In this document: positions 1-64,000 of the stretch, piece by piece | Numbering within the stretch: position 1 is the stretch's first letter | Layout of the letters: every line of letters begins with the position of its first letter | Source of the DNA: Lytechinus pictus | Taxonomy: Eukaryota | Assembly (NCBI RefSeq): GCF_037042905.1 | Contig: NC_087251.1 | Coordinates: 7,628,001-7,692,000 of the forward strand | Reading direction: 5' to 3' | DNA length: 64,000 nucleotides | Translations under genes and position numbers: made by a program | The notes under the pieces: generated by a model | Database searches by the model: none | The model's input: the letters and a program-made list of their open reading frames with translations, nothing else | What the model was told of the DNA's origin: nothing

Positions 1-1343
1 AGCCCTTGCCTATATAACCTCTCTTCTCTCACTCTTCTCTCTGGATATGCTGATTTGACTTAGATGGGTGTTAACTCGCGATGGCAACGAGCAGCACTGC
101 TTGTTCGATCTCATCTTCATAATAGGACACCAATGGCTTCAAATGAAGAACCAATGAGTCCTGCACGCAAAGTTCAAACATTATGATCATGTGATGTAGG
201 AACAGAATACAGCTGGAAGTCATACCCTAATATGTTGTTATCTTGGACCACCAAAGGTTTGACCGGCAGCCATCGTGAGTGCTACTACAATTTTTATTGT
301 GAGAAGTGATAGCTGTAGTATGCGTCGAAAGAGAAGTCTTTGTGTGTGAAGAAATGAAAGACTAGCTAATGAAGGCAGGAATGTTTTTCTGTGATGGAAC
401 CGTAGCTGATTCTGCATTCGCTACGTGTATGTAGGATAACAGATCACTTCTGAACTCCCAGCATAGCGGATATCTACAAGCTTCATAATATGCAAGTACA
501 AGTGTTTAGCAGATATATTAATGTTACGCTTACAGTGTAGGTCAGGGATCAACTCTTCACCTAAATCATGTTCTAATAACTACTCTGATATTCAGTTATC
601 TAATTGAAATTCACCCTCGGATAACTTTATCATACACAGTGTGGTGAGTCCTTGGTCTACCAGCATAGAAAAGAAAATACACATGTACATGATTTACAAA
701 GTAGTCTATTTTGCACAAGTTATTAGAATCCATAGTTACCAAAAAGCCAGCATCACAGTCCATTTTCATGAATTATCATGGAGCTAACATGTCTGTAATT
801 ACACTTAATGACCAAAAAAGATATTAATATCATTTAAGTTTTTGAAATTTGTAGGTGGATTACGAGTATGTAAAATGAATCTTTATTTGAAATAAGCTAT
901 TGTTATGGAATTCTTCAAACAGAATATTGTCAGGAGACATCTTTGAAATCTAATATGGATGTGTTTGTCAATCAGTATGTTGCTACAGGATACATGAAAA
1001 GTAACCATTTTAATCTCGAAAGGATTTAAAAGTGATCCCAGCAGAATACAAAGTCTGATCCCACAGAAACAAATGAATTATCTTGTAGCATATTTGAGCA
1101 TACATGATCAGGGAAAATTGCTATTAAGTTGAAAAAGTGTGTGTCACAGTTGTGATACAAAACAATTAACCTTTCTAACTACTGAATTTTCTGTTATGTA
1201 TAGACTTATGCAGGGACAATTCAATTCCTTTAGCCAATAAATTCAGTTGGAACAGAAGGCAAGATTGCTTATAAAATGCATCTGTAACGATTGTTGTCTT
1301 TGTTTTGTCATTTCATATATAATATGTCCAAAATCTGACTATA

Positions 1344-1880
1344 CAGTGCATCCCAGAAAAAAACGGAACCGAGAATAATTGATGATTGATAAAAACGCAA
1401 TCACAAATACAATAGACAAATTACCTATCATTGCAAAGCTTAGAATCTCTCCTCTTTCACCTGGTAGAACTCAAAAGAAAATCACATGTCTAAATAGTTC
1501 AATATCTGCTCTTTAATTTGATACCTCAATCACATAAAAAATAATGGTCATCTCAAATAACAAAGTTCTGTTTATTTCAAATAATACTTGAATTTCAATA
1601 ATTTTACAAAATGAAGATGTTTTACTTGCTTGCTGTCCTCAACACCCTGTTTTGTTGACGGTCAGCCATGCATAAATTCTTTTGTTAACCATGCGACAGC
1701 TACTTGAGGGAATCTGTGAAAAAACATTTGTTTTATGAAATTTATGGAGTTACCAGTACAAGCATTATTTCAAAGAGACAACTTTGTTATTTCCTGACCA
1801 TTTTTTGTGATTTGGGTTATCAAACTAACAAGCAGATATCAAATAAATAATTCTCTGTTTTGTTATTTCTGGTTGCACTA
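1344..1880. mobile_element. Degenerate Tc1/mariner-like MITE
   Basis: TA-CAGTGCATCCCAGAAA ... TTTCTGGTTGCACTA-TA imperfect TIRs with TA flanks. Confidence 0.5.
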
Positions 1881-4800
1881 TAATGTTCTTATTTCTTGAA
1901 TACAAACCTGAAAAAGTCAGAAATCATTAGGATTTAAAATCCTGTAGCAACATGCCTAGTGACAATCCAAGTTAAAAAGACAATTATTTGGGGCATGACC
2001 CAATGAAATGAGGTACATGTAGTGAAGTTTAACATTGTTTGTTCATGTAGTCCTTCATTGTTTTCCTTTAATTTCATTCCAATTATCTTCTTGGAATAAA
2101 TAAAACTGTTATGATAAAAAAAGATTTTATTATGATTTTTGTAGTGTTATGAGAGTAGTATATTCCATTTTATATATTATAGAAAATGATGTTTATTGCA
2201 ATATTGGGTATAAGTACGATTTCTAAGAACTGCTGGTTAGTTCAAGTAAACAATGCTTTTATTATTGGTGTTATTACTAATGGACATATGAATTGCAAAG
2301 CAGGTGTTTTATCTTCATGTGATAGTGGATTACTTATCATAGCCCATTGATTTCATTTGAAAATCATAAGATTAACCAACTGTTGAGTTAATTAAAGTTA
2401 TGTATTAACTTTAAAACAAAACTATTCCTTGTTTTTCAATGTGAAATAAAACAAGATTATGACCTCCCTAGTAACATCACATTTGAAAAAAAAAGTTCTG
2501 AAAGGTTGTTAAAAACTTCTCCCATCATAAGTTTCTTGCCATTACATTGAAACAGTAAAGAGATGTGCAATTGATAAGTCTATTTCCAAACTTCAAGGTT
2601 TGTACTTATGAGTGTTTAATATGAAGGCTGCAGATATTATATCCTCTTGGAATTATTACCTCATTTTATTTGGTGTCTTAGAAGCTATATGTACAATTTA
2701 TCATTCTCTAGAATTGGCTCTACAAAATTTCTATTATCCTACAACTATTACTATAATAGGAAGTAGTTCTTGCATGCAGTTCTTTAAGATTATAAGAAAT
2801 TAACTTAAAAAACATAGAGGAATATTGTGAGCATTTAATTAAAATAAAATCATATTTATGGGGAAATGAATAGCATGTTGATTAAAACTTTCCAAGGCCC
2901 TTAAACCAATAAAAAGTTAGAATAGGTTACACACAGTGATGTGAATATTTTCTCATTGACAGAGAAAAATTCAACACAGCTGTTTTATGGATCAATCTTT
3001 GGTTTTGTTATTAACCTTTTTAACGTTGGCTCATATTTTCACTATTTTTAAAATGCTTCCAATGAATAATAACTACTTGAGACATTCAGATTGGTCTTTG
3101 AACTATATATCATGAATGTTTAAACCATTTAAAGTATTGAACATTTTTTTTTTCAAAATTCAGCAGGGGAAATTAAGACAGCCATTGAAAAAGAATTATG
3201 GCTCAGATTTTCTAGACATAAACATCCACGGAAACAAGGATATTACAGTAAGAGACTAATTATTATTCTAAATCTAATCATCACATTTTCAGGTATCAGA
3301 ATGAGAATTTGTAATTCTAAATTGGGTGACTATTAGGTCTAAAGCATTTGAATAGATGCCAGGACAATGAATAAAATACATACAGAGAAATTTAATTAGT
3401 AGTTATGAAAACAGTTAGTGATAGTTCCAAATGGATCAATAGTTAAAACATTCACTATAGAGAATTAAAGTGACATCCTTTTTTTTGGGGGGGGGGGGGA
3501 ACATTTCAGCATTTTCACGATCCTATTTCCATAAGGCATGCTTTAAAAAAAAGGCTCTTCGTACAGTTTTAGATTTTATGTGTGAAGAGGATTAAATGAG
3601 TTTGTAATGAAAGCTTTTTTCTTTCCTCATGGTTCTTTCCCCATTAGCAAATTCCTAAGCATTAATTCACTTTCTTTTGTGTATCAAAGCAGTCCATAGA
3701 CAATTTTTTGATAATAGCAACATATTTAAGATCACAAAATAAAATATTGAAAATGCTACTCTCCTACACAGCTTTAGTAAAAGCTCTCCTAAAATATTGT
3801 TAGTCACTCTGTTCAAGAAAAACATACAAAGTGGATGTGAACTGCACTAACAGGTTGGAAAATACTGCACATTGATTGTAATGTAATAATAAGCTTCTCT
3901 TAATCATATTAAAGTTTTGTATTTGAAAGTTTAGCTTTTACTCTTGTTACAAATAAAGGGGCTCTGTAATTAATGATCATGAAGACCAGTCTATATAGAT
4001 TGGTTTAGCAAAACAAGAGTCACCAAGTTTCTTCATTTCCTTGGTGAAATGAATGTGTTTAGTAAATAATGTAATTGGAATACTAAACATCATGTTGAGC
4101 CTACAAATTTTCTACTTTACATTTCTCCCTAAAACTATGGCAGATATCATTCATGAGCAGTAACTGCTATGCTGTTGAAATAATTGTATTCATAATTTAA
4201 GTTTTGTTAGGAATCAAAATTTTGTTTAAAATGCAAAATATCTGTCATTCGTTTTATTGATTTGGACTATTTAAGTCAGTGGTGCCTAAATATGAATATG
4301 AAACAGAAAATGTACCATAATCTTGCATATTTATTTAAAAGTTTGCTACATGATTGAACATTTATGCCATGGTTGATATTTAATACACATACATAATGAA
4401 GCATTAGGACCTAACAGGGTGTAAGTATGTTACTTCTCTTATAATTTAATAATTGAGCATCTACAATGTCTTTGTTTATTTGAAAAAAAAAGAATATCAT
4501 TGTTTTGAGAGCCATATCTCGTATAGAAAGATTAGTTAAATCAATAAGTGTTTAACTCCTTTACTGATGGTTTTATTTGCATTCAGACTTTGAATTGATC
4601 GTCTTAAACATTCATGAAATGAACAAGTGATACTGACTTTCAGTGTCCGTTGAATGAATTAGACCATCAATACTAACTACCATGGCAGCATTGCTCATCA
4701 GCTCATTAAATCTAGGTTTCCATGGAAACTACTACAATCATAGTTTTCTGAAATAGGGACCCAGGTTTTTGCTATACTATAGATTTACCTTGCTAGGTTG

Positions 4801-6822
4801 AATGTTAAGACCATTCAAATTCACAATTGATATGATCACCACAAACATTTGTTATTTCAATTCTTTATTTTGTCATTGAAATGTATTATCTGTAACAAAA
4901 ATTAAAATGGGTCTCTATAAAGGCATGAACTAACTTTGTCCAAAGTTAAAGAACCATTGCTTGTGGTGGATCAATGAGATGTATACCATATCTCTTCCCA
5001 CTGTACAATACCTAAATAATATAATGGAAGAAGTCATTAAACTATCTGCAAAGGAGACAAATAATGAAAGCTTGACATACATCATGACTAAGAGTAGCCA
5101 GCAGACAAACCACGTATGTGGCTCATTGCTGCAATCTGTTGCAGCTGATTCAGTGATTTTGATGGACAAAGTTACTAAATACCTTTAAAGAGAAATTTTA
5201 TATCACAGATGACAATTACAAACTGGATATTATAAATCTATCATTATTATTGTTGATGCTCATTGCCTTTATTATGAAAACAGACAATATGGATATTGCT
5301 CTTCAAGGCAATACCCCCCAAAATCTGGAATGCACTTTCAAAAATTAGAGTGACTAATATGTGAAATTGGATGGCAAACTGTAGTATATAGAAGCAACAG
5401 ACTACTTTTTGTAATATTTACTTTAATTGTTTGCCTGAAACACTATTGGTCAAACCTTGATTTGAAAACTGCAGTTTTATCACCTTTAACTTTTGGATAT
5501 TATATTATCATAAAATGCTAGTTTACATAAAAATAAAATGAAGAGAAGTGTTGGGAATATATTATGGGGGTGGTAATCTCCTCATTAACTGAATAATTAC
5601 TTCTGCCAAAAGCCCATATAAACAGTGTGAACCAAGCACTCTTATTGAATTTTGAAAATAGATAATTGTTTTACAAGATACTTGTTAACACACTGATATT
5701 CCATATGAAGTACTACGTTACATTTATAAAGTTGAAATTAGTATGCATAAATTGGTTAAATACCTTAAAAATTGTATTGGATTCCTTTCTTGAAATTTAT
5801 TATTTCCATACCGTCATTGTCTTAATACACCTTGTAGTGTGTTTTAGTATGGCTTCTTTATGTTGATAGTCAAATTTGGGAAATGAAGGTATCTTGTGTA
5901 ACATCTAATTTATTTTTTTTTCTTTTGAAAAACAAAATGTGAGCTTATTGGTAGCAAGGTGTAGATTTCTTTCATATTTGAATTTTACAAAATTGCATTC
6001 TAACCAAAGCTATGGAGATATTGTTCATCGTTTACATTTATAGCTATACATTATTATAATGCATACAAGAAAATACTTGTGATTTATATTGCAAAGAAAT
6101 ACTATTAAGATAGGATGGGGATTAAAAAATTGGGTGAGGATTTGATAGGCATTTGTTTATATCTACATAAAATCAAGAAGATTTAATAAGAAAAAAATAT
6201 TGAATGGTTTGTATGAAATAAATATTCAAAAAGCATTGTTATTTACACTGTATATATTAGGTTATGTGTTCCAACCAAAATTTGCACACAGCAAGATGCT
6301 TTTTAGTATAAGAATGAAACAAAAATGCTGTGCATTGTTGGAAATCTATGTAATCGTACTTCTAAGGTTGTTTTAAAAGAATACAAGATGCTGAAATGCT
6401 CTGGTTTTCAAAAAATCAGGTCATTTTATTCTTTCTTTTTATTTTATCTTTTCTTTTATAAAGACATGCAAAGGATGGAGTGTACATCCAGTGTGTCTTT
6501 TGTAGATTTACAAGAAAATACAAAAGTACGGACTCTAAGAAATGAATGTGATGCACCCATATGGTATCTGCACATTTACAGGATTCTTGACATAATGTAC
6601 ATAATCAACTCAGACTAATTTTCTATTATCTGCCCTAGGAGATTTAGTTTGCACTTGTGCAATAAAACGGCTTTATTTCCTACCTCTGGAATTACCGATT
6701 TGCTCATTTATTACACTATCTTGGTTTATTGCAGTCAGTGTGGATGTGTGTTGTGGATGTATGTCATTGAGGAAGTGTGGAAAGGCAACGTCACAGTCAG
6801 AATGGCCTGAATTCTGACTGGC

Positions 6823-6903
6823 CAGGAAATCTGCTTAAACCTTGGGTTCAACCAATGGTTTTGAAAACCATTGGTTGAACCCAAGGTTTAAGCAGATTTC
6901 CTG
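6823..6903. repeat. Perfect 81-bp palindrome (40-bp arms, 1-nt loop)
   Basis: CAGGAAATCTGCTTAAACCTTGGGTTCAACCAATGGTTTT-G-AAAACCATTGGTTGAACCCAAGGTTTAAGCAGATTTCCTG. Confidence 0.95.
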
Positions 6904-6912
6904 TTAAATTAT

Positions 6913-7083
6913 GCTTTAGTCACAGTGCACGAAATTGACGCCTGTTGCCATGGTTAAGCGCGCTATTTTATTCATTAATCCACTGTTTGAATGGAATCAT
7001 TATTTCAAAATCAGTGGACTCATTAACAAAATAGTATGGATAACCACGAAAACAGGCGTCAATTTAGTGCAATGTGACAAAAG
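6913..7083. mobile_element. Small hairpin MITE
   Basis: GCTTTAGTCACAGTGCACGAAATTGACGCCTGTT pairs with AACAGGCGTCAATTTAGTGCAATGTGACAAAAG, and the interior is also self-complementary. Confidence 0.6.
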
Positions 7084-7215
7084 GGTGCATCAGAATTGGA
7101 CATCTTTCTACATTAAACGCAATTTATGTAGGAAATCTGCATAAACCATGGGTTCAACCAACACTTTAAAAAAATACCTTTGTGAATTTGGGCCATTAAG
7201 TCTAACATGTATGTA

Positions 7216-7622
7216 TCCACTTGGTCTACAACAAGATGGTCTAATTCTCAGATTATCATGGCTTAAGTTAACTCATTTGGTCTACTATCATTTTGTCTAA
7301 TTGTCGCTTTGTCTTTTTACCACTTGATCCTACTGTCATTTGAGCAATGCACAGATGGTCTAATTTCCACTTCATTTACTTATTATTTTTCACATATCAA
7401 ATGAAAATTTGGTTCATAAACAGTTCATCTAATCATATAGACTAAGTGGTGTTAGATCAAGTGATTATAAGATGAAATGGGTATAGCCTATCTGGAAATC
7501 AGACCAAATGATAAATGGGCTAAAAAGCAATTAGACCAAATGGTTAGTAGACAAATTGGTTTAGATGAACTAGGATTAGAACCATGTGGGATGAGACAAA
7601 AAGGAAAGTAGGACAAGTGGGT
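7216..7622. repeat. Degenerate foldback repeat of TGGTCTA/TAGACCA motifs
   Basis: Several TGGTCTA motifs in the left half and TAGACCA/TAGAC motifs in the right half. Confidence 0.5.
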
Positions 7623-8103
7623 ACCAAGTACTCTCTAACACATACATGAGATGCAAATTTCTTATTTACTTATAAAAAGAACTGAAAAACAGTTAATGGA
7701 CTTGACGAAAGAGGTCAACTATAGATTATTTTATTAGCATCAAATATAATTGCACTATGTGGAAAGAATTCTCTTAATAAAAATTGTGCTCACTGGAAAT
7801 TATTTACTAGTAGCAAGACATATAATTCATGATAAGCTTAATGAAGGTCCAGGATACCAAAGGCCAATGAGGCTGTTAACCCCACCAACACACAGGTGCA
7901 GTATCACGTCTTTTCTTTTTTGTATGTTTTGCTCTTTACCCACTCCCGGTTCGTGGTTTGATAAGAGAGGACTGTTTTTGTCTGCACAACACCTCTGAAA
8001 GTAAAGGTTAATCTATAACCTAAAAATCTGTCATTACATAAAAACTATTAAGTATTATACAAGTCTATTGATGCCATCTACCCTTTAATTTCACTGAGAT
8101 TTA

Positions 8104-8904
8104 GGGTGCGTTTATCCGCCACTTTTTTACCCTAGAATCATGATCTGAATCATGATTCAAATCATGATTCTGCAGAATCACGATTGCGTTTAGTCGAAAT
8201 TGAATATAATCATGATTAGAATCACAATCATGAAACACGAAAAAAGGGGCGTTTGGAAAGACGTTTCTGCAGAATCACGTACGAAAATGTTCGAATAAAC
8301 GATATCGTGATTACAATCATGATTCTATGACGTCATTGTGTCGGGCTACTTTAGGTTTGACTCTTGCCAAGCTCAAGACGCGCTATATGCTCCGTGCATT
8401 TATACATAATACGATATGCATGCTTTCTGTGTTGGGCATCGCATCGTCCACTTCTTTTCATCTTTTTTTTGGTCATGTCTTCAACTTCAAGTGAACTAGT
8501 AAATGAACTAACTGAACAGACAATGATATCAATTGTTGTTGAGTTAACAAGTGTCAATATGAAATTGGATCTACGCTAAAATTTACATCCGAACACAATT
8601 TTCGATAAACCGACAAGAAGAATAATAGGTAAACAAATTGCGGTATTATAGACTGAATTCGGAAGGTACAGGATTGATTTTTCGGGAGCCAAAACACGTG
8701 CGAAAAAAGTTAACCTAACTTCCTCTGTCAAACTGCGCACTGTGATGCGCACTGGATCGGTCCGAATCCGAGGAAAAACAGCTTTAAAATCAAGGTCGTC
8801 TGAACGCTGATTCTGTGGTATTGTGATTCATGTTTGTGTTTTGAATCATGATTCAAATCATGATTCGAATCACGATTCTGGCTTGAGGTCGCATAAACGC
8901 AGCC
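8104..8904. mobile_element. PIF/Harbinger-like MITE
   Basis: TIRs GGGTGCGTTTAT / ATAAACGCAGCC, TTA target duplication on both sides, subterminal GAATCATGATTC palindromic repeats. Confidence 0.8.
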
Positions 8905-9517
8905 TTAGACTGGTTAAATACTGTAAACAGAACAAGTTCTGTAAACTGAGAAAGACGGCAAGGATACAGGTAGATGGGTTGTAAAAGTTGAGGGTAGTTT
9001 TAACTTTTTATTGTTACGTTAACTGCTAAAAGTAATAAATAAGTTGTCAGAGATGGCAAGTCCCGGCATTGAAGCATGAGATAAATTGTTTGAAGGGTAT
9101 ACATTAATTATTGTATCATCTTTTCCTTCATGATAACAGATAACCAGATCAATTTTAAAACTTTCTTTGAATTTTCTATGAAACGGGAGTCATGAAAATA
9201 TATCCTTCATCAGTGCTACAAATCCATATTAAACACAAAATTTGTAAATATTGCTTGCTTTAACAATGCTCGCAATTGCAACAAAATCAATTTGATGAAA
9301 TATTACAAATTTACTCCTATTACATTACAGCACAACCTACCATACTATAATATTTGAAAAAAATTATAATCAAGAAAAATATAAATCTGTTCATTACAAA
9401 GTGATCATTATATTGAAATGTTAATACATGTATTAGTTTAACAAATCAAAGCTAACATGCAAAAATGACAATATGGTTGGTCAACAAGCAATGATGGAGT
9501 CAAGAGAGGCTGGCTTC

Positions 9518-10184
9518 AACCCTAACCAGACTTGGCTTTTTTGGATGTTAGCTGACCGGGGGGGGGTTGAATCAATGCCCCCTTGACATCTAGGCTGCCA
9601 ATCGCACAAACGCTGAGAAAATTGGAATGATAATAGTGTGGAATGTAATCTACAAGACTGTATGGTTAATTTTTCCTAGGTAATTACATTTTTTATATGA
9701 ATAAATTTTTGCATAATTCATAATTCACTAAAAAAAATCCTAGAATGCTTATATCTGGTGTTAATATTCTTTTTACCATTGCTAACAATTACTAATGATA
9801 AAAAGTGCTGGTTTGAAACTGATTTATGTGTATTATGGTTTTATGAATATCTTAGGCATTTCTCTGCTTTTTACCTTCTGTTTTTGTTTTTTTGCCAAAT
9901 TTATTGCAGAACCTTTTTGAAGCATAATTACGCTAAAATCAATTTATTTCAGCTGATGAAAGTAAAAATAATCATATCTTTATGACGAACATGAGAAAAC
10001 TCAATTTGCATTGACTTTGTACACAAAATCATGGTTAGGTGCAATTTTTGGTCTGACATGCACTTACATAATGTGGCATAATTTTTCAACCGCATACCCG
10101 CAAGATTTCAAAGTAAAAAGTCAATGAGCCAAAAAAATTCGCGCAGCAGAATGGTCGTGGAAAATGTCGAGGGGCTGTTTAGGG
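9518..10184. mobile_element. Older, diverged copy of the piggyBac-like MITE family, opposite orientation to the two array copies
   Basis: CCCTAA...TTAGGG-TTAA ends. Interior is reverse-complement similar to 11586-12355 (e.g. AAAGTAAAAAGTCA, GGTCTGACATGCACTTA). Confidence 0.65.
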
Positions 10185-10759
10185 TTAAGGACCATTTAAT
10201 GTCTGAAATAAGTTTTATCAAACATGAACTCCAGCCTTGACTTCACCACGGCTGAAGAATTTGAAAATTTTGTTAGAGATGTTAAAGTGAGCATGCTTTG
10301 GGGAATGAAATGTTCTTTATAAAAGATATAATGTCATGTTTCATGGGGAGTGGAACACTACTGGAGTATTTACCCAGTAACACATGCTTTCCATCATCAA
10401 GACAAATAGTCATCATATATTCGACCAATTGCCTCACAAAGTCATTATCTTACTTTCCCTTCTCTGAAAATCCCAGAAATATCAAAGATGGGACAGTACA
10501 AACAACTTAGCCCAAATCGTTTATCTATAATTCAGTTATTTCTACTGTTTTTTTTTTTTTAATATAGTCTTGTGTTGGCCAATTGTAATCCATTCCCCAT
10601 GAAAATTCAAGACAGGATGTATGGAGGAATACTGTAAACTTCTCACCACAAAGAGCTCGCTTACAGCATGCAAGGTATTCCAGAGCACAACCTGACATAT
10701 CTCTTGCTGCAAAGAATGACACACAGGAATCTCCTCACAGTGTGTCTAGTGTATTGATG

Positions 10760-10957
10760 TTATCTGAGTCTGATGACATAGGAATCACTGAGGGTTGCAT
10801 AACGAACCCAACGGAATGGTACATAGGAGTTGTGCCTGTCAAACACTTTGAGGAAACGAATCTGAAGCTTGGAGGAAGTGAAGTCTTTGAGTTCAAATTC
10901 TAGACTAGCTGGGCCGATTTCTACAAGGGTACTGTTACTAAGATGGTCCAAATGAAT
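10760..10957 (-). CDS. AP4M1: AP4M1 exon 13, terminal (IHLDHL...GPASLEFEL..FTSSKLQIRFLKV...PFRWVRYATLSDSYVIRLR*)
   Basis: 198 nt including stop. Mu-adaptin C-terminal WVRY motif. GPASL.FEL and SD.YVIR are typical of mu4. Confidence 0.95.
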   Translation of the reverse strand: MHLDHLSNSTLVEIGPASLEFELKDFTSSKLQIRFLKVFDRHNSYVPFRWVRYATLSDSYVIRLR

Positions 10958-11585
10958 CTAAAAATTTGAAAAATGATAATGACACTTGTTTTAAATGCAC
11001 ATGCCGAATTTGATGTGTAAATATACTGCAATAGCTGATTGGAATCTTAGTCTAGCTGTATGTTTACTACCATCTATCATCTTAAGTGACTCACCCTTAG
11101 TCTAGCTGTATGTTTACTACCATCTATCATCTTAAGTGACTCACCCTTAGTCTAGCTGTATGTTTACTACCAGCTATCATCTTAAGTGACTCACCCTTAG
11201 TCTAGCTGTATGTTTACTACCATCTATCATCTTAAGTGACTCACCCTTAGTCTAGCTGTATGTTTACTACCAGCTATCATCTTAAGTGACTCACCCTTAG
11301 TCTAGCTGTATGTTAACTACCACCTATCATCTTAAGTGACTCACCCTTAGTCTAGCTGTATGTTTACTACCATCTATCATCTTAAGTGACTCACCCTTAG
11401 TCTAGCTGTATGTTTACTACCAGCTATCATCTTAAGTGACTCACCCCTAGTCTAGCTGTATGTTTACTACCAGCTATCATCTTAAGTGACTCACCCTTAG
11501 TCTAGCTGTATGTTTACTACCAGCTATCATCTTAAGTGACTCACCCTTAGTCTAGCTGTATGTTTACTACCAGCTATCATCTTAA

Positions 11586-12355
11586 CCCTAATTCTCCCGG
11601 GGGGGGGGGGGCCATAATGGCCCCCCCCTCGACAATTTTCGCGATATATCTGCTGCGCGAAATTTTTTGACCTCGCCGCTCACTGACTTTTTACTTTCAA
11701 GTCTCGCGCAAATTTTGAGACCAAATTTGTGACGCCCGGGTACGCGGTTACGACATTACGCAACATTATATAAGTGCATGTCAGACCCAAAATTGCTCAT
11801 AAACGTGATTTCATGTACAAATCCAATGCAAATAGTGTATTTAGCCAAAATTCATAAATGTATCATTATTTCTACTTTTAATGATTAAACTTAATTAATT
11901 TTGCCTTGTTTATGATCAGAATTAAGTCTGGAACGATTTCCATTGAAAAAACAATAAAAAACAAAAAGTAAAAAAACAAAGAAATACATAAGAAATTCAT
12001 AAAACAATAAAATACATAAGAAATTGATTTCCAAACCGAAGTTTTTTTTAATTGCGATTGTTAAGAATGCTACAAAGAATATTTTTACCAAAAATTAGCA
12101 TTCTAGGAGCTTTATTTAGTGAATTAGAGCAAAAAGTATGATTTATGCATAAATTAGCATAATTAATTCATATAAAATAAAATCTCAATATTTTGGAAAA
12201 TTTTACCATACAGCCTTGTAGATTACATCACACACTACCATCGTGCAAATTTTTGCGTCGTTCGCGCGATCGGCGGCCGAGATCTTAAGGGGGGGCCATA
12301 ATGGCCCCCCCCCCCCGGGAATGACAAGAATCAAAATACCCCGGGAGCTTGAGGG
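11586..12355. mobile_element. piggyBac-like non-autonomous element (770 bp)
   Basis: TTAA duplication (11582-85, 12356-59), CCCT...AGGG termini, subterminal GGGGGCCATAATGGCCCCC palindromes at both ends. Confidence 0.85.
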
Positions 12356-13159
12356 TTAAGTGACTCACCCTTATTCTAGCTGTATGTTAACTACCACCTA
12401 TCATCCTAAGTGACTCACCCTTAGTCTAGCTGTATGTTTACTACCATCTATCATCTTAAGTGACTCACCCTTAGTCTAGCTGTATGTTTACTACCAGCTA
12501 TCATCTTAAGTGACTCACCCTTAGTCTAGCTGTATGTTTACTACCAGCTATCATCTTAAGTGACTCACCCTTAGTCTAGCTGTATGTTTACTACCATCTA
12601 TCATCTTAAGTGACTCACCCTTATTCTAGCTGTATGTTAACTACCACCTATCATCTTAAGTGACTCACCCTTAGTCTAGCTGTATGTTTACTACCATCTA
12701 TCATCTTAAGTGACTCACCCTTAGTCTAGCTGTATGTTTACTACCAGCTATCATCTTAAGTGACTCACCCTTAGTCTAGCTGTATGTTTACTACCAGCTA
12801 TCATCTTAAGTGACTCACCCTTATTCTAGCTGTATGTTAACTACCACCTATCATCTTAAGTGACTCACCCTTAGTCTAGCTGTGTGTTTACTACCAGCTA
12901 TCATCTTAAGTGACTCACCCTTAGTCTAGCTGTATGTTTACTACCAGCTATCATCTTAAGTGACTCACCCTTATTCTTGCTGTATGTTAACTACCACCTA
13001 TCATCTTAAGTGACTCACCCTTGGTCCAGCTGTATGTTTACTACCACCTATCATCTTAAGTGACTCACCCTTGGTCCAGCTGTATGTTTACTACCAGCTA
13101 TCATCTTAAGTGTCTCACCCTTAGTCTAGCTGTATGTTTACTACTACCTCTCACCTTAA

Positions 13160-14063
13160 CCCTATCCAGGCCGGGGGGCATCGGAGGCCCCCCCTCAACA
13201 ATTCGCGCAATATTTTCGCCGCGCGAAGTTTTTTGACCGCGTCGCTCACTGACTTTTTACTTTCAAGTCTTGCGCAACTTTTGAGACCAGTTTTGCATCA
13301 CCCAGGTACGCCGTTCCAAATTACCCAACATTATGTAAGTGTATGTCAGACCAAAAATTGCTCAAAAACGTGATTTTGTGTGTACAAAGTCAATGCAAAT
13401 TGTGTTTTCAACCAATGTATGATTATTTTTAGTTTTGCTGGTCTAAATGTATTTATTTTATGCTGTTTATGATCTCAGAAGAGTCCCCAACAAATTCAAT
13501 TGAAAAAACAATGAAAAACAAAAGGTCTAAAACACAAGAAAATACTTAAGAAATTGAAAAAAACAATAAAATACATAAGAAATTGATCCGATATCGCAAC
13601 TTTTTTCATGTACACTTGCTAGGAAAGCCAAAAAGAGATTTATGCAAAAAATTGGAACATTTGGAGCTTTATTTAGGGAGTTCGAGGGAAAAGTATGATT
13701 TCGCATACTAATTATGCATAAATTAGCATAATCGCTTAATAGCAATTTGCATGAAAAAACTTACTATACAGGGGCCGCCGAAGCGGGGGGGCTGGGGGGG
13801 CTTCAGCCCCCCCACTTTTTTCCAAAACCATGTACAAAAACGTAAAAATTACCATACGATTGTGATTTTTTGCATGGTCAGCCCCCCCACTTTGAAAACC
13901 GTTCCGCGGCCCCTGCTATAGAGTTTTGTAGATTATGTCCATGACAACCTGCGTGCCAATTTTCGGCGAAATCGCGCGGCCAACGGCCGAGATCTCAAGG
14001 GGGGCCTGAGAGGCCCCCCCCCCCAGCCATATGAACTCCAAAAATACCCCGGCCTAGATAGGG
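13160..14063. mobile_element. piggyBac-like non-autonomous element, related subfamily, with nested MITE
   Basis: TTAA duplication (13156-59, 14064-67), TIRs CCCTATCCAGGCCGGGG / CCCCGGCCTAGATAGGG. Interior homologous to 11586-12355. Confidence 0.85.
13769..13915. mobile_element. Short CAGGGGCCGC-type MITE nested in the piggyBac-like element
   Basis: TIRs CAGGGGCCGC / GCGGCCCCTG flanked by CTATA on both sides. Absent from the sister copy. Confidence 0.75.
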
Positions 14064-17000
14064 TTAAGCGACTCAACCTAAGTCTACCTGTATGTTAACT
14101 ACCACCTATCATCTTAATTGACTCACCCCTATTCTAGCTGTATGTTTACTACTACCTATCATCTTAAGTGACTCACCCTTAGTCTAGCCGTATCTTAACT
14201 ACCACCTATCATCTTAAGTGACTCACCCTTAGTCTAGCTGTATGTTTACTACTACCTATCATCTTAAGTGACTCACCCTTAGTCTAGCTGTATGTTTACT
14301 ACTAGCTATCATCTTTAGTGACTCACCCCTAGTCTAGCTGTTGTTTACTACCAGCTATTATCTTAAGTGACTCACCCCTAGTCTAGCTGTATGTTTACTA
14401 CCACCTATCATCTTAAGTGACTCAACCTTATTCTAGCCGTATATTAACTACCACCTATCATCTTAAGTGACTCACCCTTAGTCTAACTGTATGTTTACTA
14501 CCAGCTATTATCTTAAGTGACTCACCCTTAGTCTAGCTGTATGTTTACTACCACCTATCATCTTAAGTGACTCACCCTTAGTCTAGCCGTATGTTAACTA
14601 CCACCTAGCATCTTAAGTGACTCACCCTTAGTCTAGCTGTATGTTTACTACCACCTATCATCTTAAGTGACTCACCCTTAGGCTAGCTGTATGTTTCCTA
14701 CTACCTATCATCTTAAGTGACTCACCCTTAGTCTAGCCGTATGTTAACTACCACCCATCATCTTAAGTGACTCACCCTTAATCTAGCTGTATGTTTACTA
14801 CCACCTATCATCTTAAGTGACTCACCCTTAGTCTAGCTGTATGTTAACTACCACCTAGCATCTTAAGTGACTCGCCCCTAGTCTAGCTGTATGTTTACTA
14901 CCAGCTATTATCTTAAGTGACTCACCCTTAGTCTAGCTGTATGTTTCCTACTACCTATCATCTTAAGTGACTCACCCCTAGTCTAGCTGTATGTTTACTA
15001 CCAGCTATCATCTTAAGTGACTCACCCTTAGTCTAGCTGTATGTTTACTACCAGCTATCATCTTAAGTGACTCACCCTTAGTCTAGCTGTATGTTTACTA
15101 CCAGCTATTATCTTAAGTGACTCACCCTTAGTCTAGCTGTATGTTTCCTACTACCTATCATCTTAAGTGACTCACCCTTAGTCTAGCTGTATGTTTACTA
15201 CCAGCTATCATCTTAAGTGACTCACCCTTAGTCTAGCTGTATGTTTACTACCACCCATCATCTTAAGTGACTCACCCTTAGTCTAGCCGTATGTTAACTA
15301 CCACCTAGCATCTTAAGTGACTCACCCTTAGTCTAGCTGTATGTTTACTACCACCCATCATCTTAAGTGACTCACCCTTAATCTAGCTGTATGTTTACTA
15401 CCACCCATCATCTTAAGTGACTCACACTTAGTCTAGCCTTATGTTAACTACCACCCATCACCTTAAGTGACTCACCCTTAGTCTAGCCGTATGTTAACTA
15501 CCACCTAGCATCTTAAGTGACTCACTCCTAGTCTAGCTGTATGTTTACTACCACCCATCATCTTAAGTGACTTACCCTTAATCTAGCTGTATGTTTACTA
15601 CCACCTATCATCTTAAGTGACTCACCCTTGGTCTAGCTGTATGTTAACTACCACCTAGCATCTTAAGTGACTCACCCCTAGTCTAGCTGTATGTTTACTA
15701 CCAGCTATCATCTTAAGTGACTCACCCTTAGTCTAGCTGTATGTTTACTACCAGCTATCATCTTAAGTGACTCACCCTTAGTCTAGCTGTATGTTTACTA
15801 CCACCCATCATCTTAAGTGACTCACCCTTAGTCTAGCCGTATGTTAACTACCACCTAGCATCTTAAGTGACTCACCCTTAGTCTAGCTGTATGTTTACTA
15901 CCACCCATCATCTTAAGTGACTCACCCTTAATCTAGCTGTATGTTTACTACCACCCATCATCTTAAGTGACTCACACTTAGTCTAGCCTTATGTTAACTA
16001 CCACCCATCACCTTAAGTGACTCACCCTTAGTCTAGCCGTATGTTAACTACCACCTAGCATCTTAAGTGACTCACTCCTAGTCTAGCTGTATGTTTACTA
16101 CCACCCATCATCTTAAGTGACTTACCCTTAATCTAGCTGTATGTTTACTACCACCTATCATCTTAAGTGACTCACCCTTGGTCTAGCTGTATGTTAACTA
16201 CCACCTAGCATCTTAAGTGACTCACCCCTAGTCTAGCTGTATGTTTACTACCAGCTATTATCTTAAGTGACTCACCCTTAGTCTAGCTGTATGTTTCCTA
16301 CTACCTATCATCTTAAGTGACTCACCCCTAGTCTAGCTGTATGTTTACTGACAGCTATCATCTTAAGTGACTCACCCTTAGTCTAGCTGTATGTTTACTA
16401 CCACCTATCATCTTAAGTGACTCACCCTTAGTCTAGCTGTATGTTTACTACCACCCATCATCTTAAGTGACTCACCCTTAGTCTAGCCGTATGTTAACTA
16501 CCACCTAGCATCTTAAGTGACTCACCCTTAGTCTAGCTGTATGTTTACTACCACCCATCATCTTAAGTGACTCACCCTTAATCTAGCTGTATGTTTACTA
16601 CCACCCATCATCTTAAGTGACTCACACTTAGTCTAGCCGTATGTTAACTACCACCCATCACCTTAAGTGACTCACCCTTAGTCTAGCCGTATGTTAACTA
16701 CCACCTAGCATCCTAAGTGACTCACCCTTAGTCTAGCTGTATGTTTACTACCAGCTATCATCTTAAGTGACTCACCCTTAGTCTAGCTGTATGTTTACTA
16801 CCACCTATCATCTTAAGTGACTCACCCTTAGTCTAGCTGTATGTTTACTACCACCCATCATCTTAAGTGACTCACCCTTAGTCTAGCCGTATGTTAACTA
16901 CCACCTAGCATCTTAAGTGACTCACCCTTAGTCTAGCTGTATGTTTACTACCACCCATCATCTTAAGTGACTCACCCTTAATCTAGCTGTATGTTTACTA

Positions 17001-17625
17001 CCACCTATCATCTTAAGTGACTCACCCTTAGTCTAGCTGTATGTTAACTACCACCTAGCATCTTAAGTGACTCACCCCTAGTCTAGCTGTATGTTTACTA
17101 CCAGCTATTATCTTAAGTGACTCACCCTTAGTCTAGCTGTATGTTTCCTACTACCTATCATCTTAAGTGACTCACCCCTAGTCTAGCTGTATGTTTACTA
17201 CCAGCTATCATCTTAAGTGACTCACCCTTAGTCTAGCTGTATGTTTACTACCAGCTATCATCTTAAGTGACTCACCCTTAGTCTAGCTGTATGTTTACTA
17301 CCACCCATCATCTTAAGTGACTCACCCTTAGTCTAGCCGTATGTTAACTACCACCTAGCATCTTAAGTGACTCACCCTTAGTCTAGCTGTATGTTTACTA
17401 CCACCCATCATCTTAAGTGACTCACCCTTAATCTAGCTGTATGTTTACTACCACCCATCATCTTAAGTGACTCACACTTAGTCTAGCCGTATGTTAACTA
17501 CCACCCATCACCTTAAGTGACTCACCCTTAGTCTAGCCGTATGTTAACTACCACCTAGCATCCTAAGTGACTCACCCTTAGTCTAGCTGTATGTTTACTA
17601 CCAGCTATTATCTTAAGTGACTCAC

Positions 17626-17743
17626 CCTTAGTCTAGCTGTATGTTTATTACCACCTATCATCTTCTTAATACACCACACTGCTGATCTGTCTCCTCGTTT
17701 ATACTCCATGGTTTGACTTTGTGATGGTAGGCTTGGGGATACA
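17626..17743 (-). CDS. AP4M1: AP4M1 exon 12 (VSPSLPSQSQTMEYKRGDRSAVWCIKKMIGGNKHTARLR)
   Basis: 118 nt. W.IKK..GG motif of mu adaptins. Flanked by tttacag and gtgagt. Its last 36 nt are also the first unit of the 50-bp array. Confidence 0.92.
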
Positions 17744-18064
17744 CTGTAAAATATTAAAATATGATTAACTATGATTTACAATTATTCAAATAAAACTTTT
17801 TTAATTCCATGTTTAAAAAAATGTATTATGCTGGATTTCTGAGAAATGTAAGCAAAACAAAACACATGCTCAGAGACCATGTTAATGTTATCAAGCTATC
17901 GGTCTAAAAATCTCATTGCTATTAAAAATATAACAAACTATTGCCTAAAATGAATTACAATGACTGACTGTACAATGAATTACAAAGTCAATCTTAACCT
18001 GAACCAGAACAAAATAATAAATGGAAATTATACACTTGAGTAGGTTTATGCTTCCATGACTTAC

Positions 18065-18163
18065 TCTGTAGTAGCTTTGGGTAGTGGTAAGTTGAGTTTG
18101 ACATTGACAGCATGGTGTCTCTGATCAACATGACACATTACATGAAGTTCTACTTCCACAATC
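18065..18163 (-). CDS. AP4M1: AP4M1 exon 11 (IVEVELHVMCHVDQRHHAVNVKLNLPLPKATT-D)
   Basis: 99 nt. A.NV....PLP motif. Flanked by ttag and gtaagt. Confidence 0.93.
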
Positions 18164-18677
18164 CTAAGCAAAAGAAATAAGGAATATTACTTCAAAGTTT
18201 AATTTCAATTCAATCCAATATAGTTTTCTCAGCATATGACAAGCAATATAATATAAAAAGTACAAAAATGACCAAGTTATAAGTATGTACAATGAGAGGG
18301 TGGTACCCCAAAATGAGTAATCCTTGTCTATGGCTGACCCCAACAAAGGCAATTAGCTGGAAAAAAAACATCTTCCAGAGTTCCTGATTGATTATAGAAA
18401 CCAATCATGAACACAAAGACATTTTATCTGATAAACAATTGCTGTCAAGATGAAATAACATGGACAAATGTTACTTTATATCTTGTGAAAGGACCATGGT
18501 TATTCTCTTTTATAAATGTGTATAACAAAGTTATGCCAAGTGTTAAATAGTGTACAAAATAATATGCTGATTTTTCATTATATTTCTAAATGATATAAAT
18601 GGTTTGCTTAATGCACCTGTGTAGGATAAATGAGATCTTAGGATTTAAGCATGTTACAGGACACCATAAAATCTTAC

Positions 18678-18769
18678 TGTTTTTCAGTAATCTCTGCCAC
18701 TGATGCCTCTACTTGGAATGGAAGTTTATTGGAAAGATGATTAGAAATACCATATTTCATTAATGTTGT
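18678..18769 (-). CDS. AP4M1: AP4M1 exon 10 (TTLMKYGISNHLSNKLPFQVEASVAEITEK-Q)
   Basis: 92 nt. LM.Y...LPF motif. Flanked by ttcacag and gtaaga. Confidence 0.93.
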
Positions 18770-19718
18770 CTGTGAAATAAAAGGAGAAACAAACCTTGAT
18801 GAAACAAAACTAAACATTACAATAGCATTACAGGTTCTTAAAATCAGAACAGAAATGGTACAAAGTTATAAAAACAATTGATGCTTCTGTGATTAGAAAA
18901 GCCATATTTAATCATATTGTCTGTGAAATCAAAGGAGAAAAACCCTTGATAAGACAAAACTATAAATGACAAGATTAGAAATCAACACATAAGTGATAAA
19001 AGGGGGTAAAATCTTGCTTTTACATATTTAGATATGAAAATTTCATATAATACAGACAAACAATATTTCTATTTTAATACCACAATTATAAGTTGTTTAA
19101 AGTTTTCTACATGGACTTTGGAAAAGTAGGAAGCGCTCAAATATCAGTGGAAGCTCAATCATGAATTATATGAAAAAAAAAATTTAATTTCCCTTGAAAT
19201 AATTATCAAAACTAAACTTCATCTGAGACCATTTCAAAATTACGTTACACAATATAGACCAGTGGACCTTACAACTGGACCACGATCCAATTTTGGAACA
19301 AATCGCATTGTGCTCATTATCTGAAAATGTGAATGAAAAGTATGTTTTTATTTGAGGTTCAAATTAACTGAAAGAATACTAATATAAAAATTTTGGATGA
19401 TTGCAAGCCTTTATTTTTAGTAAAGGCCAAATTAGTTTCAAATCATAGCCAATTGTATGATTACTATGACATCATTACGACTACATATTAAATTCACTTT
19501 TATTCTAATAAGGATGGTAGCATAGTGACAGATTTGAACATAGGTATTGGTACAATGATTTAGAACATTACACAGTAAGGTATTCCATGTCTCAATATAA
19601 TAGCATCGAATTCTACTATGTGTTATTCCAAAATCAGTTCGCAGACCAATCATAAGGTGTGCAGTGGCCTTAAAACTTTTTTGGGGGAGGATGGTGCATA
19701 AAGTTGTTTAAAATTTAC

Positions 19719-19879
19719 CTCTCCTTCTTGGCTTTGAGTTCTTAAGACCCTCTGCTGCTCAAACTCAGCTAGACTAATAGCAGGATGGAACTGAACATGG
19801 TCTAATCTAACTCCTGGTCCAGTACTGATTGGACTACCTCTACCTATCATAAGGTCTTCACTTAAACCAATCACAAGTT
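19719..19879 (-). CDS. AP4M1: AP4M1 exon 9 (LVIGLSEDLMIGRG...RLDHVQFHPAISLAEFEQQRVLRTQSQEGE)
   Basis: 161 nt. LD...FH..V/I.L..FE..R motif of mu adaptins. Phase consistent. Confidence 0.95.
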
Positions 19880-20013
19880 CTGTAATGATATAAAATAATA
19901 AGGGCTGTTAAAAAATGTAAACAAAACATGAATTAATATCAAGAAGTATATGGCCTATAGACTTTGACCTACTTTATTCTTTTATGTGACATTATGGGGA
20001 AAACTCCATTTAA

Positions 20014-20471
20014 AGGATAATGGAACCTTTGGGAGCAAGAGATTATCCAACTGGCAATGCAATAAGACCTGTGATGTCACACATGTACATCTCGTCCGTT
20101 TGGACACCAAAATATACCCCATAGTACATGTATATCTTTTTTTTTGCTCATTCCGATGGTATGACAAATTCATATAACCTTGTGAAACTTCTCTTACATA
20201 TCCTCTCACAAAAAAGAACACCTAATCTTGCAATAGAAAAGAAAATCGAAGTGAAATATCTACTCAAGTAATTGGGAAGTTGTATGTGTGTGAGATCACA
20301 GATAATATTCGCATTGCCAATGGGAGTATCTACATACCAATAGTGATCTCAATATTCAAATGCTCATAACTTTCTTCTTATTCATTCGATTTTCCTCACA
20401 TTTCATTATTCTGTTTCTTTGATTTTTCTCTTTTATATGAATTCAACTGGTTTCAGGAGTTTCATTCTCCT
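20014..20471. mobile_element. Kolobok-like TTAA MITE
   Basis: TTAA-AGGATAATGGAACC ... AGTTTCATTCTCCT-TTAA, purine-purine termini. Confidence 0.6.
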
Positions 20472-21270
20472 TTAAAGCAATTGAAAATGCAATAAGTATA
20501 TTCATTGATCTTTTAAAGTTAATTGAAATATCTCTCTATCTCAACATATTGGATGACAATGGTGACCATACAGTTCTGTCCCATACTCAGGGTGACCAGA
20601 TTCGGGCAGTCAAAATACGGGACACTTCAATGTCATACCGTTGACGGTATGAGCCCTAAAAAATTTGGGGGGCTAGACATGGCACAAAGGGCAAAATATC
20701 TAAAACGTATGGGCGAGCAAAAATTGTAACATTTTCTATTTAAATAGATTTTGACACATGTAGAAATTTACACCATATTTCACTCTTTCCTTTTCTCTTT
20801 CTCTCTTTTATTTTCTTAGTCCTAAATTTTTTGGGGATCCATGTCCGTAAGTCCCCCCCCCCCATCTCTATGTCAGTTTCTCCTACAGTAAATTATGTAT
20901 ATTAATTAGAATTCAACTCTCCTGGTCAAACTAGCCAAATAGAATGAAGCCCACCAATTGATGCAAAGACATTGAAAAAACTATCTAGGTACATGCACAT
21001 ACACTTTGCTAATAACAGAAGATTTCTCTACATAGGCTTTACGAAAAATTTCATAAAAATAATGTATAAAGATTTCTTTCCAAAAATTCTTTGTGCGTTT
21101 CCCTTTATTGTTTACACATGTGAGAAAAAGTAAAATGCATGAATATTCTCATATAAATGTGTTCAAAATTGTGAAATACGGGACAAAACAGCGTTCCAGA
21201 CAGGGTTGCAAGGGATACAGGACAAATTAGTGAAATATGGGACTGTCCCTTGAAATCCAGGATGTCTGGT

Positions 21271-21884
21271 CGGTTCCATGACATTTGCTCCGGCGACAAC
21301 TGCTCCAATGAAAAATCTGCACGCTGAGCCAAACATTAAATCTACCCTCCAAAACTAAATAAACCCTAATCCTTATCTTTACATTATTCGGACCCCAAAA
21401 CTGAATTACAATCCTAATTCTAACCCTATGACCTGTGATATATTAAAGAGAAATGCCAGTAATTGCAGTAAACACTTATTTCATGAGAAAGTCTGTCAAA
21501 CCAGGCTTAATTGTCAGTATATCATTGAAGATCTAGTTCTGGTACAGTTACATGAACTGAACTTTCTGAAATCTTGAAATCTACGCTGAAAAATGTTCAC
21601 ACTGAAGATCACCAACACAGATAGGCACACGTGGGACAGTGTATTATTATTGCTGGAATAAAGACCCGACGGAAGTGACCGAATCCGCGCTTATTTTGCT
21701 TATTTCTCAGCAATTACACAATTTCTTCCAGAATCCTTTGGCACATATTTTTTATTCATACAAACAGACACTTTGGTGGTCATTATATTAGATTCTGTAA
21801 AAAGTCATTTTGAGATTGTTACCAATACTGGAATTTATCTTTAAGACCGGAGCAAATGTTGCAGGAGCAAATGTTGTTTCACCG
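21271..21884. mobile_element. TIR MITE (CGGT...ACATTTGCTCC type)
   Basis: CGGTTCCATGACATTTGCTCC / GGAGCAAATGTTGTTTCACCG, flanked by TCTGGT direct repeat. Confidence 0.65.
21447..21840. mobile_element. Kolobok-like TTAA MITE
   Basis: TTAA-AGAGAAATGCCAGTA ... TACTGGAATTTATCT-TTAA. Confidence 0.7.
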
Positions 21885-22057
21885 TCTGGTCACCCATCCC
21901 ATTCTAGCCTGCTTAGTTCATTAGTATAACCACAGGACTCTCACTTAACCTATTACCAGCAATACTATTTGAGGATATTTTTATTCAATTATATTCATCA
22001 TGAAGAAATTGCAATTGAAACTGTACTGATTTTGATTAAGGCATATGTCTTACTCAC

Positions 22058-22124
22058 CAGGGTTTCCAATAAGAAAGCTTCTCAGATGTACTGTACCATT
22101 CAACTCACTCTGGATAACAGTACC
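22058..22124 (-). CDS. AP4M1: AP4M1 exon 8 (GTVIQSELNGTVHLRSFLIGNP-E)
   Basis: 67 nt, flanked by cag and gtgagt. Mu homology domain G....SFL.G.PE motif. Confidence 0.95.
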
Positions 22125-22146
22125 CTGTAAAGATAACAACATCTAA

Positions 22147-22395
22147 AGGCCACCGCACACCTTACGACCCGACTGGACTCGTCGTGCAACTCTGCTTTCT
22201 GATTGGCTGGAAGTTGGATTGAGCTTGTGATCCAGTCATAAGGATTCGACATGTCAAATCCTTACGATTTTCCTTGCGACTTGTCTCTGACCGGTCTGCA
22301 ACTCTCAAGCTGACAAGTGCTGTGACGTCACATTTCTCTTCACTAGGTCGCAGACCAGTCATAGACCAGTCGGGTCGTAAGGTGTGCGGTGGCCT
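22147..22395. mobile_element. PIF/Harbinger-like MITE (249 bp)
   Basis: Perfect 30-bp TIR AGGCCACCGCACACCTTACGACCCGACTGG and TAA duplication. Sits about 20 bp from the exon 8 acceptor. Confidence 0.88.
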
Positions 22396-22950
22396 TAATA
22401 TAACTAACATTATATCATCTTGTTTGACAAAGAAAAAACATCCTAAATTGACAATGACACACATACAACTACATCTGATGTGACGATGACAATGGTGGTG
22501 GTGATGAGGGAAAACTAGGATGAGGGAAAAAAAGGAGGTGAGGAAACACAAGAGGAGGGGTGGGGATATTCAAGGGATCCTACCCATGATTACGAGTGAG
22601 GGGAGTATGACAAATGTAGTTCTAATAAAACCTTAATATAGAAGAATTTTTAACCACTAATATTCTAAGTAATGAATCTACTAGAACATAATACCTCAAG
22701 TCAATTCTTATCTATACAAAGTCCACAAAAAATACATTCCTCGAATCACATGTACAATACTTCTTTCCAGAGTAATTTCAAATATGACCAATAAAATCAT
22801 AATTTAAAATCTTTAGGACTACACTACATGGATTATGGATACTTCACATAATCAATTAATCATTCTTTAAGAAGAGATAAAGGATTCCACATATCTAAGT
22901 CATGTGATTTAATAAATAATAAAAAGTACATCATATATTAAGCAACTTAC

Positions 22951-23022
22951 ATTGACTGCTACAAGCACAGTCATCCTTTCAATGATGTCCAAGTAAACTT
23001 CATTTTTCTGACTGCCAAGTGC
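22951..23022 (-). CDS. AP4M1: AP4M1 exon 7 (ALGSQKNEVYLDIIERMTVLVAVN)
   Basis: 72 nt. KNEV.LD..E motif marks the start of the mu homology domain. Confidence 0.95.
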
Positions 23023-23626
23023 CTAGAAATTAAATTTCAAAAAAATCATCTAATTTCTTATTAAAGAACAACATATTACGAATACATATTTGATGGTTAT
23101 CATGGCATTACTATGAATTTATTTCTTTAAAAAAAAAAATCTTAATTCAATTCAATTTTATTGACCATTAAGAATATCAAAATATTTTCAGAAATGACAC
23201 AATACCAATAATAATACAGAACATAATATCAGGGTCTTAAATCAAATACAAGTTACAAGGTACATAATTATAATGATCAGGACCCCTGAAGCTAGACTGC
23301 TTATAATTGGGGCTCTACAAATACATAGGTAACAAAAAACACACAAACACTTATTCTTTATTGCTATTATCAGAGAATATGGTTTTTATTTTTATAATCA
23401 GTGAAAGACATACCTTTTTTAACTTGGAAATTAATAAGAAAACAAATTTGAAATGTGAAGGAAAAAAATACAGTAAACCAAAATTTCTTAATAATTTAGT
23501 ACATCATGTGGATTCATGAACTAAAAACATTGAACATTTTACTGGACAGAATAAACTCTGGATGTACCAGGTTGTAGTTCATTTGCACACATACAAATAC
23601 AAAAATTAATTCGAATAAAAAATTAC

Positions 23627-23698
23627 CTGAGAATGTTGACTAAGAGATAATGGCTTATCAGGAGAATTACTTGGAGCAATTTGAAAATCAGAACCAAA
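23627..23698 (-). CDS. AP4M1: AP4M1 exon 6 (FGSDFQIAPSNSPDKPLSLSQHSQ)
   Basis: 72 nt, flanked by ttttag and gtaatt. Linker with the APS motif seen in mu4. Confidence 0.88.
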
Positions 23699-24176
23699 CT
23701 AAAATAGAAGAGAGAGAGAAACCATCTTTAGAAAAAGTTTGGACCAAAGTAAAATAGCAATTCATTAATGAAATGTTTAAACAATATGATCATGGTGTCA
23801 TTTCAATGGCTTAAATTTTCTCAGTATACACATTTTAATTTCTATTATGCATGCCCTTTCAAGATTTTAACACACCATAAAAATTACAAAATTATCAAAT
23901 ACATATCATCATTCAGATCAGAGAAAGATTTGGAAGAAAAAAGTTTCAACAGATGTTGCTGACTAGTGGGTAGTAGCAAATTATATGGAAGAGGAAGATC
24001 GGATATCTGATGCCTAATTATACATTTATAAACTTATAAACAACTCTGAATGTTTACTCTGTACAGTGCATAGAAATAGAATCAACTACGCTTGTTTACA
24101 ATACTGGTTGAGCAATTATTTGAAAAATAGGTAGAAAATATAGATGTTTGGTGTGAATTGTCAAGTAATGCCATAC

Positions 24177-24296
24177 CAATCCAGGTGCGATACCAAGGAT
24201 TCCTTCAATCTGCCTATCAGCTTTCACTGGTATGGGATCAGTCTGAATATAAGGCTTCAAACTACGGGTTGAAGTAGTGAGTACTATACCACAATC
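24177..24296 (-). CDS. AP4M1: AP4M1 exon 5 (DCGIVLTTSTRSLKPYIQTDPIPVKADRQIEGILGIAPGL)
   Basis: 120 nt, phase 0/0. Continues the D.G..Q/L.T motif after LLDEIM. Confidence 0.92.
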
Positions 24297-24439
24297 CTAT
24301 TAGAAAAAATATAAATTAAAATATATATATCAATACAAGCTATCACTGGTCTATATAGGGTCTGAATGAATATAAGGCTGCAAACTATGGGTTGAAGTAG
24401 TAAGTACTGTCCCAAAATCATATTATAAAATATAAATCA

Positions 24440-24471
<32 letters not shown>

Positions 24472-24681
24472 GTATCTCAACTTCACCTGACTCAATTTAA
24501 AATAATTGAGAGCAATAATTTGTTCAAGTCATATATAACTTTAGCTTTATGTCACTCTCCAGAGGTATAGAATAATTTGTAGCATTACATAAAATAATGT
24601 GATCATCAAGAGAATATCTGCAGCTATTGCTATTTTGATTCTAAGTTATCATCTATTTACAATGAACAGTGAGAGGCTTAC

Positions 24682-24778
24682 CATAATTTCATCTAATAAT
24701 TCATATACCAGAGCAGAGTTCTGAACAATGGCTTCTTCTGATACAATACCACAAAAGTCTTTCACTAACCCGCTCAAT
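24682..24778 (-). CDS. AP4M1: AP4M1 exon 4 (LSGLVKDFCGIVSEEAIVQNSALVYELLDEIM)
   Basis: 97 nt. Contains the adaptin mu/sigma signature N..LVYELLDE. AG/GT boundaries. Confidence 0.95.
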
Positions 24779-25376
24779 CTAATAAGATAAAAATGAGAAA
24801 AATATAGAAAGAATATTGTCAATTCAAATTCCATCTTTATCTCATAAAATGAAAAAACTTAATCAGTTATGCCTTAATTATTGAGAGAAATGATACTGAA
24901 ACATACAAATGAATCACACATTATAAATCAGCATTGAAGAGACCAGAATTTTAACTTGGAATCATTCTGGTGAAAGTTATCCTGTGGACATAAATAGATG
25001 GAAAAGCAAGCTAGCTCAAAACCAATCAGATGAACATTAGAAGTAATTTGGCAACTGCTTTTATTTTTCACAAGGTCAGTTAAAGCATTATTTTGTCTGC
25101 AGAATTCATGCTGTTGTCACAAGCAAACAAAATGCAAAGAATTCTTTTAAATATGAAAAATATTCATAGGGTTCATAGGGCTCTCAATTCAGATTTGTTG
25201 ATCAACTTTATCAAATTATAAAGGAATAATATTAAATATTATGATAGTTGTGAAGATGCAAAAATACAGGTTAACAGCATGTTAATAAAAAAAGGAAAAA
25301 CATATACAAAATTATTCAACTCTTACGTAATCCAACATATTTGTGTACTCAGCCAAAACAATTGAATTCTTTTTAC

Positions 25377-25483
25377 CTTTCTAATAATTCCAAAGCTGCA
25401 AAAGGTGGTTCATCTTGTGATGCAGAACATATAAAATATATACCATTGCACTTTATGTGAATGATGTACTTGCCACTTACTTC
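25377..25483 (-). CDS. AP4M1: AP4M1 exon 3 (EVSGKYIIHIKCNGIYFICSASQDEPPFAALELLE-R)
   Basis: 107 nt with AG/GT boundaries. Longin-domain-like mu-adaptin sequence. Confidence 0.92.
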
Positions 25484-26040
25484 CTGTAAAGATGGGACAA
25501 GAAAAATGACTGAAATCAAAACTACTGACATTTTATAGTCAAGCAATACACAGACTCCTGGTTTGAAAGGCTGCACACTTAGGTGATATCGTTTTCCCAA
25601 AGTTTTATTTAATGGACCAAGCATCTTTTGAAGAAAATTCACGGGCCAAATAATACACTGAATAAACGCTTACCACATCCAGTGCAAAAAGGAAACAAAT
25701 CCGAAAAATATTAGCAATAATATAGTTAATAATATGAATTAAATAATAATAATTATAATAATAATAGTAATAACAACAGCAATAAAAATAATAATAATAA
25801 TAATAATAATGGTATAATTTTATAAAGTGCACACACCATTTAAAGACGCTCATGGAAGGAAAAAATAAATCTAGATTCATTGTAAAATACATTTCTTGCA
25901 GAAGTCTAAATATGTAATACCTGTATCTAGAAGTGAATAGTAAATGAAACAATCAGATATTTCATAACTTGATATTTATCAAAATTTTGTTTTCCTTACA
26001 AATAATAAAAAAAATAATAATCATGTTTAATGATGTTTAC

Positions 26041-26129
26041 CATAACTGGAAGTAGATCTTTTTCTTCGAGGTTCTTATTAAGGAAAGACCTGAAAACTTC
26101 TCCAAACTTTGGAATCCCATGTTCCTGAT
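26041..26129 (-). CDS. AP4M1: AP4M1 exon 2 (QEHGIPKFGEVFRSFLNKNLEEKDLLPVM)
   Basis: 89 nt, flanked by ttctcag and gtaaac. Phase fits exons 1 and 3. Confidence 0.85.
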
Positions 26130-27066
26130 CTGAGAAATATTCACCATTAAGAGAATAACAAGGATTGGAAGAGAATAATGTACATTAACATGTATGTTAC
26201 TGACAATCCAAGAATAAGTTATATAATCATCTATTTTGAACACATTCATGCTTTTGGGCACATATTCTCCACTTGAAAAGAAAGACAGATAGAATCCTAT
26301 CAAATATGTAGTTGTATGAGGTAAGTCAATGAACTCTTGCTGTACCCTCAATTAACTCCATCATGCATCTCATTACATTTTTCTTTCAAGTCGAGATAAG
26401 GAGACCCAAAATAAAAAGAACTTACCAGTAGACCCAAAAAAGGCCATCGGGGCTGATTAATCGCCCCCATGTTCTCATTAGTTCACATGAGTTAAAGCCA
26501 ATTCTTGCCAGAAAGAAAAAAAGAAAAAGACTATTTTTGTTGTTTGAAAAAGTGTCCGAGTCAGTTGTTATTGTGTCAGTGGGAAAACGTGTAGTGAAAG
26601 GAAGTCCCTGTTCAGTGAGAAGCTTCACACCATTTCGTATCGCGATCAATGGACAGGAATAACCGTCGTTTCTGGGGATTTATTTAACAATTTCTGACAT
26701 TTTACTATAATCCCCATTCACCGACAGTGTGTGTTAGTACGAACCTGCGCCAGTATGTTGTTTTAGTATTATAATGATAATTCGATGTTGCAAGCGCAAA
26801 TTGTAAGCGCGCCATCTAGTGTTGGTCTCTTGGCCATGGTTATTAAAGACAGTTACACCTAACCTCAAAGTTTATTTACTTCTTTTACATTAAGTTGGCC
26901 CTTATTAACCCATGGCATGGTGGCAGCTGGTTCGTCATCTAGAGCAGCTCTACCTTGTTTGTCTGATGTGGATCTCGCCGGCATACATACCGATCACATT
27001 TCAAATGATGGGGAATGTGAGAAAAATGAGAGTGAAATGGATGATAGTCATGGGATTGATAATCAT

Positions 27067-27365
27067 GAGCGTTGTGGCCCAGTGGATTAGTCTTCTGACT
27101 TTGAAACAGAGGGTCGTGGGTTCGAATCCCAGCCATGGCGTAATTTCCTTCAGCAAGAAACTCATCCACATTGTGCTGCACTCAACCCAGGTGAGGTGAA
27201 TGGGTACCCGGTAGGAAGAAATTCCTTGAATGCTTGAGCGCCTAGGCAGCTCAGCTAAAGCCGGGGTAATAATAATAGCAGGGCCCGCTGGTAGAACAGT
27301 TTTCGAAACTGAAGTGGCTTCCCTGGGTAAATATACCTATATTATTATTATTATTATATTATTAT
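27067..27365 (+). mobile_element. tRNA-derived SINE
   Basis: A box TGGCCCAGTGG, B box GGTTCGAATCC, SINE core-like CACTCAACCCAGGTG...AATGGGTACC, (ATT)n tail. Confidence 0.85.
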
Positions 27366-28790
27366 ACATTAGGGACTACGGTCACACCAGTAAACACTAA
27401 CATACACAAAGAAGATGATGGATATGAAAGGAGTGATAGCGAGATGAATTAATCTAACAGTAATGAGTGTAAATCTCAGAATGAAGACCGAAGAGAAGAG
27501 ACCAGTGATGGTGGGGTGCATGAAACTAACAAAGGTGAAATGAAACCATGCAATGTAGATGATGGCTACAAGAGTAGTGATGGTGGAGGTAATGACTCTA
27601 ACATAGTTAATGTGAAACAATGTAATGCTGATGATGGATACACAACTAGTGATGGTGAGGTGTATATAACAAACAGGGCTGACAAGAAAGGATGGAATGA
27701 AGAGGTTGAGTATGCAACTAATGATAGTCTGGTTTATGAAAGTGACCAATGTGATGTGCAACAGTTATGGAATGAGGAAAATGGACATGAAGCTAAATTA
27801 GCTAATGTTGGTGTGGTTAATAATGGAGATGATGTGCTTATTGGTCACATGAGAGACGTAAATGAAACAAGGAAAGATAATGTAGGGTCTAATGTTAGTG
27901 ATGTAATTTGTCAGGATACCGATGCCAGTGTGCCCTCATTGTCCCAGGAGTGTACATTTACAGACACTTATGAAAGCAGTTCATGTTCTCCTCCAGTTTC
28001 ACGTTTGAGTGATTTCAGAACTTCTTCTCTCCATCGCATTGATTGTTGGCATGGCAATGTTGCCTTTACTACTCCGAGTGGATCGAGTTGCTGTCCACTT
28101 TCTGCCGATGATTGTCGGTCTTTGGTAATTTGGGATTGTTGCCAATCCAATGTGACCTACAGTTTTACAGAGTCCCTTGATTTGGATCCTAGTCAGAACC
28201 ATGGTCCTTGCTTTTTGTCAGATGTGACAATTTCAAACTAACTTGACCTTGCCTGATGTAACAGTTTTGCCCAACTTTCTTTGCCTGATGTGACAGTTTT
28301 GCCTACCTTGACTTTGCCGGATGTGACAATTTTCCCTAACTTGACTTTGCCTGATGAGACAGTTTTGCCTAACATATCACTCAATATGCTACTGGATCGC
28401 TGCATAGGAAGCAACCTTATCCTTGACCGTGGAGGTACCGTGCTGCCTCTTGATCACATGTTTGACACTTCTAGTAGTGTTGATACCGTGTCCGTTACAC
28501 CATCGGCCGATTTGGTGTTACCCTTCAACGCGAGTTACTGCCACAGAGCAAACACTGCGGTAACCGCTATGCCTCCTTGCCCGGCTAATGTCAGCAGCAG
28601 TAGCTCTACTGCACAAGTTATCTATCCAGCGCGGGTACCATGTTTCGTGGATGGGTTGATCTCGCAGAACTTTCAGTCGTTCACCCTGCGTGCGTCACCT
28701 CCAACTGAATGTCCGTACTTGGCTAGCATCTCAATCGCTAATACCCATGTTCATTCCTTCTGGACTGATGTCGCATGCCATACTCGCCCT

Positions 28791-29762
28791 CCAGATCAGT
28801 TCCCTTGCTACCCTAGGCTTGGCCCTGCTGAACTGTCCACTCCTGAAGGATGTCGTGCTCGTCCGCCAGATCAGCCCCATGCTAGTCCAGGGCATGGTCC
28901 TGCTGGTCTGTCTGCCCTGGAGGTTGTCGTCACACTCGTACGCCAGACCAGCCCCATGCTAACCCAGGGCATGGTCCTGCTGGTCTGTCTGCCCTGGAGG
29001 TTGTCGTCGCACTCGTACGCCAGATCAGCCCCATGCTAACCCAGGGCATGGTCCTGCTGGTCTGTCTGCCCTGAAGGATGTCGTCGCACTCGTACGCCAG
29101 ATCAGCCCCATGCTAACCCAGGGCATGGTCCTGCTGGTCTGTCTGCCCTGAAGGATGTCGTCACACTCGTACGCCAGATCAGCCCCATGCTAACCCAGGG
29201 CATGGTCCTGCTGGTCTGTCTGCCCTGGAGGTTGTTGTCGCACTTGTACGCCAGACCAGCCCCATGCTAGTCCAGGGCATGGTCCTGCTGTTCTGTCTGC
29301 CCTGGAGGTTGTCGTCGCACTCGTACGCTAGATCAGCCCCATGCTAACCCAGGGCATGGTCCTGCTGGTCTGTCTGCCCTGGAGGTTGTCGTCGCACCCG
29401 TACGCCAGATCAGCCCCATGCTAACCCAGGGCATGGTCCTGCTGGTCTGTCTGCCCTGGAGGTTGTCGTCGCACTTGTACGCCAGATCAGCCCCATGCTA
29501 GTCCAGGGCATGGTCCTGCTGGTCTGTCTGCCCTGGAGGTTGTCGTCGCACTTGTACGCCAGACCGGCCCCATGCTAACCCAGGGCATGGTCCTGCTGGT
29601 CTGTCTGCCCTGGAGGTTGTCGGTGCACTTGTACACCAGATCAGCCCCATGCTAACCCAGGGCATGGTCCTGCTGGTCTGTCTGCCCTGGAGGTTGTCGG
29701 TGCACTCGTACGTCAGACCAGCCCCATGCTAACCCAGGGCATGGTCCTGCTGGTCTATCTCT
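28791..29762. repeat. 77-bp GC-rich tandem repeat, ~12 copies, preceded by one diverged 75-bp unit
   Basis: CAGATCAG recurs at 29021, 29098 and onward (77 bp). The first interval, 28791 to 28866, is 75 bp. Confidence 0.95.
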
Positions 29763-31921
29763 CCCAGTGGAAGAGCTTCACGGTTTAGGCCATCATCTCC
29801 TGACTATCAACAGAGACATTTGTTACTTAAGTCCATTTACGCTCGGCTAGCTTTCCCAAGGATTGACAGGGTCATACCTCCATGTGTTGGATAGTGACCA
29901 TTACTGATGTGAACATTATGTTTGATTATGATTGGACTCCCAATTTTACCATGTGATTATGAGGAACGGACTAACGGGAGTTTCATCGCTTGATTCGGAT
30001 CTGTCTTTTGAGTTATTTATCAACCGATGCCTAATTGATTTTATATACCAATTACCATGATGATTTGTTAAATGTTTATTTGCAGGTATATTTTGCTTCA
30101 ATCAACATACTTTAAAGTGCCTTGTTTATAATAATTTTAATATTGATAGTGATTTTATGTCGGGATGTTTTATTATATTCCTTTATTTTTATGTTACAGG
30201 ATTGCATTTTGATTTGTGATTTTGGTTGATCACAATAAACAGTTTCGTTATGTTTGTCATTAATTTTTGTGATGTATTTTGGGTGAGTGATTTTGCCAGT
30301 TAAGAGTGTTGTTGATTTCATGGATGTGGTATGTTTTTATGATATCATACTGGTGATGATTATCTAACATTTACTCATCCTTTAATATATGCCTACTGTG
30401 ATGTTTGGGGAATGATTTCTGTTTTGTTCTGATATTAATTAGAATTCTTGTTTTCTGAATTATGAACTATATGCCCTTGCATGTTTTCAATCATTGTATG
30501 TTCATGTGTATCATGCATTATGCCTAGTAATGATATTGAGTTCCATGTGTCAAGTTCATGTAGTTAAACAGTCATAAGTTGTTGGTACGTGGCTGTTTTC
30601 TGTATTTGATCCATTTCCCTTTTTGCGAGTATTTTCTGATTTCATTGAGATGGTATGTAACTGCTCATAATTCAGTACTTTTTGTGCCATCCTTTTTTAT
30701 GATACACAGATATTTGCCATTTAGGATGAGGCTGTCGAACTGTGTATTTAATCTGTTTATGTGGATACGTTGCACTGAGAGATCATTGTTTTTATTTCAT
30801 TATTTGAACCATTTGCCCATATGCATCTTTTCATTTTTCATGCAGGTTTACGGTTGTTTAATTTGTGTTTCGAAAATTGGTTTGTAGTGCACAGCATTAA
30901 TTGAGCCTTGTGTTTTGGAGTAGATTGGGGTCGAATTTTTGCTCTTAATAATTTGATGCCTAGATAGGGATAGTGATTTGTTGTTTACCCCTTTTTAAGC
31001 CCACAAATGGCCTACTATTTTCGTTAGACTTTAATCTTTCGTTTGATACTGCGCATATTCCAAGCAAAATATCAAAAATATACGTTACCGATTAGAATTT
31101 TCAATATTCTGGCCAATCAATGCGAGTGACAAGTTCCGAACACACGCACATAGACAAGCGCAAAGCAGTGGCACGAATCGCGATATATAGCGACTGGTAA
31201 ATACGTCTGTAAGAATGATGACGTCATCCAAGATGGCAACTTACGATGACCAACAAAAGGATCGAGTATGACTATGTTTTGATCATCATTTGAAAGGAAT
31301 TAGCAGTAACTGCGGTCTCAGGTACGATATTTCTGAATTTCATATATTTTTTCGTAAATTTAGATGTAATTTCTTTTTTATAATGTGACATTCTATGTAA
31401 AAAAAAAAAAACGATCCGAAAATCGGGTTTCCGCCGAATATAAGATCTAACGTTACTGCTCATACGTTGTCTTTACCACTGGTTCACCCCGACCATTCGC
31501 CATACAGGGAAATGTACGGGGTAGGACTGATCTGAGACGAGTGCCGCTAACACTGTCATTTCTATGTAGGAACGCGTGAAGTAAAAGAGTCTGACTTACC
31601 AATTCTTGTGTCGACCCAAACGTAGATTTTGGTTCTACTTAAACAGGATTCCAATGTCCAATGAGTGAAATATCGTCCTTGAATTGAAGATTTGTTTCAA
31701 AATTGGGTAAAATTATAAGGAAATTTTTTCTTATTCTCGTCTGGTCCATAGTCTCCTACGTAAGTATCTCAGCACGCCCTCTTGTGCTGAATAAAAGAAA
31801 GCTAGCCACTGAACAGTGGCGACCACAGAGCTGGTTACAATAAGCTCCTACCTGTTTCCGGTGAAGCATAATAATAGGAAGCTCCGTGATCTGGGGACTG
31901 TATTCTTTTTCTCACCTGACA

Positions 31922-32146
31922 CCACTAACGTACCTAAGGGGCAGGGGGGGGGCAGACTGCCCCCCCTGACGAGCCACAAGTGGCTTCCTCTTTTGAACTT
32001 GAAGACCTTTTTTTTTTTTTGCTTGTCAATTTTTTTTTCTGGTGCGAAATGTCCTTTATTTGCATTTGAAAACCTTTTTTTTTTTTGTCAAATTTTTTGG
32101 CGGACGAATTCCCCCCCCCCTTTGGAAAATGCTGGGTACGCCACTG
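31922..32146. mobile_element. Short CAGTGGCGTA-family MITE (degenerate left end)
   Basis: Right end GGGTACGCCACTG and G/C-run subterminal motifs as in other copies in the window. Confidence 0.55.
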
Positions 32147-33261
32147 CCTGACACTCAATATTTTGTTCACTATTTTTTTTTTTTACACAAGAATTATTGT
32201 TGTCACAGGCGGCGGAGGGGGGGGGGAGGGTACACATACAATACCCCTTAAATTTCAGGAGGGGAAAGATCCCCTTAAGAAATAAAGAATAAAAGAAACA
32301 AAGAACAAAGACTGAGAAAAAAGGAAGAAATAAAAAATCAAAAGAATTCAATTACGCTCAGAAGAAAAAAGAAAGAAAGGGTAAGGGAAGAGGAAAACAG
32401 ACAAATGATGCTCTGGATATAGTACTAGAAATATTATAGATAAGCCAAAAAAAAATAGCCATTTGGAGTTTTTGGACTTTTTTATTCTTTAAACATGTTT
32501 ATCTAGACGAAACAAAATTGCCAATCTGTCGAGGCTATCGAGACATGTTTACTAGAATGCATCACGAGTAGTGTTTCATCCATCCAGGTGGATGAACCTC
32601 TATGGCTTCGTGATATTTTTTATTTTCTTTCTCGATTTGTCACGATCAAACACCATTGAACCAACCAAGAGTAGTGACGGTCACCCGAGGTGGAAAAATC
32701 AGTGAGTTTTTATTAATTTTTCAAATTATTTTTAGCAATTAGATGATATTTCTAATATAAATTTATGTCAAGTATCACACTTTATCTAGTTCGATAAGGT
32801 CATGATGTTTGGGGTGAGGGAAGGGTAGTCTTGAGGACGCAATGATGATCACTTTTAAAATAATGAAATATACTTCTTCATCATTGACGTCTTGACACTC
32901 TTCCCATAGTCGCAGAAGAGAAGGACCAAAACAGAGATTTTGAAACAAAAATCACTTGAATTTTATGAATTTCATTGATTTTCACACCTTCCTACGCCTA
33001 ATGCGTAGGAAGGTTTTAAAAATTGATTATTGCCCTGCATTTTCTCATTGTAGAGAAATGTCCTGGGCGTACATTGTATTCCTTTAATGTGCAGATTTGC
33101 AAATAAAGTGATATATAACAACACTTATAAAAATGTGAAAAAATTAAGGTTTCTTACCTAACTGATGCCGAGTAGACCCCTCGATCCACATGTAAACAAC
33201 GTAAGTACAATAGCGTCGACCCTTGAACCGCTTATGTATGACGTACTTCCGGCTAGCAATG

Positions 33262-33428
33262 CCGTTTTGATGAACAATTTATAGATAAAAATGATTATTT
33301 CACAAATACTAAAATTTATTACGTGATTATAAATAATTATTAGTATTATACTAATTATTTATAATTACGTGATAAATTTTAACATTTGCGAAATAATATT
33401 TTTTTCTATAAATTATTCATCAGAACGG
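33262..33428. repeat. ~167-bp imperfect AT-rich palindrome
   Basis: CCGTTTTGATGAACAATTTATAGA... pairs with ...TCTATAAATTATTCATCAGAACGG, centre near 33345. Confidence 0.85.
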
Positions 33429-34134
33429 TATTACTTGGACTAAATAAAGAAAAACTATTGGAAACTGGTTTGTTTGATTCTGTTCTTTCTTTTTCTAGAA
33501 CGTTGTTATCATTGATGGGATAACTGACTAAAAATAAAATTCGTGTATATGAGGAAAATGCCTCACACTTTGTCAAATCATTCTTGAACTCCAACATTCA
33601 ACAAACTAAATGAATATAAATAATCCCTGCAGCTCGATACACAGCTTTCACAAACTAATTACTTTCCCGAAAATGATATCTACATGATACTATATGTATA
33701 TTACAAGTGTGCAGGATTGCCTAATTCAATAGACATGTAAATTTCATGGCTCGTTATGTACGCGTACCCAGCGCGTGCCACGTGCTTGTTAATTCCTCAC
33801 ACCTGTTGATTGACAGAAAGCCGAATTTGCATCTGTCTTCTGAAAGTTGATAGAATCAAAATCGTCCTAAATTTATTTAGTCAGTGGTCGACAATCAGAT
33901 TGATGATCTTCCCAATTAAAGTTCTGTCTTATTTTGCCGCAGCAAAGTGGGAATCTATAAAGGCCTCTCATGACTGTCTGACTTCTGACGAAATCTGAAT
34001 AAAATGATCGGCCAATTTATTTAGTCAGTGTCACAAATTTTGTTAATCTCTCTTAAATGTTACAAAGGAAAAAAAATCTAATTATAAATACATTTTATTT
34101 AGTCAGCGATAATTCAGCCATGCAGGTTTACATT

Positions 34135-36911
34135 TTATTACTCCACTGTTTTCAAAGAAATTTCACTGTCATTTAAGTAACACATCGTTTGTCTCCTCTT
34201 CACTCTGCAACTTTTTACTATCCACAAAATAAGTCACAGTATCAACTGTCTATATATTTATCGTTCTTTTTTACTCCACTTTTCCAACAAAATTACGCAT
34301 GGTAATTAACTGTATCATCAACCCCTCTTTTCCCTTCTCTTCAAAACCACTCTGCCACTTTTAGACGGTAGGCTATCCACTAAATAAATCAATTCAAACT
34401 GTCTATATCTTTATCCTCCTTTTTGACTCCACCTTTTTAACAATATTCACACGGTAATTAACCTGTATATTCCATCAACCCCTCTTTTCCCTTCTCTTCA
34501 AAACCACTCTGCCACTTTTAGACAGTAGGCTATCCACTAAATAAATCAATTCAAACTGTCTATATCTTTATCTTCCTTTTTGACTCCACTTTTTTAACGA
34601 TATACGCACGGTAATTAACCTGTATATTCCATCAACCCCTCTTTTCCCTTCTCTTCACTCTGCCACTTTTAGACAGTAGGCTATCCACTAAATAGATTAA
34701 TTCAAACTGTCTATATCTTTATCCTCCTTTTTGACTCCACCTTTTTAACGATATACGCACGGTAATTAACCTGGATATTCCATCAACCCCTCTTTTCCCT
34801 TCTCTTCAAAACCACTCTGCCACTTTTAGACAGTAGGCTATCCACTAAATAAATCAATTCAAACTGTCTATATCTTTATCCTCCTTTTTGACTCCACTTT
34901 TTAACGATATACGCACGGTAATTAACCTGTATATTCCATCAACCCCTCTTTTCCCTTCTCTTCAAAACCACTCTGCCACTTTTAGACAGTAGGCTATCCA
35001 CTAAATAGATTAATTCAAACTGTCTATATCTTTATCTTCCTTTTTGACTCCACTTTTTTAACGATATACGCACGATAATTAACCTGTATATTCCATCAAC
35101 CCCTCTTTTCCCTTCTCTTCAAAACCACTCTGCCACTTTTAGACAGTAGGCTATCCACTAAATAAATCAATTCAAACTGTCTATATCTTTATCCTCCTTT
35201 TTGACTCCACTTTTTTAATGATACGCACGGTAATTAACCTGTATATTCCATCAACCCCTCTTTTCCCTTCTCTTCAAAATCACTCTGCCACTTTTAGACA
35301 GTAGTCTATCCACTAAATAAATCAATTCAAACTGTCTATATCTTTATCTTCCTTTTTGACTCCACTTTTTTAACGATATACGCACGGTAATTAACCTGTA
35401 TATTCCATCAACCCCTCTTTTCCCTTCTCTTCACTCTGCCACTTTTAGACAGTAGGCTATCCACTAAATAGATTAATTCAAACTGTCTATATCTTTATCC
35501 TCCTTTTTGACTCCACCTTTTTAACGATATACGCACCGTAATTAACCTGGATATTCCATCAACCCCTCTTTTCCCTTCTCTTCAAAACCACTCTGCCACT
35601 TTTAGACAGTAGGCTATCCACTAAATAAATCAATTCAAACTGTCTATATCTTTATCCTCCTTTTTGACTCCACTTTTTAACGATATACGCACGGTAATTA
35701 ACCTGTATATTCCATCAACCCCTCTTTTCCCTTCTCTTCAAAACCACTCTGCCACTTTTAGACAGTAGGCTATCCACTAAATAGATTAATTCAAACTGTC
35801 TATATCTTTATCTTCCTTTTTGACTCCACTTTTTTAACGATATACGCACGATAATTAACCTGTATATTCCATCAACCCCTCTATTCCCTTCTCTTCAAAA
35901 CCACTCTGCCACTTTTAGACAGTAGGCTATCCACTAAATAAATCAATTCAAACTGTCTATATCTTTATCCTCCTTTTTGACTCCACTTTTTTAATGATAC
36001 GCACGGTAATTAACCTGTATATTCCATCAACCCCTCTTTTCCCTTCTCTTCAAAATCACTCTGCCACTTTTAGACAGTAGTCTATCCACTAAATAAATCA
36101 ATTCAAACTGTCTATATCTTTATCTTCCTTTTTGACTCCACTTTTTTAACGATATATGCACGGTAATTAACCTGTATATTCCATCAACCCCTCTTTTCCC
36201 TTCTCTTCACTCTGCCACTTTTAGACAGTAGGCTATCCACTAAATAGATTAATTCAAACTGTCTATATCTTTATCCTCCTTTTTGACTCCACCTTTTTAA
36301 CGATATACGCACGGTAATTAACCTGGATATTCCATCAACCCCTCTTTTCCCTTCTCTTCAAAACCACTCTGCCACTTTTAGACAGTAGGCTATCCACTAA
36401 ATAAATCAATTCAAACTGTCTATATCTTTATCCTCCTTTTTGACTCCACTTTTTAACGATATACGCACGGTAATTAACCTGTATATTCCATCAACCCCTC
36501 TTTTCCCTTCTCTTCAAAACCACTCTGCCACTTTTAGACAGTAGGCTATCCACTAAATAGATTAATTCAAACTGTCTATATCTTTATCTTCCTTTTTGAC
36601 TCCACTTTTTTAACGATATACGCACGATAATTAACCTGTATATTCCATCAACCCCTCTTTTCCCTTCTCTTCAAAACCACTCTGCCACTTTTAGACAGTA
36701 GGCTATCCACTAAATAAATCAATTCAAACTGTCTATATCTTTATCCTCCTTTTTGACTCCACTTTTTTAATGATACGCACGGTAATTAACCTGTATATTC
36801 CATCAACCCCTCTTTTCCCTTCTCTTCAAAATCACTCTGCCACTTTCAGACAGTTAGCTATCCATCCAATACAATTTCAACAAGCTTATCATTTATCTTC
36901 CTTTTTGACTC
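34135..36911. repeat. ~157-bp satellite, ~17 monomers, with a 776-bp (5-monomer) higher-order repeat
   Basis: ACCCCTCTTTTCCC recurs at 34321, 34478, 34635. The monomer with a 6-bp deletion recurs at 34635, 35411 and 36187 (776-bp period). Confidence 0.95.
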
Positions 36912-37290
36912 CAGCGCGTGTTATCGCGTTGCCAAAACCCATAGACGGAGCAAAAAAGAACGATAAGATTAAGATTCTAGGTTTTATCCTCCTTTTTGGC
37001 TCCATCAATGGCAACGCGATAACACGCGCTGGAGTCAAAAAGGAAGATAAAGTAATAGTACGCTGAAAATTATTGTGTGTTACTGTGTATGATATCATAT
37101 CATCTAGGATGATCCATTATGATTTGGGGGTGTGATGATGCGAGAGTTATCATGCAACGTCGTGTCAACGGAGAAATTGTCCCACGTGCGAGAGTCTTGT
37201 CCATGAGAGAGCTAACTAGCTGAGCTCGCTCGCATTGAACGAAATAAATCTATTGAAAATCAACGAGGCGTAGTCGTGCTCAGTGAAATT

Positions 37291-39478
37291 GGCAAAATCG
37301 TGATATAGGCCCCGCTCGAGAAAAACTTGTAATCGATCATACATCAATATCTTGGTTGCTAACTTCAGCTCACTATATATACTCGTGATATAGGCCCCGC
37401 TGCTGTGTTGAATGGCTCAGAATGTCCGTTCGCGGGGCCTGTTTCACGAGTATAATACTATAATCGTTATATAGGCCCCGCACTACGGCACTTCAGACGC
37501 TCCAACACAGTAGCGGGGCCTGTATCACGAGTATATTATTAAGCTTGCATCCTAAGATAATCGCGAAACTGGCCCCGTCCAATGCGCTTTTCCCAGCATT
37601 CGCACGTGTGTGGGGCTCGGATGACGGCTATTAGTATACTCGTTATCGAAGCCCCTTGCACTGTTTCCCCGAATGAATATGCCTATTCGTTTCCTTTTCT
37701 GAACTTAAATGGATGAAAAGTGGGGACGCGGGGGGGGGGGGGGATTTATGAAAGGAATGAAAAAAAATACAAATTGATAATACGCAGGAAGCCAGATGAA
37801 TGATTCAATATTGAATTGAAGAGAAGAAAGCCGATTTGAAAAAAAATGTATTTTGACTTCTTACATCCAGGTGATTATATCATGATACATGAATGAATAA
37901 ATGGATTCATTCGCAGCAGTACGTCAAGTGAAAGATTGGGGGAAATTATACAAGAACTATATAATTTAATTATTAATGACACCTCCCTCCCCGCAAAAAA
38001 ATAATTCAAATGAAATGCTGAATAAAACGAGGTTATCAAATAACTAGCAAATACAAATTACGATGGATAATGGAACAAAAATAACTATATATAGGCCTAA
38101 CGTTACATCGAAAACACACCAAAAAAATTAGCAAATGAATGAATCATTCACAGATTTACCAAAATATATTCAGAGAGCAGATCTTTAAAAGCAAAATATT
38201 AGCAACACGAGTGCGGCGTCAGGTTGTGAGGGGCCTGGTTGATTTTTCTCTGAAAACTGGAAGGATAACATCATGCCTAAAACAAGTTGCCCATATGGAT
38301 CCTACTCCATTGTCAAGCAGAGTTTTTATACTCACTTCTTTATCATTCCCCTTGTTTTTTTTTTATAATAAATTGGAGCCCCCCGGGCCCCTACAGCGCC
38401 GCGCATGATATCACTCGATCACCGGGGAATCAAGACCCACGACCACGCTATTTTCCATGATATACAACTATACAAGTGTAAGGGGCCTCGATAACGAGTA
38501 CTAATAGCCGTCATCCGAGCCCCACACACGGCGAATGCTGGGACAAGCGCATTGGACATTACAAAAAAACTGAAACCAAAAAAATTAAATGATTAATGAA
38601 TAAATATAAATTCATTAATTAATCAATATAAATACATTAATTAATCAATTAAAATAGATTGAAATAAGTGAACTTCCACACATAAAAATAATTAAAAACG
38701 AATGATACCTTTTACTCTCTATCTCACAAAAGAAAAAACAAACTGAAAACAAATAAATTAAATGATTAATTAATCAATTAAAATAGATTGAAATGATACC
38801 TCTGACTCTCTATATCACAAAAGAAAAAAAAATGAAAACGAATAAGTTAAATGAAATACATTAATCAATCAATATAAATAGATTGATAAATAAATAAGTT
38901 AATAACTGTATTAATATATAAGTAAATCGACAAATAAATTTCTCAAGAAGTAAATACATACACATTTTATTATTCTCTCTCCTTGTTTATTTGGAAAATA
39001 AATTGGAGCCCCCCCCCCCCCCACACACACTCCAGCGCCGCCCATGATAATTCTCACCGGCCGGGGAAACAAGCCCCACGACCACGTTATTTTCCATGAT
39101 ATAACAGTGCAAGGGGCCTCGATAACGGGTATACTAATAGCCGTCATCCGAGCCCCACGCACGTGCGAATGCTGGGAAAAGCGCATTGGACGGGGCCAGA
39201 TTCGCGATTATCTTAGTTAGGATGCAAGCTAATATACTCGTGATACAGGCCCCGCTACTGTGTTGGAGTGCCTGAAGTGCCGTAGTGCGGGGCCTATATA
39301 ACGATTATAGTATTATACTCAGGAAACAGGCCCCGCGAACGGACATTCTGAGCCATTCAACACAGCAGCGGGGCCTATATCACGAGTATATATAGTGAGC
39401 TGAAGTTAGCAACCTAGATATTGAGGTATGATCGATTACAATTTTTTTCTCGAGCGGGGCCTATATCACGAGTATGCC
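37291..39478. mobile_element. Foldback non-autonomous DNA transposon with ~370-bp TIRs, possibly Merlin-like
   Basis: 37291-37665 is the reverse complement of ~39102-39478. GGCA...TGCC termini and 8-bp duplication GTGAAATT (37283-90, 39479-86). Confidence 0.85.
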
Positions 39479-39745
39479 GTGAAATTCAGGTACTGTATAC
39501 TTTATGGCTCCGGAGTCAGCATTCACGATATGGCCGCAAGCAAGTTTGTAAATTTGATATTCGGTCGAGATCGAGTTTCGTCTAGATCTAAACCTAGGCC
39601 TACACAAATTTCAATAGATGGGACACTAATTAACATTTATTTAGGCTATTCCGGCCGGCAGCCTCACTATTCCTAACTTAGTAGTATGGTTCAATGTCTA
39701 AAGTAAATCAGGAAACAAGATCCAAAATATATTATGTAAGGATAC

Positions 39746-39803
39746 ATTCTTTCGTTAGAAGATCGCTGCCTCTTGATGATTGCACCAGAATCTGATAAAA
39801 CAT
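39746..39803 (-). CDS. AP4M1: AP-4 complex subunit mu, exon 1 (MFYQILVQSSRGSDLLTKE-Y; a second in-frame ATG at 39806)
   Basis: Translation resembles the mu-adaptin N-terminus (xxQFFILSSKGDxLIxKDF pattern). 58 nt, phase 1, followed by donor GTATCCTTAC. Joins exon 2 in frame (T+AT = Tyr). Confidence 0.85.
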
Positions 39804-40607
39804 CATTTACTTCTTAGAGTTAGACCTGTCTTTTCTAATTCTATTATAGTTTTTGATCGGACGTCAACGCGATGTCTAATAAGACAAATCAAAAAGGAAA
39901 AAAATATATACTTGAATCTCAGAATCTCGATAGCGATAGGCGGATGGGGGGGGGGGGGCGAAACTATAGAAAAAAAAGTTTCTTCTTATTCTTCTTGCTT
40001 TTCTGCAATAATCTTCAAAGGGTTCTGCAGCCTATCTTGAAGATAGAGATTTCAGTCTCTGTCTCTCTATAAAAACAAAAAATCTCGACGCACGTGATCG
40101 ATTTAAACCTTTCCTGTGATATAAATGGCACGGTCTGGGGGAGGGAACTTAAAATCAATCTTAAATTACATAAGGTTCATTCCTGGACACATGATCTTCC
40201 GTTCCTCTATGCCCAGCTCTTGGTGATATACAGTGACGTCTGAAGAATTGGCACGGTCTGGGGGAGGGAACTTAAAATCAATCTTAAATTCTGCATTACG
40301 CCACCACAAATCATTCCTCTTTTCAATATATCCCGCGCTAGACTCCGGCTAGACCTCAGGAAGATTATAAGTTACAGATTTTCCAGGTTAAAAATGATGA
40401 GATCTGAATACACTGAGCTAAACGCTGAAAACTTTATCAAAATCTGATGGAAAATATTAAATCATCTAATTTCAAAGTTCGGCAATATTTTGTGAAAACT
40501 GTTTCAGGTCTTAACGTACATGGCATATGCATGTTGCTGTTGATATCATATTCCGACTTCTTTTTCATATTTTACTTCATGAAATGAAAATTATTTAATA
40601 CGTTAAT

Positions 40608-40608
<1 letters not shown>

Positions 40609-40655
<47 letters not shown>

Positions 40656-40667
40656 GTGTGTGTGTGT
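40609..40667. repeat. (TG)n microsatellite
   Basis: Direct reading. Confidence 0.97.
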
Positions 40668-42643
40668 ATAAAGGTCTTCCTATCTCCATGGTTAGCAAAA
40701 TATATGTTTGAGTAGATCCAAAAAGAAAGAATATTTTGTTTGGGGTGTGGAAAAGGTTTTGTTTGTTTTATTTTGTTGATGTTGTGTTTTGTTTTGTTTT
40801 CGTGTGTGCTTTATATATGAAATCTTTATTCAGATTATTGTATACTTTCTAAGAATAAACATAGAGACTTTTTTTTCTGTATTGTCTTACAAAAGTTGGA
40901 GGAATGAATATACATGTATAAGTACTTTTTTTTATTATGGGATAACCTCTTCACTTAAAAAAGTCTGTACTTTTGATTTTTCATCATACAATACGGTATT
41001 ATTATACAGTAAATACATGTGAAATTACGAGGTTTTTGTTATTGGTATTATGGGTTATGATAATATTTGTTCGAAAAATTTATATCAAGATGTATATTAT
41101 TTCATTTGTTATATTGCTGTATAAGTGTACTTCACTTTAATTTGCATACATGTATTTGATTTATTACCCTTGTATATGAAAAATGTAATAGTGTCTGAAT
41201 AAAGGCTAAAAAAGCAAGAGAAAAAAAAAAAAAAAAAAAAGGCGAAACAAGTTTCAGCAATTATTATCTCACACAGCAAATCAGCAGTCAATTCATATTT
41301 TTACATTCTTGGAGGAAAAAATTAAAGAAACATAATTTAAAACATGCATAAAGGATGTGACATCATGAGCTCGCCCACTGCATATTCTTGTGGGCATGCA
41401 TAAAACTGTTTCACCGACTAAAAAAACAACTTTGAATTGTCATAGCATTTTGGGGGTCCTATTTCGATGAAATTTATTTGGTGTTGCCTGATTTTTCTCT
41501 ATCTGTTCAAATCATATAGGCGGCGGAAGCCGGGAAAGAGAGGACACGACAAACTAGAAAGAGAAATAAAGAAAGAAAGAAAGAAAGAGGAAAGGGAAAA
41601 AGAAAGAACTAGAACTTGAACCGAAAACTAGCAGCTTTGACTTTGAAAGTAAAATACACCAAATTTTAAACTCGCGTGCTGTACAGTACTCCTACGAATT
41701 TAGTCAGAAAAGAAAGGCAAGCAAAAACAAAAAAAACTAAACAAAGATGTTAATGCAAAGCACGGACAATATTTGATACAGATCTGAAAATGGAACACTT
41801 CAAGAATTAATTGTTTGTGGGAATTATGCGTATATCGCTAATCAAAGTAGCGCGAGCATGATATTTTGTTATTCAGCACTTTTTTGTGTTATGAATACTA
41901 TGTCGCTCAAACAAAGTAACAAAAACTTGGATCGCGAGCAGAATAATGTGCAAATTGACTTGAAAACAGAATATAAGCCCTATATCACGCAAGAAAATCC
42001 GAGCGAATTTTTTAGTTAAATATAATGAGCTGAATTTTCAGTTGAATTAACTCTTTTTACTCATATCAATTTTCCTTTTCTTCCCTCCTTTATTATCCCC
42101 CGTTCTATTTTCCTTCCCCCTTCCCCCTTCCCCCTTCCCCCCCCCCCCTTGCGCCATTTTGGCACACTGCATGTATCCGCCTGTATGGATAATATACGTA
42201 CAACAAATTATGATCAAATAAGTATATAGACATATACGACTTGAATTATGTTTCAATTTTTCTTTTCTGTTAAATGTTCATGATAAAAAAAACTTGGGGT
42301 ATAAGGGGCCAGACACACTACCGGGGCCGTGGAACGGTTTTGATAGTGGGGGGGGGGGGCAAGCGCGAATCCAGCATCAGATCCTGCAAAGTATTTCATG
42401 GGCCCAATTTTCTGGGGACAATAGTGACTCTATTCCCTCTATTAATTATGCTCGTGCATGGGCCCATACATTTCTTTGTTATAGTTGATGCTGCCGGATA
42501 CGCTTGTGGAGGGGGGGGGGGGGGCTGACCATATGCAAAACATCATAATCAGATGGTCATTTTCTTTTGTGTACCGGCTAATTTGGAAAAAAAGGGGAGA
42601 GGGGGCTGAAGCCCCTCCTTAGCCCCCGGTTCCGCGGCCCCTG

Positions 42644-43048
42644 CACAAAATTCTTTCTAAAGTCCTTTCAACACAAGTAAAGGATGTTTTGGATGAAATA
42701 ATTTCACCAGATCAAGTTGGTTATATGGAAAATAGAAATATAGGTGAAGCCATAAACAGTGATGTTATATGCCATGCCTCTAATTATAATATACCTGTTT
42801 TTGTTTAGTTGCCATTGATTTCGAAAAAGCTTTCGATCAGTTTCGCATGTATTTTTACAAAATGTATTGTATTCATTCGACTTTGGTCCATCTTTTCGTA
42901 AATGGGTTAATATTATGTACACTAACACCCTTAGTTGTGTTACGAACATGATGAATAGAGGATATTTAACTGGTTACTTCAATGTCGATAGGGGAGTAAA
43001 ACATGGAGATCCATTATCTCCCTATTTGTTTATTATTTGTATTTAAAC
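42644..43048 (+). mobile_element. L1/Tx1-like LINE reverse transcriptase fragment (duplicated copy)
   Basis: Translates to KILSKVL..IISPDQVGY..NRNI, DFEKAF, FGPSFRKWV, RGVKHGDPLSPYLF, with frameshifts. Confidence 0.85.
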
Positions 43049-46044
43049 CACTGGCGTAAATCCGTGTTGATGGGTGGGGGGGATGACTGAAATATTTTGG
43101 CATTTTTTTGCAATCATGTTTTAGATATGCAAGGAATTGTCATTGATATGTCCACAGTGGCGTACCGTGGGTCGCGGCATTGGGGGGCACCAGCAAAAAT
43201 TTTAAATCACTGAGTGAGTGCGCTAGTGAGCGCGCGAAGCGCGCTCAGTTGCCAGTTATACTGACCAAATAGAGACATTTTAAGGACAATGTCATTAAAC
43301 GGATATGTATCTCACTGATCAAATAATGCGAGCGCGAAGCGCGAGCTGAAATTTTTTCATATTCACCCTAAAAAGGGACATTATAATCAAATTTGTGTAA
43401 TTATGATAGGTACCTGTCTCGCTAAACAATGCGAACGCGAAGCGCGAGCTGAAAATTTAGATAATTCAGACCTGAAGTGGGGCATTTAAGGTTTCTTTGT
43501 AGGAATTAACTAGGACCATACGTATTTCATTAACCAAATGATGCGAGCGCGAAGCGCGAGCTGAAAATTTTTGATATTCAGATCAGAAGAAGGGACATTT
43601 TAAGGACTGATTTGGGGAAATAAATGCTGAATTGAAATTGAAATTGAATTCATGAAGAGCAGACATATCTCACCAATCCACTAATGCGAACGTAATCACG
43701 GACAGGAAATGTTTCATATATACGAAGACCTTAACATGGGGCAATCACTTTTTGAGACATGAAAAAGAAGCATATATGTCACTACATAAAACAATGATAA
43801 CTCAAGTGCTAGGAAACATATTTGGTTTGTATTGACTTGAAAACGGGATGTTTTAGTACAACAGGATTATATATCTCGTTAAACAGACAGTGCGAGCACC
43901 AGGAACAATGAAGACGTAGGCCCTGGGCAAATCATAAAGTTATGATAAAAAATTTTCTTATGTAATGTAACATAACATAATTATAAATATAATATAATAT
44001 TATAATGATGAATAATATTTTCTTCTTTCACTATGTTTCTCTTCCTTTCTCCCTCTTTTCTCCTTTTCCCCCTTTCCCCGTTTTTTTTCTGGTCAGCCGA
44101 TGGGGGGGGGGATGTGCCCCCATGTCCCCCGTAGTTGCGCCACTGTATGTCCATATGGCAAATTTGATTTATTACCCTTGTATATGAAAAATGTAATAGT
44201 GTCTGAATAAAGGCTAAAAAAGCAAGAGAAAAAAAAAAAAAAAAAAAGGCGAAACAAGTTTCAGCAATTATTATCTCACACAGCAAATCAGCAGTCAATT
44301 CATATTTTTACATTCTTGGAGGAAAAAATTAAAGAAACATAATTTAAAACATGCATAAAGGATGTGACATCATGAGCTCGCCCACTGCATATTCTTGTGG
44401 GCATGCATAAAACTGTTTCACCGACTAAAAAAACAACTTTGAATTGTCATAGCATTTTGGGGGTCCTATTTCGATGAAATTTATTTGGTGTTGCCTGATT
44501 TTTCTCTATCTGTTCAAATCATATAGGCGGCGGAAGCCGGGAAAGAGAGGACACGACAAACTAAAAAGAGAAATAAAGAAAGAAAGAAAGAAAGAGGAAA
44601 GGGAAAAAGAAAGAACTAGAACTTGAACCGAAAACTAGCAGCTTTGACTTTGAAAGTAAAATACACCAAATTTTAAACTCGCGTGCTGTACAGTACTCCT
44701 ACGAATTTAGTCAGAAAAGAAAGGCAAGCAAAAAAAAAAAAAAAACTAAACAAAGATGTTAATGCAAAGCACGGACAATATTTGATACAGATCTGAAATG
44801 GAACACTTCAAGAATTAATTGTTTGTGGGAATTATGCGTATATCGCTAATCAAAGTAGCGCGAGCATGATATTTTGTTATTCAGCACTTTTTTGTGTTAT
44901 GAATACTATGTCGCTCAAACAAAGTAACAAAAACTTGGATCGCGAGCAGAATAATGTGCAAATTGACTTGAAAACAGAATATAAGCCCTATATCACGCAA
45001 GAAAATCCGAGCGAATTTTTTAGTTAAATATAATGAGCTGAATTTTCAGTTGAATTAACTCTTTTTACTCATATCAATTTTCCTTTTCTTCCCTCCTTTA
45101 TTATCCCCCGTTCTATTTTCCTTCCCCCTTCCCCCCCCCCCCCCCCCTTGCGCCATTTTGGCACACTGCATGTATCCGCCTGTATGGATAATATACGTAC
45201 AACAAATTATGATCAAATAAGTATATAGACATATACGACTTGAATTATGTTTCAATTTTTCTTTTCTGTTAAATGTTCATGATAAAAAAAACTTGGGGTA
45301 TAAGGGGCCAGACACACTACCGGGGCCGTGGAACGGTTTTGATAGTGGGGGGGGGGCAAGCGCGAATCCAGCATCAGATCCTGCAAAGTATTTCATGGGC
45401 CCAATTTTCTGGGGACAATAGTGACTCTATTCCCTCTATTAATTATGCTCGTGCATGGGCCCATACATTTCTTTGTTATAGTTGATGCTGCCGGATACGC
45501 TTGTGGAGGGGGGGGGGGGGCTGACCATATGCAAAACATCATAATCAGATGGTCATTTTCTTTTGTGTACCGGCTAATTTGGAAAAAAAGGGGAGAGGGG
45601 GCTGAAGCCCCTCCTTAGCCCCCGGTTCCGCGGCCCCTGCACAAAATTCTTTCTAAAGTCCTTTCAACACAAGTAAAGGATGTTTTGGATGAAATAATTT
45701 CACCAGATCAAGTTGGTTATATGGAAAATAGAAATATAGGTGAAGCCATAAACAGTGATGTTATATGCCATGCCTCTAATTATAATATACCTGTTTTTGT
45801 TTAGTTGCCATTGATTTCGAAAAAGCTTTCGATCAGTTTCGCATGTATTTTTACAAAATGTATTGTATTCATTCGACTTTGGTCCATCTTTTCGTAAATG
45901 GGTTAATATTATGTACACTAACACCCTTAGTTGTGTTACGAACATGATGAATAGAGGATATTTAACTGGTTACTTCAATGTCGATAGGGGAGTAAAACAT
46001 GGAGATCCATTATCTCCCTATTTGTTTATTATTTGTATTTAAAC

Positions 46045-47536
46045 CACTGGCGTAAATCCGTGTTGATGGGTGGGGGGATGACTGAAATATTTTGGCATTT
46101 TTTTGCAATCATGTTTTAGATATGCAAGGAATTGTCATTGATATGTCCACAGTGGCGTACCGTGGGTCGCGGCATTGGGGGGCACCAGCAAAAATTTTAA
46201 ATCACTGAGTGAGTGCGCTAGTGAGCGCGCGAAGCGCGCTCAGTTGCCAGTTATACTGACCAAATAGAGACATTTTAAGGACAATGTCATTAAACGGATA
46301 TGTATCTCACTGATCAAATAATGCGAGCGCGAAGCGCGAGCTGAAATTTTTTCATATTCACACCTAAAAAGGGACATTATAATCAAATTTGTGTAATTAT
46401 GATAGGTACCTGTCTCGCTAAACAATGCGAACGCGAAGCGCGAGCTGAAAATTTAGATAATTCAGACCTGAAGTGGGGCATTTAAGGTTTCTTTGTAGGA
46501 ATTAACTAGGACCATACGTATTTCATTAACCAAATGATGCGAGCGCGAAGCGCGAGCTGAAAATTTTTGATATTCAGATCAGAAGAAGGGACATTTTAAG
46601 GACTGATTTGGGGAATTCATGAAGAGCAGACATATCTCACCAATCCACTAATGCGAACGTAATCACGGACAGGAAATGTTTCATATATACGAAGACCTTA
46701 ACATGGGGCAATCACTTTTTGAGACATGAAAAAGAAGCATATATGTCACTACATAAAACAATGATAACTCAAGTGCTAGGAAACATATTTGGTTTGTATT
46801 GACTTGAAAACGGGATGTTTTAGTACAACAGGATTATATATCTCGCTAAACAGACAGTGCGAGCACCAGGAACAATGAAGACGTAGGCCCTGGGCAAATC
46901 ATAAAGTTATGATAAAAAAATTTCTTATGTAATGTAACATAACATAATTATAAATATAATATAATATTATAATGATGAATAATATTTTCTTCTTTCACTA
47001 TGTTTCTCTTCCTTTCTCCCTCTTTTCTCCTTTTCCCCCTTTCCCCGTTTTTTTTCTGGTCAGCCGATGGGGGGGGGGGGGATGTGCCCCCATGTCCCCC
47101 GTAGTTACGCCACTGTATGTCCATATGGCAAATACCCCTCCAATATTATTATCTTTTTTACCCCATGATTGTTTAATGGTTTTATTAGAGATTACATTCA
47201 TATTTTTTTGACATTCCATCTTAATCCCTTCCAAAGACCCTAACATTGATGAATTGGAAGAAACGGGGTTTCTCTTCAATGTTATAATAAGGACATAAGT
47301 ATTTCGTTTGGAAATGGTGAATGGCTTTTTATTTGCATTTTATGATTCAATAATATTGTTTTATTTGTTAAGCGGTATTTTAGGAAGAATTTTCACCAAT
47401 AAAACAATTATCTCTTGTGATTTTTTTTTCATTTCTTTCGTAAAAAGTGGGGGGATGTTTGTACAGGCCATCCCCCCCCCCTCCTCGAAAAGTGGGGGGA
47501 ATATATCCCCCCATCCCCCCGGGATTTACGCCAGTG
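46045..47536. mobile_element. hAT-like MITE inserted in the LINE RT
   Basis: TIRs CACTGGCGTAAATCC / GGATTTACGCCAGTG, 8-bp flanks ATTTAAAC / ATTGAAAC. Confidence 0.8.
46150..47115. mobile_element. Nested hAT-like CAGTGGCGTA element (duplicate at 43155-44145)
   Basis: CAGTGGCGTA / TACGCCACTG TIRs, perfect 8-bp duplication TATGTCCA, internal GCGAGCGCGAAGCGCGAGCTG repeats. Confidence 0.85.
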
Positions 47537-49462
47537 ATTGAAACACTCTCTCATGTGATTCGAAATGATAATTTAGTTGTGGGTTTACACTTTGGACACA
47601 CAGAAGTGAAACAAGTTCTTTATGCAAATGACATTACACTTTTTGTTAAAAATCTTAGTGCCATGAACCGTTTATAAATAATTTTTGAAAGTTTTGCAAG
47701 TGTATCTGAATTAAAAATGAATAAAGAAAAGACTTTTGTAATGTTACTAGGCAATGCTAATCAAGAAAAACCGGGAGCATCCCCATTCGGACAAGTAGTA
47801 TTTATAAAAATATTAAGATTATATTTTAGCTTACACATTCATGTACAAGAATTAAGGAATTTTGAGCAAAATCAAAAACTCCCTCTCGTGGTGGAAACAA
47901 AGAGATTTAACGGTAATGGGTAAAATACAATTGTTAAAAACTTTCATACACTCTAAGTTAATATTTATAACGCCATTCAATCCAATTCGATATTTCAGGA
48001 ACTTGATAAATTGATCTGTGACTTGTTATGGAGAGGAAAGGATAAAGATAGGCGAACTACGATGTTTCTTGATTACAAATATGCATGGGGACTTAAAATG
48101 ATGAGTTTTGAATAGTTTGTCAAAGTTTAGATAATCATGTGGGTTTAAAAGATTATTAATTGGGAACCAACAAATTAAATGGAAATTATATTTCGATTAT
48201 GGTTCTCAACATCTCGGAGGAAAATTCATTTTTTCTCTGTAAATATGATATTCGACAGTTAAAACTGTCTTTATCGCCATTTTATTGAGAGCTATTGAAA
48301 GGGTTCGCGCCGACGACCACACAACACAGACACGAGGGCTGAGGTTTCTTCAGTTCTTTTATTGACCAACCCAAAAAACAGCCTCGGTCAGAACACTAAT
48401 TCCGCATTTGCTTCAACATCTTCAGACTACTGTATATTGAACATGAAGGGAAGTCCTCGCAGAAATCTTCTATACTTCAAAATTAAACTTTCTTCTGCAG
48501 GAACAAGTATCCTCCTCAACAACAAACAGTGGGAATGCCCTTGCTACTGCCAGTGTCATGAGTCACTAGACTCTCTCCTTAGCTAACAATAAAAGTGCAA
48601 TGGTGCACATCAAAGTACAAAAGCATCCCTAAAGAGGGGGTACATGAATTGGCATTACTGCTACTCCTAAAAAGGCGGGAAAGAATTAGCCAATGAGCAG
48701 AGAGGGAAAGAGTAAGGCAAAGTTGGTATACCTACAGAGAGGGAGAAAGAGTACTGTGAAGAAAACCCCTTTTCGTTAAAAGAAAGATCTAATCTTCAAA
48801 ATAAAGATTTAGATTTCCCCATATTTCATTTGTTAAATATTGAGCTTTGTTTGTTTACATCACGTAACTGAACGCCAGTATAGTCATTGAATGCCGGCGA
48901 TCAGCTGTTTTTACTACGTGAACTGTGACCTGAATTCCGGAGAGAGACTGGTGAATTTACTTGGATTAATTGCTAGTGTGCGCGCATACGTGTTAGCGCA
49001 GAGGAATTGGTATATTTCTGCTGAGTCACGCCATATTCACGTAGAGCCAGCAGTATGATCTATTTATGGGACCGGTATGGTCTGTTATGAAATTTTATGA
49101 GCGTTTAAATAGCTCTAAGTAAAAATTTGAATCTTACCTTTTGTGTAGATTCTCTGGAAGTTGATGACAGCATTAATTTATTGCTGGAATTTCTTCATTC
49201 ATGTTTGGATACTGTTATTTTCCTTTATTCTGAGACAATTACCGCCAGGATTTTGAACTCTTCCTTGGATCTAAAGCTCTGATGCGCGCATACGCGCACA
49301 GACGCGCTATCATTGGTATTTTAAAGTATTGAATTTGCATAGCATCCCGCTGCGTAATGTTTATGTGAAGAGAGTGGTTTTTAAAGCACTAAAATTACAT
49401 AACAACCCGCCGCGTAATGCAATGAGCTCAGAAATTGCCAAAATCCTGGGGGGCCAAAAGTC

Positions 49463-49470
49463 TATAAATA
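49463..49470 (+). promoter_or_regulatory. Candidate LTR TATA box (copy at ~59405)
   Basis: TATAAATA followed by G-rich then pyrimidine-rich sequence, ~700 bp into the LTR. Confidence 0.5.
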
Positions 49471-50301
49471 GGGGAGGTTTGAGGAGTTTGTCATATCGTC
49501 TGGAAGCTCTCTTGAGTTAAGTTAGCTCTCCTAGTCAATTCACATTCACTCTCTCGAGAATTCTCGTTCTCTGTTTCTCTTTCTACATTGTACATTCTTC
49601 TGTGAGTACATTACGTCATAATATGACACTTAGATTCATTCAGGGAATTCAGCGAGATTAATGATGAATTTTAGCTAGGAATTTGAAATCATTCGTCACC
49701 TTTTTGGGATTAGTGACGATTTTTGGCAACCAATACTCTGTTGTATTTCTTAAGTTATAGTCAGCTTGGATTTATCAGCTGTTCACAGAAACTGGGCAGC
49801 TATTGTTATTCTTAAGCAGACTTTGATTCATTTGTCAAGTCTACTAATTGTTTGATAGATATCTAGAGAAGATATGAAAGCATTTATTGGTGCTTATTTG
49901 TGTTCTTTTTGACATGAACACAGATGTTTGGAGCAGATAGGAATTAATTGATGGTCACAATAGTGAACATGAATGCTGACTGTTAATTTATCTTTCTGGA
50001 ATCTCCTGAATGGATATTTAATTACCTTATTTATGAAATTTGATAATTTATGCATTTTTATATTATGAATTTATTTCTGACTTGATGACAATATTTAGGC
50101 AGTCCTTTTAAGGACTCTTGACAGTCTGAATATTAAATCAAATTATCTAGTCAGAGAAATTAAATTACTGCATTGATAAAATTATTCTACCAACGTGGAA
50201 AAGGCTAGTGTCAGATTTTCAATCTCTAAATAGAGATTATCTTTTTGGTCAGTAACATTTGACATAAAACTGTCAAGTTGTTCTGGAATGTGTGTTGTTT
50301 T

Positions 50302-51955
50302 CAGCGGCGTAACAGGGGTCGGTGGCCAGGGGGGGCAAGAGCCCAAAATTTCCCGGTCATATAATATGGTATGAACATGCAGGTGTAATGGTGTAATGAG
50401 GCGACTATTTTGAGAAGGCCAGATATTGCGTATTGGGCAGAATTTATCTTTAAAAAAGTTGCGAGCGAGCGGAGCGAGCGAGCAAAAATTTTGACCTTTT
50501 TAATACAAAAATCCAATTTTGTGATAGATTTTGACATGATATCCAGCTATAGAGAATAAGATATTTCACTCTTCTTTGTGGCAGTAGCGTGAAGAGTAAA
50601 AAAAAACGAGGGGCGCAGTATAGCACGAGCTAAAAAGCTGCTTTATAAAAGTCCAGAGCGAGCGCAGCGAGAAAAAAAATCACCTTTTCATGAAAATAAT
50701 AATACTAATAATAATACTTCTCTTATATAGCGCATAATAAACTGAAAATTTCTCTACGCGCTTTGCAATAAAGGAAACAAAATACACACACTGCAAACAA
50801 AGAAGAATCTAACTTAGCAATTTTTTAAAATTATATTCAGTAAATAAAATCATATTCTACACTTTTCCTTTGCTTTTCTTTCCTCCTTTTTTTGTTCTTG
50901 TTTGTAGAACTTTTTGGGACCATGGCCCAACCCTTCCATACGAAGTGCTGTGCGGTTGGGGTCCGGGGCGGATCCCCCGGAACTTCTAGATATCAAAGCC
51001 ATTTAAACCTCGCAGATTGCCGCTATTTTAATCAATTCGCGGGCATGTACAGGATATAGCTTTTACACTACACATTTATTCAACCAAGTAGCGTAATGAA
51101 CCAAATATTTTGAGGGGCAAAACATAGTAATGTGCATGGGAAAAATCTGTAAAACGTCGCCAGCGTGCAAAGCGCGAGCTGGAAAAAATTGCCTATTGAA
51201 ATTACATTCTAATTATGTTATACATTTTTCCATTTGCAGCAAATAACACATTTCAATGTTTCCATTCATTTCATTACACGTTGTCTCCTATAATTTCATT
51301 TATTTCCTCTTGGGTGTGGAACCAAGAACCCCCGCGCCTGTGCAGTGATTGAAAGTGATTGTGAACCGGGGGGGGGGGCGTTATAGAGCCATTTGAAGGT
51401 TATAAATGAAGAGCCCCTACTGCGTGGGGTCTGGGCAAAGCCCCGGTAGCTTATTTGCATAAAATTTAGCAAGCTTATAGCACAATGTTGTATGCAGTCC
51501 ATCTTTCTTCCCGCTCTTTAATTTCAGTCATCGGCAGCCCGATCGTGTTATTTTTTTTTTCTTGTCCCTTTTCTTTGTTTTCCAATTAAACATTAGCTTT
51601 TGACTAATTACATTCTACCTTTGTTTCCCGCTATTGCATGTATGCCATTTTGTCATCTTTTAATTTCTTTCCCACCGTACTATTGCATTACATAGGCCTA
51701 TTTCGGAATGATTTGTTCTTTCTCAAATGTTCTTCTTTCGTATATTTTCCCGCTTTCCTTCATTTTCTATTTAAAAAAGTTTTTTCTTCGCTTTCTTTTC
51801 ATTTTTTCCTTTCCCTTCCCTTTCCTCCTTTCCTTTTCCCCTTTTTCTTTCTCCCTCCTTTTTTTTTCTTTTTCCCGTTTTTCTTTTATTTTCCCGGTGA
51901 AATCCGCCAGGGGGGGCAACTTGCCCCCCCTGCCCCCCCGCCTGTTACGCCACTG
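50302..51955. mobile_element. hAT-like composite MITE inserted in the 5' LTR only
   Basis: TIRs CAGCGGCGTAACAGG / CCTGTTACGCCACTG and 8-bp duplication GTTGTTTT. The empty site is visible in the 3' LTR at ~60230. Confidence 0.92.
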
Positions 51956-52204
51956 GTTGTTTTGGTATCGCTTTGAATATTGATCTGACTTTGGGATTTT
52001 TTCCACATTGGTCGTTTAAAGGATATTTATTGATAGAGTCGTGAACTCAATTCTTATTTCAGGATTAATGACTGATTATTTATTTACATTTCTTACATCA
52101 TATACAAATAGGATCACACTAAACAAAGCTAGCCATCATGAGTGTTCGGATGTTAAGATCACGTGTAACTTAGGTGTCAAGCATGCTATTCCCGTAGTTG
52201 TTAA

Positions 52205-52336
52205 GATCAGAATACTTAATGTTATAAGCTCAGAATACTTAATGTTATACAGATCAGAATACTTAATGTTATACAGATCAGAATACTTAATGTTATACAG
52301 ATCAGAATACTTAATGTTATACAGATCAGAATACTA
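52205..52336. repeat. 24-bp tandem repeat inside the LTR, ~5.5 copies (also at ~60480-60611)
   Basis: Unit AGATCAGAATACTTAATGTTATAC. Confidence 0.92.
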
Positions 52337-54437
52337 AATATTAATTCTGATAATCTGACGAATACAATGTAACTAGATTAGAATATTGATTCTGACATTA
52401 AGATTACAAGGTAAAAGATGTGAATAATCAATGGAATGTAAATAGCTGATTATCAATCAGAAAGCATTTGTAAACAACTTGTAAATAATTTAAACTCTCT
52501 GTGCAGTCATTCACATGTTTTATTAAGAATACTTGATGTTTATAGTCATAGACTGAAGTAAACTCAGTTTATAGATGAAGCTCAATTCTTCATTTAGAAT
52601 ATTGACACGGTATTAATAGATGGTTGATTTAGTTACAGTGAAATAGGAATAATTGCTTAGGTGTTGGTCTTTCAGACTTGTTTTCACTTAGCTGTATTCT
52701 CAGACAGCAGGGACGATGTTAAAGTTTCCGGTAGGCTTTAATGCTAAGAAAGGTACTATGTGAGTCTATTCTTGAACCCGTGATGATTAGAGATATTTAC
52801 GGATTTCTGAGGCTTTTCATCACACAGAATGTTGGATGTTGTTACAAACTTCACACCGACAAAGTGAGTGGAAGTTTTGTAGGCGCTGTAAGGCTGGTAA
52901 ACAAGGCCCGTTGAGAGGTTGATAGGATAAGGATATTATTGGAGATTGGTGTGTTGTATTGGGTTAGTGACATTGGATGGAGAAAGATTATGAGTAACTG
53001 CTGGCAGTTTAGATAGGATTACTCACATAAGTCAGAACGACAGAAAAGAACCATTGGTCCTGGAACTTTTGTGGAGAGTAGATTACAGTCTTAAGTTGAA
53101 ATAATTCTTAGAGAGAACACAACTCTACGGAGTATAAAGTACAGAACTAAGTAGGATGCTCGATACTTACAATTGATATAGATTATTGCTTAGTGTATTT
53201 ATAACAGTGAATACATAGGATTTATCAACTTAGTAATTAATTATTATTCTATTTATCATTCTATCAATTTAAGAGTGACATGCACAGACTTACATTTAAG
53301 TTCTTTATTATGTAGAGTAAGTTATACAATTTTATATTGCTCATTCCATATTCAATGAATTTTATACTTATGCAAATTGATGTAAATATCCAAATTTTAT
53401 TGTTGAAATGTTTCAGAAGAATGGTTAACTTCAAGTTTTTCTTATATTAAAGTTCAGTTGAACTTTACTTGTTATTTCTTAGGAATCAATAATTGAACTT
53501 GCACACTTGAATCTAGAAGGAACATGATTAGTGATCAGTGTTTGTTGAGAATGATGAATCCAATAAATTGGATTTGTTGCTAAGTCTTAGAATTAGAAAT
53601 GGTGATCAATTGATTAGTGATGATTGATTGATGATGTGATTAGGGATAAGAAGTACCGTACAATTAGTTTAAGCATTATTTAAGTTAGGGTTCTTAGTTT
53701 ATTTATAGACCAACCTTGTATATTGCAAGAAAACGGAACTCGTCATCGAGCTTGGAAAACTACGCTTACCTAGTGAGACCCAGTGATAAAGAGCAGATTT
53801 GAGAACTGAGGAAAAGACTAGAATGATTGATTGCGAAGCAAGGACTGACCGCTTCTATGATTGCCTATGTGCATACGACTGCACGTGTGTGATGTGGATA
53901 TGCCTGATCGTGTGTGTGTAGAACACGAGGCGAACAAAACGTTTTGTATGTGAGTGAATAGAGATTTGGTTCATGGCTAACTCTATCGATGAAAGATGAG
54001 AAATATCATGGTTATATAATTAAATCTTACTTAATCATTCAGTGAGTAAACTCACCAGTTAAATTCTGCTGTGAAGGTCAGGACGCTGGAGTATGACAGA
54101 AGTCTTGTGATGGGAGAAAAGACGGTTTTCTTCAGATTATCGGAGCTCCTTCAACCTCTGTGGATCTGGCAGAATGGAGAGGCTAAAAGTTGGCGGTCGA
54201 TGTGAGAAGATGGACCAATCACGGAGCTCGTAGTAGAACTCAGATATTATGGAACTTGAGATGGCTATTCTGATTGGTGGTTCACTAGCTCTTTAAAGTT
54301 CTCATCGAAGAAAAGTTTCTTCATTACGGTCAAGTGTTAAATTATGCTTGGCCAAGAGCTCAATAACTCTCTAAACTATTGTGGTGGCAGCATACTATTT
54401 TTAAAGGTTATTTTGATAGGGTCTCACGTTACATTTT

Positions 54438-54457
54438 TGGTGGCACGGCGGTGGGAT
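54438..54457 (+). other. Primer binding site, tRNA-Leu-like
   Basis: TGGTGGCA(CG)GCGGTGGGAT 4 nt after the 5' LTR. Complementary to a tRNA-Leu 3' end (…AUCCCACCGCUGCCACCA) apart from a 2-nt insertion. Confidence 0.7.
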
Positions 54458-54905
54458 GGTCTTTTCAAAGAACCCCTCCACTTTTAAAAGAAAAAAAAAA
54501 ATACGGGTACATTTTTGTCTGCTAAGTAGTAGAATGATCTGTATTAAGTATATAAAAAAAAAAATTTGCTATTATTATGTATAGTTGTGTACGGTACTAG
54601 TAGATATTTAAGAATGTATTGTTTAAGCTATGTATAATAAATAAGTTGTGTTTTGAGTTCCTTATTACAAGTGTGCATTAAATAAGTTAAGATTGAATAT
54701 GGAAAATGAGCATTAATATGTCTATGGACATGACAGTGAATTAATCACTGTGAATAATAAGGAAATCTACTCCTTTTACAATGTATCTATTCCTTTTACA
54801 ATGTAAGGGTACGTTTGCTTGACACAATCTAAAACATGTATATTTATACTTAAACACAAGAAAATTAATCAAACATCCAAATAAATCAAAACTATAACAC
54901 TCAAT

Positions 54906-55825
54906 ATGGTGAAACCAAGCGTCGAGCTACAGTCTGAGTTAGCAGCTGGATACTGAAGTTGTGGAGGCTGAATGGTTGAAATGACATTGACGCTGGATAG
55001 GTTCTCACCGTGAGGCTCGTAGAGGCAGAACTGGAGGTCTCAAACAGTCTATATGGTCAGGAACTCACCTACCCAATCTGACTTCACTTTGGACAGATGA
55101 CTTGGTCCTGGAGAGAACGCTGAAACCTTGTTGCTGGAATTGCGGACTAGGCATCGACAGCGAAGAGTCTACAGGAACTAGGTCAGGCAATTAGGGAACT
55201 TACTTGCCTGGCATACCCGGAGCTGAGCATTGATGTTGGAGAGGCTTGCTAGTTTTCTCAGTAGCAATTGACGGAGAGGTCAGAGGTGCTATTTTCTGAG
55301 CTCACCCCAGGACGCTAGATGAGGCGATGGCAGCTGGGTTGACAATGGAGTCTTTTCCACAGACGGAGAAGGCAGGAGAGAGGAATAAGCCACGTCACGT
55401 CGGAGCAGTAGGGGATGGAGCGCAGTCGTCACCTGCAGATGAGAGAGTAAAGGAGATAGAAGAATTACAGTCAAGCCTGCAAGTGAATCAGAATGATGAA
55501 AGAACAGATGAGTGTGAAAAGGATTGGAGGCTAACCATGAATTGTGTACTTCAACTGGAGAAGCTGGACACATCAGTCATGATGCAGCAAAGTGGAACAG
55601 AAAGGTCCAGAGAACTAGGTGTTCAGATGGAGGTAGTGAATCTTTTGAGAAGCTAAGCTGGAACAGATGTTGATGAGATTATTGGAATGGACTTCTTACA
55701 GGAAGCAGATGAAACTGTTGGTTTTTAAATGGATGATGTTGGGTATCAACTCACCTTGGAAAATTGTGCTGGACATGCTCACTCAAATGCTGATGGGTTA
55801 TCCAGACAACCTTGCACCGATTGCT
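54906..55825 (+). pseudogene. Decayed gag / protease-end / RNase H-end remnants
   Basis: gag-like LGQAIRELTCLAYPEL (~55178), protease C-terminal-like IIGMDFLQ (~55680), RNase H end HSNADGLSRQPC (~55780). Many stops. Confidence 0.7.
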
Positions 55826-56192
55826 GACATTGTTGGAGATTGAAGATGACTGGAAGAGAAAGAGAAGTATAAATGATTAGACTTTATTTCTATTAGATTT
55901 TGAATTGTTACATTAATTGAATTTATATCAATGTTTTTCATGAGTGAACTATATTGGATTTTATTGTGGTTATTAATGAGATTTTGACATGGAAGCTGGA
56001 GAGTGTGATGAAAAGGAGATGTCTACCATAACATTTATGCCAATAACTGAAGAGGAAATCAGGAAGGCACAGTTACAAGATGGAGACATAAAGCATATTT
56101 TGGGATGGAAGGAAATATGCAGTGAGTGACCGAGCTGGAAAGATGTTTCACACCTATCATCAGCTACTAAGGTTTACTGGGTAAACTGGACT

Positions 56193-57428
56193 TTGCTAGA
56201 GGTACAAAAAGGTGTCTTGATGAGGAGATGGGAATCAGAAGATGGAAAGGAGATAACTTGGAAAATTGTACTCCCTCGTTCTTTGCGAAGTACAGTACTG
56301 GAGGAATTACATGGTTCTCAAACAGCTGCTCATCTTGGAGTCAATAAGACATTGCATAAAGTACAGAGGAGATATTACTGGGTTGGACTTGCTGCAGATG
56401 TGCGATTGTGGATTAAGAGATGTACTATCTGTGCACAGCTGAAAAACCCCCCAAAGAAGAATAAAGCTCCACTTCAGAAATATAGAGTTGGTGCACCACT
56501 AGAAAGGGTAGCGATGGACATTTTGGGCCCTTTACCCGAGACGGACAGTGGAAACAAGTATGTGTTAGTCGTGGGAGACTATTTCACGAAATGGATAGAA
56601 TCGTACCCATTACCAGATCAGGAGGCGGAGACGATTGCTAGGGTACTAGTGGAGGAGTTTATTTGTCGGTATGGAATACCAAAAGAACTACATAGTGACC
56701 AAGGGAGGAATTTTGAGTCAAGGCTGATGGCAGAGATGTGTAAGATGCTTGGTATTAAGAAATCAAGGACTTGCCCACTACACCCACAAGGAGATGGATT
56801 TATAGAAAGATTTAATAGAACCTTACTGGGTATGGTGTCGTCATTGCTCAATCCAGATGACGAACAGAAGGACTGGGATGAGAGGATTTCGTTCGCGATG
56901 TTGGCATACAGGTCAGCAGTCCAGGAATCAACTGGAGAGAGTCCTGCTATGATGATGCTTGGAAGAGAAATCAGTCTGCCGGTAGATTTGCTGTTACCTT
57001 CTCCAACACCTGCAAATGAAGAAGAATCGGACTATGTGAGTGATGTGAGGGAAAAGTTACACGAGGTACATGAAGGTGCTAGAGAAAAACTTGGAATTGC
57101 AGCTGAAAGACAGGCTAAGTCTTATGATAGAAATATCATTCAGCAAAGTTTTACGACTGGAGATTGGGTGTGGTTATTCGACGCATCAAGGAAGAAAGGA
57201 GTGTGCCCTAAGCTGAGCACGAAATGGAAAGGACCATTTATGGTAGTAACCAAACTTTCTGATGTCGTATATCGAATCCAGGAATCATCGAGAGGCAAAC
57301 CAAAGGTGGTGCACATCGATCGACTAAAGGCTTATACTGGAAAGCCTTTGAAAAACTGGTTGACACAAGAAATCAGGCATAATCCAAATAGAAACAGGGT
57401 TCCACCACAAAGATACATTGAACTTTGA
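56193..57428 (+). CDS. Gypsy-type integrase (HHCC zinc finger, DDE core, GPY/F)
   Basis: LH..HLG...C..C; MDILGP, HSDQGRNFES, IERFNRTL; KWKGPF. The frame extends upstream to an ATG at 55989 with a single TGA at 56127. Confidence 0.95.
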   Translation: MLEVQKGVLMRRWESEDGKEITWKIVLPRSLRSTVLEELHGSQTAAHLGVNKTLHKVQRRYYWVGLAADVRLWIKRCTICAQLKNPPKKNKAPLQKYRVGAPLERVAMDILGPLPETDSGNKYVLVVGDYFTKWIESYPLPDQEAETIARVLVEEFICRYGIPKELHSDQGRNFESRLMAEMCKMLGIKKSRTCPLHPQGDGFIERFNRTLLGMVSSLLNPDDEQKDWDERISFAMLAYRSAVQESTGESPAMMMLGREISLPVDLLLPSPTPANEEESDYVSDVREKLHEVHEGAREKLGIAAERQAKSYDRNIIQQSFTTGDWVWLFDASRKKGVCPKLSTKWKGPFMVVTKLSDVVYRIQESSRGKPKVVHIDRLKAYTGKPLKNWLTQEIRHNPNRNRVPPQRYIEL

Positions 57429-57575
57429 GTCACAGAAACAATACATCTTCACCATGATGACTGTATTCAGAAATTTATTCAAAAATATTCCTTTCTTTAT
57501 CATTTTTATTGTATGTATGACAACATACAATTATATGCCTTGTATGCTTTGTAATTTGTATCTTACAGTACCAGG

Positions 57576-58544
57576 ATGGAAGTTATATGCAGCCAGTGCA
57601 AAAGAGTATTTTCATCTTATCCGGAATTAAACTATCATTTACGGAAGGTTCATCAAATGACTTTTCTTATTCACTGTCAAAGATGTAATCACGAGACTGA
57701 GAGAAGAGAGACAATGAGACAGCATTACAAACGACATCATAGAGCTCATATCAAAGAAGTAGACACAATACGATCTAGCCCAACTTTGCCTAAGCCTAAA
57801 GACAGGATGGAGGAACAGCAGGAAAGGGAGAAGAGGAGACAGATTGAAGAAGAAAGGGAGAAAGAGAAGAACAGACGAGAAGAGCAGAGGAAGAGGAAAG
57901 AGGAGGAGGAAAGGATCGAGGAGGAAAGGAGGCGACAAGAAGCAATAGAGGAAGGAAGGAGGAAGGATAGTCAAGAAAGAGTTTGGAAAAGGGTTGATAG
58001 GAGTATAGAAGACGAGATAGACGAAGAGATCATAGAAGAACGAAGGAAACTTGAGGAAAGTAGGGAGAAAGAAGAAGAGGAGAGGCAACTGGATGAGGAA
58101 GGAAAGCAGCTAGAAGAGGAGAAACGTAAGATAGAGGAGGAGGAGAAAAGATTAGAGGAAGAAAAGAGGAAGCTAGAGAGAAGGAAACATGAAAAAGAAG
58201 CCAAGCAGGAGTTAGCAAAAAGACAGGAAGAAGAGAGACTAGAGAAAGAAAGGGAGTTAGAGAAGAAAAGATTAGAAGATGAGGAGAAGAGATTGAAGGA
58301 GGAAATCAGACAGATTGCAGAAGGCAACACAGAAGATAAACCAGAAAGTAGAATTGTTGAACTTGTCGGTGATAAACAGAATATTTCTATAAAACTTCCT
58401 GAGTGCCAAAGTGAACAGATCCAAATAGTATCAAAGGTTACAATTGCGACATCTTATTATACCAAGACCAAGAATGGATACACTCTAAAAAGAAGATTAA
58501 TTGACTCTCACTATCCGGAGAAAAGACCAAAAGTTGCAAAGTAA
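57576..58544 (+). CDS. Accessory ORF: two C2H2 zinc fingers, long E/R/K-rich helix, basic C-terminus (322 aa)
   Basis: CSQC-x12-HLRKVH and CQRC-x12-HYKRHH. ATG in a good context (AGGATGG), uninterrupted frame, ends ~150 bp before the PPT. Confidence 0.85.
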   Translation: MEVICSQCKRVFSSYPELNYHLRKVHQMTFLIHCQRCNHETERRETMRQHYKRHHRAHIKEVDTIRSSPTLPKPKDRMEEQQEREKRRQIEEEREKEKNRREEQRKRKEEEERIEEERRRQEAIEEGRRKDSQERVWKRVDRSIEDEIDEEIIEERRKLEESREKEEEERQLDEEGKQLEEEKRKIEEEEKRLEEEKRKLERRKHEKEAKQELAKRQEEERLEKERELEKKRLEDEEKRLKEEIRQIAEGNTEDKPESRIVELVGDKQNISIKLPECQSEQIQIVSKVTIATSYYTKTKNGYTLKRRLIDSHYPEKRPKVAK

Positions 58545-58696
58545 TTTGTTGTCATGTATTTTGTATGATCTTTATGTATTTTATGATGTTTAAGAATACT
58601 TTTATGTACATGAATATTCATGTATTGCTATATATTGATATTTAATGCTATTATAATGTAGTCACTGGGACAGTGACTTTATTTGGCTGGGGGTAG

Positions 58697-61600
58697 TGTG
58701 AAGAAAACCCCTTTTCGTTAAAAGAAAGATCTAATCTTCAAAATAAAGATTTAGATTTCCCCATATTTCATTTGTTAAATATTGAGCTTTGTTTGTTTAC
58801 ATCACGTAACTGAACGCCAGTATAGTCATTGAATGCCGGCGATCAGCTGTTTTTACTACGTGAACTGTGACCTGAATTCCGGAGAGAGACTGGTGAATTT
58901 ACTTGGATTAATTGCTAGTGTGCGCGCATACGTGTTAGCGCAGAGGAATTGGTATATTTCTGCTGAGTCACGCCATATTCACGTAGAGCCAGCAGTATGA
59001 TCTATTTATGGGACCGGTATGGTCTGTTATGAAATTTTATGAGCGTTTAAATAGCTCTAAGTAAAAATTTGAATCTTACCTTTTGTGTAGATTCTCTGGA
59101 AGTTGATGACAGCATTAATTTATTGCTGGAATTTCTTCATTCATGTTTGGATACTGTTATTTTCCTTTATTCTGAGACAATTACCGCCAGGATTTTGAAC
59201 TCTTCCTTGGATCTAAAGCTCTGATGCGCGCATACGCGCACAGACGCGCTATCATTGGTATTTTAAAGTATTGAATTTGCATAGCATCCCGCTGCGTAAT
59301 GTTTATGTGAAGAGAGTGGTTTTTAAAGCACTAAAATTACATAACAACCCGCCGCGTAATGCAATGAGCTCAGAAATTGCCAAAATCCTGGGGGGCCAAA
59401 AGTCTATAAATAGGGGAGGTTTGAGGAGTTTGTCATATCGTCTGGAAGCTCTCTTGAGTTAAGTTAGCTCTCCTAGTCAATTCACATTCACTCTCTCGAG
59501 AATTCTCGTTCTCTGTTTCTCTTTCTACATTGTACATTCTTCTGTGAGTACATTACGTCATAATATGACACTTAGATTCATTCAGGGAATTCAGCGAGAT
59601 TAATGATGAATTTTAGCTAGGAATTTGAAATCATTCGTCACCTTTTTGGGATTAGTGACGATTTTTGGCAACCAATACTCTGTTGTATTTCTTATAGTCA
59701 GCTTGGATTTATCAGCTGTTCACAGAAACTGGGCAGCTATTGTTATTCTTAAGCAGACTTTGATTCATTTGTCAAGTCTACTAATTGTTTGATAGATATC
59801 TAGAGAAGATATGAAAGCATTTATTGGTGCTTATTTGTGTTCTTTTTGACATGAACACAGATGTTTGGAGCAGATAGGAATTAATTGATGGTCACAATAG
59901 TGAACATGAATGCTGACTGTTAATTTATCTTTCTGGAATCTCCTGAATGGATATTTAATTACCTTATTTATGAAATTTGATAATTTATGCATTTTTATAT
60001 TATGAATTTATTTCTGACTTGATGACAATATTTAGGCAGTCCTTTTAAGGACTCTTGACAGTCTGAATATTAAATCAAATTATCTAGTCAGAGAAATTAA
60101 ATTACTGCATTGATAAAATTATTCTACCAACGTGGAAAAGGCTAGTGTCAGATTTTCAATCTCTAAATAGAGATTATCTTTTTGGTCAGTAACATTTGAC
60201 ATAAAACTGTCAAGTTGTTCTGGAATGTGTGTTGTTTTGGTATCGCTTTGAATATTGATCTGACTTTGGGATTTTTTCCACATTGGTCGTTTAAAGGATA
60301 TTTATTGATAGAGTCGTGAACTCAATTCTTATTTCAGGATTAATGACTGATTATTTATTTACATTTCTTACATCATATACAAATAGGATCACACTAAACA
60401 AAGCTAGCCATCATGAGTGTTCGGATGTTAAGATCACGTGTAACTTAGGTGTCAAGCATGCTATTCCCGTAGTTGTTAAGATCAGAATACTTAATGTTAT
60501 AAGCTCAGAATACTTAATGTTATACAGATCAGAATACTTAATGTTATACAGATCAGAATACTTAATGTTATACAGATCAGAATACTTAATGTTATACAGA
60601 TCAGAATACTAAATATTAATTCTGATAATCTGACGAATACAATGTAACTAGATTAGAATATTGATTCTGACATTAAGATTACAAGGTAAAAGATGTGAAT
60701 AATCAATGGAATGTAAATAGCTGATTATCAATCAGAAAGCATTTGTAAACAACTTGTAAATAATTTAAACTCTCTGTGCAGTCATTCACATGTTTTATTA
60801 AGAATACTTGATGTTTATAGTCATAGACTGAAGTAAACTCAGTTTATAGATGAAGCTCAATTCTTCATTTAGAATATTGACACGGTATTAATAGATGGTT
60901 GATTTAGTTACAGTGAAATAGGAATAATTGCTTAGGTGTTGGTCTTTCAGACTTGTTTTCACTTAGCTGTATTCTCAGACAGCAGGGACGATGTTAAAGT
61001 TTCCGGTAGGCTTTAATGCTAAGAAAGGTACTATGTGAGTCTATTCTTGAACCCGTGATGATTAGAGATATTTACGGATTTCTGAGGCTTTTCATCACAC
61101 AGAATGTTGGATGTTGTTACAAACTTCACACCGACAAAGTGAGTGGAAGTTTTGTAGGCGCTGTAAGGCTGGTAAACAAGGCCCGTTGAGAGGTTGATAG
61201 GATAAGGATATTATTGGAGATTGGTGTGTTGTATTGGGTTAGTGACATTGGATGGAGAAAGATTATGAGTAACTGCTGGCAGTTTAGATAGGATTACTCA
61301 CATAAGTCAGAACGACAGAAAAGAACCATTGGTCCTGGAACTTTTGTGGAGAGTAGATTACAGTCTTAAGTTGAAATAATTCTTAGAGAGAACACAACTC
61401 TACGGAGTATAAAGTACAGAACTAAGTAGGATGCTCGATACTTACAATTGATATAGATTATTGCTTAGTGTATTTATAACAGTGAATACATAGGATTTAT
61501 CAACTTAGTAATTAATTATTATTCTATTTATCATTCTATCAATTTAAGAGTGACATGCACAGACTTACATTTAAGTTCTTTATTATGTAGAGTAAGTTAT

Positions 61601-62708
61601 ACAATTTTATATTGCTCATTCCATATTCAATGAATTTTATACTTATGCAAATTGATGTAAATATCCAAATTTTATTGTTGAAATGTTTCAGAAGAATGGT
61701 TAACTTCAAGTTTTTCTTATATTAAAGTTCAGTTGAACTTTACTTGTTATTTCTTAGGAATCAATAATTGAACTTGCACACTTGAATCTAGAAGGAACAT
61801 GATTAGTGATCAGTGTTTGTTGAGAATGATGAATCCAATAAATTGGATTTGTTGCTAAGTCTTAGAATTAGAAATGGTGATCAATTGATTAGTGATGATT
61901 GATTGATGATGTGATTAGGGATAAGAAGTACCGTACAATTAGTTTAAGCATTATTTAAGTTAGGGTTCTTAGTTTATTTATAGACCAACCTTGTATATTG
62001 CAAGAAAACGGAACTCGTCATCGAGCTTGGAAAACTACGCTTACCTAGTGAGACCCAGTGATAAAGAGCAGATTTGAGAACTGAGGAAAAGACTAGAATG
62101 ATTGATTGCGAAGCAAGGACTGACCGCTTCTATGATTGCCTATGTGCATACGACTGCACGTGTGTGATGTGGATATGCCTGATCGTGTGTGTGTAGAACA
62201 CGAGGCGAACAAAACGTTTTGTATGTGAGTGAATAGAGATTTGGTTCATGGCTAACTCTATCGATGAAAGATGAGAAATATCATGGTTATATAATTAAAT
62301 CTTACTTAATCATTCAGTGAGTAAACTCACCAGTTAAATTCTGCTGTGAAGGTCAGGACGCTGGAGTATGACAGAAGTCTTGTGATGGGAGAAAAGACGG
62401 TTTTCTTCAGATTATCGGAGCTCCTTCAACCTCTGTGGATCTGGCAGAATGGAGAGGCTAAAAGTTGGCGGTCGATGTGAGAAGATGGACCAATCACGGA
62501 GCTCGTAGTAGAACTCAGATATTATGGAACTTGAGATGGCTATTCTGATTGGTGGTTCACTAGCTCTTTAAAGTTCTCATCGAAGAAAAGTTTCTTCATT
62601 ACGGTCCAGTGTTAAATTATGCTTGGCCAAGAGCTCAATAACTCTCTAAACTATTGTGGTGGCAGCATACTATTTTTAAAGGTTATTTTGATAGGGTCTC
62701 ACGTTACA
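58697..62708 (+). repeat. 3' LTR (4012 bp)
   Basis: Same termini as the 5' LTR. Preceded by the purine-rich tract GGCTGGGGGTAG. Confidence 0.95.
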
Positions 62709-62871
62709 GTACTAAAGATAAAGTTGGCAGATATAATGTGAAATATAGATTCATTATATGCATTATATTCAAATGCTACATGTACTGAAATGGAATAATA
62801 AAATATAGTTTTCTTTTAACTAGATTTTTAGAGAAATATTATACAAAAAAAAAAAACCAATTTACAACATC

Positions 62872-63805
62872 ATTGAAAACATGGTTGGAATCAGACGGCT
62901 TGAGACAAATCTGTAACAATTAAAAAGGTAATGAAGTCATTTTTAATAACAAACATATATGTTTTCGATGATTTTCTTTTTATCATGCAGATCTTATATC
63001 GAAAGGTATATTCAGGTTGAAACATATTGCAGATAAAGATGGTGAATCGAAAACAGATGCACATTTTAAAAGTAAAGGCGTCACTTCGTGGAATATAATA
63101 CAGATAAAACATAATTATATTTGAGAAAATTCCACCCGTTTGGTAAAACCATAAGCATTTCACAGAATAAAATAAAAGGGAACTAGATCTGAAAGATATT
63201 TCATTCATTGTTTCGGACAAGATTGTCCATGTAAGTGAACTTATCTCAACTTTAGGACTATTCTCAATTCCAAATTAGAAGTCATTCCATTAGTTAATCG
63301 GTTAAAAGAAACTATTGAAAAAAAATATTAGGCCAAGAAAATGTACTTTGAATAGTAAGCTGAGGGAATTTGAGTTCAAATTGTTACATGGGATTATTTA
63401 CACGACTCGGGATTTATTTCGCTTTGGCATGGTTTTCACGGATCTATATATGCTCCTTTGTCAAAAAGAAGTATAAACATACCGTGACTATAGGAGGGCA
63501 CTGGACGCGGAATGAATATTTTTGGTACACCCTTGGGGAAGACGTATTTATTAAATCATGTTCTGTCACGGTTAGTTAAATATATCATATTTCAAATAAA
63601 AAAGAAAAATATACCCCGTAATATAGCCAAGAAGTAAATGACATTTTACTTTAGTAAGAAATCAAATTGAGGAAAAAAAGATACTTCCGCCAGTAGATCA
63701 TAACACCTTATCTTTACATTTTAAAAATGGGAGGATTTTGATTCCGAATGGAGGGCACAGTCTTTCTCTCTCTCTCTCTCTCTTCTTCTTCTTCTTCTTC
63801 TTCTT
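62872..63805 (+). mobile_element. 3' remainder of the L1/Tx1-like LINE
   Basis: Reading continues from 48300 (ELLK|TWLE). KLREFEFKLLHGIIYT at ~63357 resembles the C-terminal zinc-binding region of ORF2. Ends in (CT)n/(TTC)n. Confidence 0.65.
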
Positions 63806-64000
63806 TTTACATTTACTTCTACTCTGCCCCCTCGGGTGTATATCTGTTAAAACTAATTTAGACAATGCCGTTTACTATGTGAATCGCAGAGTATAGTTGT
63901 TTAAACAGTTTTTAAACGCCAAGGCATGCTTGAATTATTGATAATTAAATATTTGAATTCAAACTTTGTTGTTTAAGATTTTAAACACTTGTCAACTACT

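Follow-up and report, generated by a model that had tools for sequence, protein, structure and literature searches.

A sea-urchin Ty3/Gypsy element without reverse transcriptase, probably mobilised in trans and derived from a clade with a putative stand-alone integrase gene

Pol normally carries the integrase of LTR retrotransposons into the particle, and an upstream frameshift or deletion therefore kills the integrase. Mouse IAP I-delta-1 is a deleted, trans-mobilised element that retains integrase sequence, with Gag fused to integrase in one frame, and foamy virus translates its whole Pol separately from its own spliced RNA. The element described here differs from both: there is no Gag-integrase fusion, and the integrase alone, not the whole Pol, is split off. 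We compared it with published systems as they are presented in the accessible portions of the cited papers. The wheat elements RLG_Sabrina, RLG_WHAM, and RLG_Quinta are semi-autonomous, keeping Gag without reverse transcriptase (RT) and integrase (PMC9744471, PMC11302176). Our element would resemble them as a long-lived non-autonomous LTR family in which one working gene is kept and the rest comes from a partner, and is their mirror image in that gag is decayed and integrase kept. In Ogre and Bianca, a spacer or intron splits the pol ORFs between Gag-protease and RT-RH-INT (PMC6317226); here too a non-coding spacer in the 100-300-bp range breaks pol into separate ORFs, but it separates RNase H from integrase, and the ORF downstream keeps a conserved start of its own. 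Non-autonomous Troyka elements are likewise abundant, young, RT-less LTR elements of the same host group (PMC12440569). We rejected Troyka as the family, since the accessible text gives it CG...CG ends, 3-bp duplications, 100-400-bp LTRs, and no GPF/Y, none of which applies to our element, and as an integrase-less partner, since Troyka has its own integrase. Ginger DNA transposons have a stand-alone Gypsy-type integrase gene (PMC2836005), and were rejected because, as described there, they have terminal inverted repeats and lack the LTR, primer-binding site (PBS), polypurine tract (PPT), and gag remnant that are all present here. Canonical Ty3/Gypsy elements (Metaviridae) of marine invertebrates share with our element the TG...CA LTRs, 4-bp duplication, PBS type, domain order gag-PR-RT-RH-IN, GPF, and Gag type, and the nearest RT-fused pols (P0137, P0146, and P0157) reach 53-56% integrase identity; unlike them, it has a separate Met-initiated integrase ORF, a C2H2 ORF3, and 4-kb LTRs, and RT and RNase H are absent.

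The window, the whole 64,000-nt stretch of Lytechinus pictus DNA that was analysed, contains an LTR retrotransposon at 48755-62708 with 4-kb LTRs and a GTAC target duplication. Contigs of two sequencing runs served for comparison: X1, from organism A (library type not on record), whose pieces may derive from different copies, and X10, DNA from organism B, a second species, the one run compared in detail among X9-X20, which have small word shares. The features of the element are as follows.

48751..48754, + strand: left copy of the target duplication GTAC; an X1 contig runs from left flank to right flank over a single GTAC
48755..54433, + strand: 5' LTR, TG...CA, 5679 bp including the insert, from the LTR comparison
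Inside the 5' LTR, + strand: by eye, a TATA-like box (about 49463) and a splice-donor-like GTGAGT (about 49602)
50302..51955, no strand: non-coding DNA element of 1654 bp, confined to the 5' LTR, with terminal inverted repeats and flanked by an 8-bp duplication, GTTGTTTT; presumably hAT-like, going by the duplication length
54438..54457, + strand: PBS, matching that of three Gypsy loci (L009, L041, and L014), exceeding that of L009 and L041 by 2 nt and equal in length to that of L014; we take it to be of tRNA-Leu type
54965..55480, + strand: decayed gag, capsid region, in three frames with stops (tblastn with P0256/P0258)
55481..55698, + strand: nucleocapsid and protease remnant whose 3' end is IIGMDFL, with no zinc knuckle and no DTG
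55699..55743, + strand: deletion junction at which all of RT and the greater part of RNase H are gone, relative to the complete pol P0137; bridged by X1 and X10 contigs
55744..55872, + strand: RNase H tail (HSNADGLSR, CxxCxxC), then a stop, from the sequence
55873..55988, + strand: AT-rich spacer (22% GC) between pol remnant and integrase gene, from the sequence
55989..57428, + strand: putative stand-alone integrase gene with an ATG of its own and 479 codons, interrupted in the window copy by a stop at 56127-56129
Integrase motifs, + strand, from the sequence: HHCC 56310-56432; D 56517; D 56697; E 56805; GPF 57231
57429..57575, + strand: AT-rich spacer (29% GC) between integrase and ORF3, with a pyrimidine tract and AG at 57567-57568
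57576..58544, + strand: ORF3, 322 aa, intact, with C2H2 fingers and a coiled coil
58685..58696, + strand: PPT, from the sequence
58697..62708, + strand: 3' LTR, TG...CA, 4012 bp, from the LTR comparison
62709..62712, + strand: right copy of the target duplication GTAC, from the sequence and the X1 contig

We assign the element to Ty3/Gypsy on its TG...CA direct LTRs, a target duplication within 4-6 bp, PBS and PPT, the order PR-(RT)-RH-IN, and an integrase with HHCC, DD35E, and GPF/Y. It departs from the group in that the integrase does not lie inside a Pol polyprotein, a stop and a spacer standing upstream. A search of the LTR for a complement of the PBS region that might allow self-priming gave none of at least 9 nt.

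RT and most of RNase H are missing and gag is full of stops, as the original prediction had stated. IIGMDFL (55678-55698) and HSNADGLSR (55780-55806) lie in one frame, 81 nt apart (about 75 had been claimed), and relative to P0137 about 600 codons are lost. The protease is mostly missing too: its DTG is unrecognisable, and so is the zinc knuckle. The gag region holds 11, 23, and 20 stops in the three frames, and its alignment to relatives takes three frames; tblastn with P0256 and P0258 recovers it at E 6e-31 and 2e-25, and the best phmmer match is 66% identical over 77 aa. Loss of RT and RNase H is common to sister copies and a second species, the same junction being bridged by an X1 contig from a diverged sister copy (55423-55787) and by an X10 contig. 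In X10, the junction contig has a depth of 85, the 5' part of integrase 69, and ORF3 58; because junction depth matches integrase and ORF3 depth, no close full-length twin stands out in that run. A second LTR-GTAC junction among the X1 contigs represents a second insertion, and together with the deletion junction in X1 and X10 it places the same defect at different sites, the deletion junction and the flank being read on separate molecules, never on one.

The insertion is young. Aligned blocks of the LTR pair show 0 mismatches in 993 nt, 0 in 539 nt, and 1 in 2478 nt (54332/62607), with 1 substitution per 4007 aligned bases; the indels are one of 5 bp at about 49750-49754 and the 1654-bp insert. 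The alignment returns the same three differences (5-bp indel, one substitution, and MITE) that had been claimed. An X1 contig provides the empty site, fusing both flanks at one GTAC (with a loose end before 62708, where 17 of 20 letters match), and because this site exists in public contigs, the LTR identity does not come from assembly collapse, an objection that the earlier reading had raised against itself. The family is still inserting, with clean target duplications. At 25 sites or more, X1 and X10 both read the same letter and differ from the window copy, against about 0.5 and at most 3 changes expected since insertion. The defects are older than the last insertion, as had been proposed for the internal decay. 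The empty site, the second insertion, and the recurring junction largely bear out the reading of a trans-mobilised RT-less family, and we consider it probable that the element is an RT-deleted, trans-mobilised, non-autonomous Ty3/Gypsy offshoot of an old split-pol sea-urchin clade.

An open integrase frame with HHCC, D-D35-E, and GPF in place was predicted and is present, but past the TGA at 56127 it runs for 432 codons, not 411 aa, and from the ATG at 55989 for 479 codons. Pfam matches are Integrase_H2C2 (E 5e-20), rve (1e-18), and Integrase_p58_C (2e-14). The TGA is absent from the contigs of both runs. Besides the stop, the window integrase differs from both runs by five amino-acid-changing and two silent differences; mostly amino-acid-changing (stop plus five of eight), they look neutral, and this copy's integrase is dead and was drifting before the last jump. 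The stop and these differences rule this copy out as the source of its own integrase. Over gag/protease, 29 of 755 bases in the X1 pieces depart from the window, compared with 8 of 1033 over integrase/ORF3 (Fisher p 1e-5), a comparison in which the X1 pieces possibly come from different copies and the window integrase is itself dead; it would suggest constraint on integrase. Raw RNA runs, with 6% of each read, contributed 38 and 40 reads, of which hardly any fell on integrase. A young deletion whose copies merely hitch-hike, with integrase unselected in an RT-less family and largely intact only for lack of time, would fit the dead and drifting window integrase; trans-mobilised deletion derivatives of this ordinary kind are common, and P0138 adjoins its RT-bearing twin P0142 in the tree. 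We nevertheless regard it as unlikely, given a junction common to two species whose copies differ by about 5-9%, gag/protease divergence about five times that of integrase, and sister copies without the stop.

The ATG at 55989 had been taken to be new. A Met start is instead found in all 39 full-length relatives (at least 60% identity, reaching the N-terminus), lying 42-63 residues upstream, and at the corresponding place in 35 of 111 RT-fused pols; it represents the ancestral state of a deep clade. An RT or RNase H end occurs in 0 of 49 proteins at 60% integrase identity or more, and RT-fused pols reach 56% at most. The 29 rows at or above 60% form a single clade (SH-aLRT 100) in an integrase tree that was a quick search with RT-bearing rows below 53.5% identity left out. 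The split integrase is ancestral in this clade, whose members fall into 18 clusters when grouped at 90% identity, reach down to 60% identity, and come from at least two sea-urchin genera.

Could the clade be an ancient parasite, RT-less for tens of millions of years, encoding integrase, ORF3, and sometimes Gag, and always borrowing RT? None of the clade's integrases is joined to RT, and RT-less protease-integrase proteins exist outside the clade too (P0083, P0111, P0118, P0138, and P0164). No complete clade member or helper DNA was found in viral contigs (four scans, no relative), prokaryotic genomes (no relative), or a metagenome scan, which gave 78 loci with best segment identities of 26-59%; among the first 45 inspected, the sufficiently long ones were mostly ordinary RT-fused pols and none fell in the clade. 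Against such antiquity, intact Gags that retain the zinc knuckle occur in the gag clade (support 98), P0256 carries Gag and a protease start with DTG, and P0259 joins a clade-type Gag (74% to P0258) to an RT end and RNase H, in one gene model that possibly spans nested elements. The clade's link to RT rests on this gene model and on the equal length (20807) of the source contigs of Gag P0258 and integrase P0007. The RNase H tail is also still recognisable, which is unlikely after very long neutral decay, and we find an ancient loss of RT improbable.

We judge equally improbable an Ogre-like intron, in which the spacer would be spliced out in autonomous members to give one ordinary Pol and the Met would be incidental. 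The 116-bp spacer at 55873..55988, with GT near its start and AG near its end, is a candidate intron or acceptor region; X1 depth dips to 6.6 at 55940, from 32 and 59 on the flanking sides, and the accessible part of PMC6317226 describes an intron between the pol ORFs of Ogre. However, the obvious GT-AG pair gives no in-frame join in the window copy, and no splice joint at either spacer was among those listed (RNA coverage 38 and 40 reads). The Met is kept in 39/39 relatives despite leaders that do not align around it, and is followed by A, E, G, or D in 13 of 16 cluster representatives, as expected for G at +4. A single, long-dead copy with LTRs homogenised by gene conversion or assembly collapse is highly improbable, being largely refuted by the empty site with its single GTAC and opposed by the second insertion junction and the LTR-specific differences, including the 1654-bp insert.

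In the preferred reading of an RT-deleted offshoot, the ancestor would have carried, in order, gag, a protease-RT-RNase H frame closed by a stop, an integrase with an ATG of its own, and a zinc-finger ORF3, and the family would have arisen by internal deletion within the split-pol clade. Element RNA, with intact LTRs, PBS, and PPT, would depend on a helper, whose Gag would package it and whose RT would copy it. Integrase and ORF3 would form separate expression units, probably produced by splicing, so neither the deletion nor the stops in gag would have silenced them, and sisters with an open frame could therefore contribute integrase. In the lineage of the window copy, integrase function had already gone, and its movement would have been entirely in trans. 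We suggest tentatively, at somewhat less than an even chance, that an RT-less, Gag-less family persisted across a species split under selection to provide integrase itself, with capsid and RT borrowed, within an undescribed old clade with separate integrase and zinc-finger genes. No description of such an element came up in the papers searched.

If so, integrase would reach the cDNA without riding in as part of Gag-Pol. A clade that long encoded integrase separately must load it in another way, which is a testable question of particle assembly. The stand-alone layout may let the family keep integrase while the rest decays, and would explain how a parasite sheds Gag and RT yet controls the insertion step. 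Such an element could be, and we put this forward with similar reserve, an integrase-contributing semi-autonomous retrotransposon, the mirror of the Gag-keeping plant ones. RT-based surveys would miss an RT-deleted family altogether, and in public annotations its genes carry host-protein names, 'stress response protein NST1-like' and 'C2H2-type domain-containing protein'.

ORF3 is a conserved third gene that the earlier sequence-only reading did not contain. Its 322 aa comprise two C2H2-type fingers, a long E/K/R coiled coil, a short conserved C-terminal strand motif, and a basic tail, and the zinc-finger protein may steer or regulate integrase. The Pfam zf-C2H2 matches are under the cut-off (E 2e-4). 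A word-based search with residues 1-85 gave no match, and the Atlas yielded nothing usable for ORF3; for its S. purpuratus counterpart, the matches were generic C2H2 clusters and no others. The two proteins are 30% identical over 114 aa (E 1e-12), and the AG upstream of ORF3 lies 7 nt before its ATG.

The element was delimited by its termini and target site:

48755-62708, + strand: LTR element; both LTRs start with TG and end with CA, and GTAC flanks each end.

The 3' LTR (4012 bp) aligns with the 5' LTR in three blocks: 993 and 539 nt, both free of mismatches, and 2478 nt with 1 mismatch. The pair also differs by a 5-bp indel near 49750 and by a 1654-bp insert in the 5' LTR, which has inverted ends and an 8-bp duplication. 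This alignment bears out the near-identity described in the original prediction and, with one substitution, dates the integrase-type insertion as recent. The cis elements are intact. By its ends, PBS, order and integrase motifs the element is Ty3/Gypsy; however, canonical members carry integrase inside Pol, and this element does not. The LTRs are 4 kb long (48755-54433 and 58697-62708) with a TATA-like box near +710, so that R and U5 together would exceed 3 kb. They also hold a donor-like site, a 24-bp tandem array (5.9 copies) and a PBS-like decamer, TGGTGGCAGC, ~45 bp upstream of the LTR 3' end (54380-54395 and 62655-62670), which may be left over from a former LTR boundary.

The protease motif IIGMDFL (55678-55698) and the RNase H tail HSNADGLSR (55780-55806) lie 81 nt apart in a single frame, versus ~600 codons in a complete relative. 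RT and most of RNase H are therefore missing, as first proposed. The gag region, rightly described as full of stops, matches relatives only across three frames, stops included, and the zinc knuckle and protease DTG are absent. Overall the initial observation was right, with small counts differing.

We aligned sequence from 4 of 23 listed public runs to 54434-63700, taking differences from the window from 40 of 665 rows listed and loose ends from 14 of 173. In X1 (organism A), one contig joins the left flank to the right flank across a single GTAC, an empty site, and in another the LTR end is followed by GTAC and then by a different flanking sequence, which marks a second insertion. GTAC follows the LTR at both sites (62709-62712; the X1 loose end behind 62712), and these 2/2 insertion sites hint at a preferred target sequence. 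An X1 contig covering 55423-55787 (13 other letters, 10 gaps) spans the deletion junction. A contig of depth 85 from X10 (organism B, DNA) covers 55602, 55717 and 55721 and extends 61 letters beyond, and thus bridges the junction too. RT loss is common to copies. Recurrence of the junction at other sites, which the original prediction called for, holds as far as its presence in both runs; a different site is what we infer, junction and foreign flank always lying on separate molecules. X10 depths are comparable over the junction contig (85), the integrase 5' part (69) and ORF3 (58), so no excess of close full-length copies is visible, contig depth being a poor copy measure.

The decay is older than the last transposition, as anticipated. 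From one substitution across the LTR pair, the 4263-bp interior is expected to have gained 0.5 changes (95% upper bound 3) after insertion, versus at least 25 sites in 54829-56889, among rows listed, where both runs agree on a letter other than the window's (a few at part depth). By parsimony, these are changes on the copy's own lineage. At least 8 fall within 912 bases of integrase, where at most 0.63 are expected (p 4e-7); among rows listed, they comprise the stop, five amino-acid-changing and two silent changes. In the parent of the copy, integrase was probably either non-functional or not under selection. The family-level picture appears different: relative to the window, X1 pieces carry differences at 29/755 bases in gag/protease and 8/1033 in integrase/ORF3 (p 1e-5).

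From ATG 55989 the integrase frame has 479 codons; a single stop interrupts it at codon 47, 432 open codons follow, and the HHCC, D-D35-E and GPF motifs are intact, in keeping with the open integrase first reported. At full depth, X1 (30.2/30.2) and X10 (69.4/69.4) each have a base other than the window's at 56127, so neither run shares the stop, as the original prediction suspected. A separate frame follows the integrase, with an acceptor-like site just upstream:

57576-58544, + strand: ORF3, 322 aa, with a pair of C2H2-type fingers, a coiled coil rich in charged residues and a basic tail.

From its anatomy, and as a guess, ORF3 is most likely either a nuclear protein acting on LTR DNA or an integrase adaptor. 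The family is richer than the original prediction reported, which overlooked ORF3. The host is probably a sea urchin, the closest named protein being one of Lytechinus variegatus (96% identical over 269 aa).

The 12 best integrase homologues (474-506 aa, 62-82% identical) contain integrase domains only, and no protein of 757-2160 aa exceeds 56% identity among the matches listed (120 of 1838). We fetched 269 homologues, 49 at ≥60% identity and 220 below. None of the 49 carries RT or an RNase H end, versus 155/220 below 60%. In all 39 whose sequence extends to the N-terminus, a Met lies 42-63 residues before the start of the alignment (18 clusters, related and thus not independent), the other 10 being N-terminally short fragments or gene models; 35/111 RT-fused pols have a Met in the same window. 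A quick tree built on 83 rows groups 29 stand-alone integrases, the element's among them, in one clade (SH-aLRT 100) with zero RT-bearing rows; outside it, integrase-only proteins adjoin RT-bearing twins. The start at ATG 55989, originally considered new, is thus ancestral. At three named loci, S. purpuratus has the same integrase start and, after it, a zinc-finger ORF homologous to ORF3 (30% over 114 aa, E 1e-12). Seven proteins (P0013, P0273-P0277 and P0279; S. purpuratus models and one Logan protein) exit integrase at one shared place and continue with RYLR; splicing may genuinely fuse integrase and the zinc-finger ORF. RT-less protease-integrase frames recur in unrelated tree branches (proteins P0083, P0111, P0118, P0138 and P0164, the last a gene model that may be a predicted-splicing artefact), several joining near the same RNase H tail motif.

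The family is RT-less and best read as trans-mobilised, and the integrase that it retains probably goes back to an old clade with a split pol and a zinc-finger third gene. Nine proteins matched the gag remnant in a search of the full library, the best being intact Gags with a zinc knuckle. Three relatives indirectly favour a split pol in autonomous members, with the element's family as a deletion offshoot: (i) P0256, 66% identical to the remnant, runs on into a protease start; (ii) P0258, an intact Gag, and P0007, a stand-alone integrase, sit on contigs of equal size (20807); and (iii) in P0259, a Gag that falls in this Gag clade (support 98) is linked to an RT end and RNase H. The DNA of a complete clade member was not found in viral contigs, prokaryotic genomes or the first 45 of 78 metagenome loci. 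Helper Gag and RT would package and copy the element RNA, integrase and ORF3 would come from subgenomic, probably spliced RNAs, and sisters with an open integrase may supply integrase. X1 depth is 2-10 over gag, 6.6 in the spacer and 38-43 over integrase, which bears on RNA only if X1, whose library type is not on record, is RNA; raw RNA runs gave only 38 and 40 reads and settle nothing on mechanism. X1 loose ends at 56549 and 56973 come from a contig that represents another, related integrase family of organism A and is a candidate helper.

IAP I-delta-1 and foamy-virus Pol are further comparison systems. Wheat Sabrina, WHAM and Quinta are described as retaining Gag without RT and integrase (PMC9744471, PMC11302176), Ogre and Bianca as having a pol split between protease and RT (PMC6317226), and Troyka as an element that ours does not fit (PMC12440569); passages of PMC8556966 and PMC13524379 do not mention a separate-integrase layout. 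In a search of openly accessible papers we came across no account of an LTR element whose integrase is a gene of its own, nor of this clade; a prior entry, in Repbase or a subscription journal, is possible.

Elsewhere in the window, three 50-bp satellite arrays (11, 16 and 72 copies) at 11046-17664 are broken up by inverted-repeat elements, and a 157-bp satellite (17 copies) adjoins a 2.2-kb element whose inverted arms measure 345 bp (94%) at 34218-36864 and 37291-39478. Two low-complexity ORFs (262 aa; 260 aa) with a 77-bp tandem array behind them (27453-29760) may form the start of a non-LTR element.

Follow-up and report, generated by a model that had tools for sequence, protein, structure and literature searches.

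A C2H2 zinc-finger ORF in the env position of a sea urchin Ty3/Gypsy retrotransposon clade

Extra genes in the envelope (env) position of LTR retrotransposons are known, very few of them have a defined role, and CERV is the main animal example. CERV belongs to the C. elegans element Cer1 and is a protein of 517 aa encoded by 5 exons, the N-terminal ones shared with gag, with globular domains M and G and what may be a C4 zinc loop (PMC10309623). For LTR retrotransposons of bdelloid rotifers, a second report lists ORF3s that encode a GDSL esterase, a DEDDy exonuclease, transmembrane and coiled-coil proteins and a paramyxovirus-like env (PMC5408684). Here we describe a zinc-finger accessory gene, ORF3, whose carriers form a small clade of Ty3/Gypsy retrotransposons in sea urchin.

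The window is the whole 64-kb stretch of Lytechinus pictus DNA that was analysed; coordinates are positions within it, and features lie on the forward (+) strand unless otherwise stated. ORF3 (57576..58544; ATG at 57576, stop at 58542-58544) encodes 322 aa. Its ATG is 148 nt past the integrase (IN) stop codon (57426-57428), and its end lies about 140-150 nt before the polypurine tract (PPT) and 3' LTR. From segment composition, the probability of the frame being open by chance is ~2.5e-9, and shuffling ORF3 segment by segment left the segments open in 68, 4 and 48 of 20,000 trials. Only four stop-to-stop frames of at least 250 aa occur in the window, the two longest being IN and ORF3. We consider it very likely that ORF3 is a real, selected gene of the element. 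A preliminary description of this DNA had placed an intact zinc-finger ORF in the env position, and the 322-codon frame between integrase and PPT is confirmed.

The element carrying ORF3 is flanked by target-site duplications (TSDs) of GTAC, read directly at 48751..48754 and 62709..62712. Its 5' LTR (48755..54433) and 3' LTR (58697..62708; 4,012 bp) were delimited by self-BLAST with their ends read. It has the TG..CA LTRs and 4-6 bp TSD by which Ty3/Gypsy elements are recognized, and a perfect 4-bp TSD was found in 5 of 6 copies. The 5' LTR is split by a later insertion, a hAT-like non-autonomous transposon of 1,654 bp (50302..51955; no strand assigned), which ends in inverted repeats of 15 bp that differ at one position, is flanked by the 8-bp TSD GTTGTTTT and has no counterpart in the 3' LTR. 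On the two sides of this insertion the LTRs are 99.6% (48751-50301 versus 58693-60238) and 99.96% identical (51956-54433 versus 60231-62708), and the 4.0-kb pair has 7 differences over about 4,029 aligned bases. Within the LTR is a block of 24-bp tandem repeats (repeat family D1, spacing 24; 52203..52343, second copy at 60478-60618). A PBS-like stretch starting with TGG (54439..54457) lies 5 nt past the 5' LTR, and the PPT, GGCTGGGGGTAG (58685..58696), directly precedes the 3' LTR; both were read directly.

The coding interior was compared with related copies. A tblastn search with Gag from the full-length copy L009 located pieces of gag, spread over several frames, at 54807..55482; they match residues 1-62, 137-232 and 239-316 of 377 at 47-73% identity, and the CCHC knuckle region had no match in the window copy. 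L009 Pol matched at residues 680-712 of 712 only (tblastn), leaving 33 C-terminal residues of the PR-RT-RNase H frame (55744..55842). Mapping against L009 and L012 indicates that one deletion, common to copy L011, took out PR and RT and almost the whole of RNase H. The IN cistron (55989..57428), with its HHCC motif, DDE core and p58-type C-terminus, was identified by Pfam (Integrase_H2C2, 4.7e-20; rve, 8.8e-19; Integrase_p58_C, 1.8e-14) and is interrupted by a single in-frame TGA (56127-56129). Full-length copies L009 and L021 have the Ty3/Gypsy domain order gag(CCHC)-PR-RT-RNase H-IN, with Pfam matches to zf-CCHC; to Asp protease, RVT_1 and RT_RNaseH; and to Integrase_H2C2, rve and Integrase_p58_C. 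Between their 4-kb LTRs, elements of the clade carry, in order, gag, PR-RT-RNase H, IN as a cistron of its own, and ORF3.

The window element is a young internal-deletion derivative that keeps exactly IN and ORF3 beside fragments. The preliminary description had instead pictured gag and RT as decayed, and had taken the fact that ORF3 stayed open meanwhile as a sign of selection. Neither point stands, with 33 of 712 Pol residues left after a single event, so few LTR differences, a deletion shared with another copy and ORF3 frameshifts in 5 of 6 close copies of the window element. The openness of this ORF3 is no evidence of selection, because the copy is young and PR-RT-RNase H was lost by one deletion.

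Comparison between families gives a different kind of evidence. In this genome, 14 loci have an IN at least 61% identical to that of the window element's family, and 12 of them, from four families, carry an ORF3 match immediately behind IN; at the other 2, IN is a fragment cut off at aa 320 and at aa 370. Near the 74 IN matches of 52% identity or less in that genome, no ORF3 match was found. One sister family has three full-length copies with open gag, Pol, IN and ORF3, the ORF3 frames being an identical 271 aa. Between families, ORF3 is 21-26% identical versus 65-71% for IN, and synonymous divergence among the four families that bear it is saturated. Against subfamily copies, ORF3 gave dN/dS values of 0.18 (dS 0.86) and 0.13 (dS 0.99), and its C-terminal hairpin region gave 0.10-0.25, which indicates purifying selection on ORF3 between subfamilies. 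The suggestion of selection in the preliminary description is in this sense borne out (dN/dS 0.13-0.18). ORF3 also recurs in other copies and in diverged sister families, always just after IN. A one-off capture of a host exon or a dN/dS near 1, named there as outcomes that would count against the idea, was not what we found.

The N-terminus of ORF3 holds two classical C2H2 fingers (57588..57740; aa 5-26 and 34-55), recognized by invariant ligands, AF2 and PDB profile matches. Read from the translation, finger 1 is C5-x2-C8-x12-H21-x4-H26 and finger 2 is C34-x2-C37-x12-H50-x3/4-H54/55, and both have the C-x2-4-C-x12-H-x3-5-H spacing of the class. All eight zinc ligands, as well as Y15 and E40, are invariant in an alignment of six sequences from the four families. 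AF2 folds each finger as beta-beta-alpha (E-E-H; pLDDT 76-87) and places a helix at 56-64 and a strand at 67-70 behind finger 2. A basic patch follows the pair. A PDB profile search with the fingers returned BCL11A (5e-7) and ZNF217 (3e-6) and also ZFAT, CTCF and SALL4; the matched proteins are two-finger dsDNA binders with solved structures. The top Foldseek rows were the same tandem C2H2 proteins, with probabilities up to 0.92 and E of at least 0.1, and neither the full model nor the finger domain had a Foldseek match at E<=0.001. Pfam scored zf-C2H2_4 at 22.5 bits (gathering cut-off 27) and zf-C2H2 at 18.2 bits (cut-off 25.2). Scores below the cut-off are common for single C2H2 fingers. Zinc and nucleic-acid binding are predicted for the fingers. 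By reading, the base-contact positions of finger 1 hold S, P, E and Y, which is atypical for DNA reading, so ORF3 might also bind RNA or protein.

The fingers are followed by an E/R/K-rich helical spacer (57804..58322; aa 77-249), delimited by composition and AF2. Its 173 residues are 37% E, 19% R and 14% K (70% together) and 16% hydrophobic, and AF2 predicts helices at 77-139 and 146-249 with pLDDT of about 90. This composition and the modelled helix fit a candidate ER/K single alpha-helix (SAH), a class of long helix in which E alternates with K/R and hydrophobic residues are few. Arg-rich runs occur in ORF3, and E, R or K make up 50% of its residues. In sister families an acidic Ser/Glu/Asp stretch takes the place of the E/R/K helix. 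A conserved C-terminal amphipathic beta-hairpin (58437..58511; aa 288-312) was recognized by alignment, AF2 and dN/dS, with predicted strands at 288-298 and 301-312 and mean pLDDT of 83 and 82 for the 10-residue blocks over 291-310. The hairpin pattern is preserved across three families, while the KRPK motif at 316-319 is kept only inside the family of the window element. A search of the ESM Atlas with the hairpin region gave no usable match. A 19-residue hydropathy scan of ORF3 found no signal peptide or membrane span (Kyte-Doolittle maximum 0.21), and ORF3 is not an envelope because it lacks membrane features. The preliminary description was accurate on these points: it had noted an E/R/K-rich stretch of ~170 aa, a KRPK end and no hydrophobic segment, and had called the gene non-env and Gypsy-borne with genuine C2H2 fingers.

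Protein searches led mainly to ordinary zinc-finger proteins. A word-indexed search with the finger region (1-75) against proteins of near length returned nothing. An exhaustive HMM search with the finger profile was dominated by generic poly-zinc-finger proteins, and its informative entries were 2 from Lytechinus and 2 from starfish. The latter are the 'uncharacterized' proteins P0072 (Acanthaster) and P0075 (Patiria), in which three modules resemble the ORF3 finger pair at 31-35% identity, down to the short helix that follows finger 2. Outside Lytechinus no single module scored higher than theirs (41 and 37 bits), with generic zinc-finger pairs only ~4 bits behind, and one starfish module searched back against this genome had retrotransposon ORF3 copies as its top matches. 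Unlike ORF3, P0072 and P0075 belong to the host, are 1,260-1,280 aa long and contain further domains. A likeness of their C-terminal part to the ORF3 hairpin was seen by eye and discarded when hhalign did not support it. Among longer proteins, the hairpin profile had a single match, a chimeric gene model.

A 3' splice-site-like motif, consisting of a pyrimidine tract and YAG, was read at 57548..57575, abutting the ORF3 ATG. Such a motif lies 0-1 nt before the ORF3 ATG in all five family versions examined, against a background of 29 of 2,684 ATGs in the window (1.1%), and in each of the four families IN as well as ORF3 has an acceptor-like motif ahead of it. ORF3 would most likely be translated from a putative spliced subgenomic mRNA, which would join a candidate leader donor at 54803 or 54809 to an acceptor at 57568 or 57574. 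RNA-seq was a check proposed in the preliminary description: three raw runs of unstated tissue that carry the same species label as the window DNA, ~6% of each being read, yielded no reads on 57395-58689 and no splice joints for ORF3. Other arrangements were considered and rejected. The RNase H-IN spacer does not behave as an in-frame intron (one family has a stop a single codon ahead of the IN ATG, and the frames do not connect), and read-through of the IN stop into ORF3 does not fit a frame relation that varies among families. The acceptor motifs and the splitting-off of IN as its own cistron suggest that expression is organized in a more complex way than one would expect of a retrotransposon.

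ORF3 is probably a nucleic-acid-binding nuclear factor. We propose, with a probability of roughly 0.35, that it is an element-encoded, transactivator-type regulator of its own expression. A spliced subgenomic mRNA with its acceptor at the ATG would yield the protein, which would enter the nucleus; the fingers would bind nucleic acid, most likely dsDNA within the long LTR of the same element; a partner would be recruited or joined through spacer and hairpin; and the protein would then regulate its own element in the manner of a transactivator. Expression, nuclear location, binding target and effect are all steps that we infer. The acidic Ser/Glu/Asp spacer of the sister families suggests a layout of DNA-binding head plus acidic region. 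That ORF3 is specifically a transcriptional regulator binding the LTR is a tentative proposal, which we prefer to its rivals on architecture and analogy. The wider notion of a 'complex-retrovirus-like' clade, with gag, PR-RT-RNase H, split-off IN and ORF3 as four cistrons, acceptors ahead of IN and ORF3 and 4-kb LTRs, whose own sequence-specific C2H2 factor drives its LTR or replication, is on balance doubtful.

ORF3 could instead be a tether, a stand-alone counterpart of the chromoviral IN chromodomain or of host LEDGF, with fingers that recognize chromosomal DNA or chromatin and a hairpin that grips IN or the pre-integration complex and so directs where insertion occurs. The invariable adjacency of ORF3 to IN and the retention of exactly these two genes in the window derivative speak for such a role, and the modelled head-spacer-dock layout would fit an adaptor. 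Six insertion sites, however, have only the central TA of the 4-bp TSD in common, and no k-mers (5-7) within +/-46 bp of them were shared beyond shuffled expectation; because they share no longer motif, a sequence-specific tether is not supported, although with n=6 targeting by chromatin state could still operate. ORF3 also evolves far faster than IN, which would be odd for a fixed contact, and known integration-targeting modules are usually fused to IN. We regard a tether as improbable. We hold equally improbable a Rev/CERV-like factor that binds unspliced element RNA for export, stability or packaging. Unspliced RNA would need protection because of the several internal acceptor-like motifs ahead of IN and ORF3, ORF3 has Arg-rich runs, and C2H2 fingers can bind RNA. 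Cer1, likewise a Gypsy element, has such a factor: CERV is encoded in the env position and translated from a spliced mRNA (PMC10309623). The solved relatives nearest to the ORF3 fingers bind dsDNA, however, no leucine-rich export signal was evident by eye in ORF3, and the RNA-seq reads described above contained no splice joints.

The rapid divergence of ORF3 relative to IN, on a constrained scaffold, is also the pattern of an arms race, as would be expected if ORF3 bound or decoyed a host silencing component of the piRNA or chromatin pathway. Such counter-defence is a distinctly poor prospect, given no likeness to known suppressors and a sequence that hints at no particular host target. Finally, the finger pair resembles ordinary host poly-zinc-finger proteins (12,181 proteins at E<=0.001), the starfish host proteins have their three similar modules, and ORF3 might descend from a host zinc-finger exon captured once by an ancestral element that it does not serve. 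This is very improbable and already disfavoured: ORF3 is retained in four families at saturated dS and low dN/dS, its ligands, hairpin and acceptor motif are conserved, and retroelements face pressure to stay small. The fingers could have come from the host and still serve a function today.

Zinc-finger proteins mostly figure in discussion as a host weapon against retroelements; here an element would itself carry one. If ORF3 is the C2H2 regulator of its own element, such a retrotransposon would supply the zinc-finger factor that controls it, and the Gypsy clade could be a source of host zinc-finger modules such as those of the starfish proteins. Conserved and constrained, ORF3 would offer a tractable case of a candidate transposon-encoded nucleic-acid-binding regulator or adaptor in a deuterostome Gypsy clade. 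Public annotation also stands corrected, since pieces of ORF3 are filed as host 'stress response protein NST1-like' and 'H3 lysine-79 methyltransferase-like' proteins.

Among known systems, retroviral and errantiviral env, such as Drosophila gypsy ORF3, is likewise encoded between IN and the 3' LTR, with a probable acceptor ahead of the ATG, whereas ORF3 is without signal peptide or membrane span, highly charged and equipped with zinc fingers. The two-finger units of BCL11A ZF4-5, ZNF217 ZF6-7 and the SALL4 clusters (9e6s, 3uk3, 7y3m; PDB profile E 5e-7 to 2e-5) share its spacing and 7-residue inter-finger link; ORF3 differs in having no TGEKP linker, atypical finger 1 contacts and the added helix 56-64 and strand 67-70, and those proteins are host transcription factors, not transposon genes. 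Our search of titles and abstract openings, with most subscription journals and Repbase outside its scope, found no description of a C2H2-finger ORF3 in a Gypsy element. The ORF3s of the bdelloid report resemble the present one in being family-specific, past pol and non-envelope; by that report they probably come from spliced messages and some are coiled-coil, and the words 'zinc' and 'C2H2' are absent from its text (PMC5408684). CERV, like ORF3, follows pol in a Gypsy element where env would lie, is not an envelope, has no homology beyond its host group and has helical and possible zinc-binding parts; its mRNA is spliced and its site of action is nuclear, both of which are predicted for ORF3 (PMC10309623). 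What sets ORF3 apart from CERV is its pair of classical C2H2 fingers together with the E/R/K helix and the hairpin. ORF3 is of the known 'non-env ORF3' kind, in a new variant form with C2H2 fingers.

ORF3, the frame between integrase (IN) and the 3' LTR of the Gypsy element, runs on the forward strand from an ATG at 57576 to a stop at 58542-58544 and translates to 322 aa, which confirms the open env-position frame of the preliminary description. The other features named there were also recovered on translation: two C2H2 fingers, both with classical spacing (C5-x2-C8-x12-H21-x4-H26 and C34-x2-C37-x12-H50-x3/4-H), an E/R/K-rich stretch (residues 77-249; E+R+K 70%, hydrophobic 16%) and a KRPK motif at residues 316-319. 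ORF3 carries no signal peptide or membrane span, as had been claimed, since its hydropathy peaks at 0.21 over 19 residues. The middle third is A+G-rich DNA with 8% T, a composition that readily gives long frames, and the finger and tail parts are of ordinary composition. Per segment, 68, 4 and 48 of 20,000 shuffles were open, and the product over segments gives a probability of about 2.5e-9. Only four frames of at least 250 aa occur in the 64-kb window, the two longest being IN and ORF3. The ORF3 frame is not due to chance.

No Pfam family matched ORF3 above threshold, and only sub-threshold C2H2 matches were returned. A profile of the finger region matched BCL11A (5e-7), ZNF217 (3e-6), ZFAT, CTCF and SALL4 in the PDB, all of them tandem-finger structures of double-stranded DNA binders. 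AlphaFold2, run on the full-length protein with a 15-row alignment (mean pLDDT 76.9, pTM 0.27), likewise predicted two beta-beta-alpha fingers, followed by a helix at 56-64, a strand at 67-70, long helices at 77-139 and 146-249 (pLDDT about 90), disorder at 251-271 and a beta-hairpin at 288-312 (mean pLDDT 83 and 82 in the two 10-residue blocks of 291-310). The finger domain by itself was given the same fold (pLDDT 80.2). Foldseek found no match at E<=0.001, and its top rows were two-finger DNA binders.

Genome searches covered one assembly (G000; 812 Mb, 368 contigs), in which copy counts are lower bounds. ORF3 gave 33 matches and the ORF3 of a sister family 51; the stretches examined around matches comprised 17 of ten kb and three shorter ones. 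Full-length elements have four frames, namely gag (CCHC), PR-RT-RNase H, IN and ORF3, and wherever the IN C-terminus was present in the copies examined, ORF3 lay ~60-240 nt behind IN or overlapped its end. Four families of one Gypsy clade bear ORF3. Family A, the window's own, has few copies (some eight elements and a single solo LTR), and ORF3 identity among its subfamilies is 40-80%. In family B, three copies share the same 271-aa ORF3 frame, and their gag, Pol and IN frames are open too; ORF3 of family C measures 263-328 aa; and in family D a 482-aa IN precedes an ORF3-like frame that spans at least 190 aa. The spacer of families B and C is part E/R/K and part an acidic Ser/Glu/Asp run. When an IN search (89 matches) was crossed with both ORF3 searches, an ORF3 match lay directly downstream at 12 of the 14 loci whose IN has 61% or more identity with that of family A; IN at the remaining two is a fragment, cut off at aa 320 in one and at aa 370 in the other. 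Near the 74 IN matches at <=52% identity in the same assembly there was no ORF3 match.

Two tandem arrays also hold pieces of ORF3, and neither has further element genes beside it. On contig 14 (~9.867-9.900 Mb; stretches L019 and L020), ~2.2-kb units that are 87-92% alike each hold the C-terminal half of an ORF3 resembling that of family B, with a 142-aa frame open in many of them; this array may represent a satellite or else a cluster of domesticated genes. On contig 2 (~33.92-33.96 Mb; L024 and L025), the units consist of the IN C-terminus and a family-C ORF3 finger region, and the public gene models there bear the name 'histone-lysine N-methyltransferase, H3 lysine-79 specific-like', apparently a misnomer caused by low-complexity sequence.

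Among six close family-A copies (97.8-99.2% identical, one 79%), only that of the window has an intact ATG and an unbroken frame; the others have 2 nt inserted after base 8, 4 nt inserted, 4 nt deleted, deletions of 16 and 88 nt, or many indels. Single ORF3 copies decay, as expected. Selection was estimated by the Nei-Gojobori method for the window against each copy, with gapped and stop codons dropped. Values of dN/dS were 0.18 against copy L013 (dS 0.86), 0.13 against L014 (dS 0.99), 0.10-0.25 in the hairpin region, and 0.36-0.53 against close copies, the last from just 8-17 changes. Because the repetitive E/R/K part aligns uncertainly, reliance should be placed on the values for the fingers and hairpin. 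Lineage-separating substitutions are constrained, in line with the selection hinted at earlier. Between families, ORF3 is 21-26% identical and IN 65-71%; the eight zinc ligands, Y15 and E40 are invariant and the hairpin pattern is retained. We regard it as secure that ORF3 is a gene of these elements, confined to their clade, under constraint and not an envelope.

Self-comparison of the window delimited the host element by direct repeats at 48751-50301 and 58693-60238 (99.6%) and at 51956-54433 and 60231-62708 (99.96%). The LTRs are ~4.0 kb, with ends read directly as TGTGAAG and GTTACA; a GTAC duplication flanks the pair, behind the 5' LTR comes a PBS-like stretch starting with TGG, and directly before the 3' LTR is the purine tract GGCTGGGGGTAG. 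Six integration sites have the duplications GTAC, CTAC, GTAT, ATAT, GTAT and ATAG/ATAT, with an invariant central TA, and no common k-mer exceeded shuffled expectation within +/-46 bp of them. The internal region of the window element is just 4.26 kb. Against full-length copies, gag survives as leftovers in several frames (aa 1-62, 137-232 and 239-316 of 377; 47-73% identity), and the 712-residue PR-RT-RNase H frame is reduced to its final 33 residues. The window IN has the Pfam domains Integrase_H2C2, rve and Integrase_p58_C and one in-frame TGA near its N-terminus. It had been suggested that ORF3 stayed open while gag and RT decayed around it. Instead, the element is a non-autonomous derivative that spread rather than one slowly eroded, because L011, a copy on another contig, is colinear with it over 7,550 bp (95.9%) and has the same deletion.

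The second copy of the deletion derivative lies on contig 3 (76243443-76280549); its matching GTAT duplications are ~37 kb apart, so that a later insertion of ~25 kb seems to lie in its 3' LTR. The 5' LTR of the window element alone holds a 1,654-bp insertion (50302-51955) with 15-bp terminal inverted repeats (one mismatch), flanked by the 8-bp duplication GTTGTTTT; it resembles a non-autonomous DNA transposon of hAT type, inserted once the Gypsy element was in place. Self-comparison also placed three satellite-like arrays (periods ~50, 77 and 156 bp, from self-match offsets) and a ~3-kb two-copy tandem duplication (99% identity) at 11046-17664, 28779-29760, 34218-36913 and 41154-47133.

A pyrimidine tract with YAG ends 0-1 nt upstream of the ORF3 ATG in all five versions compared (one each from families A to D, plus an A subfamily), a test passed by only 29 of 2,684 window ATGs. 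A similar tract with TAG lies 30-45 nt upstream of the IN ATG in four of four families, and the family-A leader has two donor-like sites. After RNase H there is an AT-rich spacer of 70-170 nt with stops in all frames, and IN in the ORF3 clade is a separate frame of 480-516 aa; Gypsy families with IN <=52% identical have ordinary pol frames of 1,300-1,900 aa. An IN cistron with its own ATG, split from RNase H by the spacer, was seen in L009, L012, L021-L023, L027 and L028 and in the window element, with the spacer at 55843-55988. The acceptor- and donor-like motifs would fit env-style subgenomic messages. RNA-seq did not bear out expression: three raw runs labelled Lytechinus pictus (~6% of each; tissue unstated) gave zero depth over 57395-58689, and no splice joints, the few reads lying on LTRs. 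A contig-only run (type unstated) covers ORF3 in pieces.

Outside this genome, the hairpin profile had a single public match, the 455-aa 'stress response protein NST1-like' of Lytechinus variegatus, a gene model in which an IN core is joined to the C-terminal half of ORF3. With the finger profile, 12,181 proteins reached E<=0.001, most of them generic poly-finger ones; the specific matches were two Lytechinus pictus models on the contig-2 array and two starfish host proteins (Acanthaster P0072 and Patiria P0075). The latter have three modules 31-35% identical to the ORF3 finger pair, the best scoring 41 and 37 bits, just ~4 bits above generic pairs, and the reverse search of this genome with a starfish module returned ORF3 copies first. 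A tie between ORF3 and host finger modules is to be taken as a lead and not as established. A C-terminal likeness to the starfish proteins was unsupported on comparison. From these matches, the host of the elements is a sea urchin of Lytechinus type.

The preliminary description had proposed a nuclear nucleic-acid-binding accessory protein. Its standing as an element gene is firm, and its product is likely a nuclear factor that binds nucleic acid and is translated from a spliced message. We favor a mechanism in which the protein would regulate its own element by binding DNA of the long LTR, since the nearest relatives of its fingers bind double-stranded DNA, its layout is a binding head with an acidic or charged region, and ORF3 evolves fast, as LTRs are assumed to. 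The protein may instead be an integration tether, an RNA factor like Rev or CERV (the env-position protein of Cer1 of C. elegans), or a counter-defence protein. Each LTR has five 24-bp tandem repeats (52203-52343 and 60478-60618), ~1.8 kb from its start, which are candidate regulatory sites.

A full-text literature search returned no title or abstract start describing a C2H2-finger ORF3 in a Gypsy element. Troyka elements (PMC12440569) differ from this element in termini and duplication length, and non-env ORF3s as such are already known, in Cer1 (CERV; PMC10309623) and in rotifer elements (PMC5408684). The rotifer text has neither 'zinc' nor 'C2H2', and the C2H2-fingered ORF3 of this Gypsy clade appears to be a new version of such a gene.
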